Shown in pieces: positions 1 to 59,846 of a stretch of 59,846 nucleotides of DNA (positions are counted from its first letter, which is position 1; each line of letters opens with the position of its first letter). The stretch is from a phage. The stretch lies in the NCBI GenBank assembly GCA_011982905.1, contig GCA_011982905.1_4767.1; one strand, 5' to 3'. The notes beneath the pieces were generated by a model, which searched no databases, was not told where the DNA came from, and saw only the letters and a program-made list of their open reading frames with translations. The translations under genes and the position numbers were made by a program.

Positions 1-321
1 AAAAAAATCGGTGACGCTTCCAGCTTAACCGATGAAGAACTGAAAGCGAAGAGCGAAAAGCTTAGCGATGTGGTTAAAGAGATTGCCCACACTAAGCACG
101 CGCTGGAGCTTGCTATTGCAGACGTTCAAGCGGATCTGGATAAGATTATCGTTGAGCAAGAAAGTCGTCGTCCTAAGTCCGGTCTTACTGCAACTCAGAT
201 GTATCTTGAAGCGCAGAAAAAACGTAAACCTGAAGACATGCTTTCTGACCATCTCTTCCAGAACCCTATTGACGATCCGGTCGCCCGTATGGTTGCGCGT
301 AATATGATGCGTCGAGGTTAA
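1..321 (+). CDS. hypothetical protein, 3' portion (ORF open to the window start)
   Basis: Frame 1 is open from base 1 to TAA at 319-321; it is in phase with the ORF that runs off the window end (59514..59846), so the two may be one gene if the genome is circularly permuted. Confidence 0.5.
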   Translation, partial: KKIGDASSLTDEELKAKSEKLSDVVKEIAHTKHALELAIADVQADLDKIIVEQESRRPKSGLTATQMYLEAQKKRKPEDMLSDHLFQNPIDDPVARMVARNMMRRG

Positions 322-374
322 CCATGGAAATGAGCCATAGACAATATGTGTTGTGGCTCCTCCGACGTAATAGA

Positions 375-404
375 AAACGGCGTCAAGAAGACGCCGTTTC
401 TGTT
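375..404 (+). terminator. intrinsic terminator-like hairpin
   Basis: Perfect 10-bp stem AAACGGCGTC / GACGCCGTTT with 5-nt loop, followed by a TTTCTGTT tract; lies between two plus-strand genes. Confidence 0.5.
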
Positions 405-459
405 CCTGAAGAAGAGCTCCCGCCGCTTATCCCTACAACCATCGCAATGAGGAAGAAAG

Positions 460-966
460 ATGGAGATTCCACTGATAGTTGAAGATGGTACTGGTGTATC
501 GGACGCCAACAGTTATGTGACCATTGAACAAGTCCGCATGTATGCTGCAATGCGAGGTATTGTACTTCCAAGTGAAGATGAAGATCTAAAGACAAAGATC
601 TTCGACGCTATGGATTTTGTGGAAGGATACGGTCAACGGTTTAAGGGTTACAAAATGGACCCACAGCAACCGCTAAATTGGCCACGCTACGGTGTGTTTG
701 TGGATGGGTTCGAGCTACCCCAAAGCCCCTTACCAAAGGCGCTTATAAACGCTGTTTGCCAGCTTACAGCGGACTCAGCTACTGGCGGTCCTCTTAATGG
801 GAAAACTACTGCATATGCAGTCAAAAGAACTAAAGTAGAAGGTCTTGAGATTGAATACGCAACTGGTAGCACAGCACAGTCAGGTCCAGCAAAAACATAT
901 GATAAAGCTATGACGTTTTTATCACCTTTGCTGGGTTATCAAATGGGTAATAGATTGATACGGTGA
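460..966 (+). CDS. head-tail connector/adaptor-like protein
   Basis: 168-aa ORF with GAGGAAG RBS; first of four small genes between the head genes and the tail tube gene; call is by position and size only. Confidence 0.4.
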   Translation: MEIPLIVEDGTGVSDANSYVTIEQVRMYAAMRGIVLPSEDEDLKTKIFDAMDFVEGYGQRFKGYKMDPQQPLNWPRYGVFVDGFELPQSPLPKALINAVCQLTADSATGGPLNGKTTAYAVKRTKVEGLEIEYATGSTAQSGPAKTYDKAMTFLSPLLGYQMGNRLIR

Positions 967-969
967 TTT

Positions 970-1350
970 ATGAGCTTTCCTTACGAGCAGCTAGTTGAAG
1001 CTGCAAAGCAAATGATCAACGATGCTGGTGTTAACTGTACCCTTGTTGTTATGGAGCAAGGGGAAGGTCAAGATGAATGGGACGATCCGAGAGTTGAAAA
1101 ACGATACCCATTCATTGGAGCTTTCCTTTCACCGAGGGAAAAGATGATCGGTGGAAGCCTTGTTGCGGCTGGTGAACTGAAAGTCTTAACATATCCAATG
1201 ACGCCACCATTGACACGCGATAAAGCAATGACTGCACGCATTGAGCGTATGTCTCCTGATGGTGAGTTGGAAGTATGGACCATCAACGAGTTCGTTGATA
1301 CAAGACCTGCTAATGTTTCTGTTCTTTATACTTTCAAGGTGACGCGATAA
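970..1350 (+). CDS. head-tail joining protein, hypothetical
   Basis: 126-aa ORF packed tightly in the head-tail joining module. Confidence 0.35.
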   Translation: MSFPYEQLVEAAKQMINDAGVNCTLVVMEQGEGQDEWDDPRVEKRYPFIGAFLSPREKMIGGSLVAAGELKVLTYPMTPPLTRDKAMTARIERMSPDGELEVWTINEFVDTRPANVSVLYTFKVTR

Positions 1351-1757
1351 TGGGATTTGGGGCGGATATACGGCGTGCAAGTCAAAAGGTGCTTGTCCAG
1401 ACTGGGGAGCAAGCCAAAAAGGTTGTTGTCAAGTTCACGGAGAATGTAATTCAGGATACTCCTGTTAAGACCGGACGTACAAAAGGCGGTTGGCGTTCAT
1501 CCATTGGTGCACCATATGCGACGGAAACTATCCGCCTCGATCCTACTGGGGAATTAGCTAAAGCGGAAGCTAGGGTTATTGTAAGACAGTTGCCAGATGA
1601 TAAAGACTGGACTTTCTACTTTAGCAACTTAACCCCGTATGCTCCGAAACTTGAATATCTTGGTTGGTCGCAGCAAGCGCCAAATGGCATGGTGCGTATT
1701 AACGTAGCGAAGCTTCCAATGTTGATACGCCAAGCTATTGTAGAAGGAAAACTATAA
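1350..1757 (+). CDS. neck/tail completion protein, HK97 gp10-like
   Basis: 135 aa; TGRTKGGWRSSIG ... YAPKLEYLGW pattern recalled from the HK97 gp10 family; TAATG overlap with upstream gene. Confidence 0.5.
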   Translation: MGFGADIRRASQKVLVQTGEQAKKVVVKFTENVIQDTPVKTGRTKGGWRSSIGAPYATETIRLDPTGELAKAEARVIVRQLPDDKDWTFYFSNLTPYAPKLEYLGWSQQAPNGMVRINVAKLPMLIRQAIVEGKL

Positions 1758-2206
1758 TGCTGGGATACGATTTTATCAATGACGCATTTAATAAGATGCT
1801 ACGCGAAGCCGTTGGACCGGATATCGGTATAGCTTGGAAGAACAAGAAGTTCACACCTAAAGCCAACCAGATGTGGTTAAGGGCAATTAATGCTCCCGCT
1901 TCCACTTACTCTGCAACGCTAGGTGATAACGGTCTGAATGAAATTCCTGGTTTCTACCAAATTACAGTATATAGCCCTTTAAACACTGGAACGTCTAAGC
2001 AGAATCAAATCTTGGATTCTATTCGGAAAAAGTTTAAACTGGGCTTGCGTATCCCGTGCCCGGATGACCACACGTTACGGATTGTCAGTTTAGACTTTTC
2101 GCAAGGTGGACAAACTTCGCTGAACGATTTTACCAAAGGCGGGGTTGAAGATAACTGGGACGTTAACTTTATCACAATCTATTGGTCGGCTCGTGAGCCG
2201 AGGTAA
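1757..2206 (+). CDS. tail terminator-like protein
   Basis: 149-aa ORF directly upstream of the tail tube gene; TAATG coupling; call by position. Confidence 0.35.
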   Translation: MLGYDFINDAFNKMLREAVGPDIGIAWKNKKFTPKANQMWLRAINAPASTYSATLGDNGLNEIPGFYQITVYSPLNTGTSKQNQILDSIRKKFKLGLRIPCPDDHTLRIVSLDFSQGGQTSLNDFTKGGVEDNWDVNFITIYWSAREPR

Positions 2207-2220
2207 GAGAGGATCTAAAT

Positions 2221-3144
2221 ATGGCTACAGGTTCACGTTATTCGTGTTACTACGTCAAAGAAGATGTAAGCAACACTACGCCAGCGAGCGCGAAGTTTAC
2301 CCCGTTCCGTGTGACCAGCTCCGGTCTGGACATTAATATTGCAACGCTGGAATCTGAAGAACTGCGCGATGATGCCGAAACTGCGGATTTCCGCCTCGGT
2401 GCCCGCAGTGTTGAAGGCACAGTAACGGGCGAAATGTCCTTCGGCACCTTCGATGATCTTATTGCTGCTGCACTTCGTGGGGAGTGGCAAGACAACGTCC
2501 TTAAAGGCGGTATTGTCCGTCAGTCGTTTACTTTCGTAGACTATAACGCAGATCTGCCGTCAGGTAAATATACAATTTATCGCGGTTGCGAAGTTAATAG
2601 CATGACTTTCTCATTGTCTGCGGAAAACATGACCACAGTGGAATTTGGCATTGTTGGCCGCTCGATGGAGATTGCGGAATCGCTCCCATCTGGTGCAACT
2701 ATCAAAGACCGTACGACTACTTCACCGATGGATGGTTTCTCCGGTCGCTTGCTGGAAAACGACGAAGAAATCAGCGTTATTACGGAAATCGGTCTTACCG
2801 TGGAAAACGATATTGCGCCACGCTTTGTTGTTGGTTCTAAGTTCTCCATTGAACCGTCCGCTGGTCGTCGTGCGGTAACTGGTACAGCTAATGTGTACTT
2901 CCTGGATAACAAGCTGCGTATGAAGTATCTGGATGAAGTGGAAACTTCAATCAAGTTTGATCTGATTGACCCAAGCAATCCGGAACAAAAATACACTGTG
3001 GAAATCCCTCGCGTGAAATTCACTGAAGCTCCGCGTCCTATTGACGGTGAAGGGGATATCATGCTTAATATGGGCTACCGCGGATTGCTGGACCCAACAA
3101 CCGCAAGTTCCATCAAAATTACCCGCGTTGTAGCGGGAGCCTAA
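2221..3144 (+). CDS. major tail (tube) protein
   Basis: 307-aa ORF with strong RBS immediately upstream of the chaperone and tape measure genes; Ser/Thr/Gly-rich beta-type composition. Confidence 0.6.
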   Translation: MATGSRYSCYYVKEDVSNTTPASAKFTPFRVTSSGLDINIATLESEELRDDAETADFRLGARSVEGTVTGEMSFGTFDDLIAAALRGEWQDNVLKGGIVRQSFTFVDYNADLPSGKYTIYRGCEVNSMTFSLSAENMTTVEFGIVGRSMEIAESLPSGATIKDRTTTSPMDGFSGRLLENDEEISVITEIGLTVENDIAPRFVVGSKFSIEPSAGRRAVTGTANVYFLDNKLRMKYLDEVETSIKFDLIDPSNPEQKYTVEIPRVKFTEAPRPIDGEGDIMLNMGYRGLLDPTTASSIKITRVVAGA

Positions 3145-3153
3145 GGATAAGAA

Positions 3154-3561
3154 ATGACCGACACCAAAAAAGCCAAAGTTGCAGTAGCTAAAAGCTTCCG
3201 TGATTTTAAAACTGTGAGCCGGGCTAACGACCCGGCAAACACTAAGCCAATGAATGTGGTTATTCCTGGTGTAGGCGACACCGGCGAAAAACTCTACATT
3301 CGTAGCCGCTACTGCACAGAGTACCGTGATGCCGAACTGAAAGCACAGCGTCAACTGTTGGCGCTTATGCAGGGTAAAGATGGTGAAGTAACGGATGCTA
3401 TGAAGGAAGATATCCTTACCCGTTCACTGTGTAACCTTGTAGCAGGTTGGACTTTTGACGAGCCACCAACTGTTGACAACGTGTTTGAGTTCTTGACGGA
3501 GAACCCAACTGTCCGAGAAGACCTTAACGTATTTGCCGCTAAAGATAGTAATTTTTTCTAA
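3154..3561 (+). CDS. tail assembly chaperone (lambda G-like)
   Basis: 135-aa acidic ORF between tail tube and tape measure genes; ends ...DSNFF* within a T6 run. Confidence 0.65.
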   Translation: MTDTKKAKVAVAKSFRDFKTVSRANDPANTKPMNVVIPGVGDTGEKLYIRSRYCTEYRDAELKAQRQLLALMQGKDGEVTDAMKEDILTRSLCNLVAGWTFDEPPTVDNVFEFLTENPTVREDLNVFAAKDSNFF

Positions 3562-3959
3562 AAGCGCGCAGACAGTTAATTGATAAGAAGATCCTCCAAT
3601 GGGAACTAAATAGTAAAGTCCCCGGCGGGGGATCTTCTTTATTATCGCAACTGCAAAAGGTTGAGGAACAGTCTGGTAAGACGCCACCTAAGCTTAAAGA
3701 ATATCGGGAAAAGGAAATACCGCTTTGCTTCGAATATCTATCTACTTTATTTGATGATATCTACACTGGAGGAGATTTTAGTTATACAGAATTGCACAGC
3801 TATCAAGTGACAATGGGCTTACATCTTCAACCGTACGAATGCGAAATACTGCGGCAGCTATGGCTTGAAAAGCGCGTGTCTGAAGCTGAACAAAATGCTA
3901 AACTCATGGAAAGTCAAATGCAAAATCAGAATAAAGGTAGAAGGAAAAGGAGAAGGTAA
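3154..3959 (+). CDS. tail assembly chaperone -1 frameshift fusion product (G-T-like)
   Basis: Slippery heptamer T_TTT_TTC at 3552-3558; the -1 frame is open for 133 codons from 3558 and ends in TAA at 3957-3959, overlapping the tape measure ATG (TAATG); no in-frame start codon near its 5' end. Confidence 0.55.
3552..3558 (+). promoter_or_regulatory. candidate -1 ribosomal slippery site (T_TTT_TTC)
   Basis: XXXYYYZ heptamer at the 3' end of the chaperone ORF, in the position conserved for G/GT frameshifting in tailed phages. Confidence 0.5.
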
Positions 3960-6900
3960 TGGCCGAAACTGCTTCGCTAGTAATCAGGGTTGACGCGAAA
4001 GGGATTAGCACAGCGGACTCCATGCTGCGTAACCTTGCGCGTACAGGTGACACAGCGGAGCGTTCCGCTCAACGTGTCACATCCAGCTATAAAACATTGT
4101 CTAACACATCTAACGAACTTGCAACTGTCACAAGTCGTTTAGATGCTGCAATTGTAGGAATGATCAGCGTTGACACCATTAACCGTGTTATTTCGCTATC
4201 GGACTCCTGGACTATCCTCACCAACAAACTTGAACTGGCTCGTACTGGTAATGAAACCGTTGCGGATGCACAGCAACGCGTGTTTGATATTGCCCAGCGG
4301 TCACGTACAAGCTTGGAAGCAACTGCAACTCTATATTCCCGTCTCCAGCGTGCAATGAAGAATACTGGTATGACTGGTATGGAGCTTGGACGTATCACTG
4401 AAACAATTAACAAAGCGATGATTGTTTCCGGTGCAACGTCACATGAAGCAAGCGCTGCTCTTATTCAGTTTTCGCAAGCAATGGCATCCGGTGTTTTGCG
4501 CGGGGATGAATTCCGTTCTGTTGCAGAACAAGCCCCGCGCTTAACTCAAATCATGTCCGATGCGTTAGGTGTTACCATTGGACAATTGCGTGAAATGGCT
4601 TACAGCGGCAAGTTGAGCGCCGATGTGGTTATCAAATCGTTGTCTGGTGCTGCGGATACAATTGATAAAGAATTTAACCGCACTATGCCAACGTTCAACC
4701 AACAATGGACGATTGCAACAAACAACCTGACTAAATTTATGGGTGAGTCCCAAAAGACTCAAGGTGCGGTCGCTGCATTGGGACAGACGTTTGTTGCATT
4801 ATCCGAAAACTTAGGAACGGTTGTAACGGTTGGTTCAGCTTTAGCCACAGTGATTACCGCCCGTATCATTACGGCAATGCTTGCTAAGACTAAAGCGTCT
4901 ATAGCTGCTGCAAAAGCATCACAGATGGAAGCTGCACAAACGGCGGCAACTACTGCGGTGATGCAAAGCTCTATTGGCGTTACTGCACAGAAAGCGGCTG
5001 CGGATCGTGCTGCTTCTCTTGCAGCGTTACAGGTTGCTCGCGGGTCATTAGCGGTTGCTAAAGGTACGGCAGCGGAAGCAGGCGCACGTCTTGCGCTTAT
5101 TAATGCTACCCGTGCGCATTCTGCTGCAATTATGGCGGACGTACAAGCGCGGCAAGCGCTCAATGCTGCGCTTAATGCAACTGTACCAGCCGCAAGTCGA
5201 GCCGCTACAGCAATGAGCGTGCTGCGCGGTGCTATGGGGTTAATTGGCGGTCCTGTTGGTGTAGCAATGCTGGCAGCGGGTGCAATTTACTCCTATAAAG
5301 CGTCGCTGGAAGCTGGTCGTGCGGAAAACAATCAGTTTGCGGATAGTGTTGATGCTGTACGCGAAAAACTGATGCAGATGACAGAAGCTCAGTTGGCAGC
5401 CAACGCAGTTAAAGCTAGAGCAATTCTCCCCGAACTTGAAGAGCAAATGAAGCGAGAGCAAACTGCTCTTAAATCTGCAACGGAAACGCAGAAGTTCTAT
5501 GAAGCACAGTTAAAACGTCGTGCTGCGTCCGGTCGTGATACAGCCAGTGCTGAAAAGAACTTACAAGTTGCAACGGATAACGTCAAGCTTGCTGCCGAGC
5601 GTGCTGAAGAAGCTCAACGTCGTTACAACAATGTCTTAGAAATGACAAGCCCTGCTATCGAGAAAATAATTCCGTTAGCTCGTCAGCTTGCTGCTGATAT
5701 GAAGGCTGTTCTTAGCATCAAATCCGGTCCGCTTATTGACGAGAAAGTGCTTGATCGTTTTAAAGGTCAGTTAGGTGACGTTAACCGTGAGATCGACGTT
5801 AACACGGTTAAAGGAGCTGGTAACGCTCGCCAGGCTGCAATCCTTAGTGGGCTGTATCAAACTCTGGGCAAAGATGCAGACACCTACGGAAGTCTAATTC
5901 GCAAAGTAGCTATGGGGCAGGATGTTAGCTCTGAAGCGACAAGCGAGTCCTCAAAAGAACTTGTTAAATATGCACAAGAGTTAGCAGAAGCCTACGGCAA
6001 GAATTATGATCTCGAGGAAGCGGAGAGGAACCGAACTAAAGCGACAAAAGATGCTATTAAGGCAGATCAGCAAAATGCTAAGGTTATTGACGATTTACGC
6101 AACAAGCTTAACGAAGTAACCACAGGGGTTAAGGAAAACGCTAAAGCTAAAGCGCAAGCTGTAGCACTCAATAAGTTAAATGCGTCCGCAACAGCTGCGG
6201 AAAAAGCAGAAGTTGTTAGTCTTGCTGCTGCAATTTACGATGCAGAAGAAGCTCAAAAGAAACTGGACGAGCGTAAGAAGAATCGTAAGTTTGCTCAGGG
6301 TCTGTTAGATGAAGGTATGACAGACTATGAAAAAATCGCGTACGAGCAAAATACAAAGATTGCAGAGCTTAACGCAAAACAGCGAGCCGATGATTTAGCT
6401 TACTATCAGCTTTACGAAGATGCTAAAACCCAAGTGCTGAAAAAAGCAAGCATGGAAAGGGAAAACCTGGATAAAGTTCTTATGAACCGAATGATATCCT
6501 TTTCTCAGGAATCGTTGGGTATTATACTGTCAGGGCTGGAAGAAGGTGTTAGTAAGCAGAACTTTATTTATAAGGCAATGTTTGCCGCACAGAAAGCAAT
6601 GCAAATCCCATCAATCCTTGCTAACACGGAAACCGCGGCATCTGCGGCGCTTGCGTGGGGTACACAGCAAGGCGGTGCTACAATGGGCGCAGCTATGGCT
6701 GGAATTGTTAAAGCTATGGGTTATGCGTCCGCTGCTACTGTGGGTGGCTTAGCAATCGCTGGCATGGCACACGATGGTATTGATAATGTTCCACGCGAAG
6801 GTACATGGTTATTGGATAAAGGTGAACGCGTACTTAATGCTCCGTCTAATGACAAGTTAAACCGCTTCCTGGATAGCCAAGCTTCACAACAAGGTGGCGT

Positions 6901-7075
6901 GAATATGTCTGGTGGTGTTAGCATTGTCCAGTATATCACGGTGCAAGGGAATGGCGATGCTGCACTCACGCAAGCCATGCAGCAAGCGGCTCGTGATGGT
7001 GCGGAGCAGGGATATAATAAAGTTCTTACAGACTTTGCATCCCGAGGAACAATTCGTAGAACTGCAATGGGGTAA
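3959..7075 (+). CDS. tail tape measure protein
   Basis: 1038-aa ORF with Ala/Gln/Lys-rich coiled-coil-like composition, placed between the frameshifted chaperone and the distal tail genes. Confidence 0.85.
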   Translation: MAETASLVIRVDAKGISTADSMLRNLARTGDTAERSAQRVTSSYKTLSNTSNELATVTSRLDAAIVGMISVDTINRVISLSDSWTILTNKLELARTGNETVADAQQRVFDIAQRSRTSLEATATLYSRLQRAMKNTGMTGMELGRITETINKAMIVSGATSHEASAALIQFSQAMASGVLRGDEFRSVAEQAPRLTQIMSDALGVTIGQLREMAYSGKLSADVVIKSLSGAADTIDKEFNRTMPTFNQQWTIATNNLTKFMGESQKTQGAVAALGQTFVALSENLGTVVTVGSALATVITARIITAMLAKTKASIAAAKASQMEAAQTAATTAVMQSSIGVTAQKAAADRAASLAALQVARGSLAVAKGTAAEAGARLALINATRAHSAAIMADVQARQALNAALNATVPAASRAATAMSVLRGAMGLIGGPVGVAMLAAGAIYSYKASLEAGRAENNQFADSVDAVREKLMQMTEAQLAANAVKARAILPELEEQMKREQTALKSATETQKFYEAQLKRRAASGRDTASAEKNLQVATDNVKLAAERAEEAQRRYNNVLEMTSPAIEKIIPLARQLAADMKAVLSIKSGPLIDEKVLDRFKGQLGDVNREIDVNTVKGAGNARQAAILSGLYQTLGKDADTYGSLIRKVAMGQDVSSEATSESSKELVKYAQELAEAYGKNYDLEEAERNRTKATKDAIKADQQNAKVIDDLRNKLNEVTTGVKENAKAKAQAVALNKLNASATAAEKAEVVSLAAAIYDAEEAQKKLDERKKNRKFAQGLLDEGMTDYEKIAYEQNTKIAELNAKQRADDLAYYQLYEDAKTQVLKKASMERENLDKVLMNRMISFSQESLGIILSGLEEGVSKQNFIYKAMFAAQKAMQIPSILANTETAASAALAWGTQQGGATMGAAMAGIVKAMGYASAATVGGLAIAGMAHDGIDNVPREGTWLLDKGERVLNAPSNDKLNRFLDSQASQQGGVNMSGGVSIVQYITVQGNGDAALTQAMQQAARDGAEQGYNKVLTDFASRGTIRRTAMG

Positions 7076-7078
7076 TAT

Positions 7079-7663
7079 ATGCTCACTTGGCCTGAAGAGC
7101 TTAGACCATCGGAAATGGAATGGTATCTAGTTTCAAACGCTGTAGAATTTACAAGCCCCTTCAATGGGGCTTCCCAAACTGTGTCATATCCCGGATCTCG
7201 TTGGGAAGCGACACTGACATTTAGCAACTTAAATGACTGGCAATCCAGAAAGCTTGAATCAACGTTAGCTAAACTTGATGGCAAAGCTGGTCGCATTATG
7301 CTTCAGGATTTTGGTCGCTGGGGTAGGGCTCCAATGGGATTACCTGTGGTTAATGGCGCAAATAACACTGGGACAACTTTATCAACTAAGGGGTGGACTC
7401 CTGACCGTAAGGTACTATGGGAAGGGGACTATATCGCAGTAAACAATGAATTAAAATTGATAACAGAAGATGCTTGGAGTGATTCTTCTGGTAACGTGAT
7501 TTTAAACATTGCCCCAATGTTAAGAAGCATCCCTCCAAACGGTGCGAAGATTGAAACTCAGAAACCACAAGGATCTTTCCGTTTAGCTGAAAACACAAAT
7601 GGAGTTAAACGTCAACCTGCATTTAATAACTCCTTTACTCTAAAATTCTCGGAGGCATTCTAA
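7079..7663 (+). CDS. distal/minor tail protein (lambda M-like)
   Basis: 194-aa ORF directly after the tape measure gene; weak recalled resemblance to lambda gpM. Confidence 0.5.
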   Translation: MLTWPEELRPSEMEWYLVSNAVEFTSPFNGASQTVSYPGSRWEATLTFSNLNDWQSRKLESTLAKLDGKAGRIMLQDFGRWGRAPMGLPVVNGANNTGTTLSTKGWTPDRKVLWEGDYIAVNNELKLITEDAWSDSSGNVILNIAPMLRSIPPNGAKIETQKPQGSFRLAENTNGVKRQPAFNNSFTLKFSEAF

Positions 7664-8247
7664 TGTTATTCAGTCCGTTTAGCGATAGCCTTCTTAGCGC
7701 AATGGAGCAACCAAACGTCGCGCTAGTGTTGGCAGCGGAAATAGACTTCCCTTCCGGTATCACCCGCGTGCATACCGGAACAGGAACTGTTATTATCAAT
7801 GGTCAGACTTTTCTTGGTGTAGGTACTCTAGGGGATGTTGGATCGGTTACAGAAGAAAACAGCACAAGCTCAAGCACTATGTCCATGGCACTTAGCGGTC
7901 TGGATATGAGTCTTGTAGGGGAGACGTTAAACGAAGAAGTTATTGGCCGCAATGTTATTTGCTATCTTGCGGTTATGAACGATCAAGGCGTTGTCACTGG
8001 TGCAAACGTATTATTTGAAGGGTTTATTACAGATACAGCTTTACAAGCAGGACAACAAAATGCTTTGAGCTATGTTATTGCCAATGTCTTTGAGCGTTGG
8101 TCACAAGGTTTACCGGATCGATATACGGATGAAAGTCAACAGCGTTTACATCCAGGCGATCGGTTCTTTAGATATGTCGCACAAATGGCTGAACGTTCGA
8201 TCTTTTGGGGGAGTAAAAAAGATGCGCCAGGATTCACGTATGAGTAA
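7663..8247 (+). CDS. minor tail protein (lambda L-like)
   Basis: 194 aa; GGAGG RBS and TAATG overlap; position between M-like and K-like genes. Confidence 0.5.
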   Translation: MLFSPFSDSLLSAMEQPNVALVLAAEIDFPSGITRVHTGTGTVIINGQTFLGVGTLGDVGSVTEENSTSSSTMSMALSGLDMSLVGETLNEEVIGRNVICYLAVMNDQGVVTGANVLFEGFITDTALQAGQQNALSYVIANVFERWSQGLPDRYTDESQQRLHPGDRFFRYVAQMAERSIFWGSKKDAPGFTYE

Positions 8248-8656
8248 AATGCCAGGATGGCAGACACGTTTATTAACCACAGTAAAGGAGTTGGCATCGA
8301 CTCCTTTTTCTTGGGGCGAAAACGATTGCTGTACGTTTGCCGCTAAATGTGTTGATGCACAATACAACACAAATATTTATAATCAGATAGCAGGTAAATA
8401 TAGCACAGAGCTTGGAAGCAAGAGATTCTCAATTGAAAAAGTCGGGACAGCTTATCTTCCAACCTTGCTTGACGCTTACCTGAGTGAGCGTGTTGATAAG
8501 AACTTTGCACAAAGAGGAGATGTGGTTACATTTGAGGGAGCATTGGGCTTAACTGCTGGCATATTATGGACGGGATATGTATGGGCTATGGGTCCGAACG
8601 GTGTGGAAACATTCCCGCTTAATAAGATCAAAATTACGGATATTTGGAGGGTCTAA
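8222..8656 (+). CDS. tail tip assembly protein (lambda K-like, papain/NlpC-like motif)
   Basis: ATG at 8222 preceded by GGGGGAG; the tracked ORF from 8072 is probably an upstream extension; ENDCCTF motif suggests an NlpC/P60-type fold. Confidence 0.45.
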   Translation: MRQDSRMSKMPGWQTRLLTTVKELASTPFSWGENDCCTFAAKCVDAQYNTNIYNQIAGKYSTELGSKRFSIEKVGTAYLPTLLDAYLSERVDKNFAQRGDVVTFEGALGLTAGILWTGYVWAMGPNGVETFPLNKIKITDIWRV

Positions 8657-11295
8657 TGCCACCAGCAATAATTGGAGCAGCAATAGCTTTAGGTGCTTCC
8701 GCTGCCGCTGCGGCGGGGTGGATTGCTACGGGCGTAGCTTTAGCTATTGGTATGGCTGCAACTGCGGCGGGTGCTCTTTTAACTAAGACACCTAATATGA
8801 ACTTTAATGCTTATAAAGGTCAACAAGATCGTAAACAGGTTTTACGAGCAGCCGCAGCGTCTCGAACAGTAGTGTATGGCACAACGGTCGCTTCCGGAGT
8901 TATGACGTTTGCCGAGGAGCAGCCTGGAGATCAGGACGAAGACGAACTCCTGCATATGGCTCTTGTTGTAGCTTCACATCCATTGGAGGGAATTGGTGAT
9001 ATTTGGCTTGGGGATGACCTTGTACAGACTTTCGAACAGTATGTCACTTGGGAATTCCATAACGACCGTCAGACTGTAGATCCATTCATGTTAAGCAATT
9101 GCCCTTCCTGGAAAGAGGATATGATCGGGAAAGGGATTGCATGGCTTCGTATTAGCTTTAAATTTAATGCGGAAAAATTCCCGTCTGGTTTGCCAAACAT
9201 TAAGCTTCTTAAAAGAGGTCGCCGTGTATATGATCCTCGTTCTGGTTATACCATATTTAGCGATAATGCAGCGTTAGTAATACTTGATTACTTCCGCACG
9301 TATTTAAAGCGCAAAGATGAAGATATTAACTGGGACCAATTCAAAGAAGCCGCTAACATCTGTGATGAATACGTCAATAACGCTGATGGTTCTACAGAGC
9401 GCCGTTATAAAATCAACGGTGAATTTGAAGTAGATGAAGCCCCATCCAAAATTCTGGATGCTATGTTGCAAGCTTGTGGCGGCGAGCTAACGTATGTAGC
9501 GGGTAAACACGGTCTTCTGGTTGGCGCATATTACGGTCCAGCAACAATGACGCTGGACGAAAGTTGTATTGCTGGGGATATTAAAATTGTTCCAGAAACT
9601 TCTTATAAGGAGCGCACCAACACCATCACAGGGACATTTATTGATCCAAAGCAAAACTATGTTGAAGCGGACTTTCCTCCAGTTGTGGTTAAGGAATGGG
9701 TGGAAAAGGACGGCGGTGAAATAACGCAAGACATGGATTTCCGATTTGTAACAAGCGAATATCAAGCCCAACGTTTGTCTAATATTATTCTACGTCGTAA
9801 ACGTGTTGGCCGCACAATTGAAATTCCTTGTAACATGAAGGGTTATAAATTTCGTCCAGGAATGTATGTAAAAGTTACCATCACGCAGATTGGCATGAAG
9901 AATGTTGAAATGCGCGTTACCAAATGGTCTTTTAACCCTAAAGGTGGGGTTAACCTTACCTTACGTCAAGATTTCCTGGAAATGTGGGACGATGCAATTG
10001 GTAAACCTATGGACCGACCGGATCTTGTAGACTTGCCAAGTGGTGGTGTTGCTCAACCTCAAAATCTCCAATACCAGATATTGCAGATTAGCGATGTGGT
10101 ACAGGGGGTATTATCCTGGACCAACATGGGGCAAGTTGCATACAACCGCGTAGCTGTGCGACAGGGAGGCGTTACTATTTGGACCGCACAAGTCCCTGGC
10201 CAAAGCGTTCGTGTCACTGGGTTGCTGCGTGGGGCGTATACTGCGCACGTTCAAGCTGTATCGCACAGTGGAGCAATATCACCGGAAGCTTATTTGGAGT
10301 TTAATATTCAAGCACCACCGCCACCTTCATCTGTTGAGATACAGAACGGTTATTTTTCTTTAACTCTTATACCAAAGATTGCAGAGCTCACTAGTGTTAG
10401 CACACAATTTGATTTCTGGACGTCTGGTGAAACAAAACTGCCGTCTGCTAATACAGATGTTGTTGAGCGCGATGCAACCCGTGAAGGTATGGGAACTATA
10501 TGGCAGAAAAATAACTTACTCAATGACCACACTTATTACTGGTATGTAAGAACTATCAATGCTTTTGGGTCGTCCGCGTTTGTGGAAGTTGAAGCTCGTG
10601 TATGGGCAGAAACTGCACAGATCATAGAAATTATGGATAAAGAGTTTCAAGAAACTGAAACTTTCAAAAACCTCATGGAGACTGTGCAAAAGGTTGATGA
10701 CGGTGTAACGGAATTGTCCAAAGTAGTTGAAGGACAAGCTACAAAAATTGAATCGGTTCAGAGTAGTGTGGGTGATGTTGTTGTTACCGTGCAAGAGCAA
10801 TCGCAAGCACTAGCAGATCTTAATGGCAAACTTTCTGCTCAATGGGGACAAAAGGTTCAAATAGACAATAATGGCAACAAATACGTTGCAGGTATGCAGT
10901 TAGGTATTGAAGGTAGCGGAGGACAATTCCAGTCTTACTTTATGGTGAGCGCTGATAACTTTGCTATTTATAATCCTGTAGCGGGAGCAGCACAGCTTGC
11001 TTTTGCTATTAAAAACGGTCAAAGTTTCTTACAAGAAGCTTTTATTGAAAACGGATCGATTACCAACGCTAAGATTGGTAATGTTATCCAGTCCAATAAC
11101 TGGAATGGTAACGATCAAGGTTGGGCAATTACAAAAGACGGTTATTGCGTATTTAATAACGTAACCGTCAGAGGGACAGTTGTTGCTAACGCTGGTCAAT
11201 TTGGTTTCAATGGAAATGGAGGTATTACAATTGATAGTAATGGTATTCGCGTTCCGTTATCCGGTGGGGGTGTTGTCATAGTAGGACGCTGGTGA
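8644..11295 (+). CDS. tail tip / host specificity protein (lambda J-like, with gpI-like N-terminal segment)
   Basis: 883 aa; Gly/Ala-rich hydrophobic N-terminus like the lambda I C-terminus; C-terminal half carries J-like motifs (YYWYVRTINAFGSSAFVE, KYVAGMQLG, FLQEAFIENGSITNAKI). Confidence 0.8.
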   Translation: MEGLMPPAIIGAAIALGASAAAAAGWIATGVALAIGMAATAAGALLTKTPNMNFNAYKGQQDRKQVLRAAAASRTVVYGTTVASGVMTFAEEQPGDQDEDELLHMALVVASHPLEGIGDIWLGDDLVQTFEQYVTWEFHNDRQTVDPFMLSNCPSWKEDMIGKGIAWLRISFKFNAEKFPSGLPNIKLLKRGRRVYDPRSGYTIFSDNAALVILDYFRTYLKRKDEDINWDQFKEAANICDEYVNNADGSTERRYKINGEFEVDEAPSKILDAMLQACGGELTYVAGKHGLLVGAYYGPATMTLDESCIAGDIKIVPETSYKERTNTITGTFIDPKQNYVEADFPPVVVKEWVEKDGGEITQDMDFRFVTSEYQAQRLSNIILRRKRVGRTIEIPCNMKGYKFRPGMYVKVTITQIGMKNVEMRVTKWSFNPKGGVNLTLRQDFLEMWDDAIGKPMDRPDLVDLPSGGVAQPQNLQYQILQISDVVQGVLSWTNMGQVAYNRVAVRQGGVTIWTAQVPGQSVRVTGLLRGAYTAHVQAVSHSGAISPEAYLEFNIQAPPPPSSVEIQNGYFSLTLIPKIAELTSVSTQFDFWTSGETKLPSANTDVVERDATREGMGTIWQKNNLLNDHTYYWYVRTINAFGSSAFVEVEARVWAETAQIIEIMDKEFQETETFKNLMETVQKVDDGVTELSKVVEGQATKIESVQSSVGDVVVTVQEQSQALADLNGKLSAQWGQKVQIDNNGNKYVAGMQLGIEGSGGQFQSYFMVSADNFAIYNPVAGAAQLAFAIKNGQSFLQEAFIENGSITNAKIGNVIQSNNWNGNDQGWAITKDGYCVFNNVTVRGTVVANAGQFGFNGNGGITIDSNGIRVPLSGGGVVIVGRW

Positions 11296-11304
11296 TCAAA
11301 TAAT

Positions 11305-11326
11305 AAACGGGGCGCATGCCCCGTTT
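11305..11326. terminator. bidirectional intrinsic terminator
   Basis: 9-bp stem AAACGGGGC / GCCCCGTTT with GCAT loop, AT/T-rich on both sides; sits between convergent genes ending at 11295 (+) and 11328 (-). Confidence 0.65.
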
Positions 11327-11327
11327 A

Positions 11328-12293
11328 TTAATACATATTTGGTATAGCTATGAGCGGTGTTGAGATCACCACGTTACGACCGGGCATTTGGAATTGTTGT
11401 CGCGAGTAGTTGCCTACCACGCGGTTTCTTGCAGCACCTACCACGTTATCTGCCATGCGAATCCCGTTCATGCGAATATGATTATAACCTCCGTTGTTCT
11501 CAATAAGCGTACCTGTGTATGCAAGTTGTATTAAGCTGTTACCAATATTTTGCCAGCCTGCGCTAAGATCTACTGTTCCGTTGAATACAAAAGGCTTCTT
11601 AACCGTGGAGAACGTAACCTGTCCCGCGCTGTTTGTCATGGTAATACCATCACCAGGCTGTGGGGGAGTGTTATTAAATATTACTAATTCCATTCCAACA
11701 GAAGCCGCTACGTCATCAATTCCACCATATGCTGCGTTGCGAACAATAATATTCGAACCATCAAAACCTACTGATACGTTAGGGTCGTTCCAGCGAGCAA
11801 ACGGAACACCACCGACAGGTAATGGCATACTGCCGTTAACCCATACGTACTGGGAATACTGACAAGTCATGAGAAAGGCTGCGTTGGATATTGCTGTGAA
11901 GTCCGTGGAGTTAGCCACAAATAGACCCTCGTTTCGCGTTCCTACCGGTAGCAGTTCCATAATCACCCCTGCCCATTGCGGCAGTCCGCTATAGGCACCC
12001 AGTCCGTCCGCACCTCGCAACGTCACCCCACCGTTACCGTTTCGAGTTACAGACGTTACATACATTGGATCAGGGATAACTAGCGTCTGATCAAATACTT
12101 CCAGTACTTCAACTGGGTTAGTCATAATAACGACATGCTGCGATCCTGGCGTCAGAGGTGTATTGATGGTTAGTGTTTTGTCAGATTGACATCGCTGATT
12201 GAAGTTAGCGCAAAAAGACGGGGCTCTCAATCCTGCTGTTATTTGCATTGCAGGTCTACCGTCATTGTAGTTTATATAAATACCCTCTGGCAT
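11328..12293 (-). CDS. hypothetical beta-rich protein encoded antisense within the tail module
   Basis: ATG at 12293 preceded by GGAG; 321 aa, Gly/Asn/Thr/Val-rich; own divergent promoter region and convergent terminator. Confidence 0.5.
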   Translation of the reverse strand: MPEGIYINYNDGRPAMQITAGLRAPSFCANFNQRCQSDKTLTINTPLTPGSQHVVIMTNPVEVLEVFDQTLVIPDPMYVTSVTRNGNGGVTLRGADGLGAYSGLPQWAGVIMELLPVGTRNEGLFVANSTDFTAISNAAFLMTCQYSQYVWVNGSMPLPVGGVPFARWNDPNVSVGFDGSNIIVRNAAYGGIDDVAASVGMELVIFNNTPPQPGDGITMTNSAGQVTFSTVKKPFVFNGTVDLSAGWQNIGNSLIQLAYTGTLIENNGGYNHIRMNGIRMADNVVGAARNRVVGNYSRQQFQMPGRNVVISTPLIAIPNMY

Positions 12294-12417
12294 AATTACT
12301 CCAACAATGTGGTTAAAGATGATAGACAATATTGTTTTATATTCTAATTTAATTTACCATATTTATATGCCATAGTGCATCCATTAATTGATCAACTCTG
12401 CGAAACAAGAGGTAAAA

Positions 12418-14526
12418 ATGGCAACTCGTTTATATGGTATTCTGAAGGATGGTTTAAATAAACCGATTGTTAACGCTACCGTCGCCCTTTTAGCAAAAGG
12501 GAACACAATTACCGTTCTTAATGGTAGTGAGGCTGTATTTCGTACAGACGGAGAAGGTTCCTATAATGTAACTGTGCAAGCAGGGCATTACAAAGTGATC
12601 ATTGGACCACAGGGTCTTGAGCCTTATAAAGCTGGTGAGATAGTTATTTATTCCGACAGCCCTGAAGGTTCGCTAAACGGATATTTAATCAACTGGGCTC
12701 CGGAAGAATTAACTCCGGACGTTATCAAACAAGTCCAGCAACTTGTGGCTAACTCTGAAGAATATGCTCTGCAAGCTGGTCGCTCTGCTGCCGCAGCAAA
12801 CGCAGATGCTACGGACGCTCGCAATAGTAAGGCTTCCGCTGCTCAATCTGCTTCGGATGCACTTGTCTATAAAAATGATGCCAAAGCTAGCGAAGACGCT
12901 GCTAAACAAGCACAAGCTGGAGCTGCTGGTTCTGCTAACACTGCGACCCAAGCTGTAACCACAATTCAAGGTCTTAAATCTGACGTTGAGCAGTTAAAAA
13001 CAGATACACAGGGTATTAAGAATAGCGCAGTAACGGAAACTACCGCGCTAAAAGACGCTGCTGCTGCTTCAGCTACGCAAGCAAGTAATAGTGCTACCGA
13101 AGCAGGACAACAAGCTGGTAACGCGGCTGGTAGCGCAAATAGCGCTAAGGGCGACGCGGACCGTGCAAAGGCAGAAGCAGACCGTGCGGAAGTTGCAGCT
13201 AACAGGGCCCCGGATCTTCAACCTTTCCCTGACGTATGGATTCCATTTAATGACTCGCTTGATATGCTTGCAGGTTACTCGCCAGGGTATAAGAAAATAA
13301 CAGTTGGTGAAGATGTTATTACAATGCCTTCTGATAAGGTTGTTAGTTTCTCGCGTGCGTCAAATGCAACATACATAAATAAGCATGGTGAATTTTGCAT
13401 TGCTAATATCGATGAACCTAGATTTGAAAAGCAAGGACTCTTGATTGAAGGCCAGAGGACAAACCACATAACTTACAGCAATGACCCAGCGTCATTGAAT
13501 AGTGATAAGCATCGTAGCGACGTTACCTACGGTATCGATAAATATGGATTTACCTATAGTACCGCAACCGCAAATGAAAACGGTCAAGGTGATACACCTT
13601 CACTATTTTATTGCGAATACAATAACAACATATATTGTGAACAGAACGAATACGCAACCTTATCTATTAGAGTAAAAGCGAGTAATATTTCCATAATTCC
13701 TCAATTCTATGCGTTAGGAGAAGATAATGCCCTTATTCTTGTTGTAAGATCTATAGTGTCGTGCGACACAGGGGAGGTGACATCTACACTCGAAGCTAGA
13801 GGAACCGTAACACACAGAATTATCAAAGAAGATAACGGATGGCTGAAGGTTGAAATAATATGTAAATTTTCCGATATTGCAGGTGCTATGATTGGGAGTA
13901 TTAACTATGCCCGCGGCTCTAACGGGGATAACGTGCAAGTTGGGGATACAATATCATTTTGTACTCCGCAATTTGAAAAGGGTTTTTGTGCATCCTCCTT
14001 CATTATTACGGGAAGCACGCCTGCAACAAGGGCTCTGGATTATGTTACTATACCTGCAAGAAATAATTTCTCAGGAACGAATATTTCATTCCTTGCTGAG
14101 GTAAGTATTAACTGGGATAGCTTTGAATTAGTTAATACATACCCGATGATAATGGATAACAGTAAATATAATATAGCAGGGGAATCTTTTGTATCGGAGA
14201 TGTTTATGGCTACAAGAGTGCCTAGCGTTTACTTTTTAAATAAGGAAACTGGACGTTCTACAGGCTCAAACGGAGCTTCATTTAGTGGTGTTGGCATCCC
14301 CTCCGTATGGGGTTTTATACATACAAAAAACGGGGATGTAACATCGTTTTTGAATGGTTTTAAGAATATAACATCCTCCGGTTCAACGTGGGAAGGACTA
14401 TCTCCGGATTCCTTGCTGGAGATAGGCGGTAGACCTTCCGATTCAACTAAATTATATGGACACATACGAAACCTTAGAATATGGAATCGAGTATTAACGG
14501 ATAGTCAAATGAGGGAGAAAGTTTAA
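12418..14526 (+). CDS. side tail fibre (lambda Stf-like N-terminus, LamG-like C-terminal domain)
   Basis: ATG at 12418 with AAGAGG RBS; N-terminal ~90 aa resemble the lambda Stf N-terminus (GILKDG..KP..N.T); Ala/Ser-rich collar; C-terminus ends LRIWNRVLTDSQM, typical of a concanavalin/LamG-like jelly roll. Confidence 0.8.
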   Translation: MATRLYGILKDGLNKPIVNATVALLAKGNTITVLNGSEAVFRTDGEGSYNVTVQAGHYKVIIGPQGLEPYKAGEIVIYSDSPEGSLNGYLINWAPEELTPDVIKQVQQLVANSEEYALQAGRSAAAANADATDARNSKASAAQSASDALVYKNDAKASEDAAKQAQAGAAGSANTATQAVTTIQGLKSDVEQLKTDTQGIKNSAVTETTALKDAAAASATQASNSATEAGQQAGNAAGSANSAKGDADRAKAEADRAEVAANRAPDLQPFPDVWIPFNDSLDMLAGYSPGYKKITVGEDVITMPSDKVVSFSRASNATYINKHGEFCIANIDEPRFEKQGLLIEGQRTNHITYSNDPASLNSDKHRSDVTYGIDKYGFTYSTATANENGQGDTPSLFYCEYNNNIYCEQNEYATLSIRVKASNISIIPQFYALGEDNALILVVRSIVSCDTGEVTSTLEARGTVTHRIIKEDNGWLKVEIICKFSDIAGAMIGSINYARGSNGDNVQVGDTISFCTPQFEKGFCASSFIITGSTPATRALDYVTIPARNNFSGTNISFLAEVSINWDSFELVNTYPMIMDNSKYNIAGESFVSEMFMATRVPSVYFLNKETGRSTGSNGASFSGVGIPSVWGFIHTKNGDVTSFLNGFKNITSSGSTWEGLSPDSLLEIGGRPSDSTKLYGHIRNLRIWNRVLTDSQMREKV

Positions 14527-14527
14527 A

Positions 14528-14794
14528 ATGAAAGATATTAATTTGCAATTTAAAGACGAAAAACATTATCGGGATGTTGTCATTAATAGTAACTGGCTTA
14601 AGACAAACTACGGTAAAGTGTTTGTAGATGAAATTGGTTTTGTCCTCATAGTAGATGACCCGAAAAGCAAGACGCCAGTTGTTATTGGTAAAGAAGGTTA
14701 TTATATAGATATAAGAATAATAGGAGACAATGTAGACTTGTCGGAACTTGAACAATTTATTATTAAGAATCCCTGTGTACGTAAATGGGCATAA
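14528..14794 (+). CDS. hypothetical protein (possible fibre accessory protein)
   Basis: 88-aa ORF with GAGGGAG RBS between two fibre genes. Confidence 0.4.
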   Translation: MKDINLQFKDEKHYRDVVINSNWLKTNYGKVFVDEIGFVLIVDDPKSKTPVVIGKEGYYIDIRIIGDNVDLSELEQFIIKNPCVRKWA

Positions 14795-14804
14795 GAGGTG
14801 ATCA

Positions 14805-16565
14805 ATGACTACTTATACTAATATTCCTCAGGACATTACAAAGCTTAAATTCGAAAAGATGGATAAAAGTAATAACTTATCTGATCTTGCGGACCGTGCC
14901 GCTGCGTGGTTAAACGTTCGACCAATTGGGTCTACACCCTTAGCTGGGGACCCCGTTAGCGATTATGATGCAACAACTAAACGTTGGGTAGAGAACCTGA
15001 TTAACACAGGTACAGTTGGTCCAACAATGAACGGGGTGATGAATTACGGGGTAGGGGATTTCCATCTTCGGGATAGTCGTGCATATATACAACCGTATGA
15101 AGTGGTCGCTGACGGTCAATTGCTTAATCGCGCTGACTGGCCTGAATTATGGAATTACGCTCAAATGGTGGGCGCTATAGATGATTCTGAATGGCTAGCT
15201 GATAAATTCCAGCGCGGCAAATATTCTAAGGGTGACGGAGCAACAACTTTTCGTGTCCCCGATAAAAACGGTGTTCAAGAAGGATCAGTCAGAGCGCTTT
15301 ATGGTCGTGGTGATGGCGGCGCTAGTAGTGCAAACGGACAAATATTCGAATCCGCTGCGCCTAATATTACAGGTTTTTTCACCACATATTCAGCTCAAAC
15401 CTATGGCCAGGTATTAGGTCAAACTGGTGGTTGTTTTAACGCAAACAATAATGCTTTCCCTGAAGGAAAAGGCGATGGAATCCCTCCAGGGACTACAGCT
15501 CTTGCTGGACGTTACAACACCTGTGACTTCAATGCTTCAATTTCAAGTCCAATTTACGGCGCATCCACTGATGAAATCCTTACGCGCAACTTTGTCGGTG
15601 TGTGGGTAATCCGTGCGTCAGGTGGGTTTGTTGCGGCAAATACATCATGGAGTGTAATAAACGCTGATGCTGTCAAACCTTCTTCTGGAACAATTGTAAG
15701 AGGGGGTAGTGTAAAATCAGAATACAAGATAGGTACGACTACCACACATCAAGCGTATTTGCAATCTTACGGAAAGATTGATGGATTGAGCAGCGAATCA
15801 GGGGCGGTGTTATCAAATGGTGTTCAGGAATGGGCGTTCAGTCAAGATGGTACATTACGCCTTCCAAACGCAGAATTTCAGATCGGGACATTGAGAACTG
15901 ATGGAGCGCTACAGGTTGACGCATACATACGAGCAAAAGACTTCGTTGCACAGCCGTTAAACTCTGTCGGCGTTTCTGCTATAGAAAGAAACGCCATGAG
16001 GATGATAAACTATGCAAATGTTGGTGAAGGGTATTTTATAAACTCTATAAGTGGCGATTGGTACGATGGAAGCTGGATTCTTGGTGGGATTCGCTCTGGT
16101 AGCACGTTGTTAGATAGGGCACAGCTTAATGTCTACGGAGGAAATGGATCAGCTGGGTCTTATCTTTTTGGGTCGGACGGTATAGCAAAATGTCAAGAAT
16201 GGAGAAGCTTATCTGATAAACGAATTAAAAGCAATATTGAGCGTATAGATAACCCACTATCTAAGATGAGAAACATCAAAGGCGTTAAATGGACATTGGA
16301 AACAAATGGGTCAGTTGGGTATGGATTTATTGCTCAGGATGTAGAGAAGGATTTCCCTGAAGCAGTATCCGAAACAAAGTCCTCTCCTGTTACCTTACGC
16401 AATGGTTCATCCGTGACTGATGTAAAGTCTGTAAACACTTCCGGTATAGCCGCAGCGCTACATCATGAAGCAATTCTTGCTTTGATGCAAAAAGTGGAGA
16501 ACCTAGAAGCGGAATTAGCTGCACTAAAAGAAGCGAATGGTTCACAGCAAACTAACCTTCCATAA
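14805..16565 (+). CDS. tail fibre with C-terminal intramolecular chaperone (peptidase S74-like) domain
   Basis: 586 aa; C-terminal SDKRIKSNIERIDNPL...VKWTL...GFIAQDVE motif typical of the autoproteolytic chaperone domain of phage fibres, followed by a coiled coil. Confidence 0.75.
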   Translation: MTTYTNIPQDITKLKFEKMDKSNNLSDLADRAAAWLNVRPIGSTPLAGDPVSDYDATTKRWVENLINTGTVGPTMNGVMNYGVGDFHLRDSRAYIQPYEVVADGQLLNRADWPELWNYAQMVGAIDDSEWLADKFQRGKYSKGDGATTFRVPDKNGVQEGSVRALYGRGDGGASSANGQIFESAAPNITGFFTTYSAQTYGQVLGQTGGCFNANNNAFPEGKGDGIPPGTTALAGRYNTCDFNASISSPIYGASTDEILTRNFVGVWVIRASGGFVAANTSWSVINADAVKPSSGTIVRGGSVKSEYKIGTTTTHQAYLQSYGKIDGLSSESGAVLSNGVQEWAFSQDGTLRLPNAEFQIGTLRTDGALQVDAYIRAKDFVAQPLNSVGVSAIERNAMRMINYANVGEGYFINSISGDWYDGSWILGGIRSGSTLLDRAQLNVYGGNGSAGSYLFGSDGIAKCQEWRSLSDKRIKSNIERIDNPLSKMRNIKGVKWTLETNGSVGYGFIAQDVEKDFPEAVSETKSSPVTLRNGSSVTDVKSVNTSGIAAALHHEAILALMQKVENLEAELAALKEANGSQQTNLP

Positions 16566-16581
16566 CCACATCTAACTTCTC

Positions 16582-16606
16582 AGCGCGTCTTCGGGCGCGC
16601 TTTTTA
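16582..16606 (+). terminator. intrinsic terminator
   Basis: GC-rich stem AGCGCGTC / GGCGCGCT closed by a TTCG tetraloop, followed by T5. Confidence 0.7.
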
Positions 16607-16684
16607 TTGACTGTCAATCCCAATTTACAAAATCTTTACATTTGGATCATTGTAAAAAGCATGTTAAGGGGTATGCTTTACTTC

Positions 16685-16700
16685 GTAACCAGTTGGTTAC
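16685..16700 (+). promoter_or_regulatory. operator-like palindrome GTAACCA-GT-TGGTTAC
   Basis: Perfect 7-bp inverted repeat with 2-bp spacer, 35 bp upstream of the ATG at 16735, in an AT-rich promoter-like gap. Confidence 0.35.
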
Positions 16701-16734
16701 ATCCGCTTAACAATCCATATATGGAGATCTTCCT

Positions 16735-16998
16735 ATGTCTGACATGACTCTTTTACCTACTAATCTCGGTGGCGACGGTTTCGGCGGTGAAGCTGGTGCG
16801 GCTGGTATCGGTGGCGCGATCGGTGGCTTAATTGGTTCCTGGATCGGTAATGGTTGGGGTGGCAATGGTGGTTGGGGTGGTCGCGGTAACTTCGCCGGTC
16901 CGGTGGAAGTGCAAGCTTCTATTGACACCAACGCAATTCTGCAAGCTATCAACAACGGTACTCTTCAGACCATTCAGGGCAGAACGGTACTAACCTGA
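16735..16998 (+). CDS. glycine-rich small protein with possible double-glycine leader (MSDMTLLPTNLGG)
   Basis: 87-aa ORF with GGAGA RBS; residues 12-52 are Gly/Ala/Trp-rich (GGDGFGGEAGAAGIGGAIGGLIGSWIGNGWGGNGGWGG); flanked by promoter-like region and terminator-like hairpin. Confidence 0.45.
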   Translation: MSDMTLLPTNLGGDGFGGEAGAAGIGGAIGGLIGSWIGNGWGGNGGWGGRGNFAGPVEVQASIDTNAILQAINNGTLQTIQGRTVLT

Positions 16999-17120
16999 CT
17001 GTTGAGCGCTCCGCTGCTTCTACCTATAACGGTATTACTCAGCAGAACACTCAAAACCTACTGGCTTCCGTTCAGGGCTTTGCTGGTCTGAACACGCAGA
17101 TCCAGGGTGGCACCAGCCAA

Positions 17121-17441
17121 GTGCTCGCGGCTCTGTGTAACAACGAAGCAGCTAACATTACCCGTTCCTTCCAGGCGCAGCTAGAAGCTCAGAAGTGTTG
17201 CTGCGAAACCAACCTGAACATCGAGCGTCAAGCAGAAGCTACTCGTGCGCTCCTGCGCGATCAGCACGCACAGGCGCAAGCAGTTCTGATCTGTGACCTG
17301 AAATCTCAGTTGCAGGAAGCTCGCTTTGCAAACTCTCAGTTGGCACAAACGGCTGGTCTTACTTGTAAGATCAATCAGGTTGAGCAGTTAGTTAACTTTA
17401 AACTGCCAACTCCTCCGACTCCTCCGACTGGCTGCTGCTAA
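17121..17441 (+). CDS. Cys-containing Gln-rich ORF (GTG start; possibly continuous with upstream ORF)
   Basis: This frame is open from 16926, overlapping the 3' end of the 16735 ORF in the -1 frame, with no ATG before the GTG at 17121; contains CCC and C-terminal PTPPTPPTGCC. Confidence 0.35.
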   Translation: MLAALCNNEAANITRSFQAQLEAQKCCCETNLNIERQAEATRALLRDQHAQAQAVLICDLKSQLQEARFANSQLAQTAGLTCKINQVEQLVNFKLPTPPTPPTGCC

Positions 17442-17463
17442 TCGTTGAAGTGTGGTTAAACTA

Positions 17464-17498
17464 AAGCGCCTTTCGCTCCTCCGCTTGGGGCGCTTTTA
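17464..17498 (+). terminator. terminator-like hairpin
   Basis: AAAGCGCC ... GGCGCTTTT with an 18-nt loop, followed by T-tract, then the RBS of the next gene. Confidence 0.4.
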
Positions 17499-17512
17499 AC
17501 AGAGGTACTATC

Positions 17513-17881
17513 ATGAGCCACATTAAAATTGCAACGATGGGAATGCCACGGGTCAAATTGCCTAAGGTTGCTTTACCTTGCATTAGCGTAGGTGAGCACC
17601 ACCATGAACATAAGAAAGAGGAATATAAACATGCTCACTCTTATGCTCGAGATCATGAACATATGGCAGCTATGTCAAATGTTCTTGACCGGATGGAAGA
17701 ACCTCCGCATACGTGGGCGGCGTACCACGACAAGCCCGGTGGTATGATGTCCATTGTTGAAATGGAATACCGCGAATTAATGGAGTGTAAGAAAGAAGGC
17801 GACCGCGCAGGGATCATGAAAGAGTTGACTGATCTTGCCGCAGCTTGTACTTGTGCTCTTCAAAAAATGAAAGATATGTAA
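17513..17881 (+). CDS. hypothetical protein, His-rich N-terminus, MazG-like NTP pyrophosphohydrolase motifs
   Basis: 122 aa; EMEYRE ... KELTDL spacing resembles the EExxE...ExxD pattern of all-alpha NTP pyrophosphatases; N-terminal HHHEH..H cluster. Confidence 0.3.
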   Translation: MSHIKIATMGMPRVKLPKVALPCISVGEHHHEHKKEEYKHAHSYARDHEHMAAMSNVLDRMEEPPHTWAAYHDKPGGMMSIVEMEYRELMECKKEGDRAGIMKELTDLAAACTCALQKMKDM

Positions 17882-17896
17882 GAATAGGAAGCCGAC

Positions 17897-18427
17897 ATGC
17901 AAAACGTAAACGCAGGAATGGGCGTAACCCAGTTCAACGGGATGAAACCGAAAAACTCCATCAACATGGGCGGTGTTGATTGGACGTTACGTCGGGACGC
18001 TACCGATTCAACTACCATGTTCCCACACCAGAAGGTAAGCTGGCTTAATGCTGGCTGTGAACCTATGGGTGATGGAAGGGTTCATTACTGTTGGATTATG
18101 GGAGTGATACCGCCTACGCCGGGCACTATCGAACGACCCGTGAATGTGATGTATGTCGGCTTCCACCAGTTCAAGATCACAATTGCTCCAAACTCCATTA
18201 GTCAGTCAGATCTTGATCGTATGCATGTTTACGTCAGCGATGGTACAGACTTCGCAGGGGATTTTATTAGTAAGTTTCTTGGTATGCAACCAGAGCAGCC
18301 TGTAGAAGCACGCGAGCATATTAGCCCGTGGCCACCCATGATTGATCAGGAAGTGCTGCAACCAAAGACCGCTCAAACGGTCCCTCAGAAACCGGAGCAG
18401 AAGGTGAAACCAAATGACGAAGAATGA
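17897..18427 (+). CDS. hypothetical protein
   Basis: 176-aa ORF with AGGAAG RBS. Confidence 0.45.
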   Translation: MQNVNAGMGVTQFNGMKPKNSINMGGVDWTLRRDATDSTTMFPHQKVSWLNAGCEPMGDGRVHYCWIMGVIPPTPGTIERPVNVMYVGFHQFKITIAPNSISQSDLDRMHVYVSDGTDFAGDFISKFLGMQPEQPVEAREHISPWPPMIDQEVLQPKTAQTVPQKPEQKVKPNDEE

Positions 18428-18698
18428 AGGTATTGATAAAGTCGTTGAAGGGCTTTCTATTCGTGCCCATGTTATAGCAGACGAAGGTCATGATCAACTT
18501 ACAATTATGAAATCTGCATTCAGCGATTTTAAGTCTCTTGGAAACTTAAGCGGGTTAATGACTGTGGTGTCGACCGGAAAATTAACCCAGCAGCAAATCA
18601 GTCTAGCTCAGCGTATTGCTGTTAAAGTTATTGCGGTACTTGGGATGATTGAAGCTGAAAAGCCCAGTTCCAAGCAGGATAACGAAAGCGACCTTTAA
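18414..18698 (+). CDS. hypothetical protein
   Basis: 94-aa ORF overlapping the upstream stop. Confidence 0.4.
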   Translation: MTKNEGIDKVVEGLSIRAHVIADEGHDQLTIMKSAFSDFKSLGNLSGLMTVVSTGKLTQQQISLAQRIAVKVIAVLGMIEAEKPSSKQDNESDL

Positions 18699-18709
18699 GG
18701 AGGTCTACT

Positions 18710-18913
18710 ATGTGTGGTAATACTAACCGTTGCTGTCTAGGCAGTCCTGCAACACAAGTAGGTATACTTCAGGGGCAATTGGCTCAAGCAGCGTGTAATT
18801 GCAAAACTTTTCAACCAGTAGCGCCAACTCCTGTGTTTGTGAATGCTTTTGCACCGCCTGTTTTCAATACTTTTGGCGTATACCCATACGGTGCTTTCTT
18901 TCGTATATTCTAA
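18710..18913 (+). CDS. small Cys-rich protein with aromatic C-terminus
   Basis: 67 aa; strong TAAGGAGGT RBS; shares a QLAQ.A..CK...PTP segment with the 17121 ORF. Confidence 0.45.
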   Translation: MCGNTNRCCLGSPATQVGILQGQLAQAACNCKTFQPVAPTPVFVNAFAPPVFNTFGVYPYGAFFRIF

Positions 18914-18920
18914 GAAGAGA

Positions 18921-18942
18921 AAAAGGGGCGTTTGCCCCTTTC
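18921..18942. terminator. bidirectional intrinsic terminator at strand switch
   Basis: Stem AAGGGGC / GCCCCTT with GTTT loop, A/T tracts on both sides; between convergent blocks. Confidence 0.65.
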
Positions 18943-18943
18943 T

Positions 18944-19225
18944 TTAACGCTTATGAAAAGCTGACAGGATTGCAAGTGTTACAGCACCCAATCCAACGAC
19001 GGTAGCATAAGTGAGTTGGTGTTGAACTTTAACAAAGCCATAATAGGTGCTAGGGATGTCTACAATCCCAAACGCCATAGCAAAGCTGGTCCCAAGTAGT
19101 GCTACAGCAAGGGCGCGTAATAACGCCCTGCTCATTGCTGTAAAGCCCTTCTCATTACTATCTCCGGTCATTATAACAACAATGATTAGAAATAGCGAAA
19201 CGACAACTAATAGATATTCCATCAT
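18944..19225 (-). CDS. small membrane protein (about 3 TM segments)
   Basis: 93 aa; AGGAG RBS; hydrophobic stretches LLVVVSLFLIIVVIM, ALAVALLGTSFAMAFGIV, VVGLGAVTLAIL. Confidence 0.5.
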   Translation of the reverse strand: MMEYLLVVVSLFLIIVVIMTGDSNEKGFTAMSRALLRALAVALLGTSFAMAFGIVDIPSTYYGFVKVQHQLTYATVVGLGAVTLAILSAFHKR

Positions 19226-19428
19226 TTGCGTCTCCTGTACATGTATTGATCATACGCGGTCGCAATAATAGTGACTGGCCAGCAAGCGAGTATACATAGA
19301 AGACTTACAATCTTCTCCCAACGTTTCTTATGGGCTAGCGCATAATCATAGTTATTCCAACAAAAGAAATAAGTCATTGCTGCAATAACTGCACCAATTA
19401 CAAAATACATAACCACATATTCATGCAT
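19222..19428 (-). CDS. small membrane protein (2 TM segments)
   Basis: 68 aa; GGGAG RBS; two hydrophobic helices; basic C-terminus. Confidence 0.5.
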   Translation of the reverse strand: MHEYVVMYFVIGAVIAAMTYFFCWNNYDYALAHKKRWEKIVSLLCILACWPVTIIATAYDQYMYRRRK

Positions 19429-19609
19429 CGGTAAACTCCCAAATCAGATTATAATTATTTCCCGCTGGTACATATCGCCCTGGACGTGGATCGAAGCTTT
19501 TCACTGAAAACTCCAGCGTTCCGGCGCTATATAGTTGCACCTTTTGTCCGTCCCACGGTCCACCTATCAATTTAAAAGTCTGTCGATAACCTTTTGCAGC
19601 TTTAGCCAT
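19421..19609 (-). CDS. hypothetical small protein
   Basis: 62 aa; AAGGAG RBS. Confidence 0.45.
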   Translation of the reverse strand: MAKAAKGYRQTFKLIGGPWDGQKVQLYSAGTLEFSVKSFDPRPGRYVPAGNNYNLIWEFTDA

Positions 19610-19651
19610 GCTCGCTCCTTAAATACCCGCGCGAACGCGGGTATTATTTTA

Positions 19652-19858
19652 TTACGCTTCCGGTGTTTCCGGTGATGGTTCATCAGGAACAACAATAACA
19701 TCGGCTAAAACTTTCAACGCTTCTTGTTGCTCCGCTGTCATATTATTCCAGTAATAGACGTGAATGTAAACTACTGGTTTGTCACCATGTTGCCACGGTT
19801 CGCGACTTACTACATCCGCAGCTAAATCGCTTGCTACGCTCTTTTCTTTACCAGCCAT
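19652..19858 (-). CDS. hypothetical small acidic protein
   Basis: 68 aa; AAGGGG RBS. Confidence 0.45.
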   Translation of the reverse strand: MAGKEKSVASDLAADVVSREPWQHGDKPVVYIHVYYWNNMTAEQQEALKVLADVIVVPDEPSPETPEA

Positions 19859-20036
19859 GCTAATGTACCCCTTTAAGGTTTTACACGCGGCTAACCCCCA
19901 AAAGTACCCATATGATCAAGGGTTCTAATGCGCTGCTCCAGCCAACGTGCGTTCTTTTCAAAATGTTTATTGGTACGCGCTGCTTTGCACGCATCAATAA
20001 TACCTAACTCACATCCAAGCTGCGTTTGTCCCATCA

Positions 20037-20183
20037 CTAAGAATGGGTTAACATGCTGGATACAAGCTCTTCACATTGTAACTTAATAGGATGGTCTTGG
20101 CATAGTTTCTTTGCTGCATCTTTTAAATCCACAGCTTGGACACCAGGCGCTATCAGCAAAGTTACGAGTAATAAACGTTTCAT
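20037..20183 (-). CDS. small secreted protein (signal peptide, two Cys)
   Basis: 48-codon ORF not in the supplied track (below its size cut-off); MKRLLLVTLLIAPGVQA signal-like N-terminus; AAGGGA RBS; TAATG overlap with the upstream gene. Confidence 0.35.
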   Translation of the reverse strand: MKRLLLVTLLIAPGVQAVDLKDAAKKLCQDHPIKLQCEELVSSMLTHS

Positions 20184-20467
20184 TATGCTTTCCCTTTACG
20201 ACATAAGGCTTGAAGTTCCAGAAGCGCATCAATGTCTTCCTGTGGAGTTACACCAACGTGAATTGGATATTTAGCGCGGCATTCGTTGCCAACTTCAACA
20301 GTGTGGTTAATGTAGCCGTAAACACATCCACCAATAACAGTGAAGATAAGCGCAACAATCATTGTAAGGTACTTACCTTGTTTGCGTTCTTCATTTTGTT
20401 TATTAAGCTGACGGTTAAGTTCCACCGCGTCAATTTTACCTTTATTGTAATCGTCTACTAAGCTCAT
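20183..20467 (-). CDS. membrane-anchored protein (single TM)
   Basis: ATG at 20467 preceded by GAGGAG; 94 aa; central TM segment YLTMIVALIFTVIGGCVYGYI. Confidence 0.45.
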   Translation of the reverse strand: MSLVDDYNKGKIDAVELNRQLNKQNEERKQGKYLTMIVALIFTVIGGCVYGYINHTVEVGNECRAKYPIHVGVTPQEDIDALLELQALCRKGKA

Positions 20468-20531
20468 TTTGTATCTCCTCTTGTTGTATGTATATATTAA
20501 AACAGACCCGCGAAGGGTCTGCAAGTAGAAT

Positions 20532-22517
20532 TTAGGCGTATCCCATGTCTTCGAGATACTTCTCTGCTTTAGCTATATAAGCATCATAATCTATGTCGTC
20601 CGGTACTTTATCCGGTAGCGTCATGATCGGGACACCTCCCGCGCTACCAGCTACACGGTTGCCCGAGTTAGCATAGATTATTTCAGGTGTTTCTTCATTA
20701 GTGCTTAAGTACCAGCGTACAACCTTACCCAAAAATTCGCCATTCCATACCGCGCCGCCTTTTACCGCACGTAGGATAATGAATTTTCTAATATCGTTGC
20801 AATTGCGTATAGTACGAGAAACAGGCGTACCGTGGGCCAAACATTCACATACAGCTTCCATAATAATCTCACCAGTACAGTTCTTTTGAAGACCTGTCTT
20901 TGCGAACCACCCTTTACGCTTAATTTCAACATTTCCTTCCTCGTCAGGTTCTTTTACTGCAACATAGTTATTGACGTTAGCACTGTACAGCTTGTCATAG
21001 TAGTTGGATTCCATTTCAAAACCTGTTACGGATTCCCACCACTTGATCATATTATCAACGAAGTCCTGCATATGGTCCGGATACTTAACCACAATACCAT
21101 CCGTGTTAGCTGAAATTACTTTAACTCCGTTCAGCTCAAACGCTTCAATAAGCATTAACAGCGATAACTGTCCAGTTAATGTAACTTGTATCAATAATTG
21201 CGGAGCGTACAGTACGGACCACATAGACCCCAGCTTACCGAACGATCCGTTGATTACGATCTTCAGAGTATTGGCTGTGTTCTTGTCCCCTGAGTGTTTA
21301 GCTGCAATACGGCGGTCTACAATGCTTTTATAAACACGAAGAAACGCTGGTCCCAACTGCTCAGGGTATAAACCCTGATTAAGAATAATTGAAGGGTAAT
21401 AAGACGTTACGTCAATGTCCCGCTTCTTAATACCCGGCTCTTTACCGTGCCCAGCACACTCTTCTGAGCTATGCAAACCACCAATACCCATACGGTAGAC
21501 ACCGTCCGCAATCTTGATTTCAAGACCTGTTAACGCTGGGGGTAAGCTAACGCCACCGTTATCGCTAACAACAAAACGGCAGTCCCGAACAATATCCAAA
21601 ACACTATTCATCAGAGGTGTTTGAAAACGAATAAAGTCCGGTATGTTATATGCATACTTTGTTCCAGGATAAACTTGTGGGCGCTGCGGACGCACACCAG
21701 TTAACGCTTGAATTTCGTGTTTAATTACGTCTTCTGCAATCTGCGCATCAGAACGTGAACGCAGATCCACACCGTATTCTTGCGACATAATTTCACGAAG
21801 GTGCAAAGGTTCTTGTAATGCAATAAAACATTCTTCTGTCTGTACAAGGTCGTTAATACAGTACCAGCGTACAATTAACATCTGGTCCTGCGTCAACATG
21901 GTATTTGGTTTGAACGGTAAATCCTGCATACGACGAGTATGTACTCGTCCGCCGTATTGTTTCAAACCGCCGGACCCAGGCAGCACTTCCATAATATCGA
22001 TGTGGTTAACGTTCTGCATACGCTTGAGACGGTAACTCTTCAATACATCCGAAGGACGCCAGTCTTCAACGATTATTTTATCGGTCGCGTCTTTAAGCTG
22101 TGCATTAGAACAGCCGTTAAGCGCTAGCGTAGCAATGGGCATATCGTACCCGTTACCGTTAAAGCTCACGATAAGGAAGTTTGTCATTACCCAGTTAAGT
22201 AGCAAACAATTCAAACTACAACCATGATACATTTCGAAGTAGACAACTTTCTTAGTCCTTACTCCGCGGAATGCGATCAAGAAGTAGTTTGGATAACATT
22301 CGATATCGTATACAAGCGGTTCGCGGTTAATCCATGCTTGAATAAGTTCGTCCTGTGTGTACAGGTTGTATTGGAAGTTCCGCGCTTCCTCAAGGTTAGG
22401 CAAATAATCCGGGCGCTCCCAAGTGCGCTCCGGCGGTAAACGTTTAACCTTTTCTTTCTTTGCTTTTGGCTCAGGCGGTAAGTCCTGCCAAAAGAAACCA
22501 ATAGCATCTGTCCGCAT
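20532..22517 (-). CDS. DNA polymerase, family B
   Basis: ATG at 22517 overlaps the upstream stop (TAATG); exonuclease motif YDIECY; polymerase motifs DVTSYYPSII (motif A), KIVINGSFGKLG (motif B) and NTDG (motif C). Confidence 0.85.
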   Translation of the reverse strand: MRTDAIGFFWQDLPPEPKAKKEKVKRLPPERTWERPDYLPNLEEARNFQYNLYTQDELIQAWINREPLVYDIECYPNYFLIAFRGVRTKKVVYFEMYHGCSLNCLLLNWVMTNFLIVSFNGNGYDMPIATLALNGCSNAQLKDATDKIIVEDWRPSDVLKSYRLKRMQNVNHIDIMEVLPGSGGLKQYGGRVHTRRMQDLPFKPNTMLTQDQMLIVRWYCINDLVQTEECFIALQEPLHLREIMSQEYGVDLRSRSDAQIAEDVIKHEIQALTGVRPQRPQVYPGTKYAYNIPDFIRFQTPLMNSVLDIVRDCRFVVSDNGGVSLPPALTGLEIKIADGVYRMGIGGLHSSEECAGHGKEPGIKKRDIDVTSYYPSIILNQGLYPEQLGPAFLRVYKSIVDRRIAAKHSGDKNTANTLKIVINGSFGKLGSMWSVLYAPQLLIQVTLTGQLSLLMLIEAFELNGVKVISANTDGIVVKYPDHMQDFVDNMIKWWESVTGFEMESNYYDKLYSANVNNYVAVKEPDEEGNVEIKRKGWFAKTGLQKNCTGEIIMEAVCECLAHGTPVSRTIRNCNDIRKFIILRAVKGGAVWNGEFLGKVVRWYLSTNEETPEIIYANSGNRVAGSAGGVPIMTLPDKVPDDIDYDAYIAKAEKYLEDMGYA

Positions 22518-23470
22518 TAGACACGTTCTCCAATTAATACACCGCGAAGATTTTCCCCAAAGAATGCGCAAGGTTGCGGATATAAACTAAAGTCCGCAGT
22601 CTTAACCACATTCTCGAGTAATAACAGGATGTCGATATTGTAAACTCCCGTTATTGATCTGTCCTGCAATACGAAGCTTGCACCTTCTGCATCATCGTAA
22701 TGAGTACGCGCTAGACCGTTTTCAATATATACGCGAGGACGATCTTCCGCAAAAGGTTTGATTTTATGCAAGCCCTCAAAAAGACCTGGATCAACAGGAT
22801 GTGCATTGCATTGAACATTTAAAATACGACGTATATCGGGCCACTCCGCATCAATAAGCTGTGTCCGCAACCAGCGACCTTCCGGATAATGAAACGTTAC
22901 ATTATTCTTACTAACCTGAATATGTGTCGGGTTAGCCTTAATGCGCAATATTTCTTTAATTGCAACGGAAGGTATTATGCAGTCTATAGGGAACTGATTG
23001 CCGAACCAGTATTCCGCAATGGTGACGTTATTTGTAGCAAACAGGCTACCGTTATTAATTAGGATGCCACAAGCCCACGCACGAGATGCATCCGAGCCTA
23101 CAAACGGAGCAACGGACTTCACACCATGAACGAAGCGAGCACCGTCTATTTCGTACAAATCGCCTTCAGGGAATACATGCGGAGTTTCTTTATCGATGCA
23201 GCGTATAGCAACACGAAACGGGCCTGACTTAATATTCAGCTTACCGTTAGCCATCATTGTTAGCTGCACTGTTTCATCGCAGTTTGAAATAGCCTTGATC
23301 ATTGGACCCGCTTCGGGCTTACAATCAATATCCAGCTCAATAGGGCTACCCAGTGCAATAACACCGTTAAAGCCTTGTACCTGCCCGTCACGAATAAGAA
23401 AACTGGTAAGCCCTTCTACCAGTTCTTTCTTTGCTACTGAGCCTTGAACAAATTTAAGAGCGTCTAACAT
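22517..23470 (-). CDS. DnaN-like sliding clamp homologue (putative processivity factor)
   Basis: 317 aa; LIDAEWPDIRRIL matches the conserved VDGRFPDYRRVLP segment of bacterial beta clamps as recalled; lies immediately upstream of the polymerase. Confidence 0.5.
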   Translation of the reverse strand: MLDALKFVQGSVAKKELVEGLTSFLIRDGQVQGFNGVIALGSPIELDIDCKPEAGPMIKAISNCDETVQLTMMANGKLNIKSGPFRVAIRCIDKETPHVFPEGDLYEIDGARFVHGVKSVAPFVGSDASRAWACGILINNGSLFATNNVTIAEYWFGNQFPIDCIIPSVAIKEILRIKANPTHIQVSKNNVTFHYPEGRWLRTQLIDAEWPDIRRILNVQCNAHPVDPGLFEGLHKIKPFAEDRPRVYIENGLARTHYDDAEGASFVLQDRSITGVYNIDILLLLENVVKTADFSLYPQPCAFFGENLRGVLIGERV

Positions 23471-23697
23471 TAGCGATCCTCGATTGCTCTAATTGTGGTT
23501 AAGTCTAATTCACAGGTTGGAGGTGATCCATAAAGCCCTATTTGTCTTCCTTGCGCATTAAACCATGTACCGGACTGATCTTTCCATTGCTTAGGGGTCT
23601 TGTGGAGGAATACAACTCTGTTTTCACCGTAGTAATTAATTCTCACTCCTTTGTGAGTGTATTTACGTTTACCTTTTGGTCTTCTTAAGTTAGCCAT
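23470..23697 (-). CDS. hypothetical small basic protein
   Basis: 75 aa, between clamp-like gene and dpdA. Confidence 0.4.
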   Translation of the reverse strand: MANLRRPKGKRKYTHKGVRINYYGENRVVFLHKTPKQWKDQSGTWFNAQGRQIGLYGSPPTCELDLTTIRAIEDR

Positions 23698-24617
23698 CAG
23701 AACAACTCCATTACACGATCACGGAACGTGCCGTCATGGGTAGCATTAATATTTGCAGCAATTACACCATACGCCCATAAATTGAAGGCAGCACGTGATT
23801 CATAGATTGTTGATAACCGTTCGTAAGTAAAACCGTTTTGCTCAAGGTATTTAAGGACAGCATCCTGTTCAATTTCAGTTAGCGTTGAAACATGCTTACC
23901 AAAATGATGGCGGTCTGGTGACTTATCGGACACGCGCATTGGGCCCCACGGAGGAGTAACCACACTTCCAAACGCTGCCGCTTGAATCCAGGAGGATGAG
24001 TCACAGCTATACCACGGATAACGCTCCATGATGGTAGTGGACGTAATACCAAATGCATGAAGCTTAATCTTAGGACGACCGCTACCGTCGCAAATGTATT
24101 TGTCCCACATGCGGTCCAGCCAAGTTTTAAGCGTGCCCGTTGAACGCCCTACCATGCCCCCGATCGTGATATATTCGTAGTTCTTCATGTAATATTCAAG
24201 ATAGCGGAAGTCCTCACCAAAGTGAAAGCACGGTAACGGTTTAGCACCGCGTGCTTCCATTTCAAGCTGATTACGGTATGTTTGCAGCGGATCACCAATA
24301 CCGTCGAGCACCGACGCCATTACAGCACCATCTTCTACCCGCAAAATGTCTTTATTACGCTTGATGTACTCGCAGTATTCAACAATATCAATGTGAGCAC
24401 CCAAAGAGTGCGCAGAGAATGCACCGGAGTCGAGAAACACTTTAGCGCCATCTGCACGCATTTGATCAACATACTTCTGACGCCCAACGTAGTGGTATGA
24501 TTCCAAAATATTTGGAAGGCTATTAACAATGTCTTTTTCCCGATCGTTTAACTTTTCATATCGTTGTTGACCAGCTTTATAGCCGTTGGTATATACTGCC
24601 GCTACATATAACTTCAT
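23697..24617 (-). CDS. dpdA: DpdA, tRNA-guanine transglycosylase-like DNA 7-deazaguanine transglycosylase
   Basis: 306 aa; TGT-like fold motifs (FLDSGAF, ITIGGMVG); clustered with folE-queD-queC-queE. Confidence 0.7.
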   Translation of the reverse strand: MKLYVAAVYTNGYKAGQQRYEKLNDREKDIVNSLPNILESYHYVGRQKYVDQMRADGAKVFLDSGAFSAHSLGAHIDIVEYCEYIKRNKDILRVEDGAVMASVLDGIGDPLQTYRNQLEMEARGAKPLPCFHFGEDFRYLEYYMKNYEYITIGGMVGRSTGTLKTWLDRMWDKYICDGSGRPKIKLHAFGITSTTIMERYPWYSCDSSSWIQAAAFGSVVTPPWGPMRVSDKSPDRHHFGKHVSTLTEIEQDAVLKYLEQNGFTYERLSTIYESRAAFNLWAYGVIAANINATHDGTFRDRVMELF

Positions 24618-24696
24618 ATCTTAAATAAACCTCCAATGACTAAAAAGCCCATACCAGTATTATGACCGATATGGGCTTGATCTGTAAAGCTATCTA

Positions 24697-25335
24697 TTAT
24701 TTACAAGCTTCAAGGAACTCACGGCGCCATTCTTTACCAATATCGCTACCATGCTCCAGTTCTGTAGCGCCCCGGAATGCTTTGGTAATAGTACTCGAGC
24801 CACAAACCTGCTTGATTCCTCTTGACTCCATGCACATATGTTTGGCGTCAATATAAACACATACAGCTTTCGGATTTAAATGCTCTTCAATAGCGTCAGC
24901 AATCTGGTTAGTTAGACGCTCTTGCACTTGCAAGCGACGGCTAAAAGCATCCACAACGCGAGACAGCTTACTGAGCCCCACGATGCGACCGTTAGGAACA
25001 TACCCCACGACAGCGCGACCGATAATAGGGGCCATATGGTGTTCACAATGACTGTAAACAGGAATATCACGGACAATGACCATTTCATTGGTGTTTTCCG
25101 CCCCGTCTTCAAAGGTCTTAAATAACCCAGCAATATCTACATTGTAACCGCCGAACCATGTAGCATAGGCTTTAGCGACACGGTCTGGAGTCTCTGCTAA
25201 TCCTGGACGTAATTTAGTGCAATCTTCAATCTGAGTTAGTAAACTATGCACCGCGCGAGCAATACGAAATTGAGTACCTTCGTTATCAATAGTAAATTTT
25301 GACATGGTTTGCAGTTTCCTTGTTAATGTGGTCAT
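24697..25335 (-). CDS. folE: GTP cyclohydrolase I
   Basis: 212 aa; SHCEHHMAPI and surrounding segment match the FolE active-site region. Confidence 0.85.
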   Translation of the reverse strand: MTTLTRKLQTMSKFTIDNEGTQFRIARAVHSLLTQIEDCTKLRPGLAETPDRVAKAYATWFGGYNVDIAGLFKTFEDGAENTNEMVIVRDIPVYSHCEHHMAPIIGRAVVGYVPNGRIVGLSKLSRVVDAFSRRLQVQERLTNQIADAIEEHLNPKAVCVYIDAKHMCMESRGIKQVCGSSTITKAFRGATELEHGSDIGKEWRREFLEACK

Positions 25336-25336
25336 A

Positions 25337-25840
25337 TTACAGGCTATAGTTTACGTGACATTTCGAAGTTTCTTCGATGGTGCATTCTACAAGTTGAACA
25401 CCATGTTCGTCAAGCAGTTGCGGACCAATTACGTTTACCATGTATGCAGCCAGGTTTTCCGCGGTTGGGTTGAATGGTAAAGATACCATAGAATCCAGAA
25501 AATTTATTTGTTCTTTAGCTGAAATAAACTCCCCACAATCGTCCGCAAAACCAACAACGGACTTTAAACCTTCTATTAAAACATCCTTTTCCCAGTGCAA
25601 AAACTTATGATCCCAATTATTTTCCAACCACTGACAGAGCGTAGTTTTAACCACACTGAAGTCGATAACCCGTCCAACGTCGTCCAGCAAAATACTATTC
25701 ATTTCTTGCGACCCTTTTTTCGGTGCAACCTTAAAGTGAAACTTATAGTTGTGACCATGAAGGTGACGACACTTGCTTTCATGCCCTACAACACGATGTC
25801 CAGCGCAAATTTCATGTGAACGAATTACTGTATAGCTCAT
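25337..25840 (-). CDS. queD: 6-carboxy-5,6,7,8-tetrahydropterin synthase
   Basis: 167 aa; CxxHGHxY motif (CRHLHGHNYKF) typical of QueD/PTPS. Confidence 0.8.
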   Translation of the reverse strand: MSYTVIRSHEICAGHRVVGHESKCRHLHGHNYKFHFKVAPKKGSQEMNSILLDDVGRVIDFSVVKTTLCQWLENNWDHKFLHWEKDVLIEGLKSVVGFADDCGEFISAKEQINFLDSMVSLPFNPTAENLAAYMVNVIGPQLLDEHGVQLVECTIEETSKCHVNYSL

Positions 25841-26382
25841 TTTAATACCTCTTTAGACTGTTCGATTTCTAACGCACGCTGTGCGGATGCAATAATATCT
25901 TTCAAGTCTTCTACCAGACTTTTATGACCGCGTTCGCCAGGCTGCAACGCCTTTTTAATCAAATGTTGTAAAGCTGGGTTAGTTGTCTTCCAAGCTTCCA
26001 AGACATCATACACGTCCACGATGCATTTTACAACATTGCCTTTTTGATCTTTACCATAAATAACTTTCTGATATTTATTCATGGGAATTTTAGATGGTTC
26101 GCATTTCATAAAAATTGCGGTTTTGTCGGTTCGCCAATTGGGCAAACTCCCTTCAATAGCTTGGTTGACGTAATCTTCCGCAACAATATAACGCCAGGCT
26201 ATGATATCCCGAGAACGCACTTCTTCAGGATGTCCTGGGTTTATATCCCAATCCCATCCGTTAAATTGATTCTTAACGTGTGTGCCGTCGCGCAAACGAA
26301 CTTCAAACTTTTCATTGCGAAGAAAGATAGGCATTCCTTTCCCATCGTGCAGGTGCCAGATTTTATTAAGATTATCTTTCAT
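25837..26382 (-). CDS. hypothetical protein inside the 7-deazaguanine cluster
   Basis: ATG at 26382 immediately after the upstream stop; the tracked start at 26427 is TTG; no family recognised. Confidence 0.45.
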   Translation of the reverse strand: MKDNLNKIWHLHDGKGMPIFLRNEKFEVRLRDGTHVKNQFNGWDWDINPGHPEEVRSRDIIAWRYIVAEDYVNQAIEGSLPNWRTDKTAIFMKCEPSKIPMNKYQKVIYGKDQKGNVVKCIVDVYDVLEAWKTTNPALQHLIKKALQPGERGHKSLVEDLKDIIASAQRALEIEQSKEVLK

Positions 26383-26384
26383 TT

Positions 26385-26864
26385 TTACGCTCTCGCTGTA
26401 CGTGAATGAACTTCGTAAACAATCCAAAGGATAGCGGACGCTGTGAACTTACTTAAGCTCATTGCTACCATAGATCCCGGATTAACAATACCTATAATAC
26501 TTAAGAACACAATGGAGTCAATCGGTACAGCTACCAAAGAGCTAATAAATACACGTTGATGAAACGGCTTCTTAGTAATCGTGTATACTACATAGTCCGC
26601 AAACTCACTAAGCGCAAAAGACGCAACGGATGCAACTACAACCGCAGGATTACCGAACACCCAGCTAAGGATGCAACCAACAATCATTGCAGGGATGACG
26701 CCTTTGCCAGCGTTACGCTGTGCGTAATCACGCAGAACAAAGATAAGGCCTACAAAGAAAGCCATCATGGGGACTACGCCAAGTGGCGTATTAAGCATCG
26801 GAAGGTAGGAAAAGCCCAGGTTTACGAATGTAATTGCAGCCAGATAAGCAACGATAAATTTCAT
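26385..26864 (-). CDS. polytopic membrane protein (possible 7-deazapurine precursor transporter)
   Basis: 159 aa with 4-5 hydrophobic segments; sits between queD and queC; transporter role inferred from context only. Confidence 0.45.
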   Translation of the reverse strand: MKFIVAYLAAITFVNLGFSYLPMLNTPLGVVPMMAFFVGLIFVLRDYAQRNAGKGVIPAMIVGCILSWVFGNPAVVVASVASFALSEFADYVVYTITKKPFHQRVFISSLVAVPIDSIVFLSIIGIVNPGSMVAMSLSKFTASAILWIVYEVHSRTARA

Positions 26865-26984
26865 ACTTTTGTTCTCCAGTTTTAACAGCGTTATTCGCTG
26901 GTTGTTGGGTTTAAAAGCTTTAGTAGTATAGTTGGGTTACCGCACCCTAAACAATGCGCTAGCGGTGCGGTTTTCGCGGTAAGA

Positions 26985-27692
26985 TCAAGCTTTGCTAATA
27001 AATTCGCTGTACCCTTTAGCACGAAGTTTACACGCTGGACATTCCCCGCAACCGTATCCCCAGTCATGCAGAGTACGACGGACGCCATTATAGCACGTAT
27101 GGGACTGCTCAATTACTGTGGTTAAGAAACCAACCTTATCCGCCAGCTCAAACGTTTCCGCTTTGTTTAAACGCATAAGCGGAGTAACAAAATGGATATC
27201 TGTTTCATATCCAACGTTTAACGTAGCTTCAAGCAAATCTACAAACTGCTGGCGGCAATCCGGATAACCGCTATAGTCCGTTTCACAGACGCCCGTAACC
27301 ACATATCGCGCGCCAACCTTCTGCGCGTAGGCGTGCGCGGTAGTCAGGAAAAGAGCATTACGGTTGGGCACAAAGCTTGCCGGAAGGTTGTTGTGCTGTT
27401 CGTGATGTTCGTTAACATCACCTTCGTTCCCGATTAAAGCGCTATTGCCAATTTGTTTCAAAGCAGGTAATTCAAAGACAACAAACGGGACATCGTGCTC
27501 TTTACAAATTTGATTAGCACAAGCCAGCTCAATGTTATGACGTTGACCGTATGCAAAACCAATAGCGTAGACCTTATCATAGTTATTAAGTGCAAGACCT
27601 AGGCATGTTACGCTGTCCTGGCCGCCAGACAGGACCACAACGGCGGAGTTGTGATTTTTTACAGGGAATACCAGTTTATCTAGTTTGTTCAT
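26985..27692 (-). CDS. queC: 7-cyano-7-deazaguanine synthase
   Basis: 235 aa; PP-loop VVLSGGQDS; C-terminal Cys cluster CYNG...CGECPAC. Confidence 0.85.
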   Translation of the reverse strand: MNKLDKLVFPVKNHNSAVVVLSGGQDSVTCLGLALNNYDKVYAIGFAYGQRHNIELACANQICKEHDVPFVVFELPALKQIGNSALIGNEGDVNEHHEQHNNLPASFVPNRNALFLTTAHAYAQKVGARYVVTGVCETDYSGYPDCRQQFVDLLEATLNVGYETDIHFVTPLMRLNKAETFELADKVGFLTTVIEQSHTCYNGVRRTLHDWGYGCGECPACKLRAKGYSEFISKA

Positions 27693-27693
27693 T

Positions 27694-27882
27694 TTAGAAA
27701 CCTTTAAGACTAATATTGAGGTTAATGACTACTTGTTCAACTACATCTTCAGAGGTCATCTGACGCTTATGAATTTCAAGCTCCGAGTGTATTTTCTTAG
27801 ATGCAGCACGGCAAATAGCGTCATTCAACTCGTCCTGTAAACGTTGAATCTTCTGCATAAGGATTACAGTCTCTTCATTCAT
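27694..27882 (-). CDS. hypothetical small protein
   Basis: 62 aa between queC and queE; helical charged composition. Confidence 0.4.
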   Translation of the reverse strand: MNEETVILMQKIQRLQDELNDAICRAASKKIHSELEIHKRQMTSEDVVEQVVINLNISLKGF

Positions 27883-28087
27883 CTTCTACACCTTTAATAT
27901 AGCAAGGGTTGATTGTTACGTTTGACATCACAATTGGATGATTGCGCGCCCCGATTGTACTAACATGATTAATATCTAATTCAACATGCACGCCCTGCAT
28001 AGTAGCGTGAGCAATTGCAGAATTAAGTTTTTCTACCAGCTCAGTGATCATTTCCTGATGCTGTTTCGCTTCTTCCAAAGTGATCAT
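27875..28087 (-). CDS. hypothetical small protein
   Basis: 70 aa between queC and queE. Confidence 0.4.
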   Translation of the reverse strand: MITLEEAKQHQEMITELVEKLNSAIAHATMQGVHVELDINHVSTIGARNHPIVMSNVTINPCYIKGVEDE

Positions 28088-28794
28088 TATTCCACCCCAA
28101 TATATTTGTGAACCTGAAGCTGTAACGTGTACCCATGTTTCATACAGCTTTGGACAACTGCTTGGATGTTACTGTGGTTAAGGTCTTTATCCTGCTCGTC
28201 CATTGGCTGTAAATATATCTTACCCTTGAACCCCTTCGGAGGTCTAGCAATAAATGGGGTAGCCTGATGATCTAATGCCTGAAGCGGTAAACCGTCTTCC
28301 ACGTTTACACAGCACGCTTTAAGCACATATTTAAATGCGTTTGCGCGGTACAGCACAGTAGGATGAATTTTTGTAGTCTTAGGACTGCATACAATGACAG
28401 GTAGCTGGGAAAAGTTTTTAGGTAAAGGCATAGACCCATTCGTTTCAATTTGTACAACATACCCGCGCGATAACAGTTGTTCGACAAATGGGTTAATTTG
28501 CTGGCGGAATGGTTCACCCCCAGTAATAACCACAAGTGAGGTGCTATTGCCAGACTCTAGTTTACGGCTTTCAATCAAGCGCATGATATCAACAATGTGA
28601 TAAAGAGAACGACCAACAGTATAATCCGTATCACATCCTGGGCATTGCAGGTTACACCCAGCAAGACGCACAAATACAGCAGGCTGGCCGCAGAATGGAC
28701 CTTCACCCTGAATGGTAGAGAATACCGAATGCACGTCTAAATACATATCATTTTCTTTAGAACGAGACTCGGGAGCTTGTTGATTAATATTCAT
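28087..28794 (-). CDS. queE: 7-carboxy-7-deazaguanine synthase (radical SAM)
   Basis: 235 aa; QGEGPFCGQPAVFVRLAGCNLQCPGCDT contains the CxxxCxxC radical-SAM motif; AGAGGA RBS. Confidence 0.85.
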   Translation of the reverse strand: MNINQQAPESRSKENDMYLDVHSVFSTIQGEGPFCGQPAVFVRLAGCNLQCPGCDTDYTVGRSLYHIVDIMRLIESRKLESGNSTSLVVITGGEPFRQQINPFVEQLLSRGYVVQIETNGSMPLPKNFSQLPVIVCSPKTTKIHPTVLYRANAFKYVLKACCVNVEDGLPLQALDHQATPFIARPPKGFKGKIYLQPMDEQDKDLNHSNIQAVVQSCMKHGYTLQLQVHKYIGVE

Positions 28795-28816
28795 CTTAAA
28801 TCCTCTAGTGAAAAAG

Positions 28817-28838
28817 AAAGCGCCTCATTGGGCGCTTT
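28817..28838 (-). terminator. intrinsic terminator (minus strand)
   Basis: Stem AAAGCGCC / GGCGCTTT with 6-nt loop, followed on the minus strand by CTTTTT; located just upstream of the queE RBS. Confidence 0.55.
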
Positions 28839-28863
28839 CATTATAACGTGGTATGTTTTGATA

Positions 28864-29664
28864 TTACAAGCCGTTCAGGGCTTCCGGTACTGGTACAGGT
28901 ACGCGACCAGTCACACCATTAAATTTCTTCCAGCGTGCATACTGGGTTTTAACGGTATCTTCGTTCAGCTCGTGACGAGCAGCGAGGTTCAGAACATAAG
29001 AGATCGGAGCAGGCTGACCCAGCGTAGCACTAATCTGATCCATCAGAGCCCATGCGTGACCGCAGGAAGTTTCCGGCTGAGGACGACGAACACCATTCTG
29101 TTCCGGCATACGGTTAGCTTCTTTTTCCTTCTCGCGAAGCTCTTTAGCGCGGGCTTTTTCTGCTTCTTTTTCTGCCTGTTTTGCAGCGCGGATCTTATCT
29201 TTGAAGCCTTTAATAGTAGCTTCCAGACCATCGATCAGGGCTTGAGCAGAAGTTACAGCACCGGACAGGTCTTCACCTTTAGACTTCTTAACGACAGCTT
29301 TCAGCTCTTTTAGAGCTTCTTTAATGGTCTTCAGGTTTGCAGATCCCTGAGTTTCCGCTGCGGTAAGCTGTTCAACAGTGCTTTCGTCGGTAATGGTAGC
29401 CAAAGCGTTTTTCAGACCTTCAGCAGCATTAGCAATCGCATTAAATTTGTTTTCCGCTTCTGTGCGAATCTCAGCTTGTTTCTTTTCAGCGGCAGCTTTT
29501 TTCTCTGCTTCTTTTTTCTCTTTTGCTACGCGTGCAGCTTCAGCAGCAGCGGCTTTCTTAGCTTCTGCATCATTCACAGTAGCTTCTTTCTTTGCAGGTT
29601 TAGCGGATTTTGCAGCGGCAGCGGCGGCTGCGGCAGCGGCTTTTTTATCTTCAATGTTGCTCAT
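28864..29664 (-). CDS. Lys/Ala-rich low-complexity protein (histone H1-like N-terminus)
   Basis: ATG at 29664 with GGAG RBS (the tracked start at 29673 is GTG); N-terminal KAAAAAAAAAAKSAKPAKKE repeats; globular C-terminal ~80 aa. Confidence 0.5.
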   Translation of the reverse strand: MSNIEDKKAAAAAAAAAAKSAKPAKKEATVNDAEAKKAAAAEAARVAKEKKEAEKKAAAEKKQAEIRTEAENKFNAIANAAEGLKNALATITDESTVEQLTAAETQGSANLKTIKEALKELKAVVKKSKGEDLSGAVTSAQALIDGLEATIKGFKDKIRAAKQAEKEAEKARAKELREKEKEANRMPEQNGVRRPQPETSCGHAWALMDQISATLGQPAPISYVLNLAARHELNEDTVKTQYARWKKFNGVTGRVPVPVPEALNGL

Positions 29665-29792
29665 TCTCTTCACTCCGAATTGTTATGGGGTTCGTTTGTT
29701 ACCAACGGGGTTAAATGTACCAAAGGATTTTGTGACACGCAACCCCTTATCTGAATATTTTTAAAAATATTTTTGATCAAGCTTAGAACTTA

Positions 29793-30287
29793 CTAGCTCT
29801 TTGCCCCTCTGCCCGGCGCCCATGCGGCTTGCAATGCGGGTTGCTCACAAACGACCCTGGCACCGGAAATAATACCACCCTCCCGTTCAGCATCGTATTT
29901 AACACGGGCAGGTTTCCAAAGTCCTTCATCCATTGACGGAACGTATTGCCCAAGTTGAGGTGAGCAATAGCCTTGGATATCGTATTCCACACAGAATTCG
30001 GCTTGTGCGCTGATTTGGGCGTGATCCAGGATTGTTTCTGGAAGTTGCGTAAAGTAATCAAACAAAATGCGCTCAACGATTTCCCGTTCATAAGGTGCAG
30101 CTCCTAAATTTTCTGTCAAGTTAATATAAAGCATTTGAAGATCAACATCTTCAAGATCGTGTAAATCGTCTACTGGTGTTACCAGTGTTGACTCAGGGCA
30201 ACAAATAATTCCAAGTTGGTGTAGTGTCAGCCAATTGGGATGCTTTGCCAAGAGTTCAAATTTATCTGTATCAATTAGGACGTACAT
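29793..30287 (-). CDS. hypothetical protein
   Basis: 164-aa acidic ORF. Confidence 0.45.
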   Translation of the reverse strand: MYVLIDTDKFELLAKHPNWLTLHQLGIICCPESTLVTPVDDLHDLEDVDLQMLYINLTENLGAAPYEREIVERILFDYFTQLPETILDHAQISAQAEFCVEYDIQGYCSPQLGQYVPSMDEGLWKPARVKYDAEREGGIISGARVVCEQPALQAAWAPGRGAKS

Positions 30288-30346
30288 TGCAATCCCCTAT
30301 AAATAAGTAATGCCCCAATAGTAGGGGCATTAGATGTTGAAGTCAA

Positions 30347-32329
30347 TTAGAACGGAACGTAATCCGGATCATCTACTTGCACAGGATTAACCACATTGTT
30401 CACCGTTATACCTTGCGTATTCTGCGAAACAATATCGTCCCAGCTCACATCATCGTTATAGCTCGGACCTTCGGTTGTTCCATCCTGCCCGTATACTTTA
30501 ACCTGAACAGCTTCATCCTCCTGTGGTGCTTCAAACTTACCGAAACACGTACCATCATAATCATAGTTCAATATCTCAGGCCATTTCTTATTGGTATGAA
30601 CTTTGATGTACTTTGGTGTTTTGAGCATTGAAGCAACTTCAAGAGCTTCTTCAATAGTTTGTGGTAAAGGAAGATGCGTCCTTTTCTTCCACCATGCAAC
30701 CGCTTTACGACCTGCCCAGTCGCCATGAAGCAGAGCTACCCATTCGCTGAATATTTTACTACCGCAATAATAAGTCACCTTCATTGTTGGAGGTTTGGAG
30801 CTGTCATTGCGTTTAGTGTGCTTCGCATAAGTAACATGCGTAACTTTAAAGTCTTCAACTACCGGAATGTCCTGCTTGATCAATGCTTCGGTACTTGCTG
30901 CCTTTTTAAGTTTGGTCTGGAACTTAAACTCATGACCGCAAAATCCTTCTTTAACATAATCCCTTCCACGTAGTCTGAAGCCCTTCAAATATAATTGTTG
31001 AACTTGTTCCTGTGTAACGCTGTCCATTGGGATTGGTGCAAAGCCGCCGCAATAGCGAGCAGATGCATGATTATACGACCCGCACACATCGCATTCTTTA
31101 ACCGGAGCAGTGCCAGCACCTTTTTCACCCGGGCGCTTGGGTTTAACAGGGTCGTTAATAGGGCCCAAACGGCGCGTATTACCGCTGAAATCCAGTACAA
31201 GGCAGTTTTGCTTGGGGCTTGCTGCAATAGCTTGCAAACGGCCTTCCTGCGTAGAAAGATCAAAGCCCTCCGCGTACACCGGACGCGTACCGCGACCCAG
31301 CATCTGAACCCATAGCATCGCCGACGCAGTGGGGCGAAGCATAATAATCAGATCGAGCATTGGATGGTCGAAACCTGTGGTTAAGACGTTGTTGTTCGTC
31401 AGCGCTCGAAACTCTCCACGCTTGAACTTTTCAATAATTTCATCACGCTCTTTTGCATCGAGCTTTGAGTGAATACATCCACAACTAATACCCATATCGT
31501 TCAGCATATCACACGCATCTTTAGCGTGTTCAATACCAGAACAAAATATAAGCCAGCTTTGACGGTCTTCACCACATTCAATGGCTTCCTCAAGTGCGCG
31601 GAGTGTTGCGTCGTCGCGGTTCACCGCACTTTGCAGCTCGCTCTGGATAAACTCACCGCCACGTTTTCCTACCCCATTGAGGTCCAGTTCCATCTTTGTA
31701 CGTTTTGGCACAACCGGAAGCAGATACCCTTGCTCCAGGAACCAGTTAAAAGCTTCAGGAGTGGTTGCATCAAACGTTACTTTATCAAATAAAGCGTCAT
31801 CGTCTTCGTTTTCCTTGACAATTGAACCATAGCCCAGTCGATAAGGTGTAGCGGTAAGACCGATGATTTTTAAATACGGGTTAACTTCACGCAATGCTGC
31901 AAAGAACTTCTTATACATTGTTGCATCACGTGGACTAATAAGGTGCGCTTCATCCACAAAGATTAGATCAACCTTACCGAACTTTTTGGGATGTTTGGCA
32001 ACGGAAGCAATCCCTGCGAAGGTGATAAGATTGTAAACTTCTTTACGCTTCAAACCTGCGCTGTAAATACCCGCTGGCGCTTCAGGCCAGACTTTCATTA
32101 ATTTATCATAGTTTTGCGCGATCAACTCTTTGACGTGAGTTAACATCATTACGCGCTGGTTTGGATACCATTTATAGAGCAGATCGAGGAACCCCGCGAT
32201 AACGAGCGATTTTCCTGTCCCTGTTGGTAACAGGATCAAAGGGTTCCCCGCGTTACCCTTTTCAGCATCAAAATAGCGAAATACGCTATAAACTGCTTCC
32301 TGTTGATAATCGCGGAGATGCATAATCAA
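30347..32329 (-). CDS. superfamily-2 DNA helicase (DEAH-type)
   Basis: 660 aa; Walker A LPTGTGKS; DEAH box FVDEAH; motif III TATP; C-terminal Cys pair CDVCG. Confidence 0.75.
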   Translation of the reverse strand: MIMHLRDYQQEAVYSVFRYFDAEKGNAGNPLILLPTGTGKSLVIAGFLDLLYKWYPNQRVMMLTHVKELIAQNYDKLMKVWPEAPAGIYSAGLKRKEVYNLITFAGIASVAKHPKKFGKVDLIFVDEAHLISPRDATMYKKFFAALREVNPYLKIIGLTATPYRLGYGSIVKENEDDDALFDKVTFDATTPEAFNWFLEQGYLLPVVPKRTKMELDLNGVGKRGGEFIQSELQSAVNRDDATLRALEEAIECGEDRQSWLIFCSGIEHAKDACDMLNDMGISCGCIHSKLDAKERDEIIEKFKRGEFRALTNNNVLTTGFDHPMLDLIIMLRPTASAMLWVQMLGRGTRPVYAEGFDLSTQEGRLQAIAASPKQNCLVLDFSGNTRRLGPINDPVKPKRPGEKGAGTAPVKECDVCGSYNHASARYCGGFAPIPMDSVTQEQVQQLYLKGFRLRGRDYVKEGFCGHEFKFQTKLKKAASTEALIKQDIPVVEDFKVTHVTYAKHTKRNDSSKPPTMKVTYYCGSKIFSEWVALLHGDWAGRKAVAWWKKRTHLPLPQTIEEALEVASMLKTPKYIKVHTNKKWPEILNYDYDGTCFGKFEAPQEDEAVQVKVYGQDGTTEGPSYNDDVSWDDIVSQNTQGITVNNVVNPVQVDDPDYVPF

Positions 32330-33234
32330 TCTTTCCCGTAATAGTTAGCTACTTGATAGTTTTGACAACCAACTTTTTGACCCTGCGTATCTACTGCAAC
32401 GGAATGAAAATTGCAATACCATGTTCCATCATCTTTTGGCTCAAGAAATTGACATGTGCGACAGTTTACTTCCGGCATAGTTTTACGCCAGCACAATGAG
32501 GAGTGATCGCACCATTTGCATTCGAAGAATGTAGAGTCTTTAAAAGCACGGTCAGGAATATCCGTAGCAATAGCAATCTGCACACCACGATCAATATACA
32601 TGTCCGCAGTGACAGGATCAAATGGAATAATTTCTGCGTAAACTTCATCATCGTTCTTGTTTACAGCAAGATATAACGCTGCACCAAGTCCAAGCTTTCG
32701 CATGTACACGTTCATCTGCACATAGTGCTCAGGTTTAGCTTCTTTGACACCTTTAGCTTTCAGCTTCTTGAAAGACTTATCGTTGTGTGTCTTCATTTCA
32801 GTAAGCACAGGCATTCCAGGCTGAACGTCCGGACAACCTATAACCACACCATCGCAGGAACCGCCAAAGTGTCCGCCAGCTTCGCTGATACGGAACTGGT
32901 GTCCGTTTTCATCCTGCTGGTAGACCTGCATACCTGCCGCAAGAAGCATAGCAATGAAACGCGCTTCTTCCAGATGTCCGCGATTAAATAAGCGGAGCTG
33001 GCGTCCATCGAACTCTTTGTGCGTAGCCCAGCGATACCCGTAGAACAGCTTGCGAGCACATTGCTGTCCAATAAGGGAAGCGCCTAAGTGACTGCGGTTT
33101 CCGCTTTCAGGGCGGTACGCGTCTTCAATTGTGGGAATAACTACGCCAAGATATTTACGGTAAGTCCCACCCTGATCTTTTTGCACACCGTCATTGATCG
33201 CTTGAAGTGTTTTTTCTGCAATATAAATAGCCAT
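32326..33234 (-). CDS. PD-(D/E)xK nuclease (Cas4/RecB-like exonuclease with C-terminal Cys cluster)
   Basis: 302 aa; CDGVV...LTEMKTH fits the D...E.K core; C-terminal CKWC..C...C..C. Confidence 0.55.
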   Translation of the reverse strand: MAIYIAEKTLQAINDGVQKDQGGTYRKYLGVVIPTIEDAYRPESGNRSHLGASLIGQQCARKLFYGYRWATHKEFDGRQLRLFNRGHLEEARFIAMLLAAGMQVYQQDENGHQFRISEAGGHFGGSCDGVVIGCPDVQPGMPVLTEMKTHNDKSFKKLKAKGVKEAKPEHYVQMNVYMRKLGLGAALYLAVNKNDDEVYAEIIPFDPVTADMYIDRGVQIAIATDIPDRAFKDSTFFECKWCDHSSLCWRKTMPEVNCRTCQFLEPKDDGTWYCNFHSVAVDTQGQKVGCQNYQVANYYGKD

Positions 33235-33299
33235 TGGAATACCTTAGAAAAATAAGCCGTCTTTCGACGGCTTAGGGACACTACGGAGGGATGGTTAAC

Positions 33300-34181
33300 T
33301 TACTGCTGCCACGGCGGGACTGCTGCTTGTGCCGGATGCGGTTCAGCTTGCTGCTGTGGCTGCGCTTGCTGCTGCGGTGCTGCTGCCTGGCCCGGCTGTG
33401 CTACCTGCTGCGCCCACGGCTGCTGAGCTGCTTCCTGTGCTACTGGCTGTTGTACCGGAGCTTGCTGAACTGGCTGCTGCGGCGCTGCGTTTTGAGCAGG
33501 ATTATCCCACGGCTGCGGTGCGGCGTTCTGCCACGGTTGAGCTGCTGCGCCCTGCTGTGGTGCTGGTTGCTGTACAGGCTGCTGAACTGGCTGCTGTTGC
33601 TGTACCGGAGCTTGCTGCTGTACAGGTGCTTGCTGTTGCTGAGCAAACGGGTTAGCTGCTGGTTGCTGTGGTGCTGCACCCGGGAAAGTCGGCTGCTGTG
33701 CTGGAGCACCTGCACCGAACGGGTTAGCTACTGCTGGAGCACCCATTGATGGAGCCTCTGCTGCTTTTTCTGCATACTTAACCGGATCGTTGATGTTAGC
33801 GTAACCGTTAGGCTCGTTGCTGTCTTCATAACCTTCCTGAGAACGAACTTTCAGACGCAGGTTTAGCGGAATGTTATGCAGTTGAGCAGGAGTATCCCAG
33901 CGAATTACCCCTACTGCGTGGGAAAGCGCGCCCAGTTGCTCGTAAGCGATACGCACAGTATCTTCATTGTCGTTGATGACATTGTAACGAGCAAAGATTT
34001 TGCGACCTTTAGCAAAACCGTCAATAATGCTAAACGTTACCTGGATCGCCATACCGCCATTTTTGGTCGGTTTAAATTCAGATACTTCAATTACCGCTTT
34101 ATACCAACCTTTCGGCAATGCGCCGTAAGAAGGTGCTTGATAGCTGCTCGCGTCAAAGTGGAAATTAGTTGGCATAGTCAT
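33300..34181 (-). CDS. SSB-like protein (DUF669-type N-terminal domain) with Gln/Pro/Ala-rich C-terminal tail
   Basis: 293 aa; N-terminal ~130 aa globular; C-terminal ~150 aa low complexity (QQPVQQQAPVQQ...); adjacent to Sak4-like ATPase. Confidence 0.5.
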   Translation of the reverse strand: MTMPTNFHFDASSYQAPSYGALPKGWYKAVIEVSEFKPTKNGGMAIQVTFSIIDGFAKGRKIFARYNVINDNEDTVRIAYEQLGALSHAVGVIRWDTPAQLHNIPLNLRLKVRSQEGYEDSNEPNGYANINDPVKYAEKAAEAPSMGAPAVANPFGAGAPAQQPTFPGAAPQQPAANPFAQQQQAPVQQQAPVQQQQPVQQPVQQPAPQQGAAAQPWQNAAPQPWDNPAQNAAPQQPVQQAPVQQPVAQEAAQQPWAQQVAQPGQAAAPQQQAQPQQQAEPHPAQAAVPPWQQ

Positions 34182-34909
34182 TAGTTGATACCTTTCATTT
34201 TGTTGATAACAGAACCTAAGTGTGGGACTTCAACCGCATCTAAACGTCCCGAACGATCCTTAGCGATTGTATTAAAGTCCGGTTGAGTTTGCAAGTAACG
34301 ATATGAGTTACCTTGTTGATCCTTATTTACATTCAAACGAAATACTTCGTCGAAGAAATAGGGGAGCATTTGCCCCAATTTGGACCCAGGCATAGATGGA
34401 GCATACGCGGTAACACCGGAGACTTCATCTTTGTCTTTACCCATTTTAGCAGACATATAAACATGTTTGCCAGGAATATCGCGAAATTTACGGATCAGAT
34501 CTTGCATCTTTTCAAGCAAAGTACTATAAGCTTGACGAGGATCTTTCGTTCCCTTTTTCGCGTTGTTTAAACATTGTTCAGCAATTTCGCTCAAGCTGTC
34601 AAGCGCAATAGAATCGAAATACTGCTGGTTAGCTGGAGTTACGCACCACTGATAAGCCGCTTCAACGTCTTCCAGACATTTCACTTCAATTACCGGAATA
34701 TCGTAAACGATGGGCAAACCCATGTTACCATAAACACGGTTAAGGTTTTCCGCTGCAATAGACAACAGACCGGATTCTGCGCTGATTAAAATTGGTTTAG
34801 GTAGTGTGGCTACAAGGCTGGTTTTACCCATACCTGCTTCACCGTAAACCAGAATTTTAACACCTGTGTCCTGCACAACTTGTGAAGACATTTTAATTTC
34901 AATGGCCAT
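34181..34909 (-). CDS. RecA-like ATPase (Sak4/AAA_24-type recombination protein)
   Basis: 242 aa; Walker A GEAGMGKTS near the N-terminus; size and context typical of phage Sak4-like proteins. Confidence 0.65.
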   Translation of the reverse strand: MAIEIKMSSQVVQDTGVKILVYGEAGMGKTSLVATLPKPILISAESGLLSIAAENLNRVYGNMGLPIVYDIPVIEVKCLEDVEAAYQWCVTPANQQYFDSIALDSLSEIAEQCLNNAKKGTKDPRQAYSTLLEKMQDLIRKFRDIPGKHVYMSAKMGKDKDEVSGVTAYAPSMPGSKLGQMLPYFFDEVFRLNVNKDQQGNSYRYLQTQPDFNTIAKDRSGRLDAVEVPHLGSVINKMKGIN

Positions 34910-34974
34910 TTAACGCCTCTCTTTTAAGTTCGCGCTCATTGTAACGTAATATACTTTGAACCCTCAATTACTTT

Positions 34975-35889
34975 TTAATCTAAAGCCTGATCACTTTCAT
35001 CGCGGAAATGCATAAAGTTTGCAAAACGCGGTTTATCTTTCACGCCATGAGGGAAGTGTTTATATGAAATAGTCCGACCTTTAATTTTGTCAGGGTTATT
35101 CCAATAATAAATCTTATCCTCTTGCGTTAGTTTACCAGGACTAACGTTGATTGTATTGCCCGTCTTAACGTCTTTACAAACCAACGTCCCGATCATACCG
35201 TTAGGAACTTTATTTTCCTGATGCGAAGATCGTGTAGTCCTGCCCAGCTCGTTAACAGTAGCTTCATTAAGGTTAGTTTCGCCCTCAATAATATCAAGGA
35301 CAATAGCGTCTTCCTGAATAAAGCGTTTAATACGAAGATATCCACCTTCACGAACTGTGCCGCGCCCATGTTTATAAGGCTTGTCAGGATCACGGATAAT
35401 AATACCTTCATAACCCATATCAAGCCAGATATTTTCCCAGTAGAGCAGCTCTTGTAAAGACTTAACCACATACATTGGCACAACTTGCAGGTCGAGCAAT
35501 TCACCTTTCGCGTGCTGTGTGGTTATAAAATCTTTCATCATGTTGTAGCGGGCTTCATAGCCCAGCTCTGCAACACTCTCAGCGCACAGATCAAAGATGT
35601 GCCATTTCAGGAACGGTTCACCTTCAATTGTGTTTACCGCACTGGTTGTTTTACGACACAGGTCTGGATCTGTTTCCACCCCTGCCGCAAGCTCACCGTC
35701 ATAGCCCATGTATTGAGAACCGCTGAAAATTGCGCTGGTATGGCGGTTTTTAAACAGCTTTAAGCTTCGCCCTACTATCTGCCCGTCCGGATTTAAACCG
35801 CGTACACCGTCGATTTTAGGCAGTATACAGCACGGAAACTTAATCTTTTCTTCAACCGCGTCAGTCGCTAAATGTGGTTTAAATGCCAT
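34975..35889 (-). CDS. ATP-dependent DNA ligase
   Basis: ATG at 35889 with GAGG RBS; adenylation motif PKIDGVRG (KxDG). Confidence 0.7.
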   Translation of the reverse strand: MAFKPHLATDAVEEKIKFPCCILPKIDGVRGLNPDGQIVGRSLKLFKNRHTSAIFSGSQYMGYDGELAAGVETDPDLCRKTTSAVNTIEGEPFLKWHIFDLCAESVAELGYEARYNMMKDFITTQHAKGELLDLQVVPMYVVKSLQELLYWENIWLDMGYEGIIIRDPDKPYKHGRGTVREGGYLRIKRFIQEDAIVLDIIEGETNLNEATVNELGRTTRSSHQENKVPNGMIGTLVCKDVKTGNTINVSPGKLTQEDKIYYWNNPDKIKGRTISYKHFPHGVKDKPRFANFMHFRDESDQALD

Positions 35890-35897
35890 TGTTAACC

Positions 35898-36521
35898 TCA
35901 TTCATAATAATCATGTTGATGAGAACTGCCACGTATACCGCAACGTTCTAAAAGTATTGCAGCTTTTTGAGCTTTCTCTTTCATACGGGTATTACGGCGT
36001 AAATGTCCGCTACCCTTTTTAGGTCTATTTTCCTTTTTCTTTGCTTCGGAAATAAGCTCTTTGCATTCCTGCAAACGGATTTTGCTTCTTTCCAATCGCA
36101 TAGCAGAACGCGCACGTTCATCGCAAAATCTTTGTGCTTTACTACGCTTGTCTTGCGTACTTGTATGACCTTTAACGTGGCGGAACTCAATAGTTAGATT
36201 ATATTTACGCAATTGATCGTTCAACCATTTGAAAGCTACACCTTCCTGTTCGCTTTTCCAGCTTGCTTCTTTATACACTTTAATAGCAGTTGAACAATCT
36301 GTTTGCACAATTAAATGATCGCCTGGATGGATTAATTTAGCCTTCATTCCCTCCCAAATAACATTACAGATTGCCATTGTTTCAGCTGCATTATTATCAG
36401 GAGCTCCACGTAACGGTCCACCGTTAGCGTTATTTCCACGGTTACACACTACCCATCCACCGTATCCCGCGGCTTTTGTATTTGGACAAAAACTTGCATC
36501 GGATATAATTGTTACTCGCAT
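35898..36521 (-). CDS. ribonuclease H
   Basis: ATG at 36521 with AGGAG RBS (the tracked ORF extends upstream); motifs ISDASF, NNAAETMAI, VQTDCSTAI, HVKGHTS typical of RNase HI. Confidence 0.7.
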   Translation of the reverse strand: MRVTIISDASFCPNTKAAGYGGWVVCNRGNNANGGPLRGAPDNNAAETMAICNVIWEGMKAKLIHPGDHLIVQTDCSTAIKVYKEASWKSEQEGVAFKWLNDQLRKYNLTIEFRHVKGHTSTQDKRSKAQRFCDERARSAMRLERSKIRLQECKELISEAKKKENRPKKGSGHLRRNTRMKEKAQKAAILLERCGIRGSSHQHDYYE

Positions 36522-36535
36522 AATAACTCCTGTTA

Positions 36536-36559
36536 AAAAGGGGTCTACTAACCCCTTTA
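36536..36559 (-). terminator. intrinsic terminator-like hairpin (minus strand)
   Basis: Stem AAAGGGGT / ACCCCTTT with 6-nt loop, followed by T-run; between the 263-aa gene and the RNase H gene. Confidence 0.5.
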
Positions 36560-36564
36560 GTTTA

Positions 36565-37356
36565 TTACAGTTTGTCTTTGAACTCTTCGATATATTGCTC
36601 GATCGGATACTGCTTACGCTTGAAACGATCAAACAAGATTTTAGCTGCGGTTACGTCTTCTTTATTCTCCTTATTTGCGCCAGGAGCCATAAAATCACGC
36701 CACGTGAAACCGTTCAAAGTATTCATGTTTGCAATGTGTTTATTGTAACGACTTTCCCAGTCCACACGCGGACCTTCCATCTTGCGCAAACCGCGTCCAA
36801 GAACTTGTACATATAAATCTTTCTGATGTTGTACAGCTTCGCTATTATAAGGTCCGGTTTTAAACTCAACAACACTACCGTTAAGATCTACACCATCCGC
36901 AAAGTTGTGTAGCATAGTTTCAATAACGTCATTCAATGTTGGAACCATCACTTTGCCCTGGGCAATACCTGCCAAATAACAGACATTTTCTTCACCGTAC
37001 AACTCGATCAGTTCTTTCTTGGTTGTTTCTGCTTCTTTGTTTGCGGACAAAGCCAACATCTGTTGTTCGAACATGTGTTCCTGTTCCAGGAAGTGAGCAT
37101 AGCGCTCTTCGTCTACTTTGCACACAATCCATTTATATTCAACATCCTTGCTGAAGTCCGGATACTGATCTACTTCTACTACTTCCGTAGTAAAGAACTT
37201 GCCGTTATATTGAATAACAACTGTATCGCCCGGCTGCAATTCGTCACTTTCCAGAGCACGGTAGGTATAAAGACGGCCACCCGCTTCAAACTTAACTTTG
37301 ACAGTTACAACGCCTTTTAACAGAGCATGATAAGCTTTCTGAAATTCTTTACGCAT
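36565..37356 (-). CDS. hypothetical protein
   Basis: 263-aa ORF; no family recognised. Confidence 0.5.
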   Translation of the reverse strand: MRKEFQKAYHALLKGVVTVKVKFEAGGRLYTYRALESDELQPGDTVVIQYNGKFFTTEVVEVDQYPDFSKDVEYKWIVCKVDEERYAHFLEQEHMFEQQMLALSANKEAETTKKELIELYGEENVCYLAGIAQGKVMVPTLNDVIETMLHNFADGVDLNGSVVEFKTGPYNSEAVQHQKDLYVQVLGRGLRKMEGPRVDWESRYNKHIANMNTLNGFTWRDFMAPGANKENKEDVTAAKILFDRFKRKQYPIEQYIEEFKDKL

Positions 37357-37398
37357 TTTTAGTTTCCTCTTGGGCGGATTGACCGCCCGTTAATGTGG

Positions 37399-37809
37399 TT
37401 AGGCTTTATTCGGCACAATTTCCAGAGACGCGGAACCAACTTTCGATTCAACGCACTGGTTAAAGACTGCGGCTTGCTCCGCTGTAAGTTTACGCCAAGC
37501 CGCAACTTTCAACACAGGTTTATTTTCCACAAGCTGATCAACGTTAACACCAACTTTAATCAGATCGCCCAGGATTCCGTTAAGGCTTGGAAGATCAATC
37601 TTGCGATCAATCTTGTGGGTCATTTTCATAACTCCGCCAGTAATTTCAACTTTATTAGTCCCCTCAGATGGCGCTGGGAAATATGACTTAATAATCTTTT
37701 CGCGTAGTGCTCGCTCGCGAGCTTGAAGCTTTTGTAATTCTGCTTTGGTTTTATACCACTCAATAACATCTGCTTCGGTTGCTTGTACTGCTTTATCTGC
37801 GTCGAACAT
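37399..37809 (-). CDS. hypothetical protein
   Basis: ATG at 37809 with AGAGGA RBS; 136 aa. Confidence 0.45.
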   Translation of the reverse strand: MFDADKAVQATEADVIEWYKTKAELQKLQARERALREKIIKSYFPAPSEGTNKVEITGGVMKMTHKIDRKIDLPSLNGILGDLIKVGVNVDQLVENKPVLKVAAWRKLTAEQAAVFNQCVESKVGSASLEIVPNKA

Positions 37810-38051
37810 TTTTTCTATCCTCTGTTGTGTTTCGATGTATGTATAATAGCACATCCATGTGACAGGGCAAGACTCAATTCGTATCAATTAATCTTTTTAA
37901 ACGGATTAGTAATCTAGCAACCTTCCTCCATTCCGCATCCTCCATTAATGGTGAAGGCTTATACGCTTCAGGTATCGGACAAGGTATATATGGCTCCATG
38001 TCAGATATTACTTGCTTTGATAACTTTTTCTTCCGTTTACCCATAAATGGC

Positions 38052-38639
38052 CTATTTCAAATAGCGGGAAGTCATAATTGGATGCAAAGACACTTCTTCC
38101 TCAGATGTAACCACATTAGCAGACGTACCAGTGGACCCAAATCCATTGGCACCGCGCTCAGTGGTCTTAAGCTCGTCCACTTCTACCAGTTGCACGCAAG
38201 GCACCTTAATAAGCATAGCTTGCGCAATACGATCACCATGACTAACGGTGAAACTACCATCATGATCAATAGTAAGCTTAACTTTAACTTCGCCAGTGTA
38301 GTCGCTATCAATGACACCTACGCAGTTAGCCAAACGAACGTCATTTTTGAATCCATGTCCACTCCGGGAATAGACCATAAGCGCATATCCTTTAGGGATA
38401 TCAAATGCTAACCCTGTACGGAATACGTGTTCGTAGGAGAAAATGATTTGTTCACAACCGTCTTCACTTTTGAGATCCGCGTGCAGGTCAAAGCAAGCTG
38501 CCCCGGCAGTGGCGAACGCTGGTAGAATTGCGGTGTCGGTTAAGCGCTTCACACCGACCGGAATTGTGCTTAATGATGCAGCAAATTTTTCAACATCAAT
38601 TGCAAAAGAATTTTTTGTGATATTTAATACGTCAGTCAT
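38052..38639 (-). CDS. dut: dUTP pyrophosphatase
   Basis: 195 aa; all five dUTPase motifs visible (AGAACFDL, RSGHG, GVIDSDYTGE, GDRIAQ, RGANGFGSTG). Confidence 0.85.
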   Translation of the reverse strand: MTDVLNITKNSFAIDVEKFAASLSTIPVGVKRLTDTAILPAFATAGAACFDLHADLKSEDGCEQIIFSYEHVFRTGLAFDIPKGYALMVYSRSGHGFKNDVRLANCVGVIDSDYTGEVKVKLTIDHDGSFTVSHGDRIAQAMLIKVPCVQLVEVDELKTTERGANGFGSTGTSANVVTSEEEVSLHPIMTSRYLK

Positions 38640-38648
38640 AATTTCACC

Positions 38649-39116
38649 TTATTGGATTGAGCCGCGATCAATTAACCATTGTTTCGCGTGCGCTTTAAAA
38701 ATAATGCGGTAATCATCAAGACTAATTTCCGCGCGGATGGAATCTTTAACTTCATACCACTGCCATTCGCCATTACTGAAGACAACTGGATTGAGCGGTA
38801 GAACAACCTTCCATCCTTTACGTTCTATTTTATACATCAGAACTGGATATCTGCCAAGCTCTTTAGCAGATTGAACAGTCTGCTTCCACCATGTGTTCAC
38901 CTGTGGCGTAGCATGGTTTTTTACTTCAACCGCATGGTGGCATGTATTGCTAATGTCGCAACCACCGACCGCACTTTGATTCTGGTTGCGCTGAGCAATA
39001 GGTTTTTCCGGTAACTGCATCCCCAGCTCTGCGTAAATTTCCGCATAAATTGCATTAAAGAAATCACATACTTCCCGCTCACCGCGTTGACCTTTAGCGC
39101 GAATATTTACTGCCAT
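38649..39116 (-). CDS. Hjc-like PD-(D/E)xK nuclease (putative Holliday junction resolvase)
   Basis: ATG at 39116 with GGAGA RBS; AKGQRGEREV ... D ... EVK pattern recalled from archaeal-type Hjc resolvases. Confidence 0.45.
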   Translation of the reverse strand: MAVNIRAKGQRGEREVCDFFNAIYAEIYAELGMQLPEKPIAQRNQNQSAVGGCDISNTCHHAVEVKNHATPQVNTWWKQTVQSAKELGRYPVLMYKIERKGWKVVLPLNPVVFSNGEWQWYEVKDSIRAEISLDDYRIIFKAHAKQWLIDRGSIQ

Positions 39117-39190
39117 GTTTGTCTCCATAACTTTAATGTAAAACACTTCATAAAGAATTTTATATTGAAGTTATGTTGATCGCAAGGAAC

Positions 39191-39222
39191 AAAAAAAGCC
39201 CAGGTATAAGGATTCCTGGGCT
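39191..39222 (-). terminator. intrinsic terminator (minus strand)
   Basis: 8-bp stem AGCCCAGG / CCTGGGCT with 10-nt loop, followed on the minus strand by T6-7. Confidence 0.65.
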
Positions 39223-39333
39223 CTCTTGATTGTCGGATAGCTTACTTTGACTGCCGTCTTCGTCTATCCTGGCCTACTTGTACAGCCTCGCCAAAGGCTG
39301 GTGACGGTTTGGTACATCTGGCGCCGTCGCGTT

Positions 39334-39472
39334 AAACATCGTTCACATCGTTCAGTAAGTTGCGGGTTTACCCTGTCCGCTCCAGGAAGCCCAGCGAAAG
39401 TAGTTGCTGTAAGGAGGTACAGCTACCGCTTTCAAGGGCTTGAGTTAAGCATCGTTCACTAAGTTAATGTTG
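39334..39472. repeat. direct repeats ATCGTTCA(C/G)TAAGTT in a noncoding gap
   Basis: ATCGTTCA occurs at about 39339, 39346 and 39451, twice followed by (C/G)TAAGTT; lies in a ~385-bp gap with no convincing ORF. Confidence 0.4.
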
Positions 39473-39534
39473 TTAAATTGTTAAACCTCGTTAACTGTGA
39501 TTATCTTAAAGGATGCAGTCTTGAATGGCAAGCT

Positions 39535-39882
39535 TCAATTTTGCGCGGTTTCCTTTGCCGCTTTTGGTGCTAAAGTACCATCATTTAACATCAACTCAAA
39601 ACCTGTTACTTGATCGGTTGGAACAATAGGGTAATTCATAATAGCCATGTGGATACGATGTCCTCCGTCACATTCATCGATGTATTCATTACCCCAATAG
39701 TATAAATGTCCATCTCTTCGAATATTCATTGCTGTTGGGAAATCTACAAGAATTCTTTTAATTTCTTTTCGTCCTTCTTTATGAAGATTAGTTTCAATAC
39801 GGATAAGCTCCGCATAAATTGCTTCACAGATAGTGTTTACAATTCCCATCACCAGTCCGCCTTTTCTGTTTCGTTGATACAT
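39535..39882 (-). CDS. hypothetical protein
   Basis: 115-aa ORF. Confidence 0.45.
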   Translation of the reverse strand: MYQRNRKGGLVMGIVNTICEAIYAELIRIETNLHKEGRKEIKRILVDFPTAMNIRRDGHLYYWGNEYIDECDGGHRIHMAIMNYPIVPTDQVTGFELMLNDGTLAPKAAKETAQN

Positions 39883-39901
39883 TGTATAAGTTGATCAATA
39901 C

Positions 39902-40156
39902 TTACAGCTTAAACTTGACTACTCTTCTATATCTAAAAAGCTGTCCAATACATTTATCCAATTCACTTATACGACGTTTAATCCTGAGCCTTTTGCTCAA
40001 TTGTCCAATATTATTAATTTTCAGTTTTTCTAACTCTTTTGTTAAACGGTCACGAAGATTTAATTGGTAATCTAAGATAAACCCTATGATAAAATATGTG
40101 CTAGCAGTCTTAGGTGGCATCACTCTAGGCAACACAGGAAAATCTTTAATGTTCAT
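39902..40156 (-). CDS. hypothetical small basic protein
   Basis: Internal ATG (residue 59 of the tracked ORF) taken as start; the upstream part of the tracked ORF looks non-coding. Confidence 0.35.
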   Translation of the reverse strand: MNIKDFPVLPRVMPPKTASTYFIIGFILDYQLNLRDRLTKELEKLKINNIGQLSKRLRIKRRISELDKCIGQLFRYRRVVKFKL

Positions 40157-40397
40157 CTTACACCTCACAGAATATACATAAACCAGAAATAACCAGCTAC
40201 GAAAATAGCACCTGCAAATAATTTTAAAAGCTCGAACATTGTTCCCTCCGTTAACTTTATGCTGTAAGTATAGCAGGACTTGCGATGTACGCAACAACTT
40301 TAGACTTGAAATACATCTATAAAATAGCACGATTTGCCTTTACCTCTAATCCGTCTAGCTGTACTATTAACTCATAAACAGAGCGGAGGATTACAAA

Positions 40398-40622
40398 ATG
40401 GTCATGCTGAATAAAGTATATAGCACAATGGGCGCGGATTATAAAGTTGTACGTCACCCGCGTACTGGTAAATTTGAAGCATATATCCGTCCAATGGGTG
40501 AAGGTTGGATGTATTACGGTACTTATGATGACGCTGAGCAAGCTTATAAAGAAGCGGAAAGTGCGGCGGAAGCATCCGAAATTATGGCAACGTACGACGT
40601 CGATGATTACTACCTTAACTAA
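40398..40622 (+). CDS. hypothetical small protein encoded on the plus strand inside the minus-strand block
   Basis: 74 aa; strong GGAGGA RBS 8 nt before the ATG; followed by a convergent terminator. Confidence 0.5.
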   Translation: MVMLNKVYSTMGADYKVVRHPRTGKFEAYIRPMGEGWMYYGTYDDAEQAYKEAESAAEASEIMATYDVDDYYLN

Positions 40623-40626
40623 CAAT

Positions 40627-40646
40627 AAAGGGCCAAATGGCCCTTT
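40627..40646. terminator. bidirectional intrinsic terminator
   Basis: Stem AAAGGGCC / GGCCCTTT with AAAT loop, T/A-rich on both sides; sits between convergent genes. Confidence 0.65.
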
Positions 40647-40648
40647 AT

Positions 40649-42991
40649 TTATTCCTCTTCTCCTAAGTTTGCCATAATACCTTCAACATCTTGCGTAATG
40701 TGCCAAGCTGCGCCAGTGAATCCCAGTTTGATAGTCTCCTCCCGTGTTACCGGAACAAGAGCACCCATAGCAACCATCTCTTTGATCGTAGACTCAATTG
40801 CTGCGGACAATCCGTGGTGATAGTTTTTAAACGCGGACTTACTTGCAAGACGAGTAGTAATATCGCCCCGCGTGATAATACCTTCTTTACGCAGATCTAC
40901 ACGTTTAACTTTCACCCAATCTTTAGTTAGATAATTCACACAAACCTGGCACATAGTACGGATACGAGCTTCGTCATTAGTACCGATACCCCCACTATGC
41001 CATTCCTTCATAATGATATCCTGTCCATGACGCACAAAGTCTAAGGCCCATTGTACATGATAGGTCTGCACAACCGGATTGATCCAGTTTTCTCCCACAG
41101 CTAGCAGGGCGGATAGACGTAATACCTTCAGGTGCGCACGGTTCCAGGGCTGACGGATTGCTTCGTCTTTGGTTGCGTTAATATTACGGTCACATTCGTC
41201 GTTAAACTGATCACATAATGCTTCCGCTTCCGGACTAAACTGCACTTCAATACTTTGATGCTTTGCCATTGCGACTAAGGTGTGGTTAACAAGATGGCAC
41301 ACCATATCCCGCAAATGCTGATCCATTGTAGTCTGCTGGTTCTTGTTTAAAGGTGGTCGATCCCCTTCATAGCGGACAACATGGAAACGGGATAAGAAAC
41401 CATCCTCCATCATTTCACGGGTTAACGCTTCAAAGAAAGTGTCCGGTGTCGTTTCGCCCATGATGCTATAGGCCACACCTTGTTGAGCTTCCGTATTATT
41501 AGCCTTATCAGAATAAGACATACCACCAACAATAGACATCTGACCGGACTTTTGATAAACATCGGTAAGGTCATTCTTGAAGCTTTGCATTGGTGAACCT
41601 GCTGGCGCCGTTGCCATTGCTTTAATAATCTTACCAAACTCACCGTTCAAGTTGATAAAAGATTGTTTGTCCGCAAAAGATTTACGCAGTGCGGAGCCGG
41701 AAGCGCATCGGTCAAAAGATACAAAGCTATGAATCTGCGGAAACGGTTCCTGAAGCTGGCTAACTATATTAGATAGCCCACTGTTCAACGTTTCTTTACC
41801 AACACCAGAACGAGCAATAAGGACGAAATATCCATTAAGACCCGATTGCGGAATCTGCCAGACCTTCCCGCATACCCCAGCCATAAAGCCTAGCGCTGTC
41901 ACAATAGAAATTTCTTTCACTGGTCGGACGGATGCTTTATAGATGTATTTCGCAAGCTCCCCAGCAAGCCCCGGCGGCCAGTCAATAGCGGTTGCATCAA
42001 TAGATGTACTTTCTGCAACTACGGTCTGCCCCTGTGTTGTTTCAACAGTTACGGGCATTTCCGCTACCTGTTGCATTGCACTGTGTGCCGCTTGCATACG
42101 GGCAGCATAATCCCGCGCCAGCGCCGCTACGTTTTCCTGGGCGATGCGCTCACGCTCCATGCGACCGCGACACATACGCAAGCAACGGTCAATATGAACA
42201 TTGTTCTTATTAGCCTTCTCACGTTTGCCCAGCGCACTATAACGGAACAGACGGCGACATTGCTCATTACTTTCCGTGTAGAATGCATACATAGAAATAA
42301 GGGCAAGGTCTGCTTCAGACTGGGAAGGGAATCCCATTTCAACCCATTCACCGTTAAATAACCGTGCATACTTATCGCCGTTATCTGCTTCAAGCGCACG
42401 CTGATGAATAGTTGCATCATCTTCTACCGGATCTTTTTCTACCAGTTCAATTTCATATGTCTTGCGCTGAAGATCTATTTCATTCACAAGCATAGTAAGG
42501 TAATGATCACGTTCTGCAACTGGTTTGTTATATACAGGATTGCCCGTGCAGATAATAAAACGCTCCTGACTATAAACCTCGACACCATCACGTCGACGAC
42601 CTTTACCGATGTTACCTCTTAACCACAGGTGAACACCCAAGCCTGAGCGGCTCACTTCGGTGTAAGTATCGAACGCAGTCATGATCTGTTCGAAGCGGCG
42701 CAACTGCTCCGGCGTCGTGTGCTTCTTGGGATCTGTTTCATTGGTTGCATTCTTCACATCCAGGTCGATGCAGGTGAACGGGTCTTGTGCAGTAAGCACG
42801 AAGCCAATATAAGGTTTATTGAAATGAGCGGCGCAACCTTTGGCAGATTCAAACGTCATAAGCATATCCGGATCAGTAACGTCCGCCGCCATCAAACGTC
42901 CAATATCGTTATCCCATACGAGCGGCTTTTTATCCGCATCGGCGACCGCCCATTGTGGGAAAGCTTTAATTTCAGCGGGAAACAGTTCCAT
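40649..42991 (-). CDS. primase-helicase (AEP-type primase domain plus P-loop helicase domain)
   Basis: 780 aa; N-terminal CIDLD and SRSGLGVHLWL motifs typical of archaeo-eukaryotic primase-like domains; central Walker A ARSGVGKET. Confidence 0.7.
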   Translation of the reverse strand: MELFPAEIKAFPQWAVADADKKPLVWDNDIGRLMAADVTDPDMLMTFESAKGCAAHFNKPYIGFVLTAQDPFTCIDLDVKNATNETDPKKHTTPEQLRRFEQIMTAFDTYTEVSRSGLGVHLWLRGNIGKGRRRDGVEVYSQERFIICTGNPVYNKPVAERDHYLTMLVNEIDLQRKTYEIELVEKDPVEDDATIHQRALEADNGDKYARLFNGEWVEMGFPSQSEADLALISMYAFYTESNEQCRRLFRYSALGKREKANKNNVHIDRCLRMCRGRMERERIAQENVAALARDYAARMQAAHSAMQQVAEMPVTVETTQGQTVVAESTSIDATAIDWPPGLAGELAKYIYKASVRPVKEISIVTALGFMAGVCGKVWQIPQSGLNGYFVLIARSGVGKETLNSGLSNIVSQLQEPFPQIHSFVSFDRCASGSALRKSFADKQSFINLNGEFGKIIKAMATAPAGSPMQSFKNDLTDVYQKSGQMSIVGGMSYSDKANNTEAQQGVAYSIMGETTPDTFFEALTREMMEDGFLSRFHVVRYEGDRPPLNKNQQTTMDQHLRDMVCHLVNHTLVAMAKHQSIEVQFSPEAEALCDQFNDECDRNINATKDEAIRQPWNRAHLKVLRLSALLAVGENWINPVVQTYHVQWALDFVRHGQDIIMKEWHSGGIGTNDEARIRTMCQVCVNYLTKDWVKVKRVDLRKEGIITRGDITTRLASKSAFKNYHHGLSAAIESTIKEMVAMGALVPVTREETIKLGFTGAAWHITQDVEGIMANLGEEE

Positions 42992-42997
42992 ATTAAA

Positions 42998-43201
42998 TTA
43001 AGACCTCCGACGCTTATCGCCTTGCATTGCTATAAGTGCTGGCTCAGCAATTTCGCGCACGTATACAAATACGTTAGCGATACGAACAGCTCCAGGAAGT
43101 ATATCTCGATTGCGGCACAACTTATAACGACTAACCCCGAACCGGGCTTCAATCTCTGATGTGGTTATATATTTAGCATCAAACTCGTCTTGTGCAGTCA
43201 T
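42998..43201 (-). CDS. small helix-turn-helix DNA-binding protein (AlpA/excisionase-like)
   Basis: 67 aa; ITTSEIEARFGVSRYKL resembles an HTH_17-type motif. Confidence 0.45.
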   Translation of the reverse strand: MTAQDEFDAKYITTSEIEARFGVSRYKLCRNRDILPGAVRIANVFVYVREIAEPALIAMQGDKRRRS

Positions 43202-43262
43202 AGCTCCTCCTTTGTCCGCACACTATACACAGATAAGAGGAGCGATTGCAACCAAATTTGCA

Positions 43263-44045
43263 TTATTGCGCAGCAAAGTTCGCATATCCCATAACGCATT
43301 CATATACCTCTTCAGGAGTGCGACCTTCCCGTAGATTTATCATCCATTCGTCCAATTGTCCAAGGCGTTGCTGAGCTTTCGTGATGTCATGAAACGCTTG
43401 CCATGGAAAAAAGTTTCCACCAGCTAGTGCAACCTCTATGCCCGTAGCGGCGTTGCCATATGCCTTGAGCTTGCAAACAGGCCAACGTCCACGATTATCC
43501 CAAATTGCGGGTTCCACGTTTTTATCCGGTCGCGAATACCATCTATTTTTAAGCGATGTGATTTCTTTTTCTGTTAACTGCTCACCCTTCGCACGCTCAT
43601 TCTTGGCAAGCCAAACTTTAAACGCGGACTCATTATTTTTATCCTTTGTTTGGCAAACCTTAAAAGCATTCTCATATGGTGCTTGCGGCCCAAACCGTTT
43701 GTAGTAGTCAAACTTGCCGCGGAACTTTGCAACTTCTTTAGTTGTAAGTTCACGATTTTCTTTTTCCTTTATTTGTTCGCGCACCCATGCCATAAACTTA
43801 TCACGCTCAGGGTTTTCTTTTTTTGCAGCAGCTTTTCCATGTTTAACTTTAGGCGTCACATCTTGTTCGCTATCAAAATAATCCTCAACCATCTTAAGAG
43901 CCTGCTCTTTAGTTACCTTTCCGCGGATACGGGAGCACGCTTGCACGACCCAGGCCGCGAAGCACAAATCCTTAACCACATTGGGGTGAGTGCTGGTCGG
44001 CTGTTCTTCCGCCACCGCGTTATTGTTAGTCAGCTCTGTATTCAT
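43263..44045 (-). CDS. hypothetical protein adjacent to the iteron array
   Basis: ATG at 44045 with GGAGG RBS (the tracked ORF extends into the repeat region); 260 aa; no family recognised. Confidence 0.45.
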   Translation of the reverse strand: MNTELTNNNAVAEEQPTSTHPNVVKDLCFAAWVVQACSRIRGKVTKEQALKMVEDYFDSEQDVTPKVKHGKAAAKKENPERDKFMAWVREQIKEKENRELTTKEVAKFRGKFDYYKRFGPQAPYENAFKVCQTKDKNNESAFKVWLAKNERAKGEQLTEKEITSLKNRWYSRPDKNVEPAIWDNRGRWPVCKLKAYGNAATGIEVALAGGNFFPWQAFHDITKAQQRLGQLDEWMINLREGRTPEEVYECVMGYANFAAQ

Positions 44046-44049
44046 ATAG

Positions 44050-44340
44050 CCTCCGATAGGGTATTGTCTTAACCCTATGGTAAGACCCTCCCTATTAAAT
44101 TGCAAGAGTTATTGTAAAACAATAGGTATAGGGTGCAATACAGGGTTCATATAGGGTAACCCTATAAACACCCTATAAAATACCCTCCCTATGCAGCTTT
44201 CTAAATTTATAGTTTTAGTTTACCCCTTGCGCTCCCGCAGAAAAACTAAAGATAGGGGTACTAGGGTATAACAATGGCAAATACCCTATACCCTACTCCC
44301 TATACTATGATTCTAAAAAATTTGGTGTATACCCCTATAA
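44050..44340. repeat. iteron-like array of CCCTATA / TATAGGG motifs, including a 17-bp perfect palindrome
   Basis: About 14 copies of the CCTAT core in both orientations within ~300 bp; perfect palindrome TATAGGGTAACCCTATA at 44150-44166. Confidence 0.6.
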
Positions 44341-44480
44341 ACTTATAAACTTTCAGTCAACTAACTAAAATAAAACTAATTAAACTAATATTAATAATAA
44401 CTATAAATATATATAAAATAAGGATTTATTATTATTGTATATAGTACCTATTGGTATTATGTGATGAGTTTATAGTCACT
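44341..44480. other. AT-rich tract adjacent to the iterons (candidate DNA unwinding element)
   Basis: Roughly 140 bp of very AT-rich sequence (TAAAATAAAACTAATTAAACTAATATTAATAATAACTATAAATATATATAAAATAAGG...). Confidence 0.45.
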
Positions 44481-44682
44481 AAATAAACTCTATAAATTTT
44501 AATAAACCTGAACGGATGCAGATCAAAAACGAGAAGTCAAGTGCTTTTGAGGGAAATTTATTGAACTATTGTGATCGGATGGTATATCAAGCTATAATGC
44601 GCTTAATCGCGGGATATTGGAGGAGGACTTTATTACGCGGTTAACCGGACCAGTAGGAGGGCTGGCCCGGAGAAGTTAGAAT

Positions 44683-44868
44683 TTATTTGCGGACGAATAC
44701 AGAGCCGACAAATAATGTTGATTGAGTAGCAGCTTGCTCGATTAATTCGCCAACAAGCTGGGACTGCGTTAGAGGTTTAAGGCCTTCTTTGGCCCGTGCT
44801 TCATTTACACGGCGCTGAAGGTCTTTTAGGTATTGAGTTGAGAAGCTATCTAATTGCATTTTCGTCAC
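44683..44868 (-). CDS. hypothetical small protein (possible DNA-binding regulator)
   Basis: 61 aa; AGGAG RBS; helical charged composition. Confidence 0.45.
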   Translation of the reverse strand: MTKMQLDSFSTQYLKDLQRRVNEARAKEGLKPLTQSQLVGELIEQAATQSTLFVGSVFVRK

Positions 44869-45030
44869 TCCTAGGGCTCCCGCAGAAGCCCGTTGGTTGA
44901 TGTGGTTATAGATTATACCAGTGAGTACCTTGCTTTTAATTTTTGGTTTGCTGCGATAATTTTACATACAGGTATAACAACCAAAAGATCATTATAGTCC
45001 AGCCAGAATTGAATAAGCGCCTGCATTTAA

Positions 45031-45645
45031 TTAACCCTCCAGTCCGTTGTATTTGCGCCAGGCGTAGAACTGAATAGCAACCGTCGTCCCGTTGTAAGAA
45101 GGCATTGCAGCTTTCATTTCTTTCAGCTCCGGCGTGCGACCCAGTTTGGATAAAAGTTTGTCGCCCATTGTCCACACTTCGGCAGTTTTTCCTTTCAGAG
45201 GCTTGCGAGCGCCATTTTTGAAATCACAGCGAGCGGCTTTTGCATTCTGTTTTGGCGCGGCAGCTTTTGGCTCTTCAATTTTGATTTCAGAAACCTGCGT
45301 GGCAGCTTTTGCATGTTTCATATCTTTCTCTTCCTCCTGCTCCAGAGCTTCAAGGCAGCTTTTGACGATTTCCGGATTTACCATCGGGCGCAGTACCAAG
45401 ACGCTGGCAGCTGGCGCGGCGGTCGGTGCCGGGACTTTCTGCTCCGGTTGTTGCGCTTTTTTATGGTCGCGCAGTAACTGAAGCACTTCCTTTTCGACGA
45501 TGTAAAAACCAATCTCGTCCTGATGGATAAGCTGTTCGTGTGCATCGCGTGCAACCTGGCCCCAGCGGGTCTTCAGGGCGCGGCGTGCATTCGTTTTCAT
45601 GGTGTAACGCATTTTGTCCTGTTCGCGGTGAGTTACTTTAGTCAT
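45031..45645 (-). CDS. hypothetical protein
   Basis: ATG at 45645 with AGGAG RBS; 204 aa, Lys/Ala/Glu-rich. Confidence 0.5.
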   Translation of the reverse strand: MTKVTHREQDKMRYTMKTNARRALKTRWGQVARDAHEQLIHQDEIGFYIVEKEVLQLLRDHKKAQQPEQKVPAPTAAPAASVLVLRPMVNPEIVKSCLEALEQEEEKDMKHAKAATQVSEIKIEEPKAAAPKQNAKAARCDFKNGARKPLKGKTAEVWTMGDKLLSKLGRTPELKEMKAAMPSYNGTTVAIQFYAWRKYNGLEG

Positions 45646-45718
45646 GGTATAGCTCCTTTCGTTAATATTAGTTTGCTTATTACTGCCCACCGTAATGATG
45701 AGCAGTGTATAAGAAAAC

Positions 45719-45967
45719 TTATTGCACGATTGCTACGAAATCGGCGGTTGCGATATCCATGCTTGCGAAAGCAACAATGCTATAGTCGGTGTCGTTGTCC
45801 GCGTTAAAAGCTTTGAGGAACTGCTGCACCGCTGCTTTATGGTTAAGAGTTACGTCGATAGCATAGTCCCAGCTATAGACTTTGCGCTTGCCAAAACCTT
45901 TAACTGCAATGCGAGTGCTTTTAGTGTTGGTTGGTGCCAAAAATTTGGTGACGATAGAAGTAGCCAT
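45719..45967 (-). CDS. hypothetical small protein
   Basis: 82-aa ORF. Confidence 0.45.
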   Translation of the reverse strand: MATSIVTKFLAPTNTKSTRIAVKGFGKRKVYSWDYAIDVTLNHKAAVQQFLKAFNADNDTDYSIVAFASMDIATADFVAIVQ

Positions 45968-46035
45968 AATGTAATCCTCGTTTTGTTTAAGTTGACTTAT
46001 TATTGCCCAGTCGGATCAACTAGGCAAGATATAAA

Positions 46036-46188
46036 TCACTTGATTTGTACTAAATCGTATTCCTTGTAAATGTCGCTAATGTACATATCGAACTGTCCCA
46101 TTAAGAAGATTTCAGCCTCCTCCCAGCTTGGGGCAGATACATAACCAGCTATTTTACCGGACGCGAGTTCCACTAATTTGAATTCCAT
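46036..46188 (-). CDS. hypothetical small protein
   Basis: ATG at 46188 (weak AAGGG RBS); first gene of the minus-strand block next to the divergent promoter region. Confidence 0.35.
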   Translation of the reverse strand: MEFKLVELASGKIAGYVSAPSWEEAEIFLMGQFDMYISDIYKEYDLVQIK

Positions 46189-46433
46189 GATGCAACCCTT
46201 AATGTGGTTAAGCAGTATTGCTTTGTTGAAGTAATAATAGCGATGCATCGTGATATTGAATAGGCCAAAAGTGCTCTTTTAGAATTGTTTTGCATCTAGT
46301 GAAAATTATGCTTGCCTTGCATGTTTAGCACAAATGGCCTAACTAACATCACATGAATTGCACTATACGCGCGGGCACGCACACATACATATAAAGCTGC
46401 CAAAATATTTTTATAAAAAGATGCAAAAAGGTG

Positions 46434-46462
46434 TAGACATATGATCAGTCTAGCGCTACTAT
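46434..46462 (+). promoter_or_regulatory. sigma70-like promoter candidate (TAGACA-17-TACTAT)
   Basis: Near-consensus -35 and -10 hexamers with 17-bp spacer in the AT-rich divergent intergenic region, ~50 bp upstream of the 46512 gene. Confidence 0.4.
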
Positions 46463-46511
46463 ATACACATACCGCAAGGGTACTACAAATTAACTTAAAG
46501 GGGTTTACATC

Positions 46512-46913
46512 ATGTCCAGCACATTACTTACTTGCATTCTGGTAGCACGCGAAGGTCACGGTTTCGTACAGGGTAACGAATACACCTTGGACCATAAATC
46601 ATTCACAATTACCAACGAAAAAGGTCGTCGTTGGCTCGCAACGGTCCATCCTACTGGTCTGGTATATGTGTACGATGGGTCGAGGACGATTGCATCGCCA
46701 TTTTCGAAGGTAAATAAGCTAACTTATACAATGGGCATTAATACAGTGCCCATTAATAAGCTAACTAATTATATTGAGGTATTAACATGTCACGCAAATA
46801 CACGCTTACACGCGCACAGCACGCGCTATTATTGCAGGTTATGCGCATGGAATGGGAAGAAACCAACTGGTCCCAAGCCATGCAAACTGGGCGCGAGTTC
46901 TACGCGCAACTAA
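46512..46913 (+). CDS. hypothetical protein (3' end uncertain)
   Basis: AAGGGG RBS; the N-terminal ~75 aa look protein-like; a second small ORF with its own GAGGT RBS (about 46788-46931) overlaps the 3' part in another frame. Confidence 0.4.
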   Translation: MSSTLLTCILVAREGHGFVQGNEYTLDHKSFTITNEKGRRWLATVHPTGLVYVYDGSRTIASPFSKVNKLTYTMGINTVPINKLTNYIEVLTCHANTRLHAHSTRYYCRLCAWNGKKPTGPKPCKLGASSTRN

Positions 46914-46992
46914 TAGCACAAAATGCCTAGACAACATGATCGGTCTGGTGGATACTACACACATCAACCAAACAACAACGGAGTAAAACAAA

Positions 46993-47207
46993 TGAAACTA
47001 ACTAAACAAGAGATTGTCAAACGCATCCAGGAATCTACTGGCAGATATGTTGGCAATGGTTTAATTGTTAAAGTTGTGGATTACTCCAATAACCCTTTGG
47101 CTCCGGAGCCAATAGCCTATAAACTGTCTTGGATATGCATGTTTTCAGGTAAACGCGAACGCTGTATGTACTATCCAAACACCGTTGGACTTCAGTCCTG
47201 CAAATAA
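46993..47207 (+). CDS. hypothetical small protein
   Basis: Internal ATG of the tracked ORF preceded by GGAGT. Confidence 0.4.
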
Positions 47208-47287
47208 CTACAATATAACGCACACAGCGCCACGCTAGCGAGCTAATGCACAAAGGTAATGGTAATGCATTAGATCGGGCGAAACAG

Positions 47288-47334
47288 GCGCACAGCGTCG
47301 CGCACAGCTCGCACAGCTCGCACAGCGCACACAG
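47288..47334. repeat. GC-rich short tandem repeat (GCACAGC x4 plus one degenerate copy)
   Basis: Copies at about 47290, 47302, 47311, 47320 and a GCACACAG variant; local GC content far above the window average. Confidence 0.6.
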
Positions 47335-47683
47335 ACCCACGCAGGCCCAGCCGCGCGACCCAACCCATCCTTTTCCAGGTACTTGGATCGCCGGGGCGTG
47401 CCCTGTCCATCCTGATAGTATCCTTGTTTGAAAATCTAACTCGTCAACTATGTTGTTGCCGACATACACACCCATCACTTTACTATCCACCACATCCATG
47501 ACCCCACCTACCTTCTTTTTGAATATATTGCGCTCATCCTTTCTAAATATATGGATTTTGGTAGTAAATTCTGAGTCGTCAACGTATAATTCGTCTTGTA
47601 GCTGCTCCATAGCTATCATCTTTAAGCGGATGCAACCAATTTCTATGAATTCACACCCGTTTTAGAGCATCAAGGAGGTATTT

Positions 47684-47935
47684 ATGTGCGACACCAGTGC
47701 AAGCGCTACACCCAGCACCTCCAGCAATGTGGTTACAGAGGTAAATGCAATGCGATTAGGTCCATATCGCGGCTATTACGGTCGTGCTGCATGGAATGAC
47801 GCTACTCAACGTTTTGAAGGCTGGATTATCTGCCCGGAACGTGTTAAATTTCACTCCGTAAAAGAGAAAAATATCGTTCTTAATTTTCAAAAATGTGTCA
47901 CTAAATATGTAGAGGAGCAAGAAGAATGCGTGTAA
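47684..47935 (+). CDS. hypothetical small protein
   Basis: 83 aa; strong AAGGAGG RBS. Confidence 0.5.
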   Translation: MCDTSASATPSTSSNVVTEVNAMRLGPYRGYYGRAAWNDATQRFEGWIICPERVKFHSVKEKNIVLNFQKCVTKYVEEQEECV

Positions 47936-48147
47936 AAGACGAGCAAAAGACAGTCGAATACTTCGGAATGCAAATTGTTGTTCCGGAATGGGTTAAATGG
48001 CTTGCTGTCGATGGTGACGGCAGATGGCCACATGCAGTTATTGTTACCTTCGGTAAAGATGGATATGTGGATCTTGACGGCGAAGATGACGCTTACGAAG
48101 TTGCTTATACAGGTCTTGTAAGCCCAATTTTCCTGGAAGAAGTATAA
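47926..48147 (+). CDS. hypothetical small acidic protein (paralogue of 48199..48501)
   Basis: 73 aa; VPEWVKWLAVDGDGRW segment parallels VPVEPWANFIAVDADGKV in the next gene. Confidence 0.45.
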   Translation: MRVKDEQKTVEYFGMQIVVPEWVKWLAVDGDGRWPHAVIVTFGKDGYVDLDGEDDAYEVAYTGLVSPIFLEEV

Positions 48148-48198
48148 TTATCAATCTATAATGGGCTCTACGGAGCCCTTAATTATCTGGAGGTTGTT

Positions 48199-48501
48199 AT
48201 GCTGTATTTAGGAATGGACGAAACTGGACACGCAATTCCTTCTGTTAACAAAGAGACGCAAGTATTTACAGACTATTACGGGTCTGATGTTCCTGTTGAG
48301 CCCTGGGCAAACTTTATCGCTGTAGACGCAGACGGTAAAGTTCATTGCTATGACGCCAAACCTTCTTGCTATGAATCTGGTAAGCAATGGATGATTGGCG
48401 TATACGGATTACATGTGCGCTACTGCGGTGAAGTTGACATTGAAGGTGCGGACTGGCGCGATACGCTAATGGAGATTAAAGAATATCGGCTTAACCCATG
48501 A
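48199..48501 (+). CDS. hypothetical small acidic protein (paralogue of 47926..48147)
   Basis: 100 aa; shared P.W...AVD.DG motif with the preceding gene. Confidence 0.45.
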   Translation: MLYLGMDETGHAIPSVNKETQVFTDYYGSDVPVEPWANFIAVDADGKVHCYDAKPSCYESGKQWMIGVYGLHVRYCGEVDIEGADWRDTLMEIKEYRLNP

Positions 48502-48722
48502 AAATATTCATGATACTAGGCGTTATACTTGCCGCTTTCGTTGTATTTGCAATTGTAGACTCCAAAGAAATGGAGCGGCAAAACTGCCAACGTACTGGTA
48601 ACAGCCGGGATGATATCATTTGGCAATATATCTACGATGCAAAAGGTAACGTTATGTCAATGTATCCTCAGGTTATTACTGAGTATGAATATAAATGTGA
48701 TGACCGTAACAGGTGGAGATAA
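48498..48722 (+). CDS. small membrane-anchored protein
   Basis: 74 aa; N-terminal hydrophobic helix IFMILGVILAAFVVFAIV. Confidence 0.45.
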   Translation: MKIFMILGVILAAFVVFAIVDSKEMERQNCQRTGNSRDDIIWQYIYDAKGNVMSMYPQVITEYEYKCDDRNRWR

Positions 48723-48997
48723 TAATGGAAGTTACTGAAGCTGCTAAACGCATGGTGAAATTCTATGTTAGTTCTGATTCACCTTTAATTCGCGCTTTTG
48801 GTCAGGAGCTTTATGTTTTCCAGGGTGATCGAGAGGAGGCTGAAGAGGTTGCTCAGAAGATTCTTGATTTACAAGAAAAAGCTAAACGGGCGGATGCCCT
48901 GGAAGCTGTAGCAAAGGACTTCCTGCGTCGTAACGCTAACGGTCCTTTGTTCTATCGTGATTTGTATAACCGTTTTAAGGAGGTTATTGGTGATTGA
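48713..48997 (+). CDS. hypothetical protein
   Basis: 94-aa ORF. Confidence 0.45.
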   Translation: MEIIMEVTEAAKRMVKFYVSSDSPLIRAFGQELYVFQGDREEAEEVAQKILDLQEKAKRADALEAVAKDFLRRNANGPLFYRDLYNRFKEVIGD

Positions 48998-49060
48998 AGA
49001 AAACATCAAGTATTGGAAAGAATTCATTGACGAAATGTTGAAACCATTGGAGAAGAAATA

Positions 49061-49453
49061 ATGCTATTAGTCGTCACCGGAGGTCGAGATTTTAAGCATG
49101 TGGGGTATATTTACTCTCAACTGGATAAGCTACATATGCAAAGAAGGATAACCACACTTCGCCACGGTGACGCTGACGGTGTTGACCGGATTTGCGCACA
49201 TTGGGCGGAGCGCAACGGTATTAAGACAGAAGCTTTCCCTGCCCCGTGGGGCAATCTTTCCTTACCGAATACCAAGATACGGTATAACGCCAAAGGTGCT
49301 TATAATGCACAAGCTGGCGCTTACCGCAACCAATTAATGCTGGATACTGATCCTAAACCAGATCACGCTATCGTGTTTCCTGGCGGAGCTGGTACTATGG
49401 ATATGTACAGACGGATTAAAGCATCCGGTATCCCTTACACATTAGCGGAGTAA
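49061..49453 (+). CDS. DprA/SLOG-like Rossmann-fold protein (DUF2493-type)
   Basis: 130 aa; LLVVTGGRDF ... RHGDADGVDR ... YRNQ ... FPGGAGT pattern recalled from the DUF2493/SLOG family. Confidence 0.4.
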   Translation: MLLVVTGGRDFKHVGYIYSQLDKLHMQRRITTLRHGDADGVDRICAHWAERNGIKTEAFPAPWGNLSLPNTKIRYNAKGAYNAQAGAYRNQLMLDTDPKPDHAIVFPGGAGTMDMYRRIKASGIPYTLAE

Positions 49454-49456
49454 ATA

Positions 49457-49927
49457 ATGACTGACGTTAAAACTATTGTTGATGCAATGGACGAATCCAA
49501 AGACTGCCAACTGAAGAAGTCGTTTGAAGTAAAACAGGTTACAGAGACTCAGTTGGTCTGTAATTTTGCGCGTTATTGTGGACTGGGGCGCGGGAAAGAC
49601 TGGAACGGGCTTATTATTATGCCCACATCACAGATTCTTGTCTATGTCCGTAATGTTGTAGAAGATCTTTTGCGTCTTCAAATTGATATTGGCGACGTAG
49701 AAATTAACATGACCGCGAGCTCTACCATTGTGGTTAAATGGCAGTCGGGCGAGACACTGCGTTTGGAGGCGTGCCATTGTGCTAAGAGCTTGCACCACCT
49801 GCGCGGCTGTCATTATCAGTTCGTTGGGTTTGTACATCCGCAAGGGTTAAGCGAGCGTACGGCGCTGGTAGCGCGTTTGCTGCTGCGTCCTTATAATAAC
49901 GAGCCGGAAGTCATATACGAGGCATAA
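49457..49927 (+). CDS. hypothetical protein with Cys/His cluster
   Basis: 156 aa; CHCAKSLHHLRGCH near the C-terminus. Confidence 0.45.
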   Translation: MTDVKTIVDAMDESKDCQLKKSFEVKQVTETQLVCNFARYCGLGRGKDWNGLIIMPTSQILVYVRNVVEDLLRLQIDIGDVEINMTASSTIVVKWQSGETLRLEACHCAKSLHHLRGCHYQFVGFVHPQGLSERTALVARLLLRPYNNEPEVIYEA

Positions 49928-49928
49928 A

Positions 49929-50354
49929 ATGTCAGTAAATTTTGTCAAACAGCCAACTTTAAATACATGCGTTTCTGCGTGTTTGGCAATGATCCTTAAT
50001 AAACCTGTTGAGAAGGTCATTGAGGAATTTCATAGTCGTTATTATAACAACTGGGAAATCACTATCAGCGAATATTTGACTAAGAACGGCGTCCAGCATC
50101 ATTGTTCAGAAGGTGGGGGGCGTGAAACTTTGCATATGGGAGGTTTGTTCCTGTGCACGGTGCCAAGTCTTAATATTCCGGGCGCATTGCACCAGATTGT
50201 GATTGATATGACAGATCACAAGTTTATTGTGCATGATCCAATTAAAGGATGGGAAGGTAAGAAGTTCTATGTTGGTCCGGATCAAGATCCTGAAGAGCCT
50301 GGAGCTTTTATCATTCACACTTGGGTCAAAGACGTTGAAATCCTGCCTTATTAA
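49929..50354 (+). CDS. papain-like cysteine peptidase, C39-like
   Basis: 141 aa; N-terminal QPTLNTCVSACLAMIL matches the Q-x5-C-x2-A-x-L-A-M-I-L signature of bacteriocin-processing C39 peptidases; downstream His (IVHDP) and Asp (GPDQD) at the expected spacing. Confidence 0.55.
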   Translation: MSVNFVKQPTLNTCVSACLAMILNKPVEKVIEEFHSRYYNNWEITISEYLTKNGVQHHCSEGGGRETLHMGGLFLCTVPSLNIPGALHQIVIDMTDHKFIVHDPIKGWEGKKFYVGPDQDPEEPGAFIIHTWVKDVEILPY

Positions 50355-50416
50355 TTTTCTTGCTATCACATAACCCTTCATTGTATTGTGTACCCATCGA
50401 ATAAGAGGGGTACACA

Positions 50417-50602
50417 ATGACCAAACTATACGCCGGATTGTTTTTATTTGCGACGTTAATGTTCGCTGGGCTTTATACCTATACAGTAGTCGAACAACCT
50501 TCCACGGTTATCCGAATCTTTGCAAGTACAGGGCTTTGCATCTGTCTTATTCTATTTGTTTTATGTATTGTTATTATCCAAGACCAAAGGAAAGTTAAAT
50601 GA
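50417..50602 (+). CDS. small membrane protein (2 TM)
   Basis: 61 aa, two hydrophobic helices. Confidence 0.4.
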   Translation: MTKLYAGLFLFATLMFAGLYTYTVVEQPSTVIRIFASTGLCICLILFVLCIVIIQDQRKVK

Positions 50603-51069
50603 CTGAAGAATGGAAAACAATACCTTTATTTCCAAAGTATGAGGTTTCCACTTTAGGTAGAGTTAGGAGGGCTAACAACCACAAAATATTGACCGGATGC
50701 ATATTAGATGGTCGTAGACGTTATACTTTGCGTCACAATGGTAAGAAATACGGTGTTGATGCTGCAAGATTGATGTGTTACGCATTTCGTGGTCTTGTCG
50801 ACGGTTATGAGAAACTAGATGCACGACATCTTGATGGCAATCCTTTGAATAATGTATTATCTAACGTAGATTGGGGTACACGTAAGGATAACATGGTGGA
50901 CATGGTCCATCATGGTAACGCTTGTCATTCGTTTACAAAGGAAGAAGTTCTAAGTATCCAGCAAAGAGCAGATGCTGGGGAAAGTCAACACGCTATAGCA
51001 AGAAGTATTGGCAGAAGCGTATCCGTTGTTAACTGTATTGTATTAAGAAAGACTTATAACGAATATTAA
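50599..51069 (+). CDS. HNH homing endonuclease
   Basis: 156 aa; N-terminal EWKTIPLFPKYEVSTLGRVRR (NUMOD4-like) and HNH core ARHLDGNPLNNVLSNVDWGTRKDN. Confidence 0.7.
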   Translation: MTEEWKTIPLFPKYEVSTLGRVRRANNHKILTGCILDGRRRYTLRHNGKKYGVDAARLMCYAFRGLVDGYEKLDARHLDGNPLNNVLSNVDWGTRKDNMVDMVHHGNACHSFTKEEVLSIQQRADAGESQHAIARSIGRSVSVVNCIVLRKTYNEY

Positions 51070-51085
51070 TGGGGGGTGGGTTATC

Positions 51086-51547
51086 ACTACTATTGCGTTT
51101 GATGGAAAAGTATTAGCTGCGGACCGTGGCGTTATGCGCGGGGAAGCTGTGACTGCTTATAAGAAAGTTCATAGCGTGAATGGACATCGTGGACGGTTTT
51201 TACTGGGCTTGTGCGGCCTTACAGCATTTACCGATCAGGTGTTGCGTTACTTTAATAGCGCGGAACCTGTTAAGTTCCCAGATATTAAACTTTACAGCAA
51301 AGATGATAATTACGGGCAAACTTGCGGTCTTGCGGTTACTCCGGAAGGTACTTGCCATTTTATTTATAATGATGGTACTTTGAGCGAGCCCATGCTGGAT
51401 GGATGGGGGTCTGAGGGTAGCGGTTGTGTGTTTGCTGCTGGCGCGTTAGCTGCTGGTGCAAGTGCGAGCGAAGCTATTGAGTTGGCAATTAAACACACCA
51501 CATGCGCATTCCTGGGAGTTGATACAATATCATTTGAGGGTTTTTAA
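51086..51547 (+). CDS. HslV/proteasome-like Ntn-hydrolase homologue (translation start unresolved)
   Basis: The frame open from 51047 encodes TTIAFDGKVLAADRG...KKV...GSEGSGCVFAAGALAA, paralleling the HslV N-terminus (TTIV...GDGQ...KKV...GSGG); the first in-frame ATG is at 51134, after the catalytic-type Thr; an ATG at 51069 is out of frame by one base across a G6 run. Confidence 0.45.
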   Translation, partial: TTIAFDGKVLAADRGVMRGEAVTAYKKVHSVNGHRGRFLLGLCGLTAFTDQVLRYFNSAEPVKFPDIKLYSKDDNYGQTCGLAVTPEGTCHFIYNDGTLSEPMLDGWGSEGSGCVFAAGALAAGASASEAIELAIKHTTCAFLGVDTISFEGF

Positions 51548-51808
51548 ATGACTACATTCAGTCACCTGATCCCACCTGCTTATCATAGTAAGGTAGTTGA
51601 CCACGGGACGCATGTTGTAATTGGTGGCGAAATCTTTATCACAGATAACGAGGAAATCGCCATTGCAATTATTGACAGCACTCAGCATGACTTTATGGTT
51701 ATCCTGCAACACGAACCAGATAACTTCACTTTTTACTCCAGCTACGGGGTCGATAAAGGTGGAAAAAGTCTTGTTGCTTTCTACATTAACGACTGGTTTG
51801 ACGGGTAA
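51548..51808 (+). CDS. hypothetical protein
   Basis: 86 aa; GAGGG RBS; immediately after the HslV-like ORF stop. Confidence 0.45.
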   Translation: MTTFSHLIPPAYHSKVVDHGTHVVIGGEIFITDNEEIAIAIIDSTQHDFMVILQHEPDNFTFYSSYGVDKGGKSLVAFYINDWFDG

Positions 51809-51890
51809 TCTCCTTAGATCAATTCTCCTTGTGCCGTATCAAGTTTCTCTGTTACCCTTGAGTGGTTCATGTCAAGCGGAGGAACTCGAT

Positions 51891-52328
51891 ATGGCACTTC
51901 AACCTCGTGGTATTCGTAATAACAATCCAGGCAATATTCGCTGGGGTGACAATTGGCAGGGCTTAGTTCCTGCTGATAAGCGAACCGATAAATCTTTTGC
52001 GCAATTCACGCAACCGATTTACGGCATTCGTGCACTAGCGAAAATCCTCACAAACTACACCAAACGTGAAGGCTTACCCAATGTGGGTAAGAAAAACATC
52101 GACACTGTACGTGAAATTATCGCTCGCTGGGCACCGCCTAACGAAAACGATACGGAAGCGTATATTCGCTCTGTTGCCAAAGCAATTGGTGTTCAACCTA
52201 ACGATCCAATTAATGTCTTCGACAAGGCAATTATGTCAGGATTGGTGAAAGCAATCATTCGTCATGAAAATGGCATGATGCCCTATACCGACGACGTAAT
52301 TAACCGCGCTATTGCAATGGTACTTTGA
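51891..52328 (+). CDS. putative endolysin (catalytic family not assigned)
   Basis: ATG at 51891 with GGAGG RBS (the tracked ORF extends upstream); 145 aa with RGIRNNNPGNIRW motif; sits directly upstream of holin and spanin genes. Confidence 0.45.
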   Translation: MALQPRGIRNNNPGNIRWGDNWQGLVPADKRTDKSFAQFTQPIYGIRALAKILTNYTKREGLPNVGKKNIDTVREIIARWAPPNENDTEAYIRSVAKAIGVQPNDPINVFDKAIMSGLVKAIIRHENGMMPYTDDVINRAIAMVL

Positions 52329-52364
52329 CTGACGGGGCGTTAGCCCCTTTTATTTGGAGGGAAC

Positions 52365-52709
52365 ATGTTCAATTCACCCAACGAACATTGGGCAGTTCTA
52401 GCGGGGTTTGCGTTTATCTCCCTCATTGGGGGAGCTCTCGGTTATGTCATGCGTACAATAGACGCTGGTAAGAAAGTACGGGCAAGCATTGCATTTCTTG
52501 AAGGCTTATCCGCCGCTTTCTTTGGCGTTATAATGTATGCAATCTACAGGGAGTTTAACATCAGCCTTTGGTTCGCTTTTGGCCTTGCTGGCCTATTTGC
52601 TTGGGCAGGTTCACGTGCTACGCTAAAAGCCCTAACGTCGCTTATAGCTTCACGGACAGGGATCAAACTCGATTCAGGGGACTGCAAACATGAAAACGAT
52701 TCTAAATAA
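52365..52709 (+). CDS. holin-like membrane protein (3 TM)
   Basis: 114 aa; three hydrophobic segments and a charged C-terminus; located between the putative endolysin and the spanins. Confidence 0.55.
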   Translation: MFNSPNEHWAVLAGFAFISLIGGALGYVMRTIDAGKKVRASIAFLEGLSAAFFGVIMYAIYREFNISLWFAFGLAGLFAWAGSRATLKALTSLIASRTGIKLDSGDCKHENDSK

Positions 52710-53166
52710 CTTCTTCGGTTTTATAAAAACTAAACCGCGTCTGTTTATCGAGTATTTGATGATCGGCGCGGTTGTGTTTTTATGCGGGGTGGCTGCATAC
52801 TTGTGGTCACAGAACGAGCTCAGCAAAACTAATTTAAATCATGCTGAGCAAAGACTAACCGTTGTAGAACGGGACAATGCAAAGCTGGGCGAAGCTGTTG
52901 TATTTCTTGCATCCCAACGGGAGAAGGATACTGAATCCTATCGAAAATTGGCTTCAGCAATTGAAAGTGAGCAACATAACCACAGGTTGCTTCAGGACAA
53001 ATTAAAAGCACTGGAGAAAAGCAATGCCGACGTCAAAGCTTATCTTAATGAGCGTGTTCCTGATGATTTGCGCAGGCTGCTCGACGGAGATACAACCTCC
53101 ACCACCGCCGCAGATAGTGAAGATAAAACTTCCGGCCCATCTGTTGGTAGAATGTCGGGAAGTTGA
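52690..53166 (+). CDS. i-spanin (Rz-like)
   Basis: 158 aa; N-terminal TM helix then a coiled-coil-like periplasmic region; contains the o-spanin start in another frame. Confidence 0.6.
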   Translation: MKTILNNFFGFIKTKPRLFIEYLMIGAVVFLCGVAAYLWSQNELSKTNLNHAEQRLTVVERDNAKLGEAVVFLASQREKDTESYRKLASAIESEQHNHRLLQDKLKALEKSNADVKAYLNERVPDDLRRLLDGDTTSTTAADSEDKTSGPSVGRMSGS

Positions 53167-53329
53167 TAAATATCCTTTGGTTTATACAAGGGACATTATC
53201 CAACGTTTGCAGGATACAGAAACAGCTCTGACTGAATGTAAACTGAGGGTTAAGGAAATCATACGCTATGAAGCTGAAAATGTTTCGCTTGATTTTGTAG
53301 GATCAAGCAATTATATTCAGCCTAAATAG
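53024..53329 (+). CDS. o-spanin (Rz1-like lipoprotein), overlapped with the i-spanin
   Basis: 101 aa; signal sequence ending LMICAGCS (lipobox-like) followed by a PPPPP tract; starts inside the i-spanin in a different frame and extends beyond it. Confidence 0.6.
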   Translation: MPTSKLILMSVFLMICAGCSTEIQPPPPPQIVKIKLPAHLLVECREVDKYPLVYTRDIIQRLQDTETALTECKLRVKEIIRYEAENVSLDFVGSSNYIQPK

Positions 53330-53349
53330 CAATAAGAAAGGGGGCTTCC

Positions 53350-53907
53350 ATGAACGGGGCAAGTCAAGAGCAATATGATCGTGACTGGACGAATTACATC
53401 CAGTATGCAAATAGCTTGTCCGCTGAAGAGATGGCAATACGTGACAAAGTTGTTGCTGAGTACATGTTCGACTACAATTGGACTAACGCTTGCATGAGAT
53501 GCGGGTTCAATGCTATGTTTGCACAGGAGCTTGGCCAACGCTTTGCCACGGACTGTTATGTTCGATGGAAGCTCAAGGAGATTGAAAGATCCCGTGTTCA
53601 ACGTACTTCTGAGCAAGCTAACATTGAAGCAGACCTTGAGCGTCAGCATATCATTGAAGCATTAAAACGTGAAGCTCATTATACAGGACCGGGATCTTCT
53701 CAAGCTGCTAGAGTCGCCGCATTGGGCAAGCTTGCACAAATTTATGATTTGGATGCTCCCAAGAAGGCTAAGATTGATGTTACTAACAGAGGCGGCGTAA
53801 TGATAGTCCCTGCTGTAGCAAATATTGACGAATGGGAAAAAACTGCATCCGAGTCTCAACAACGACTAGTTAAAGAGACTGAAGATGGAGCTAAACCAAC
53901 AACCTGA
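53350..53907 (+). CDS. terminase small subunit (putative)
   Basis: 185-aa ORF with AAGGGGG RBS immediately upstream of the large terminase gene; call by position. Confidence 0.5.
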   Translation: MNGASQEQYDRDWTNYIQYANSLSAEEMAIRDKVVAEYMFDYNWTNACMRCGFNAMFAQELGQRFATDCYVRWKLKEIERSRVQRTSEQANIEADLERQHIIEALKREAHYTGPGSSQAARVAALGKLAQIYDLDAPKKAKIDVTNRGGVMIVPAVANIDEWEKTASESQQRLVKETEDGAKPTT

Positions 53908-55444
53908 TAACATGCCGCGAGTCGTCTGGAAACCACATCCAGGTTCACAGACACTCGCTCTATCCTGCCCCGCTGATATCATCCTATACCACGGAACTCG
54001 CGGTCCTGGAAAAACGGACTGCCAGCTTATGCGTTTCCGTAAGAATGTTGGTGTAGGGTACGGTAAATTTTGGAAGGGTATTATATTCGACCGTGAATAT
54101 AAAAACCTTGATGACCTTGTAACTAAATCCCAGCGTTGGTTTCCTGAATTTAAAGACGGGGCTAAATTCCTTAGCTCTAAGTCTGATTATAAATGGGTTT
54201 GGCCTACTGGTGAAGAGCTACTGTTCCGTGTTGCTTGTAAAGAAAAGGATTACTGGTCTTATCACGGTCACGAATACCCATTTATCGGATGGAACGAATT
54301 AACAAAATATCCGGACGGGCGTTTGTTTGAAGCTATGATGTCCTGTAACCGTTCATCTTTCTTACCAGAAGATAACCCAATTATTAATCCAGATGGTACG
54401 GTCACATATTTACCGGATATCCCTCTTGAAGTGTTTGCTACCAGTAACCCGTTTGGTGCGGGGCATAACTGGGTTAAGAAACGCTTCATTGATGCTGCAC
54501 CGATGGGTAAAATACTCAGGAAGACTACGCGAGTGTTTAACCCGCGGACGCAGAAAGAGGAAGATGTGGTTACGACGCAATGTCATATCTTCGGATCTTA
54601 CCGCGAGAACAAAAACCTGAGCCCGAAATATATTGCAGAGCTTATGTCCATCACAGACCCGAACAAACGAGCTGCATGGTTAGGCGGTAGCTGGGATATC
54701 ACCTCCGGCGGTATGTTCGATGATCTGTGGCGTAGCACTGTTCATAAAATACGCCCATTCCCAATCCCATCAAGCTGGAAAATTACACGTTCTTTCGACT
54801 GGGGTTCTTCAAAACCTTTCTCTGTCGGTTGGTGGGCTATTAGTGATGGTTCGGATGTTGTGCGTGAAGACGGAACTACATTCTCTACTGTACGCGGCGA
54901 CTTGTTCCGTATTAACGAATGGTACGGCACTAACGGTAAAACAAACGAAGGTTTACATTTGCTGGACTCAGAGATTGCAAGCGGTATACTGGAGCGGGAA
55001 TTGGCCTGGGGTATACACGACCGTGTAGTTCCTGGACCTGCGGATAACTCTATTTGGGATCTGGAGAACAATAACTCTACCGCTGCAACAATGGCGAAGA
55101 AAATCCGTCTTAACGGCAAGCTGTATAACGGTATCCATTGGAAGAGAAGTGATAAATCTGCTGGGTCGCGTAAACGCGGATGGCAGAAAATGCGTGAGTT
55201 TCTTAAAGCTGCATTGCGGGAAGATGCAAACGGTAAACCTTTGCCGGGACCACGTGAAAATCCAGCAATGTATGTTTTCGATAACTGCAATTATTTCTTT
55301 GAACTGGTTCCAAGTCTCCCGCGCGATGAAGTAGATCAGGACGACGTTGATACGGAATGTGAAGACCATATGGGCGATGAAGTACGTTATATGGTTCTGG
55401 ATCAAGCTGTTTATACAGGTGTTGGTAAAACTATCGGTATTTAA
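53885..55444 (+). CDS. terL: terminase large subunit
   Basis: 519 aa; Walker A-like HGTRGPGKT near the N-terminus; acidic nuclease-type C-terminal half; directly upstream of the portal gene. The start could instead be the ATG at 53912. Confidence 0.8.
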   Translation: MELNQQPDNMPRVVWKPHPGSQTLALSCPADIILYHGTRGPGKTDCQLMRFRKNVGVGYGKFWKGIIFDREYKNLDDLVTKSQRWFPEFKDGAKFLSSKSDYKWVWPTGEELLFRVACKEKDYWSYHGHEYPFIGWNELTKYPDGRLFEAMMSCNRSSFLPEDNPIINPDGTVTYLPDIPLEVFATSNPFGAGHNWVKKRFIDAAPMGKILRKTTRVFNPRTQKEEDVVTTQCHIFGSYRENKNLSPKYIAELMSITDPNKRAAWLGGSWDITSGGMFDDLWRSTVHKIRPFPIPSSWKITRSFDWGSSKPFSVGWWAISDGSDVVREDGTTFSTVRGDLFRINEWYGTNGKTNEGLHLLDSEIASGILERELAWGIHDRVVPGPADNSIWDLENNNSTAATMAKKIRLNGKLYNGIHWKRSDKSAGSRKRGWQKMREFLKAALREDANGKPLPGPRENPAMYVFDNCNYFFELVPSLPRDEVDQDDVDTECEDHMGDEVRYMVLDQAVYTGVGKTIGI

Positions 55445-55455
55445 CTGGAGGGTAT

Positions 55456-56952
55456 ATGGGTATTGATGCAACTCACCCGCTATATGACAAGTGGAAGGAT
55501 GCATGGGTTAAGTGCAACGACTGCTATGAGGGTGAAGATAAAATTAAGGAAGAAGGTGTTAAATATCTACCACCTTTAGCTTCCATGATTATTGATGGGA
55601 TGAATAACCCTAATGATTTGGGCTTTCAACGTTGGCTCGCTTATCGTTTGCGTGCTAACTTCCCTGACGATTATTCAAGTGCTGTCACAAACAATTTAGG
55701 TCTGTTGCACCAGAAGCCACCTACAATCCAGCTTCCTCCTGAAATGGAGTACATGAGGGAGCTGTGTACTGCGGATGGTGAAGACATTATTGCTCTGCTA
55801 CGTCGCATCAACGAAATGCAGTTAAAAAATGGACGTTTGGGTCTGCTGCTAGACTTGCCGAAAGGTGAGGATGTAAATAACAGACCTTATATTAGCGTTT
55901 ATGATGCTTTATCCATCATCAACTGGGATGATGGTAAAGATGAACTGGGTAATATCAACTTGAACATGGTTGTACTGGATGAAAGCGGTCCTGTACGTGT
56001 CAATCAGTTTGACTGGAAAGAAGAGAAGCGTTATCGCGTTCTGCAATTAGGTCCGATGGACACAGATGAAGTTGCAGGTGGGGCGGTCTACTCCCAGCAT
56101 TTATTCATCAACAATACCAATTATGATGAAGGGCAAATGATTGCTCCTTATTATAAAGGTAACAAACTGGACGAAATACCTTTCCAGTTTGTTAATACAA
56201 CAGATATCACCCCAGCACCGGAAGCGCCTCCATTGTTGGGGTTAGCTAACATCTGTTTAAGCATGTACCGAAGTGACGCTGATTACCGTCAAAGTCTGCA
56301 TATGCAGGGTCAGGACACGTTAGTTGTTGTTGGTGGTTCGGGTGAGAATGGAGATAAAGCCCCTCAACGTATTGGTCCTGGAGCGGTCATTAACGTTGCT
56401 CTTGGGGGTGACGCTAAATATGTAGGCGTTAGCGGTGATGGTTTGTCCGAACAACGCCTTGCATTGGCAGCGGATAAGCAGGAAGCTCAGATTAAAGCTG
56501 GGCAGATGGTAAACAACACCAAGAGCACGCAGGAATCAGGCGAAGCTATGAAAACGCGTATTGCTGCGCGTACCGCTAGCCTGATTCGAATTGCGTATAC
56601 TGGTGCGGCAGGTTTGGAAAACTTGCTGAAGGTCTGCGCTAAATGGATGGGTGCTGATCCAGAGAAAGTTGTGGTTAAGCCTAATCTTGAATTTACCAAG
56701 AGCATGTTTAACGGTCAGGACTTTGTTCAAATTATTACTGCACGCAACCTTAAAGCTCCGATCAGCTTGCAGTCTATTCATGGCTGGCTCGTTGATCAAG
56801 GCTTAACCACACTAAGCTTTGAAGAAGAAATGGCAATTCTTGAAGAAGAGCTTAAGAAGTGGCCTCTGCCCGATGATGCTAAAGCTGATTTAAACGCAGA
56901 GCAGCAAGTAAACAAAGATCCTAAGGAAGACGACGCTTCCAATAAAGAATAG
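55456..56952 (+). CDS. portal protein
   Basis: 498-aa ORF with GGAGGG RBS between terminase and scaffold/capsid genes. Confidence 0.7.
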   Translation: MGIDATHPLYDKWKDAWVKCNDCYEGEDKIKEEGVKYLPPLASMIIDGMNNPNDLGFQRWLAYRLRANFPDDYSSAVTNNLGLLHQKPPTIQLPPEMEYMRELCTADGEDIIALLRRINEMQLKNGRLGLLLDLPKGEDVNNRPYISVYDALSIINWDDGKDELGNINLNMVVLDESGPVRVNQFDWKEEKRYRVLQLGPMDTDEVAGGAVYSQHLFINNTNYDEGQMIAPYYKGNKLDEIPFQFVNTTDITPAPEAPPLLGLANICLSMYRSDADYRQSLHMQGQDTLVVVGGSGENGDKAPQRIGPGAVINVALGGDAKYVGVSGDGLSEQRLALAADKQEAQIKAGQMVNNTKSTQESGEAMKTRIAARTASLIRIAYTGAAGLENLLKVCAKWMGADPEKVVVKPNLEFTKSMFNGQDFVQIITARNLKAPISLQSIHGWLVDQGLTTLSFEEEMAILEEELKKWPLPDDAKADLNAEQQVNKDPKEDDASNKE

Positions 56953-56955
56953 TTG

Positions 56956-56969
56956 CAACTTGCAAGTTG
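56956..56969. promoter_or_regulatory. perfect 14-bp palindrome CAACTTGCAAGTTG
   Basis: Located in the short gap between portal and scaffold genes. Confidence 0.35.
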
Positions 56970-57047
56970 ATCGGTTTATATTAACGAACACGGGGCTGGG
57001 ACGGCTCAGCTCCAAAAACGTCACACGGGTGACAACGGAGATAAGAA

Positions 57048-57920
57048 ATGAAAAAGAGTTCTGTAGCTATTAATGTTGGTATGGCTTTAATTAATCCACG
57101 CGCTCGCGGTGAAGGTGATGTGGAACTGGAATATGAATATGCATCTGCGGAAGAAATCCCGGCAGAGTTTGCTGCTCTTTACGCAGAGCAGGGCGGTAAA
57201 TACGTTCTTGCAAAAGTTAAAGGTGTAGCCCCTGCTGATAGTGTTCGTCGTCTGGAAAGTGCGTTAGCTAAAGAACGTAACGACCATCGTCAGGTGAAGC
57301 AACAGATTAGCGCACTTGGGCGTCCGGTTGAAGAAGTCCTTGCGGACCTTGATCGTATCCCTCAACTGGAAGCTGCCGCTAACGGTAAAGGTACTCCGGA
57401 AGACATCGAAAAGATGGTTAAAGCCCGTCTTGCTCCGCTCGAGCGTCAATTGCAAACTGTAGCAGCTGAACGCGATTCCGTTAAACAGGAAATTGAAGGC
57501 TACCGCACTCGCGAAACTAAAGCGAAGATTAAAGATGCAGTTATTGCCGCTGCTTCTGGTGCTAAATTGCGTCCATCTGCTATCGAAGACGCTGTAACTT
57601 ATGCACAGTTGCAGATGACCGTCGACGAGAACGGCAATGTGGTTACGAAAGATGGTGCTGGTGTTACCCCGTATCTAACTCCGGCGGATTGGCTTAACGA
57701 AATCCTTCCGAAGCGTCCGCACTGGGTTGAAGGATCTGCTGGTGGCGGTGCATCTGGTCCTGGCGCTGGCGGCCATCACGGTGAAGACCCATACAGTCAC
57801 GACGGCTGGAACATTTCTAAGCAGATGAATCTCTGGAAAACTAATCAATCTTTAGCTAAACGCTTAGCTGAAAAGAATGGCGTAGACCCGCTGAAGCCTG
57901 TACGTCCTGCTAAGAAATAA
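57048..57920 (+). CDS. scaffolding protein (putative)
   Basis: 290 aa; Ala/Glu/Lys-rich coiled-coil-like composition; between portal and major capsid genes. Confidence 0.55.
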   Translation: MKKSSVAINVGMALINPRARGEGDVELEYEYASAEEIPAEFAALYAEQGGKYVLAKVKGVAPADSVRRLESALAKERNDHRQVKQQISALGRPVEEVLADLDRIPQLEAAANGKGTPEDIEKMVKARLAPLERQLQTVAAERDSVKQEIEGYRTRETKAKIKDAVIAAASGAKLRPSAIEDAVTYAQLQMTVDENGNVVTKDGAGVTPYLTPADWLNEILPKRPHWVEGSAGGGASGPGAGGHHGEDPYSHDGWNISKQMNLWKTNQSLAKRLAEKNGVDPLKPVRPAKK

Positions 57921-57921
57921 G

Positions 57922-57967
57922 TTGACATCCCGACGTCCCTGATGTTAAGTTTCAACACATCAGGGAC
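57922..57967 (+). promoter_or_regulatory. promoter-like TTGACA-17-TTAAGT overlapped by a 10-bp inverted repeat
   Basis: Consensus -35 hexamer at 57922-57927; inverted repeat GTCCCTGATG / CATCAGGGAC at 57935-57967, upstream of the major capsid gene. Confidence 0.35.
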
Positions 57968-58042
57968 ACGGGTTCCTAAACAGCCTTCCACGGGGAAAGG
58001 CTACCAACAGTAAACAAATCAATCCTTTTCCTGGAGACAAGT

Positions 58043-59104
58043 ATGTCTAAATCTAAAATTATTCTACCCTTTGGTCGTGGTGAAACTGACCTGACTCGTT
58101 TGAAGGATGTCATTGTCCCTGAGATCTTCACTGGTTATGTGCAGACGCAGACCGCCGAACTTTCTGCTCTGATCCAATCCGGTGCGGTTGTAATGGACGA
58201 GCGTTTATCTGCTAACCTTGCTGGTGCAGGTCTGACTTTTAACGAGCCGTTCTATAACGACCTGAAAGATGAAGACGAAGATATCGCTGTTGATAAAGGC
58301 GATCCGTCCAAACCTTCTAACATCACTACCGGATCTGAAGTTCAGGTTCGTATGAGTCGTTCAAAATCCTGGGGTTCTGCGGATCTGGTATCTGCTTTGA
58401 TTGGTAACGACCCAATGACCGCTATCGGTAATCGCGTGTCTGCGTGGTGGGTTCGCCGTCTGCAAGCTGCATACATTGCAACCTGGAAAGGTGTATTTGC
58501 TAATGCGAAGAAATCCCATAACGACGATTTGACTTTCGATATTTCTGGCGAGTCCTTTACGAATAACCAGACCAACTTTACCGCGTCTAACTTCATCAAC
58601 GCAACGGCAACGATGGGTGATGCTGCTCGCGGTCTGACCATGATTATGGTACACTCTACCGTTCGTAACCGTATGCGTCAGTTGAACCTGATCGACTTCA
58701 TTCCAGATGCTCGCGGTGAAACTCAGTTTGAGTATTATCAGGGTCTGCGTATTATTGAAGACGACTCCATGCCGCACGATCCGCGTACTGGTATCTTTGA
58801 AAGCTGGCTGTTCGGCCCGGGCGCGACTGCAATGGGTGCTGGTTCACCGAAAGTGCCGACTGCGGTTGTTCGTGACGAAGCTGCTAACCAAGGCGCTGGT
58901 GAAGAAGTTCTTCACAACCGTGTTGAATGGATTCTTCATCCTGTTGGCCATGCTTGGGCTGCTGCTCAAACTGCTAAAGGTGGTCCGTCTAACGCTGCAA
59001 CTACTAACAACCTGGCCCATGCAGATTCCTGGCGTCGTGCGTTCCCTGAGCGCAAGCAGCTTAAAGTTGCTCGCCTGATCACTCGTGAGTATCAGGGTTC
59101 CTAA
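58043..59104 (+). CDS. major capsid protein
   Basis: 353-aa ORF with GGAG RBS after the scaffold gene, followed by a strong terminator. Confidence 0.75.
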   Translation: MSKSKIILPFGRGETDLTRLKDVIVPEIFTGYVQTQTAELSALIQSGAVVMDERLSANLAGAGLTFNEPFYNDLKDEDEDIAVDKGDPSKPSNITTGSEVQVRMSRSKSWGSADLVSALIGNDPMTAIGNRVSAWWVRRLQAAYIATWKGVFANAKKSHNDDLTFDISGESFTNNQTNFTASNFINATATMGDAARGLTMIMVHSTVRNRMRQLNLIDFIPDARGETQFEYYQGLRIIEDDSMPHDPRTGIFESWLFGPGATAMGAGSPKVPTAVVRDEAANQGAGEEVLHNRVEWILHPVGHAWAAAQTAKGGPSNAATTNNLAHADSWRRAFPERKQLKVARLITREYQGS

Positions 59105-59135
59105 GGCTTTACTCAACGCCGCGCTGTAGTATTTT

Positions 59136-59161
59136 GGGGACATTTATGTCCCCTCTTTTTT
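59136..59161 (+). terminator. intrinsic terminator
   Basis: Stem GGGGACA / TGTCCCC with TTTA loop, followed by TCTTTTTT. Confidence 0.7.
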
Positions 59162-59173
59162 AGGAGAACAACC

Positions 59174-59497
59174 ATGCGTTATCAACGTTATGAACGACAT
59201 AACTTGATGGAAAAATCGTTGCAGGTGGAGCCAATTTCGATTACTCTCGATCCTGCTAAGATTGACACCACAACTTCAGAAGTAAAAACGGTTACTGTTA
59301 AAATAAACTTTGTCCCAGGCGGAACTACAAACAAAGCGTATAGTGCGTCAGTTGACGGTTCCTCTGCTACAATTAAAGACAACGGGGACGGTACAATTAC
59401 CGTGACCACAACCGCAAGCAGTGGTACTTCAAACTTGACAGTAACGTCCAAGGCAAAGGATAGTGTTACTGGTACATGTGTTATTAATGTGACCTAA
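59174..59497 (+). CDS. head-associated protein with Ig-like (Big_2-type) domain, possible decoration protein
   Basis: 107 aa; AGGAG RBS; Thr/Ser/Val-rich beta-strand pattern (TVTVKINFVPGG...TITVTTTASSGTSNLTVTSKA). Confidence 0.45.
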   Translation: MRYQRYERHNLMEKSLQVEPISITLDPAKIDTTTSEVKTVTVKINFVPGGTTNKAYSASVDGSSATIKDNGDGTITVTTTASSGTSNLTVTSKAKDSVTGTCVINVT

Positions 59498-59513
59498 AAA
59501 TAAGGATTAAACA

Positions 59514-59846
59514 ATGAAGACATTAATTGAAGCATTGTTAGAACTTGATCCGGATAACCCGAATCATTGGACTAGCGACGGTCTACCTAAAGTGGATGCT
59601 TTGCGTTTCGCTACCGCTAACCCATCTTTAACCCGCGACGATATTACAACTGCTGCTCCACTGTTTACCCGCGATAACCGCGTGCTGGAAGAGCCAGAGC
59701 CAGTGGAACCTGTTAAATCTGCTGATCCAGTTTTACATGAAGCTGTTAAACAGGAGAAAGCTCATGAAGAACAAAAGAAAGTCGCGGTTGCAACGATGCA
59801 AATTGAAGTTAAGATTAGCGAAGCACTGCGTGCTCTTCTGGAGCCG
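59514..59846 (+). CDS. hypothetical protein, 5' portion (ORF runs off the window end)
   Basis: ATG at 59514 with AAGGAT RBS; open through the last complete codon at 59844-59846; in phase with the ORF open at base 1. Confidence 0.5.
   Translation, partial: MKTLIEALLELDPDNPNHWTSDGLPKVDALRFATANPSLTRDDITTAAPLFTRDNRVLEEPEPVEPVKSADPVLHEAVKQEKAHEEQKKVAVATMQIEVKISEALRALLEP

What the first reader, a model, noticed from the sequence alone, without database searches (positions are those of the whole stretch)
18944..20467. Second set of envelope-directed small proteins, separate from the lysis cassette
Four to six small minus-strand genes with good RBSs encode two polytopic membrane proteins, a TM-anchored protein and a 48-aa signal-peptide protein with two Cys (20037..20183, below the track size cut-off), all translationally coupled. 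The canonical lysis genes lie elsewhere (51891-53329), so these are candidates for superinfection exclusion, receptor masking or another host-envelope function.
Basis: partly seen in the sequence, partly recalled or inferred. Interest (0 to 1): 0.45.

Follow-up and report, generated by a model that had tools for sequence, protein, structure and literature searches.

The report
Seuratvirus accessory operon of envelope proteins
Downstream of the DNA polymerase gene, this E. coli phage carries a real, genus-specific, apparently dispensable six-gene operon, four of whose small proteins go to the host membrane or periplasm; their function is unknown, and the "48-aa secreted protein" is the front half of a 97-aa gene broken by a one-base deletion.

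Summary
The window is a complete Seuratvirus (Queuovirinae) genome, 99% identical here to phage KurtStettler. Region 18944-20467 (minus strand) is a real operon bounded by two terminator hairpins. All its genes are under purifying selection (dN/dS 0.03-0.4).

There are six genes, not "four to six":
- gA: bitopic membrane protein.
- gB: Sec-secreted, four cysteines.
- gC and gD: soluble.
- gE: two TM segments.
- gF: three TM segments.

All 36 related phage records encode one intact 97-aa gB. This window alone has a 1-nt deletion at 20037/20038 that splits it. Coupling holds only for gA-gB and gD-gE-gF.

The four envelope proteins occur only in Seuratvirus. The sister genus Nonagvirus has nothing at this junction. 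No match was found in Pfam, NCBIfam, PADLOC or PDB, and none to T4 Sp or Imm. The operon stays about 99% identical while receptor-binding modules are swapped, which argues against receptor masking.

A published gC deletion is viable, and published lysis suppression maps to neighbouring genes instead.

My best guess (about 0.3) is a receptor-independent superinfection-exclusion or envelope-conditioning module. This is an ordinary kind of phage feature. Interest is low to moderate.

The parts
20502..20522 (-). Terminator-like hairpin with a U-tract between the DNA polymerase stop codon and gA. It marks the upstream boundary of the operon and probably attenuates read-through.
   Evidence: Pattern scan. 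RNA fold -14.4 kcal/mol, z = -2.6. Annotated as a terminator in phage Seurat.
20183..20467 (-). gA, 94 aa. Bitopic inner-membrane protein: charged N-terminus (1-32, predicted cytoplasmic), TM segment about 33-52, C-terminal 42 aa predicted periplasmic with two conserved Cys (C63, C89). Strong RBS (GAGGAG).
   Evidence: Homologues only in Seuratvirus-like contigs. Both Cys are conserved in STP-SP5, yong3 and L021. dN/dS 0-0.4. Topology is inferred from the positive-inside rule and the Cys pattern.
19891..20183 (-). gB, a 97-aa secreted protein in all relatives: signal peptide MKRLLLVTLLIAPGVQA|VD and a mature helical protein of about 80 aa with four invariant Cys. In this window it is disrupted by a 1-nt deletion between 20038 and 20037. 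That gives two 48-aa ORFs: 20037-20183 (signal peptide plus 31 aa) and 19891-20037 (no RBS, no signal peptide). The start codon overlaps the gA stop (ATGA).
   Evidence: The family has only 3 further representatives among 1.8 billion proteins. AF2 model is four helices, pLDDT 51. The exact truncated product is not on record elsewhere.
19652..19858 (-). gC, 68 aa. Acidic (pI 4.4) soluble protein and homologue of CSP1_029. Dispensable: its deletion in phage CSP1 is viable. Absent from Hafnia phage yong3.
   Evidence: PMC13577005. The coordinate mapping of CSP1_029 onto gC is my own calculation.
19622..19645 (-). Intercistronic GC-rich hairpin between gC and gD (10 bp stem, weak U-tract on the minus strand). 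Possibly a partial terminator or an mRNA-stabilising or processing element. It divides the operon into gA-gB-gC and gD-gE-gF.
   Evidence: -18.3 kcal/mol, z = -2.1.
19421..19609 (-). gD, 62 aa. Basic soluble protein with a GGPWDG...GTLEFSV.SF motif and a strong RBS. It overlaps the gE start by 8 nt. It is the only member with relatives outside Seuratvirus.
   Evidence: Distant relatives occur in Vibrio, Klebsiella and Erwinia phages.
19222..19428 (-). gE, 68 aa. Membrane protein with two TM segments and an RRRK C-terminal tail. Orientation is ambiguous. Missing in Salmonella phage STP-SP5. In yong3 it is replaced by a 98-aa version with an extra N-terminal TM segment.
18944..19225 (-). gF, 93 aa. 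Membrane protein with three TM segments, predicted N-out/C-in. It has an almost invariant predicted periplasmic loop, P-x-x-YYGFVK-x-QHQLTYA. It is the most constrained gene of the operon (dN/dS 0.03-0.16). Its start overlaps the gE stop (ATGA).
   Evidence: AF2 model has three helices (2-19, 28-51, 61-92), pLDDT 62.
18920..18943 (.). Strong bidirectional terminator at the point where the minus-strand replication block meets the plus-strand late block.
   Evidence: (-15.5 kcal/mol, z = -3.2). Annotated on both strands in phage Seurat.

Best explanation
SHOWN. Region 18944-20467 is a six-gene accessory operon found only in Seuratvirus. It sits at the distal end of the leftward replication and DNA-modification transcription unit, between the DNA-polymerase terminator and the convergent terminator. 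It delivers four small proteins to the host envelope:
- a translationally coupled pair, gA (membrane-anchored, C-terminus predicted periplasmic) and gB (Sec-secreted); both carry conserved cysteines suited to periplasmic disulfides;
- a coupled pair of small integral membrane proteins, gE and gF.
It also encodes two small soluble proteins, gC and gD. In this genome gB is interrupted by a 1-nt deletion, so gB is probably a pseudogene here, or the base call is wrong.

INFERRED. Transcription would come by read-through from the replication genes, that is, early or middle in infection. I infer that the envelope proteins condition the periplasm and inner membrane of the already infected cell. The most likely role is a receptor-independent, post-adsorption block to secondary infection or protection of the envelope. 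This has the logic of T4 Imm/Sp or HK97 gp15, but without homology to them. gA-gB would act in the periplasm. gE-gF would act in the inner membrane.
For: - The genes are real and constrained: dN/dS 0.03-0.4 for all six.
- Targeting: hydropathy, an AXA signal peptide and conserved Cys pairs in the predicted periplasmic parts.
- gA-gB adjacency with an ATGA overlap is kept at every divergence level seen: STP-SP5, yong3, L021 and L022.
- The operon is accessory. Nonagvirus JenP2 has no genes between the polymerase and the convergent block. The families are confined to contigs of about 60 kb, the size of Seuratvirus genomes.
- Individual genes are dispensable or variable: gC deletion is viable (PMC13577005); gC is absent in yong3 and gE in STP-SP5; gB is frameshifted here.
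- The operon is independent of receptor type. It is 96-99% identical between phages with different tail-tip and receptor-binding modules and is present in LamB-using CSP1.
- Positional parallel: in T4, imm.1 and imm lie directly downstream of DNA polymerase gene 43 on the same strand, and sp lies in the primase/helicase cluster. Early expression alongside replication genes is therefore the known pattern for exclusion genes of a virulent phage.
Against: - There is no experimental datum on any envelope member.
- There is no similarity to any characterised exclusion protein. hhalign of the gB profile against T4 Sp gives probability 9.5%, confined to the signal peptide. gE and gF against T4 Imm give 0.3%.
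- Pfam, NCBIfam and PADLOC give only sub-threshold noise, and PHROGs returns only unknown-function families.
- The structure models are too poor to use (pLDDT 51 and 62), and Foldseek found nothing below E = 1.
- Expression timing is inferred from gene position only. No sigma-70-like promoter was found directly upstream of gA.
- Purifying selection and envelope targeting fit several other roles equally well.
- gC and gD are soluble, so the operon may not be one functional unit.
Confidence: 0.3

Rival explanations
1. Lysis-timing accessory. gE (68 aa, two TM segments, basic tail) and gF (three TM segments, predicted N-out/C-in) would act as holin-like or antiholin-like modulators. The periplasmic gA-gB pair would act as a sensor or regulator of the holin. 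Together they would tune when the canonical cassette at 51.9-53.3 kb fires.
For: - The size and topology of gE and gF resemble class II and class I holins (the resemblance is from my own knowledge of holin classes).
- Seuratvirus CSP1 does have lysis suppression encoded away from its lysis cassette (PMC13577005).
- Over a well-aligned 7.7-kb block, only two indels separate this window from KurtStettler. Both are 1-nt deletions that break envelope-protein genes: gB, and the orthologue of the holin-binding CSP1_021. This pattern could reflect selection for clear or fast plaques.
- T4 sp mutants are annotated as rapid-lysis.
Against: - In CSP1, lysis suppression maps to CSP1_020-022.
- The clear-plaque mutant CSP1C keeps the whole gA-gF operon intact yet has lost suppression.
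- The three genes CSP1_020-022 plus holin and endolysin reproduce suppression from plasmids without gA-gF.
- Deleting the gC homologue does not change turbidity.
- No holin or antiholin family matches in Pfam or PHROGs.
Confidence: 0.15
2. Host take-over. The small membrane proteins would bind and inhibit, or redirect, host inner-membrane or periplasmic machinery such as the divisome, cell-wall synthesis, transporters, the proton motive force or proteases. This would optimise the infected cell, as small bitopic phage proteins that block cell division do.
For: - The genes lie in the early/middle replication transcription unit.
- The predicted periplasmic loop of gF and the motifs of gA and gB are strongly conserved, which suggests specific conserved host partners.
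- The operon does not co-vary with receptor type, as expected if the target is a conserved host component.
- CSP1-infected cells elongate (PMC13577005).
Against: - There is no homology to any known host-takeover protein.
- In CSP1 the elongation is attributed to delayed lysis, not to these genes.
- The sister genus does without the operon, and single genes are lost or broken in individual isolates.
Confidence: 0.2
3. Counter-defence. The envelope proteins would neutralise membrane-associated or envelope-sensing host immunity, or would prevent progeny from being lost on cell debris.
For: - The operon is an accessory, genus-specific, variable gene set at a junction of transcription units, a typical place for anti-defence genes.
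- Queuovirinae differ in their sensitivity to defence systems (PMC8594841).
Against: - No PADLOC or Pfam link was found.
- Conservation across isolates is high (93-99%), unlike the rapid turnover usual for anti-defence loci.
- Known exclusion or debris-protection proteins of related siphophages are thought to lie at the receptor-binding locus and to co-vary with it. This operon does not co-vary.
Confidence: 0.1
4. The frameshift in gB, and the one at about 16977, are base-calling or assembly errors. In that case the phage carries an intact 97-aa gB like all its relatives.
For: - All 36 related records have intact gB.
- The exact truncated product is not on record in any other assembly.
- The second deletion lies in or next to a G-run (GGGG or GGGT has become GGG), and a third lies in an A-run. 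Homopolymers are typical sites of sequencing error.
Against: - The gB deletion (TTATG to TTAG) is not in a homopolymer.
- The large structural and replication ORFs (DNA polymerase, tape measure, large terminase, portal) are open at full length.
- Real frameshifts in this operon are documented in other isolates: CSP1_029 in CSP1 and the altered gB C-terminus in SLUR25.
Confidence: 0.4

Closest known systems
T4 Spackle (Sp, gp61.3), the periplasmic superinfection-exclusion protein
   Same: Same length (97 aa). Cleavable N-terminal signal peptide. Small cysteine-containing periplasmic protein (helical in the low-confidence gB model). Encoded among early replication genes of a virulent coliphage.
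   Different: No homology: hhalign probability is 9.5% and covers the signal peptide only. gB has four invariant Cys in a different spacing. gB is always paired with the membrane protein gA, and Sp has no adjacent membrane partner in the T4 annotation. This siphophage is not known to have a tail lysozyme like T4 gp5, the target of Sp (own knowledge). gB is broken in this genome.
T4 Imm (immunity to superinfection), a small inner-membrane protein
   Same: Small polytopic inner-membrane protein: Imm is 83 aa; gE is 68 aa and gF 93 aa. It lies immediately downstream of the DNA polymerase gene on the same strand.
   Different: No sequence or profile similarity (hhalign probability 0.3%). No match to any Pfam family. 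The function of gE and gF is untested.
HK97 gp15-type moron exclusion proteins, which block DNA entry at the inner membrane (own knowledge, not tested here)
   Same: Small bitopic membrane protein with a periplasmic C-terminus, like gA. Accessory gene. Would act after adsorption and independently of the outer-membrane receptor, which matches the lack of co-variation with the receptor-binding module.
   Different: HK97 is temperate and expresses gp15 from the prophage. PHROGs gave no exclusion-annotated family for gA.
Cor/Llp-type receptor-blocking lipoproteins of T1-, T5- and Rtp-like siphophages
   Same: Small envelope-targeted phage proteins that prevent re-infection or loss of progeny on debris.
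   Different: Those are lipoproteins. They are thought to be encoded next to the receptor-binding protein and to co-vary with it (PMC8594841; Rtp annotation). gB has no lipobox. The operon is far from the receptor-binding locus (11.3-12.4 kb) and does not change when that locus is swapped.
CSP1_020-022 lysis-suppression (antiholin-like) genes of Seuratvirus CSP1
   Same: Same phage genus. Envelope-related accessory genes located away from the lysis cassette, only 1-3 kb from this operon on the opposite strand.
   Different: They are different genes, on the plus strand at 14805-17881 in this window. Genetic mapping and plasmid reconstitution assign lysis suppression to them, not to gA-gF.

Membership tests
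T4 Spackle (Sp) family | Detectable sequence or profile homology to T4 gp61.3 | tested here: not met
   hhalign of the 7-sequence gB profile against T4 Sp gives probability 9.5%; the aligned part is the signal peptide plus the first Cys only. Sequence and profile searches of PDB, which I would expect to hold Spackle structures (own knowledge), found nothing at E <= 10.
T4 Spackle (Sp) family | Secreted to the periplasm through a cleavable signal peptide | tested here: inconclusive
   An n-h-c signal region with an AXA site is conserved in all homologues, though with divergent sequence. No dedicated predictor and no experiment were available. In this window only the first 31 mature residues would be exported.
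T4 Spackle (Sp) family | Binds and inhibits the tail-associated lysozyme of the incoming phage | not testable with these tools
   Needs biochemistry. I did not search this genome for a tail lysozyme.
T4 Imm family (Pfam Imm_superinfect) | Sequence or profile match to Imm | tested here: not met
   No Pfam hit at E <= 1 to any exclusion family for gE or gF. hhalign against T4 Imm gives probability 0.3%.
Holins / antiholins | Match to a holin or antiholin family, or location in the lysis cassette | tested here: not met
   No holin family was matched in Pfam or PHROGs. The lysis cassette with its own 114-aa holin lies at 51.9-53.3 kb. In CSP1, lysis suppression maps elsewhere.
Holins / antiholins | Small size, 1-4 TM segments, charged C-terminal tail | tested here: met
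   gE is 68 aa with two TM segments and an RRRK tail. gF is 93 aa with three TM segments and an HKR tail. These features are generic and not sufficient for membership.
Cor/Llp receptor-blocking lipoproteins | Lipobox (L-x-x-C) signal peptide, and a gene adjacent to and co-varying with the receptor-binding protein | tested here: not met
   The gB signal peptide ends in VQA|VD with no Cys at position +1. The operon is 7 kb from the receptor-binding locus and is unchanged between phages with different receptor-binding modules.
Two-component spanins (Rz/Rz1-like) | A type II membrane protein plus an outer-membrane lipoprotein, located in the lysis cassette | tested here: not met
   gA has type II topology, but gB is not a lipoprotein. 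A canonical i-spanin/o-spanin pair exists at 52690-53329, with a lipobox in the o-spanin (LMICAGC).
Known anti-phage defence or exclusion proteins in PADLOC | Profile match | tested here: not met
   Only a noise-level ZorA hit for gF (E = 0.13, 9 bits).

The most novel reading that the evidence does not exclude
The conserved, translationally coupled gA-gB pair would be a new two-component periplasmic exclusion system of virulent siphophages. gA is a membrane-anchored, disulfide-bonded periplasmic stub. gB is a secreted protein with four cysteines (helical in a low-confidence model). The pair would intercept a receptor-independent step of DNA delivery, for example tape-measure or tail-tip insertion into the periplasm and inner membrane. 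gE-gF would be its inner-membrane arm. The natural gB frameshift in this isolate would then be a ready-made loss-of-function allele.
Probability: 0.15. Interest if true: 0.55.

Novelty: new variant of a known kind. Interest (0 to 1): 0.28.

Why it matters
Clusters of small envelope-targeted accessory genes are common in phages and rarely understood. If this one proved to be a receptor-independent exclusion or envelope-conditioning module, three things would follow:
- It would add sequence-novel families to a short list of characterised systems, mostly from T4, T5, HK97 and P22.
- It would give a handle on how siphophage DNA crosses the periplasm.
- It would matter for designing phage cocktails, because Seuratviruses are frequent E. 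coli isolates.

The practical result for annotation is more certain. The 48-aa "secreted peptide" should not be called a gene. This genome carries two frameshifted accessory envelope genes, and both should be checked against the reads.

As it stands, the finding is a conserved set of genes with no relatives outside the genus and no functional evidence. That is an ordinary situation in phage genomes.

Tried and rejected
1. Family scans of all six proteins. Pfam, NCBIfam and PADLOC gave only sub-threshold noise. PHROGs gave only unknown-function families. One weak hit of gB to phrog_1256, 'valyl tRNA synthetase modifier' (E = 1.5e-3, residues 1-56), I attribute to the signal peptide and did not follow further.
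2. PDB sequence and profile searches for gB found nothing at E <= 10.
3. Deep homology searches:
 - gB, 4 hits among 5.8 billion clusters and 3 representatives among 1.8 billion;
 - gF, 14 hits;
 - gA, 9 hits;
 - IMG/VR, 3 loci.
 All are Seuratvirus-like, so there was no leverage from distant relatives.
4. AlphaFold2 gave pLDDT 51 for gB and 62 for gF. Both are too low for fold comparison. A Foldseek run of the gB model against BFVD gave nothing below E = 1. I ran no further search on these models.
5. Direct tests of the T4 Sp and Imm analogy by hhalign were negative.
6. A lysis role is contradicted by the CSP1/CSP1C genetics.
7. Receptor masking is contradicted by the lack of co-variation with the receptor-binding module.
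8. Horizontal-transfer signature: the GC content of the operon (0.40-0.46) does not differ from its flanks.
9. Non-coding RNA: Rfam gave only noise, E about 0.8.
10. A sigma-70 promoter for the operon: none was found upstream of gA. One promoter-like site lies inside gC (19770-19742), but such matches are fewer than expected by chance.
11. One literature search for Seuratvirus transcriptomics was swamped by the 'Seurat' software name and gave nothing. Searches for exclusion in Queuovirinae gave nothing on these genes.
Full report
IDENTITY OF THE WINDOW

The 59.8-kb window is a complete genome of a Seuratvirus (Queuovirinae), a virulent E. coli siphophage with dPreQ0-modified DNA. Region 18700-20700 is 99.1% identical to phage KurtStettler (Bas22) and 92-98% identical to 33 other records, including Seurat, CAjan, slur01, Greed and CSP1C. 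In all of them the stretch is annotated as six or seven hypothetical proteins downstream of the DNA polymerase gene.

ANATOMY

On the minus strand, the DNA polymerase gene (20532-22571) ends in a terminator-like hairpin at 20502-20522. Six genes follow:
- gA, 20183-20467, 94 aa
- gB, 19891-20183, 97 aa in relatives
- gC, 19652-19858, 68 aa
- a GC-rich hairpin at 19622-19645
- gD, 19421-19609, 62 aa
- gE, 19222-19428, 68 aa
- gF, 18944-19225, 93 aa

A strong bidirectional terminator at 18920-18943 closes the operon, where the leftward block meets the rightward late block.

All six genes have Shine-Dalgarno sequences. gA/gB and gE/gF overlap as ATGA, and gD/gE overlap by 8 nt. gB-gC and gC-gD are separated by 32 and 42 nt. 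So there are coupled sub-units (gA-gB and gD-gE-gF), not one fully coupled string.

Pairwise Nei-Gojobori dN/dS against nine relatives is 0.03-0.40 for every gene. gF is the most constrained. These are real protein-coding genes. GC content is the same as in the flanks, and Rfam finds nothing.

THE 48-AA ORF IS AN ARTEFACT

In Seurat, KurtStettler and every one of 36 records found by tblastn, 19891-20183 is one uninterrupted 97-aa ORF. The window has 293 nt instead of 294: TCTTATGTGATGG has become TCTTAGTGATGG. This creates TAG at 20039-20037. What remains is the signal peptide plus 31 residues, followed by a second 48-aa fragment that has no ribosome-binding site and no export signal.

Over a well-aligned 7.7-kb block (16787-24511), only two indels separate the window from KurtStettler. 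Both are 1-nt deletions in the window, and both break an accessory envelope-protein gene. The other one, at about 16976-16979, splits the orthologue of CSP1_021/JenP2 gp26 into 16735-16998 and 17121-17441.

The exact truncated gB product is not on record in any other assembly. I cannot decide between a real mutation and a sequencing error:
- For a real mutation: the gB site is not a homopolymer, and the large structural and replication ORFs (DNA polymerase, tape measure, large terminase, portal) are open at full length.
- For an error: the second site lies in or next to a G-run.

Real frameshifts in this operon do occur in other isolates. CSP1 has one in its gC homologue, and SLUR25 has an altered gB C-terminus.

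THE PROTEINS

The segments below come from hydropathy analysis. Topologies are my inference from the positive-inside rule and the cysteine patterns.

- **gA.** A charged N-terminal 32 residues (predicted cytoplasmic), one TM segment, and a 42-residue C-terminal part with two Cys. Both Cys are conserved in STP-SP5, yong3 and a divergent metagenomic homologue. I infer an N-in/C-out bitopic protein with a periplasmic disulfide.
- **gB.** A canonical signal peptide (MKR, hydrophobic core, VQA|VD) and a mature protein of about 80 aa. It has four invariant Cys and a conserved Y-x-x-G-x-x-x-x-x-C-E-x-G-x-x-x-A-C core. There is no lipobox. The AF2 model is four helices but has pLDDT 51.
- **gC.** Acidic and soluble.
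- **gD.** Basic and soluble.
- **gE.** Two TM segments. A basic loop and a basic tail make its orientation ambiguous.
- **gF.** Three TM segments, predicted N-out/C-in, with a nearly invariant predicted periplasmic loop. AF2 gives three helices, pLDDT 62.

So four of the six proteins are envelope-directed.

DISTRIBUTION

- gA, gB and gF have homologues only in Seuratvirus-like contigs of about 60 kb.
- An exhaustive profile search of 1.8 billion representatives found only three further gB relatives.
- The order polymerase - gA - gB, with the ATGA overlap, is kept in Salmonella phage STP-SP5, Hafnia phage yong3 and two divergent metagenomic contigs.
- gC is absent from yong3.
- gE is absent from STP-SP5 and has an extra TM segment in yong3.
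- The sister genus Nonagvirus (JenP2) has no gene at all between the polymerase and the convergent block.
- Only gD has relatives elsewhere: other Queuovirinae of Vibrio and Klebsiella, and Erwinia phage AH03. In AH03 it is again overlapped by a small protein with two TM segments.

The envelope set is therefore a genus-specific accessory insertion at a junction of transcription units.

WHAT IS KNOWN EXPERIMENTALLY

The only functional study of a Seuratvirus that touches this area is Kim and Ryu 2025 (PMC13577005). Turbid-plaque 'lysis suppression' in CSP1 needs three genes: CSP1_020 (tail fibre), CSP1_021 (a membrane protein that binds the holin) and CSP1_022. These lie on the opposite strand, just upstream of the operon.

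Several results bear on the operon:
- The three genes plus holin and endolysin reproduce suppression from plasmids.
- The clear-plaque mutant CSP1C keeps gA-gF intact.
- CSP1_029, which by coordinates corresponds to gC, is frameshifted in CSP1.
- CSP1_029 can be deleted without changing plaque turbidity.

This argues against a required role of the operon in that lysis phenotype, and it shows that gC is dispensable.

TESTS AGAINST KNOWN FAMILIES

- Pfam, NCBIfam, PADLOC and PDB sequence or profile searches gave nothing. PHROGs returned only unknown-function families.
- The obvious analogy is T4 Spackle. It is also 97 aa, is exported to the periplasm through a signal peptide, and is encoded among replication genes. 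The analogy fails the homology test (hhalign 9.5%, signal peptide only).
- gE and gF do not resemble T4 Imm (0.3%).
- One positional parallel stands: in T4, imm.1-imm follow DNA polymerase gene 43 directly on the same strand.
- Cor/Llp-type receptor blockers are excluded. There is no lipobox, and the operon is not at the receptor-binding locus.
- The operon is about 99% identical between this phage and KurtStettler although their receptor modules differ. This phage has an Rtp45-like receptor-binding protein at 11328-12329. KurtStettler has a longer J-like protein with a different downstream gene. The operon is also present in LamB-using CSP1.

INTERPRETATION

Shown:
- This is a real, constrained, genus-specific and individually dispensable operon.
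- It encodes a coupled membrane-anchor/secreted pair, a coupled pair of small integral membrane proteins, and two soluble proteins.
- gB is broken in this genome.

Inferred: the operon is expressed by read-through from the replication unit, and it acts on the periplasm and inner membrane of the infected cell.

Among the possible roles, I rank them as follows:
- a receptor-independent, post-adsorption exclusion or envelope-protection function, about 0.3;
- host take-over, 0.2;
- lysis timing, 0.15;
- counter-defence, 0.1.

None of these is supported by direct evidence. Its 'receptor masking' option is the least compatible with the data.

VERDICT

This is an ordinary kind of phage feature: a cluster of accessory membrane proteins found nowhere outside the genus. 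It has some value as a candidate for new exclusion families and as an annotation correction. Interest is 0.28.

Noticed in passing
window 16735-17441 (+), deletion at about 16976-16979: A second 1-nt deletion (GGGG in CAjan or GGGT in KurtStettler has become GGG) splits the orthologue of CSP1_021/JenP2 gp26 into 87-aa and 106-aa ORFs. That gene encodes a 235-238-aa glycine-rich membrane protein reported to bind the holin and to be required for lysis suppression. If the deletion is real, this isolate should be a clear-plaque, fast-lysing variant.
   Followed up: partly
window 16711 and 59143: Two further single-base deletions lie in intergenic sequence: AAA has become AA relative to CAjan, and one base is missing from a hairpin loop relative to KurtStettler. 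Together with the two frameshifts, this raises the question of indel errors in the assembly.
   Followed up: partly
window 8644-12329: The receptor-recognition module differs from that of the closest relative. Here an 883-aa J-like protein is followed by a minus-strand 333-aa Rtp45-like receptor-binding protein. That protein is 99% identical to the one in phage SA126VB and 33-77% to those of Rtp, Dhillonvirus and Drexlerviridae phages. KurtStettler has a 987-aa J-like protein and a 77-aa minus-strand gene instead. No small lipoprotein gene was seen beside the receptor-binding gene in this window.
   Followed up: partly
L018 (Erwinia phage AH03) 1305-2355; L019; L020: gD-like proteins (GGPxDG...GT(L/M)xFx(V/I)xSY) occur in unrelated phages. 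In AH03 the gD-like gene is overlapped by a 67-aa gene with two TM segments and lies near a 101-aa signal-peptide protein. That echoes the gD-gE arrangement here. In Vibrio phage 83AMN it follows a 2.4-kb gene directly.
   Followed up: partly
L017 (T4) 10374-13894: In T4, imm.1 and imm lie immediately downstream of DNA polymerase gene 43 on the same strand. This is the same relative position as gA-gF here. It may be coincidence.
   Followed up: no
L009 (SLUR25) 1481-1783; CSP1 position 24,140 (PMC13577005): Other isolates also carry indels in this operon. SLUR25 and SLUR63 gB have a shifted C-terminus (100 aa). CSP1 has a frameshifted gC homologue (59 aa instead of 68 aa), and its clear-plaque derivative CSP1C has the canonical 68-aa form.
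   Followed up: partly
window 19742-19770 (-): A sigma-70-like promoter match (TTTACA, 17-nt spacer, TG-AATAAT; 10 of 12 positions) lies inside gC and points towards the hairpin and gD-gE-gF. Such matches are fewer in this region than expected by chance, so it may mean nothing.
   Followed up: no
window 18710-18913 (+): The last gene of the convergent plus-strand block encodes a 67-aa cysteine-rich protein (MCGNTNRCC...C.C...). It is conserved in relatives and has no annotation.
   Followed up: no

Follow-up and report, generated by a model that had tools for sequence, protein, structure and literature searches.

Phages of the Queuovirinae carry an already known and annotated pair of replication genes, a beta-type sliding clamp and a family-B DNA polymerase. 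Both genes occur, with their order unchanged, in CAjan (gp33/gp32), Seuratvirus, Nonagvirus (9g) and the Pantoea phage Vid5 (ORF30/ORF29), and the records of the CAjan group annotate them as DNA polymerase plus DNA polymerase processivity factor or beta subunit. The Vid5 pair was published in 2018, its clamp matching DnaN 3T0P with an HHpred probability of 100% (PMC6266253). The first-pass annotation of the DNA described here had implied that a family-B polymerase beside a beta-type clamp is unusual, a view that cannot be kept given its annotation in CAjan, Seurat, 9g, Vid5 and many other records. Beta-type clamps are common among phage structure predictions; the clamp family considered here was found in 363 phage records and comprises ~2,900 clusters at 50% identity. 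The polymerase gene lies just downstream of the clamp in all 12 distant annotated phages examined, either abutting it or within ~165 nt, and in 78 of the 78 IMG/VR loci having downstream sequence. The adjacency holds in Ab26, Halfdan, LPSEYT and Siara, whose examined regions carry no annotated DpdA. In the literature searched we found genome-annotation papers and no functional tests of these phage clamps.

The family-B Pol II of E. coli binds the beta clamp via its C-terminal QLGLF, which is also the C-terminus that we read from its sequence. Pol II and the host beta clamp resemble the phage pair in that a proofreading family-B polymerase and a three-domain beta-type clamp come together with a short terminal peptide, which in the phage is a candidate. 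Unlike that of Pol II, the phage peptide is N-terminal, has no Gln and is extended to RxDxxGΦFWxD. T4 and RB69 (gp43, gp45 and gp44/62) likewise join a family-B replicase to a phage clamp through a terminal-peptide tether of the kind proposed here, and in T4 the clamp has non-replicative partners as well, namely late transcription factors, which sets a precedent for a clamp serving as a tool-belt. However, gp45 belongs to the PCNA type, with two domains per protomer and a trimeric ring, and reaches a TM-score of only about 0.38 to the clamp model obtained here; T4 encodes its own loader and has its polymerase peptide at the C-terminus. The herpesvirus UL42 and the clamp domain of PhiKZ Rhc have the clamp fold and raise polymerase processivity without a virus-encoded loader (PMC13648687). 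They are single non-ring subunits with enlarged DNA-binding surfaces, whereas the predicted clamp of this locus keeps the three-domain half-ring and the pocket segments.

The clamp and polymerase genes

The window, that is, the whole stretch of DNA analysed (GCA_011982905.1; 59,846 nucleotides), comes from a coliphage of the genus Seuratvirus that is ~95% identical to phage CAjan. Its clamp is 99.7% identical to that of CAjan and its polymerase up to 99.8% identical to known ones (KurtStettler), with no material difference from the pairs of CAjan, 9g and Vid5. The features of the locus are provided in Table 1. The genes form an overlapping string on the (-) strand in the order DpdA, orf75, clamp and polymerase. 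One base of orf75 is shared with each of its neighbours, and this gene is missing from many related loci, in which DpdA directly abuts the clamp. The overlap of the polymerase gene with an upstream ORF of 317 aa in the sequence TAATG, which the first-pass annotation had pointed out, was confirmed. The ORF listing gives a TTG at 22571 as the polymerase start, but conservation points to the ATG at 22517..22515, the same choice as that made in RefSeq for gp32 of CAjan. An overlap of a few nucleotides between clamp stop and polymerase start was called by script in ~46 of 77 related loci, the start calls being approximate; the exact overlaps are -1 or -4.

Table 1. Features of the DpdA-clamp-polymerase locus (coordinates refer to the window).
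Feature	Coordinates	Strand	Remarks
DpdA-type DNA 7-deazaguanine transglycosylase	23697..24617	-	306 aa; PHROG 887, E 8e-95
DpdA C-terminal tip MELF-COOH, candidate clamp-binding peptide	23700..23711	-	Consensus [QM]-E-L-F, after a variable linker
orf75, basic, 75 aa	23470..23697	-	PHROG 38388 (unknown function); between DpdA and clamp
Beta-type (DnaN-like) sliding clamp homologue, 317 aa, three domains	22517..23470	-	AF2, Foldseek, PHROG 947
Clamp segment ATNNVTI, residues 145-151	23018..23038	-	Aligned to E. coli beta ATDGHRL, residues 171-177 (hhalign)
Clamp segment WPDIRRIL, residues 210-217	22820..22843	-	Aligned to E. coli beta FPDYRRVL (phmmer, hhalign)
Clamp C-terminal strand RGVLIGERV	22520..22546	-	Resembles E. 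coli beta C-terminus YVVMPMRL; by-eye alignment
Clamp stop/polymerase start overlap TAATG	22515..22519	-	Clamp TAA and polymerase ATG, one base in common
Family-B DNA polymerase with 3'-5' exonuclease, 661 aa	20532..22517	-	AF2, Foldseek, PHROG 1252
Polymerase N-terminal peptide MRTDAIGFFWQDLP, candidate clamp-binding tether	22476..22517	-	Consensus MRxDxxG[FLM]FWxD
Lys/Pro-rich linker and second conserved element PPERTWERPDYLPNL	22386..22475	-	W33, Y38, L39, P40 invariant
Exonuclease motif I, VYDIECYPNY (YDIECY, residues 70-75)	22284..22313	-	D71, E73 invariant
Polymerase motif A DIDVTSYYPSII, residues 367-378	21384..21419	-	Includes DVTSYYPS
Polymerase motif B KIVINGSFGKLG, residues 419-430	21228..21263	-	Includes KIVINGSFG
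Polymerase motif C SANTDG, residues 469-474	21096..21113	-	NTDG replaces the usual DTDS

The AF2 model of the clamp (pLDDT 93, pTM 0.87) contains six helices in three helix-sheet repeats, and the best 50 Foldseek matches in the PDB were all bacterial DnaN clamps aligned over the full length, with query-normalised TM-scores of 0.77-0.84, 14-17% identity and E-values of about 4e-20. The structure prediction thus gave a confident three-domain clamp and no other fold, and on this model the upstream protein is a genuine beta-clamp homologue of the DnaN type, as had been proposed at first pass. The sequence basis of that proposal also stood, since LIDAEWPDIRRIL aligns to KLVDGRFPDYRRVL of E. coli beta with both phmmer and hhalign. 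A PCNA or gp45-type clamp was ruled out, the protomer having three domains and the viral gp45-type clamps reaching TM-scores of only 0.36-0.39. At the profile level, PHROG 947 ("DNA polymerase processivity factor") matched residues 1-317 with an E-value of 3.6e-81. The NCBIfam dnaN model TIGR00663 gave an E-value of 4e-8 and 32.6 bits, below its cut-off of 137.65, and among the Pfam DnaN models (PF00712, PF02767 and PF02768) only PF02767 was matched, with 22.2 bits against a cut-off of 27. By these scores the protein is a distant DnaN homologue and not a dnaN equivalog. It is also shorter than E. coli beta (317 vs. 366 aa) and, unlike it, has no cognate loader encoded alongside; both proteins are acidic (pI 5.56 and 5.25, respectively).

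In E. coli beta, residues T172-L177 form a wall of the peptide-binding pocket, which is lined by the C-terminal YVVMPMRL. Conservation within the phage family is among its highest in the equivalents of T172-L177, of P242-V247 and of the C-terminal strand, where the residues are unlike those of E. coli (ATNNV, WPD and RGxIxGxR). Among 47 homologues, A145, T146, N147 and N148 are invariant, as are W210 and P211; the C-terminal strand has the family consensus RGAIxGMR, with R309, G310 and G314 invariant. When the clamp alignment was compared by hhalign with the single E. coli DnaN sequence, the probability was 87.8% and the match covered domains I-II only. The equivalence of domain III is suggested by the fold match and the by-eye alignment of the C-terminus.

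The assignment of the polymerase to family B made at first pass proved correct. The quoted motifs are all present, the exonuclease and polymerase motifs are intact, and the AF2 model (pLDDT 91.4) has a family-B fold, its best 50 Foldseek matches in the PDB being all family-B enzymes (E about 3e-16), which include archaeal PolB, E. coli Pol II and Pol alpha. In addition to the motifs of Table 1, exo II is NGNGYD (residues 120-125) and exo III is YCINDL (residues 219-224). Motif C keeps a single Asp (D473), the first Asp being replaced by Asn. PHROG 1252 ("DNA polymerase") matched nearly the full length (E 4e-228), and a phmmer search of the PDB retrieved 1s5j (E 1.9e-5) and Pol II (E 0.009). 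No match to the Pfam model DNA_pol_B (PF00136) was obtained, PF10108 reached only 14.5 bits against a cut-off of 24, and the NCBIfam Pol II models gave 23-36 bits, far under their cut-offs. On this profile evidence the enzyme is a member of a divergent phage family-B subfamily (PHROG 1252), for which at least 7,960 database relatives were found. A protein-primed family-B polymerase was briefly considered and is disfavoured by the phage primase and by the RNA-primed family-B enzymes that are the nearest folds.

Terminal peptides of the polymerase and DpdA

The canonical beta-clamp-binding motif is a pentapeptide, terminal or borne on a linker, that begins with Gln, is hydrophobic at position 2 and has Leu-Phe as its positions 4-5. 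This motif was sought at the polymerase C-terminus, where the first-pass annotation had suggested looking for it, and was absent (the protein ends in ...YLEDMGYA); the candidate peptide lies instead at the N-terminus. Across 41 homologues and 49 distinct motifs, R2, D4, G7, F9, W10 and D12 do not vary, residues 1-13 are predicted to be disordered (pLDDT < 50), and the pLDDT climbs from 54 to 87 along the linker that follows. In the six-frame translation of the whole window, this peptide is the sole match to G[FLM]FW. Its core, [AS][ILV]G[FLM]F, resembles the QLGLF of Pol II, being A-I-G-F-F here and S-L-G-L-F in relatives; A-I-G-F-F fits positions 2-5 of the canonical motif (QL[SD]LF or QLxLxL) but without the Gln.

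The peptide was present in 78 of 78 related clamp loci having downstream sequence. In at least eight of these it starts a family-A polymerase (Pfam DNA_pol_A, E 1.6e-63), with PPIPDTGWRPPTYLPDL as the second element, and the family-A polymerase of the Stenotrophomonas phage ply2008005c is headed by it as well. Given its occurrence on both family-A and family-B cores, the peptide travels with the clamp module and not with the catalytic core. Four PolB relatives without a detectable clamp, which was sought throughout two of the genomes and within 3 kb in the other two, begin directly at exo motif I and have no N-terminal peptide. It must be noted that these phages also share conserved helicase, primase and SSB genes, which co-occur with the peptide as the clamp does; therefore, the clamp is not its unique candidate partner.

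Among distant clamp-bearing phages, the polymerases of Pfeifenkraut (KKQATMFF) and Suba (AQPTLFA) have a Qxx[LM]F-like C-terminus, and that of Ab26 (TAALSFF) is aromatic and lacks the Gln. Lineages whose polymerase has a complete GΦFWxD peptide at its N-terminus (Queuovirinae, RHEph05 and Siara) have no C-terminal tail, and in those with a clamp-motif-like tail the N-terminal peptide is reduced or absent. This alternation is the pattern expected if the tether had moved between the two ends of the polymerase.

DpdA, located two genes upstream of the clamp, has relatives annotated as DpdA or 7-deazaguanosine-inserting enzyme. Of 80 clamp loci, 78 have a DpdA homologue, which shares the strand of the clamp and ends no further downstream than the clamp start. 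In 69 distinct sequences, the information content drops to ~1.0-1.8 bits at residues 293-302, with the exception of the conserved Phe 298, whereupon residues 303-306, which form the tip, reach 3.0, 3.1, 4.3 and 4.1 bits, respectively. With respect to the canonical clamp motif, the protein ends in V-M-E-L-F here and in Q-M-E-L-F or V-Q-E-L-F in relatives. A PDB sequence search gave no match to a solved structure, and from the conservation profile alone the MELF tip would lie outside the DpdA fold. Four ParB-linked DpdAs of actinophages and a Cellulophaga phage lack the [QM]ELF tip; as the tip-bearing enzymes are one clade and the clamp-less controls belong to distant subfamilies, this comparison does not separate function from phylogeny. 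Taken together, the sequence patterns suggest that the polymerase N-terminal peptide and the DpdA tip may both dock on the phage clamp, and either of them could equally bind the host beta clamp. PCNA and DNMT1 offer an analogy for the DpdA idea only, DNMT1 being a DNA-modifying enzyme with a short clamp-binding peptide whose modification follows the fork. They differ in clamp type, enzyme chemistry and domain of life, and the DpdA link consists of the conserved C-terminal tip and the gene neighbourhood only. No link between DpdA and the clamp was found in the literature searched, and no mention of terminal peptides or of a missing loader was found in the literature or records searched for these phages. 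The polymerase N-terminal peptide, the missing loader and the DpdA tip thus appear to be three undescribed points.

Clamp loading and the proposed arrangement

No PHROG or Pfam match to an AAA+ clamp loader was found among the other replication-module ORFs of the phage, and a strict scan for G-x4-GK[ST] picked out terminase, Sak4 and an ORF near position 451 and nothing else. By these searches no recognisable clamp loader is encoded in the window, in which case the clamp would be loaded by the host gamma/tau complex, through spontaneous ring opening or by another phage replisome protein.

The best joint explanation of these data, which we hold to be probable with moderate confidence, is a dimeric ring clamp acting as the polymerase processivity factor, with the N-terminal peptide as tether and perhaps DpdA as a client. 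The three DnaN-like domains of the clamp would presumably build a head-to-tail dimeric ring serving the replicative polymerase, whose gene follows directly and is translationally coupled to that of the clamp. This enzyme would probably be held via its extreme N-terminus, the disordered invariant peptide on its Lys/Pro-rich linker docking in the hydrophobic pocket at the junction of clamp domains II and III, much like the QLGLF of Pol II on the host beta clamp. A dimeric ring would offer two such pockets, and the second could hold the [QM]ELF tip of DpdA, an arrangement that would link 7-deazaguanine modification to freshly replicated DNA. In its boldest form, which we put forward tentatively and regard as doubtful, the clamp would be a loader-less tool-belt for two clients with portable terminal peptides, namely the polymerase, whose tether was kept when the A or B core was swapped, and the DNA-hypermodification enzyme DpdA, whose insertion of 7-deazaguanine would thereby be tied physically to the fork.

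Three other arrangements must be considered. It is conceivable, although unlikely in our judgement, that the ring clamp is real and that the N-terminal peptide binds the primase-helicase, the SF2 helicase or SSB, with the clamp contacting the polymerase elsewhere. The polymerases of Pfeifenkraut and Suba have an N-terminal MFFD-type peptide in addition to the clamp-motif-like C-terminal tail, and therefore the N-terminal one could serve another partner; the lack of the canonical Gln agrees with this, and the co-variation of the remaining replication module with the clamp prevents co-occurrence from singling out the latter. However, the polymerase studied here, ending in DMGYA, has no second terminal candidate for a clamp motif, the core xLG[FLM]F is very like the QLGLF of Pol II, and the full N-terminal peptide alternates with the C-terminal tail among lineages as a relocated tether would.

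The remaining two arrangements concern the clamp itself. It might be a clamp-derived accessory subunit that forms no closed ring and binds the polymerase and the emerging duplex directly, like UL42 or PhiKZ Rhc, so that a loader would be unneeded. Such a subunit would be consistent with the lack of an encoded loader, the translational coupling of the two genes would suit a stoichiometric complex, and a precedent is known in which a phage polymerase of family B has one clamp-derived subunit (PMC13648687). Nevertheless, all three DnaN domains are retained and match ring-forming clamps with a TM-score of about 0.83, conservation includes the pocket segments as well as the C-terminal strand, and the infected cell offers host clamp loaders. 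Moreover, UL42 has a basic DNA-binding face, unlike the clamp, which is acidic overall like E. coli beta. We thus consider a non-ring subunit quite improbable. Still less weight is given to the clamp acting mainly as a hub or decoy, recruiting DpdA or other phage enzymes or soaking up host clamp-binding proteins to stop host replication. The resemblance of the DpdA tip to a clamp-binding motif and the position of DpdA at the head of the same overlapping gene string speak for it, and the SSB-like DDIPF tails on the clamps of phage Ab26 and of locus L034 suggest extra protein-recruiting roles. On the other hand, evidence of host-directed toxicity is absent, and the persistence of the clamp-polymerase adjacency in the four phages with no annotated DpdA in the examined regions indicates that the polymerase link is the constant one.

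The pairing as first noted is a correct rediscovery of an annotated pair and in itself changes nothing. The short invariant N-terminal peptide may be the feature by which a large group of phage polymerases contacts beta-type clamps, and family-A and family-B cores behind the same tether would be a natural experiment in replisome modularity. If true, the link between the clamp and DpdA would explain how a post-replicative base-exchange enzyme reaches new DNA before restriction. Finally, the loading of a beta-type ring without a phage loader would bear on the dependence of these phages on their host and hence on their host range.

Identity of the clamp and the polymerase

The region 20532..23470 shares 94-95% DNA identity with the Seuratvirus coliphages KS_A3, slur01, CAjan and about 30 others. 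The clamp protein is 99.7% identical to that of CAjan, and the polymerase reaches 99.8% identity with its counterpart in phage KurtStettler. In CAjan, the two products are labelled 'DNA polymerase processivity factor' (gp33) and 'DNA polymerase' (gp32) in RefSeq, and 'DNA polymerase protein beta subunit' and 'DNA polymerase B' in GenBank. The mechanical ORF list started the polymerase at TTG 22571; the gene boundaries in the table follow from taking the conserved ATG at 22517 as the start. The first-pass annotation had described a 317-aa ORF upstream of a family-B polymerase, joined to it by a TAATG overlap and carrying a segment like that of bacterial beta clamps. Its observation is correct and the identity of both proteins is right: ORF and junction are present, and LIDAEWPDIRRIL aligns with KLVDGRFPDYRRVL of E. 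coli beta. Motifs A (DIDVTSYYPSII), B (KIVINGSFGKLG) and C (SANTDG) were all found, plus exo I (YDIECY), exo II (NGNGYD) and exo III (YCINDL), with key residues invariant in 41 homologues.

Coordinates of the features in the window
Feature	Position	Strand	Remarks
Polymerase ORF	20532..22517	-	661 aa, extent as in the CAjan annotation
TAATG overlap	22515..22519	-	clamp stop/polymerase start; ATG one base within the clamp TAA
Clamp ORF	22517..23470	-	317 aa
75-aa basic ORF	23470..23697	-	between DpdA and clamp; missing in many related loci
DpdA	23697..24617	-	upstream end of the four-gene string
DpdA C-terminal tip	23700..23711	-	MELF-COOH ([QM]ELF type), the last four residues of ...RDRVMELF
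Four-gene string	20532..24617	-	DpdA, 75-aa ORF, clamp and polymerase, with successive one-base overlaps
preQ0 pathway genes	24697..28794	-	directly upstream of DpdA; FolE, QueD, putative preQ0 transporter, QueC, QueE
SF2 helicase	30347..32329	-	C-terminus ...VQVDDPDYVPF-COOH

The polymerase model (pLDDT 91.4) matched family-B polymerases only (archaeal PolB, E. coli Pol II, Pol alpha). The protein matched PHROG 1252 (E 4e-228), and no Pfam DNA_pol_B model scored over threshold. In six of the fetched viral loci bearing clamp homologues (L032, L034, L053, L073, L074, L076), the tblastn match to the polymerase was broken near residue 590, with about 180 extra nt between the pieces, which suggests a thumb-region insertion in some relatives.

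The clamp matched PHROG 947 'DNA polymerase processivity factor' (E 3.6e-81) and fits the curated bacterial dnaN models only weakly: Pfam PF02767 gave 22.2 bits, under the cut-off of 27, and for the NCBI model TIGR00663 the score was 32.6 bits (cut-off 137.65), despite E 4e-8. Searched with a profile built from 47 homologues, a library of 1.84 billion proteins yielded 2,931 clusters (50% identity), far fewer than expected if bacterial DnaN were generally reached, so that the family seems to be a separate subfamily found largely in phages. Structure prediction, which the first-pass annotation had proposed, confirmed the three-domain fold: the AlphaFold model (47-sequence alignment; pLDDT 93, pTM 0.87) has six helices and three helix-sheet repeats, and its best 50 solved-structure matches were all bacterial DnaN clamps (about 360 aligned columns, query-normalised TM 0.77-0.84, identity 14-17%). 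Given this three-repeat model and the restriction of its matches to DnaN, the predicted protein is almost certainly a genuine beta-type clamp homologue. A T4 gp45-type identity was rejected (TM just about 0.38).

The most conserved clamp segments align with parts of the E. coli beta peptide-binding cleft: SxFATNNV with ATDGHRL, WPD with FPDYRRV and, by eye, the C-terminal RGAIxGMR with YVVMPMRL. These E. coli segments are known to form the cleft. The aligned residues are unlike those of E. coli beta, as would be expected if the peptide specificity had changed. The clamps of Ab26 (L083, 4842..6005) and L034 bear C-terminal extensions ending in DDIPF, a look-alike of the SSB tail through which host proteins that bind SSB tails, for example the clamp-loader chi subunit, might be recruited; the window clamp has no extension of this type.

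Occurrence of the pair and state of the clamp

The first-pass annotation implied that the pairing is unusual, and this part did not hold. By tblastn, the clamp family was found in 363 phage records (Queuovirinae, Septimatrevirus, Kleczkowskavirus, Lokivirus, Rosemountvirus, Siaravirus and others), and a DNA polymerase gene lay downstream of the clamp, abutting or within about 165 nt, in 12 of 12 distant annotated phages examined. Beta-type clamps are also frequent among predicted viral structures. E. coli Pol II, itself of family B, ends in QLGLF, a known binder of the host beta clamp. In Pantoea phage Vid5, DNA polymerase B followed by a 'DNA polymerase beta subunit' was reported in 2018, with an HHpred probability of 100% to DnaN 3T0P (PMC6266253). 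The pairing is thus ordinary in this group, already annotated and published, and there is little new in it; the novelty of the original finding is therefore low. The literature searched yielded no experimental work on these phage clamps. In eight loci (L008, L026, L027, L055, L063, L066, L067, L077), 350-800 nt are inserted between the two genes; the L026 insert (4951..5403) is homing endonuclease-like, as judged by eye.

The clamp is probably the processivity factor of the adjacent polymerase. The replication module of the window encodes a 780-aa archaeo-eukaryotic-type primase (some of its PHROG matches being primase/helicase and helicase families), an SF2 helicase, a DUF669 SSB, Sak4, a Cas4-like nuclease, ligase, RNase H, dUTPase and RusA, and nothing in it resembles an AAA+ clamp loader. 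A strict G-x4-GK[ST] scan of the window hit no more than the terminase, Sak4 and an ORF close to position 451. Loading must then depend on the host complex, spontaneous opening or another phage protein. Alternatively, the clamp might function without closing into a ring, which was recently demonstrated for the PhiKZ Rhc clamp domain (PMC13648687). The intact predicted three-domain fold and the acidic character of the protein favour a ring; its pI is 5.56, close to the 5.25 of E. coli beta, which exceeds it in length by about 50 residues. The acidic C-terminus of the SF2 helicase resembles the E. coli SSB tail (DDDIPF), which recruits partner proteins.

A conserved peptide at the polymerase N-terminus

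The proposed search of the polymerase C-terminus for a clamp-binding motif gave none, the protein ending in YLEDMGYA. At the other end lies a peptide of about 14 residues, MRxDxxG[FLM]FWxD. Its residues R2, D4, G7, F9, W10 and D12 never vary among 41 homologues, which elsewhere share 54-92% identity with the window polymerase. It is followed by a variable Lys/Pro-rich stretch and a second conserved element, PPxxxWxxPxYLPxL. Model pLDDT is below 50 at residues 1-13 and above 85 elsewhere; invariant yet predicted unstructured, the peptide bears the signature of a short docking peptide. Its core, [AS]-[ILV]-G-[FLM]-F, resembles Q-L-G-L-F of Pol II, and no other G[FLM]FW match occurs when the window is translated in all six frames. 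Four polymerases (L020, L024, L029, L049) carry an insert of about 45 residues (e.g. ...EEGWVQVFPGFWAEEW...) between the peptide and the PPExxW element without loss of either motif, so the linker tolerates a large insertion.

Among 80 viral-metagenome loci with clamp homologues at 45-99% identity, 78 had sequence downstream of the clamp, and in all 78 an ORF starting with the peptide was found there (GΦFWx[DE] core in 76, near-variants MRSDSFGMFWTN and MRFDSIGLWWED in two). Of these ORFs, at least 60 encode family-B polymerases resembling that of the window and at least eight encode family-A enzymes (L026, L050, L060, L065, L066, L068, L069, L071), which show NINFGLIYG and VHDEL motifs and match Pfam DNA_pol_A (E 1.6e-63). 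The N-terminal module also heads a family-A polymerase at L102 (7868..9880). The family-A cases share their first 45 or so residues with the family-B ones (MRFDAIGMFWEDVP...PPIPDTGWRPPTYLPDL), and the isolated Stenotrophomonas phage ply2008005c has the identical arrangement of clamp and peptide-headed family-A polymerase. As the same clamp and N-terminal module occur with either family, the catalytic core has been exchanged and the module and clamp kept; by these comparisons, the peptide tracks the clamp rather than the polymerase core. More distant clamp-bearing phages have related peptides at one or both polymerase ends.

Terminal peptides of polymerases in distant clamp-bearing phages
Phage	Family	N-terminus	C-terminus
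RHEph05	B	MSRWDTTGLFWDD	without aromatic tail
Siara	B	MGLFWDE	without tail
Halfdan	B	MFFDDL	without terminal motif
Pfeifenkraut	B	MFFDTDEF	KKQATMFF
Suba	B	MFKFDAAEF	AQPTLFA
Ab26	B	none evident	TAALSFF
PmaS-R3	A	LFFDDA	none
LPSEYT	A	MSFLFDSFE	none

Four PolB relatives in which no clamp was detected (Klebsiella KpV52 and Vibrio 159E43-1b, whole genome scanned; Proteus 2207-N35 and Enterococcus IME-EFm1, within 3 kb either side of the polymerase) lack such terminal peptides and begin at exo motif I. The remaining replisome genes co-occur with the peptide as much as the clamp does, so co-occurrence by itself does not point to the clamp. On balance, we slightly favour the peptide as the tether.

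DpdA and the modification genes

DpdA inserts 7-deazaguanine into DNA post-replication, and the complete preQ0 gene set beside it is typical of Queuovirinae with DNA modified in this way. The overlaps of the four-gene string suggest coupled translation of a modification-plus-replication unit. Of the 80 clamp loci, 78 also hold a same-strand DpdA homologue whose stop codon lies at the clamp start or upstream of it. The C-terminal tip is conserved in these 78, and frequent endings were [IV]QELF (28 loci), [QVI]MELF (12), [AV]QQLF (7) and LQDLFDE (7). Residues 293-302, save the conserved Phe 298, carry 1.0-1.8 bits of information over 69 distinct sequences, and residues 303-306 carry 3.0, 3.1, 4.3 and 4.1 bits; the C-terminus thus reads as a conserved tip behind a variable 10-residue linker. 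Q-M-E-L-F agrees well with QL[SD]LF, the canonical beta-clamp motif. In other clamp-bearing phages, DpdA ends in QMELF (ply2008005c) or QMELLG (Achromobacter ART), and the DpdA-like gp045 of RHEph05 in EQRLF. The [QM]ELF-type tip is absent from four ParB-linked DpdAs (from actinophages and one Cellulophaga phage; no annotated clamp within 1.2 kb), a weak control because these belong to distant subfamilies. No paper linking DpdA to a sliding clamp was found in the literature searched. Recruitment of DpdA by the clamp is a tentative reading, less probable than the polymerase tether, and the partner of either terminal peptide could instead be the beta clamp of the host.

In the mechanism we consider most likely, the phage would encode a dimeric beta-type ring that retains the family-B replicase on DNA via its N-terminal peptide; the second pocket might recruit DpdA, and modification would then track replication. 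The terminal peptides are conserved, specific and directly testable, and add some interest beyond the known pairing.

What the first reader, a model, noticed from the sequence alone, without database searches (positions are those of the whole stretch)
23470..28794. 7-deazaguanine DNA-modification cluster (dpdA-folE-queD-queC-queE) with five unassigned ORFs inside it
Seen in sequence: FolE (SHCEHHMAP), QueD (CxxHGH), QueC (SGGQDS PP-loop plus Cys cluster), QueE (CxxxCxxC radical SAM) and a TGT-like DpdA on one strand within 5.3 kb. Established knowledge: these enzymes make preQ0 from GTP, and DpdA-type transglycosylases insert 7-deazaguanine bases into DNA, which shields phage genomes from restriction. 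Inference: this phage replaces part of its guanine. QueC is of standard length with no amidotransferase domain, pointing to dPreQ0, but five embedded ORFs (23470..23697, 25837..26382, the membrane protein 26385..26864, 27694..27882, 27875..28087) have no assigned role and could encode extra tailoring, precursor uptake or target-selection functions.
Basis: partly seen in the sequence, partly recalled or inferred. Interest (0 to 1): 0.7.

Follow-up and report, generated by a model that had tools for sequence, protein, structure and literature searches.

The report
Known phage dPreQ0 DNA-modification gene cluster
This is the standard, already published gene cluster by which Seuratvirus coliphages (phage CAjan and relatives) replace about a quarter of their DNA guanines with the base preQ0 to escape restriction enzymes. 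The small unassigned genes inside it are the same ones the literature already lists as unknown.

Summary
Window 23470-28794 (minus strand) holds ten back-to-back genes: ORF1, DpdA, FolE, QueD, ORF5, a YhhQ-like membrane protein, QueC, ORF8, ORF9 and QueE. The window is a circularly permuted, complete Seuratvirus genome, and the cluster is about 91-92% identical in DNA to slur01, KurtStettler and Seurat. Its DpdA is 94.8% identical to CAjan DpdA. For CAjan, dPreQ0 (about 25-32% of G, at GA and GGC) and the need for dpdA, folE and queC are shown by experiment. So the dPreQ0 reading is supported by homology, and the finding is already known.

Of the five unassigned ORFs, the membrane protein is the putative preQ0 transporter, a borderline family match that is dispensable in CAjan. 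ORF5 combines a variable N-terminal half with a very conserved roughly 75-residue C-terminal domain. That domain occurs in 709 phage records, most of them without DpdA, and is absent near dpdA in five related phages from other hosts. The ORF9 family sits after queE in three lineages but also occurs in a phage without the pathway. ORF8 is a weak paralog of ORF9. ORF1 is a genus-restricted orphan. CAjan carries all five and makes only dPreQ0, so extra tailoring is unlikely. One side observation is an unusually conserved leader upstream of yhhQ.

The parts
23470..23697 (-). ORF1, 75 aa, basic N-terminus (CAjan gp34 ortholog). It shares one base with the dpdA stop upstream and with the sliding-clamp start downstream. 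Function unknown.
   Evidence: Coordinates. Matches PHROG 38388 at 6.5e-53. tblastn finds it in 36 phage records, all Seuratvirus-type, with 32% identity in Hafnia phage yong3 at the same position. Only 3 genuine clusters appear among 1.84 billion representative proteins. Synonymous to non-synonymous codon differences are 12:6 against CAjan.
23697..24617 (-). DpdA (DpdA1 type), 306 aa: the DNA guanine transglycosylase that swaps G for preQ0.
   Evidence: Matches PHROG 887 at 8.3e-95. It is 94.8% identical to CAjan DpdA, which is genetically required for dPreQ0 (PMC6884629). Residues D63 (in DSGAFS), D105, H132, H187, D206/S207 and G217 are invariant across 10 phage DpdAs.
24618..24696 (-). 79-nt folE-dpdA spacer with a hairpin followed by a T-run, a promoter-like site and a GGAGG ribosome-binding site. 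The small gene CAjan gp36 that sits here in relatives is missing.
24697..25335 (-). FolE, GTP cyclohydrolase I, 212 aa.
   Evidence: Matches PF01227 at 1.2e-62 and NF006825 at 7.8e-61 (above its cut-off); SHCEHHMAP is present.
25337..25840 (-). QueD, 6-carboxytetrahydropterin synthase, 167 aa.
   Evidence: Matches PF01242 at 2.7e-23 and PHROG 2389 at 5e-53; motif CRHLHGH.
25837..26382 (-). ORF5, 181 aa (CAjan gp40 ortholog). It has a variable N-terminal small beta domain, a disordered linker, and a highly conserved C-terminal domain (about residues 100-178) made of a beta-hairpin plus three helices. Function unknown.
   Evidence: Searches show invariant Y104, D123, Y125, D126, PALQH 136-140, K143, K144, G149, R151, H153, K154. 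The C-domain model has pLDDT 91.9. There is no PDB relative by sequence or fold. The domain occurs in 709 phage records.
26385..26864 (-). YhhQ-like membrane protein, 159 aa, about 5 hydrophobic segments: putative preQ0 salvage transporter (CAjan gp41 ortholog).
   Evidence: Matches PF02592 Vut_1 at 8.7e-6 (26.6 bits against a cut-off of 27.2) and TIGR00697 at 3.2e-5 (below its cut-off). Annotated as preQ0 transporter in KurtStettler, SA126VB and CAjan. Hydropathy. BLASTP against E. coli YhhQ is not significant.
26865..26984 (-). 120-nt queC-yhhQ spacer: a strong hairpin, then a leader of about 75 nt that is far more conserved than the flanking genes.
   Evidence: about 93% identity to yong3 over window roughly 26852-26924, against an overall 73.6% for the whole aligned queC-yhhQ stretch. 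No Rfam family matches.
26985..27692 (-). QueC, preQ0 synthase, 235 aa, stand-alone with no amidotransferase domain.
   Evidence: Matches PF06508 at 9.2e-75 over residues 17-230 and TIGR00364 at 2e-72, above its cut-off. Only the QueC half of JenK1 Gat-QueC finds a match in the window.
27694..27882 (-). ORF8, 62 aa (CAjan gp43 ortholog), a weak paralog of ORF9. Function unknown.
   Evidence: BLASTP against ORF9 gives 3e-5. Found in 29 phage records, 27 of them Escherichia phages, and not detected in yong3.
27875..28087 (-). ORF9, 70 aa (CAjan gp44 ortholog), a conserved small protein directly downstream of queE. Function unknown. The 'radical SAM' label on some orthologs is spurious, since the protein has one Cys and no CxxxCxxC.
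   Evidence: It is 95-99% identical across Seuratviruses. Homologs sit in the same queE|queC slot in yong3 (about 50% identity) and Providencia PSTCR7. A homolog also occurs in Nonanavirus PJ16, which has no pathway genes. Synonymous to non-synonymous differences are 16:1 against CAjan.
28087..28794 (-). QueE, radical-SAM 7-carboxy-7-deazaguanine synthase, 235 aa.
   Evidence: Matches PHROG 2076 at 1.6e-67 and TIGR04322, TIGR04508 and TIGR03365 at 1e-21 to 1e-28 (all below the equivalog cut-offs); motif CNLQCPGC.

Best explanation
The region is the Seuratvirus (CAjan-type) 7-deazaguanine DNA-modification module.

Inferred from established enzymology of these families: FolE, QueD, QueE and QueC convert GTP through H2NTP, CPH4 and CDG (with ADG as an intermediate) to preQ0.

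Shown by experiment in CAjan and inferred here from 94.8% identity: DpdA exchanges guanine for preQ0 in double-stranded DNA after replication, at GA and GGC. In this genome that predicts about 28% of all G (about 63 per 1000 nt). The modification blocks many restriction enzymes.

The cluster lies on the same strand as, and directly upstream of, the sliding-clamp and DNA-polymerase genes, so it is placed to be expressed with the replication module.

The five unassigned ORFs are accessory and not part of the chemistry. The membrane protein is most likely a preQ0 salvage importer. ORF5 carries a domain of unknown function that is shuffled among the DNA-metabolism regions of enterobacterial phages. 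ORF9 and ORF8 (a tandem pair) and ORF1 are small, conserved early proteins of unknown role.
For: Enzyme assignments and motifs. The cluster is about 91-92% identical in DNA to 30 or more Seuratvirus genomes with the same gene order, and the window is a complete permuted Seuratvirus genome.

Published experiments on CAjan: dPreQ0 at 70,628 per 10^6 nt, other deazaguanines below 6 per 10^6 nt, and a dpdA deletion that is unmodified and restriction-sensitive (PMC6884629). folE, queC and dpdA deletions lose modification, a yhhQ deletion does not, and the motifs are GA and GGC (PMC7544227).

GA plus GGC sites make up 28.2% of G in the window. The published figure for CAjan is 23.96% plus 4.28% (PMC10484667). 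No amidotransferase domain is present in the window, and the window-specific segments encode only tail fibres, a homing endonuclease and ORFs without family matches.

The unassigned ORFs are dispensable for the chemistry. CAjan has all five and makes only dPreQ0. The ORF5 C-domain is absent within 9 kb of dpdA in Pseudomonas HTN2, Vibrio 83AMN, Xanthomonas DoCa3, Providencia PSTCR7 and Sphingomonas MMDA13. It is present in 709 phage records against 236 with DpdA; for Salmonella phages the counts are 368 against 3. PJ16 has an ORF9 homolog but no pathway genes. CAjan gp36 and gp39 are simply missing from this window.
Against: There is no nucleoside or restriction data for this phage itself; everything rests on homology.

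DpdA's link to the TGT superfamily could not be reproduced with HMMER or hhalign. There is no Pfam hit, the NCBIfam DpdA model scores only 0.0055, a DpdA profile finds no TGT in the PDB, and hhalign against E. coli Tgt aligns only DSGAFS with DSGGFQ at E 0.014.

The transporter assignment is weak, with HMM scores below the curated cut-offs and no pairwise similarity to E. coli YhhQ.

The persistent placement of the ORF5 C-domain gene inside the cluster in four enterobacterial lineages, in three different positions, is compatible with some functional link. So is the ORF9-type gene after queE in three lineages.
Confidence: 0.9

Rival explanations
1. At least one small conserved ORF is a dedicated partner of a pathway enzyme. 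ORF1 might be a DpdA accessory factor that sets targets (GA plus GGC rather than GA only) or tethers DpdA to the clamp or replisome. ORF9 or ORF8 might be a partner of QueE or QueC.
For: ORF1 shares one base with dpdA upstream and with the clamp gene downstream, and it keeps that slot in the divergent yong3. An ORF9-type gene keeps the slot right after queE in Seuratvirus, yong3 and Providencia PSTCR7 and is as constrained as the enzymes (16 synonymous to 1 non-synonymous). CAjan, which has ORF1, modifies GA and GGC. iggy modifies GA only, and the iggy-like phage HTN2 has no ORF1 homolog.
Against: ORF1 evolves fast (32% identity in yong3, where DpdA is 85%) and is an orphan. Non-homologous small ORFs fill the same slots in HTN2, MMDA13 and 83AMN, and DoCa3, JenK1 and PSTCR7 have none after dpdA. 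PJ16 has an ORF9 homolog without any pathway gene. The motif correlation rests on two phages, and the published work assigns specificity to DpdA itself.
Confidence: 0.08
2. One of the unassigned ORFs is a tailoring enzyme, so the final base is not dPreQ0 but a derivative.
For: Unassigned genes inside related clusters have turned out to be tailoring enzymes in other phages, namely DpdL, DpdM and DpdN (PMC10516641). ORF5 has invariant His, Lys, Arg and Asp residues that could form an active site.
Against: CAjan encodes orthologs of all five ORFs and contains dPreQ0, with dADG, dG+, dPreQ1 and dQ all below 6 per 10^6 nt. ORF1, ORF8 and ORF9 are 62-75 aa with no enzyme-family match. The ORF5 C-domain is common in phages without DpdA.
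Confidence: 0.03
3. The ORF5 C-terminal domain is a divergent DUF3310/SaV/T7 gp1.7-type module with a nucleotide-kinase-like or nucleotide-binding role, acting in nucleotide metabolism around the modification pathway.
For: Foldseek against viral models gives low-ranked hits to DUF3310, 'SaV-like' and 'nucleotide kinase' proteins, with probability about 0.98-1.0, TM about 0.55-0.6 and E about 0.1-0.3. T7 gp1.7 does carry DUF3310. The only hhalign match lines up LQHLIKKALQPGER with LGNILKYRLRAGKK.
Confidence: 0.1

Closest known systems
Escherichia phage CAjan 7-deazaguanine (dPreQ0) cluster, gp34-gp45 (NC_028776, 28,621-34,560)
   Same: Same genus, strand, gene order and neighbours (clamp and polymerase on one side, the Ala/Lys-rich gp46-like gene and the helicase on the other). 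Ten of CAjan's twelve genes have orthologs here at 55-99% amino-acid identity, including all five 'unassigned' ORFs.
   Different: The window lacks CAjan gp36 (68 aa, between dpdA and folE) and gp39 (107 aa, between queD and gp40). The FolE-QueD-ORF5 stretch is mosaic, at 82%, 76% and 55% aa identity, against 95-99% for the flanking DpdA, YhhQ-like, QueC and QueE genes and the clamp gene just outside the cluster.
Nonagvirus (phage 9g, JenK1) dG+ cluster
   Same: Same synteny: QueE, QueC-type gene, QueD, FolE, DpdA, clamp, polymerase. DpdA is 69% identical. A protein with the ORF5 C-domain lies inside the cluster.
   Different: Nonagviruses carry the Gat-QueC fusion, which gives archaeosine (dG+). 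They have no detectable yhhQ-like, ORF1, ORF8 or ORF9 homolog in the JenK1 cluster region, and the C-domain protein sits between queE and gat-queC.
Pseudomonas phage iggy / HTN2-type dPreQ0 cluster (Iggyvirus)
   Same: [quoted passage not shown] The product is dPreQ0.
   Different: It has no yhhQ and no homologs of ORF1, ORF5, ORF8 or ORF9; unrelated small ORFs fill the same slots. The reported target motif is GA only.
Bacterial Dpd restriction-modification system (dpdA-K)
   Same: Uses a DpdA-family transglycosylase to put preQ0 into DNA (PMC10164549, abstract listed).
   Different: In the bacterial system DpdA needs DpdB, DpdC converts dPreQ0 to dADG, and modification is sparse and coupled to restriction genes. 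None of these partners is encoded here. The phage DpdA1 is much shorter and scores only 15.6 bits against the bacterial DpdA model, whose cut-off is 200.

Membership tests
Phage DpdA1-type dPreQ0 DNA-modification cluster (Seuratvirus/CAjan type) | A DpdA1 transglycosylase gene | tested here: met
   94.8% aa identity to the genetically validated CAjan DpdA; PHROG 887 at 8.3e-95.
Phage DpdA1-type dPreQ0 DNA-modification cluster (Seuratvirus/CAjan type) | A complete preQ0 pathway: FolE, QueD, QueE and QueC with catalytic motifs | tested here: met
   Pfam, NCBIfam and PHROG matches plus SHCEHHMAP, Cx3HGH, SGGQDS and Cx3Cx2C.
Phage DpdA1-type dPreQ0 DNA-modification cluster (Seuratvirus/CAjan type) | No amidotransferase (Gat-QueC, ArcS, QueF-L) and no further tailoring enzyme | tested here: met
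   QueC is 235 aa with the QueC domain only. tblastn with JenK1 Gat-QueC finds only its QueC half. Segments not shared with KurtStettler encode tail fibres, an HNH endonuclease and ORFs without family matches. Models for DpdL, DpdM and DpdN were not available, so those were not searched directly.
Phage DpdA1-type dPreQ0 DNA-modification cluster (Seuratvirus/CAjan type) | dPreQ0 actually present in virion DNA at GA/GGC | not testable with these tools
   Only a prediction is possible: 28.2% of G lie in GA or GGC.
tRNA-guanine transglycosylase (TGT) superfamily, for DpdA | Detectable homology to TGT or bacterial DpdA, and the catalytic Asp in a DSGGFQ-like motif | tested here: inconclusive
   No Pfam TGT hit. 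NF041059 DpdA scores E 0.0055 at 15.6 bits against a cut-off of 200. phmmer and a 10-sequence profile find no TGT in the PDB. hhalign against E. coli Tgt aligns the invariant DSGAFS with DSGGFQ, but only at E 0.014 and probability 3%.
YhhQ / Vut_1 (queuosine-precursor transporter) family, for ORF 26385-26864 | A family HMM score above the curated cut-off over most of the model | tested here: inconclusive
   PF02592 scores 26.6 bits against a cut-off of 27.2 and covers model positions 58-140 of 152. TIGR00697 scores 23.8 bits against 50.95. BLASTP against E. coli YhhQ gives E 1.3. The protein is 159 aa, against 221 aa for E. coli YhhQ, with about 5 hydrophobic segments.
YhhQ / Vut_1 (queuosine-precursor transporter) family, for ORF 26385-26864 | Transport of preQ0 or preQ1 | not testable with these tools
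   The CAjan yhhQ deletion had wild-type modification (PMC7544227), which neither shows nor excludes transport.
DUF3310 / SaV / T7 gp1.7 family, for the ORF5 C-domain | A profile match to PF11753 or to gp1.7 homologs | tested here: not met
   No Pfam hit for ORF5 or any of 42 relatives. hhalign against T7 gp1.7 and against a 20-sequence DUF3310 alignment gives probabilities of 1.5% and 0.08%. Only weak fold hits were found.
preQ1 riboswitches (Rfam preQ1-I, -II, -III), for the yhhQ leader | A covariance-model match | tested here: not met
   No match at gathering thresholds in the whole window, none at E<=10 in 5.7 kb, and none at E<=10 in the 161-nt stretch alone.

The most novel reading that the evidence does not exclude
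At least one of the small conserved proteins is a dedicated partner of a pathway enzyme. One option is ORF1, overlapping dpdA by one base, acting as a DpdA accessory factor that widens or sets its DNA target (GA plus GGC in CAjan-type phages, GA only in iggy) or couples it to the sliding clamp. The other is the ORF9 family, fixed directly after queE in three lineages, acting as a QueE or QueC partner.
Probability: 0.08. Interest if true: 0.55.

Novelty: already known. Interest (0 to 1): 0.15.

Why it matters
7-Deazaguanine DNA modification is an established anti-restriction strategy, and it partly protects against Cas9. The CAjan cluster is its main genetic model. This window adds one more Seuratvirus genome with a slightly reduced, ten-gene version of that cluster.

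The modest added value is comparative. Two of CAjan's six 'unknown' cluster genes (gp36, gp39) are absent here. The ORF5 C-domain is not specific to the pathway. The ORF9 family is the unassigned gene that best keeps its position. The yhhQ leader is a candidate regulatory element. Together these narrow down which unknown genes are worth knocking out.

Tried and rejected
1. Known families for the four non-membrane ORFs. Pfam, NCBIfam and PHROGs gave only unnamed phage families. The 'radical SAM' label on the ORF9 PHROG and on CAjan gp44 is spurious.

3. DUF3310 / T7 gp1.7 relationship for the ORF5 C-domain. I suspected it from the motif and from weak BFVD hits, but hhalign does not support it.

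4. Pathway specificity of the ORF5 C-domain. Rejected: 709 phage records carry the domain against 236 with DpdA, and it also sits in replication or recombination regions of the unrelated phages Itty13 and AhMtk13b, in the latter fused to a BRCT domain.

5. Remote homologs of ORF1 among 1.84 billion representatives. Only Seuratvirus-type proteins and one repeat-protein artefact were found.

6. A preQ1 riboswitch or any other Rfam family in the cluster or the yhhQ leader: none. I tried to collect divergent leaders for covariation, but IMG/VR yielded only three near-identical copies, one chance hit, and one divergent phage in which yhhQ has no leader at all.

7. Independent confirmation that DpdA is TGT-like, by HMMER or hhalign: inconclusive.

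8. tRNA genes in the window: none.

9. A hidden amidotransferase elsewhere in the window: none.

Full report
**What is there.** Window 23470-28794 carries ten closely packed minus-strand genes. In transcription order they are:
- QueE (28794-28087)
- ORF9 (28087-27875)
- ORF8 (27882-27694)
- QueC (27692-26985)
- a 120-nt spacer
- a YhhQ-like membrane protein (26864-26385)
- ORF5 (26382-25837)
- QueD (25840-25337)
- FolE (25335-24697)
- a 79-nt spacer
- DpdA (24617-23697)
- ORF1 (23697-23470)

The sliding-clamp gene (23470-22517) and the DNA polymerase gene follow directly. The enzyme calls are solid:
- FolE matches PF01227 at 1.2e-62.
- QueD matches PF01242 at 2.7e-23.
- QueC matches PF06508 at 9.2e-75 and TIGR00364 at 2e-72.
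- QueE matches PHROG 2076 at 1.6e-67 and several QueE NCBIfam models.

One correction: the QueD motif is Cx3HGH (CRHLHGH), not CxxHGH. DpdA has no Pfam hit but matches PHROG 887 at 8e-95.

**Where it comes from.** Megablast of the region finds 44 phage records. Thirty are 90-95% identical, and nearly all are Escherichia phages of the genus Seuratvirus (Queuovirinae), including slur01, KurtStettler, Seurat and Greed. CAjan turned up in the protein searches and is about 87-92% identical in DNA over the ungapped orthologous genes. Against KurtStettler the whole window is collinear but circularly permuted, with window 53350 equal to KurtStettler base 1, so the window is a complete genome. The published annotations give the same gene order and names: 7-deazaguanosine inserting enzyme DpdA, GTP cyclohydrolase FolE, QueD, preQ0 transporter YhhQ, dPreQ0 synthase QueC and QueE, with hypothetical proteins between them.

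**What is already known.** Hutinet et al. 2019 (PMC6884629) found dPreQ0 in CAjan DNA at 70,628 per 10^6 nt, about 32% of G. All other deazaguanines were below 6 per 10^6 nt. A dpdA deletion removed the modification and made the DNA fully restriction-sensitive. Kot et al. 2020 (PMC7544227) describe the cluster as twelve genes, six assigned (folE, queD, queE, queC, yhhQ, dpdA) and six without function. They show that folE, queC and dpdA deletions lose modification while a yhhQ deletion does not, and they map the modification to GA and GGC. The window proteins are 94.8% (DpdA), 97.5% (YhhQ-like), 97.4% (QueC) and 97.4% (QueE) identical to CAjan's. No amidotransferase domain exists anywhere in the window. 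Segments not shared with KurtStettler encode tail fibres, a DUF6453 protein, an HNH/NUMOD4 endonuclease and small ORFs without family matches. The dPreQ0 interpretation is therefore supported by close homology to an experimentally characterised system, and the finding, unassigned ORFs included, is already in the literature. If CAjan's specificity holds, 28.2% of all G (62.8 per 1000 nt) lie in GA or GGC here. The published CAjan figure is 23.96% plus 4.28%.

**The five unassigned ORFs are real genes.** All have positional orthologs throughout the genus. All show more synonymous than non-synonymous codon differences.

**YhhQ-like protein, 26385-26864.**
- It has about five hydrophobic segments.
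- It matches Vut_1 (PF02592) at 8.7e-6 and the queuosine-precursor transporter model TIGR00697 at 3.2e-5. Both scores fall below the curated cut-offs, and both matches cover only part of the model.
- It has no significant pairwise similarity to E. coli YhhQ.
- 'Putative preQ0 salvage transporter' is the best reading. It is dispensable in the laboratory.

**ORF5, 181 aa.**
- It has two parts. The N-terminal half is variable, 55-81% identical among Seuratviruses. The C-terminal domain of about 75 residues is extraordinarily conserved, with consensus NKYxRxI..VDVYDVLxAWxxxNPALQHLIKKALQPGERGHK..DLxDIIASAxRAxELE, and is joined to many unrelated N-termini.
- On its own the domain models confidently (pLDDT 91.9) as a beta-hairpin plus three helices.
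- In predicted viral structures the same domain appears in proteins labelled DNA ligase and phosphodiesterase (a weaker hit is labelled polynucleotide kinase/phosphatase), but one such 'ligase' is really this domain plus a BRCT domain.
- A suspected link to DUF3310 / SaV / T7 gp1.7 is not supported by profile comparison.
- The domain occurs in 709 phage records, 368 of them Salmonella phages. DpdA occurs in 236 records, 3 of them Salmonella phages.
- A domain HMM finds it inside the deazaguanine cluster of CAjan, yong3, Nonagvirus JenK1 and an IMG/VR contig, in three different positions. It finds nothing within 9 kb of dpdA in Pseudomonas HTN2, Vibrio 83AMN, Xanthomonas DoCa3, Providencia PSTCR7 or Sphingomonas MMDA13.
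- So it belongs to the gene pool of enterobacterial phages and their DNA-metabolism regions. It is not specific to the pathway.

**ORF9 (70 aa) and ORF8 (62 aa).**
- They are weak paralogs (E 3e-5).
- ORF9 is 95-99% identical across Seuratviruses.
- It has homologs in the same queE|queC slot in yong3 (about 50% identity) and in Providencia PSTCR7. It also has a homolog in Nonanavirus PJ16, whose genome has no FolE, QueC, QueD, QueE or DpdA.
- Unrelated small ORFs occupy this slot in HTN2 and 83AMN.

**ORF1 (75 aa).**
- It overlaps dpdA and the clamp gene by one base at each end.
- It is found only in Seuratvirus-type phages, with 32% identity in yong3.
- It has only three genuine relatives among 1.84 billion representative proteins.
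- Non-homologous small ORFs sit after dpdA in HTN2 and MMDA13, and none in DoCa3, JenK1 or PSTCR7.

'Precursor uptake' fits the membrane protein. 'Extra tailoring' is very unlikely, because CAjan has all five ORFs and makes only dPreQ0. Related phages without them still have complete clusters, and iggy reportedly modifies about 97% of its GA sites. 'Target selection' cannot be excluded for ORF1. The only hint is that CAjan, which has ORF1, uses GA plus GGC, while iggy uses GA only and the iggy-like HTN2 has no ORF1 homolog. ORF1 also evolves quickly for an enzyme subunit. Two further CAjan cluster genes, gp36 and gp39, are simply absent here, so they are not needed for a functional cluster in a natural isolate.

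**Limits.** DpdA's membership of the TGT superfamily could not be confirmed independently with the tools available. Ten phage DpdAs share invariant DSGAFS, LD.IG and S.DSS motifs. hhalign places DSGAFS on the DSGGFQ motif of E. coli Tgt, which I recall (not verified here) contains the catalytic Asp, but only at E 0.014, and a profile search of the PDB finds no TGT. G217 is also invariant in these phage DpdAs, and a recent preprint reports that G217E in phage HK243 DpdA abolishes dPreQ0. I did not check whether the numbering corresponds. The functional call rests on near-identity to CAjan DpdA.

**Side observation.** The last 75 nt or so before the yhhQ-like start codon are about 93% identical between this phage and yong3. 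The whole aligned queC-yhhQ stretch is 73.6% identical. This leader contains a CAGCG/CGCUG hairpin whose loop varies while its stem does not. The predicted fold pairs CCCA with the UGG of the Shine-Dalgarno region, and the A-to-G change in KurtStettler keeps that pair as G-U. No Rfam family matches, preQ1 riboswitches included, even when only 161 nt are searched. Too few divergent copies exist to test covariation. It may be an ordinary conserved translation-initiation or processing region, or a regulatory RNA.

**Verdict.** This is an accurate first-stage observation of a well-characterised, published system. The score is low for novelty, and a few testable leads remain among the unknown genes.

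Noticed in passing
window 26865-26940 (minus strand), upstream of the yhhQ-like gene: A non-coding leader of about 75 nt is about 93% identical to Hafnia phage yong3, while the whole aligned queC-yhhQ stretch is 73.6% identical. It has a hairpin with an invariant stem and a variable loop, and a predicted pairing that would cover the Shine-Dalgarno sequence. No Rfam family matches, preQ1 riboswitches included. This may be an undescribed cis-regulatory element.
   Followed up: partly
window 24602-24630 and 25837-25840, compared with CAjan gp36 and gp39: Two of the twelve genes of the published CAjan cluster are absent from this genome: gp36 (68 aa, between dpdA and folE) and gp39 (107 aa, between queD and gp40). 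This leaves a ten-gene version of the cluster.
   Followed up: partly
window 24697-26382 (FolE, QueD, ORF5 N-terminal half): This stretch is the mosaic part of the cluster. It is 55-91% aa identical to the three relatives compared (CAjan, KurtStettler, SA126VB), against 95-99% for DpdA, the YhhQ-like protein, QueC and QueE on either side and for the clamp gene next to the cluster. This suggests recombinational exchange within the cluster.
   Followed up: partly
whole window; junction at 53349/53350: The window is a circular permutation of a complete Seuratvirus genome. Window 53350 corresponds to base 1 (terminase small subunit) of phage KurtStettler. No tRNA genes are present.
   Followed up: yes
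window 11328-16565: The tail-fibre region differs from KurtStettler. It encodes a DUF6453 protein on the minus strand, a 712-aa fibre with phage_tail_N and a lectin-like end, and a 586-aa protein with a Peptidase_S74 chaperone domain. These are likely host-range determinants.
   Followed up: partly
window 50599-51069 (+): A 156-aa NUMOD4 / HNH_3 / HTH homing-endonuclease-like gene that is absent from KurtStettler.
   Followed up: partly
window 28864-29673 (minus strand), just upstream of queE: A 269-aa protein with a long Ala/Lys/Glu-rich low-complexity N-terminal half. Its CAjan ortholog is annotated 'FtrA domain' protein. A strong terminator-like hairpin (28839-28816) and a promoter-like site follow before queE.
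   Followed up: no
L028 (IMGVR_UViG_3300035670_000254), 46-3246: A more divergent phage contig has the order QueC, C-domain protein (226 aa, with a different N-terminus), YhhQ-like protein (61% identical), QueD, FolE. The C-domain gene and the yhhQ-like gene are swapped relative to Seuratvirus but still adjacent.
   Followed up: partly
L024 (Aeromonas phage AhMtk13b), 2923-4332: A protein annotated 'putative DNA ligase' gave no ligase-family match in the Pfam scan. It consists of the ORF5-type C-domain at its N-terminus and a BRCT domain at its C-terminus, so the annotation is probably wrong.
   Followed up: partly
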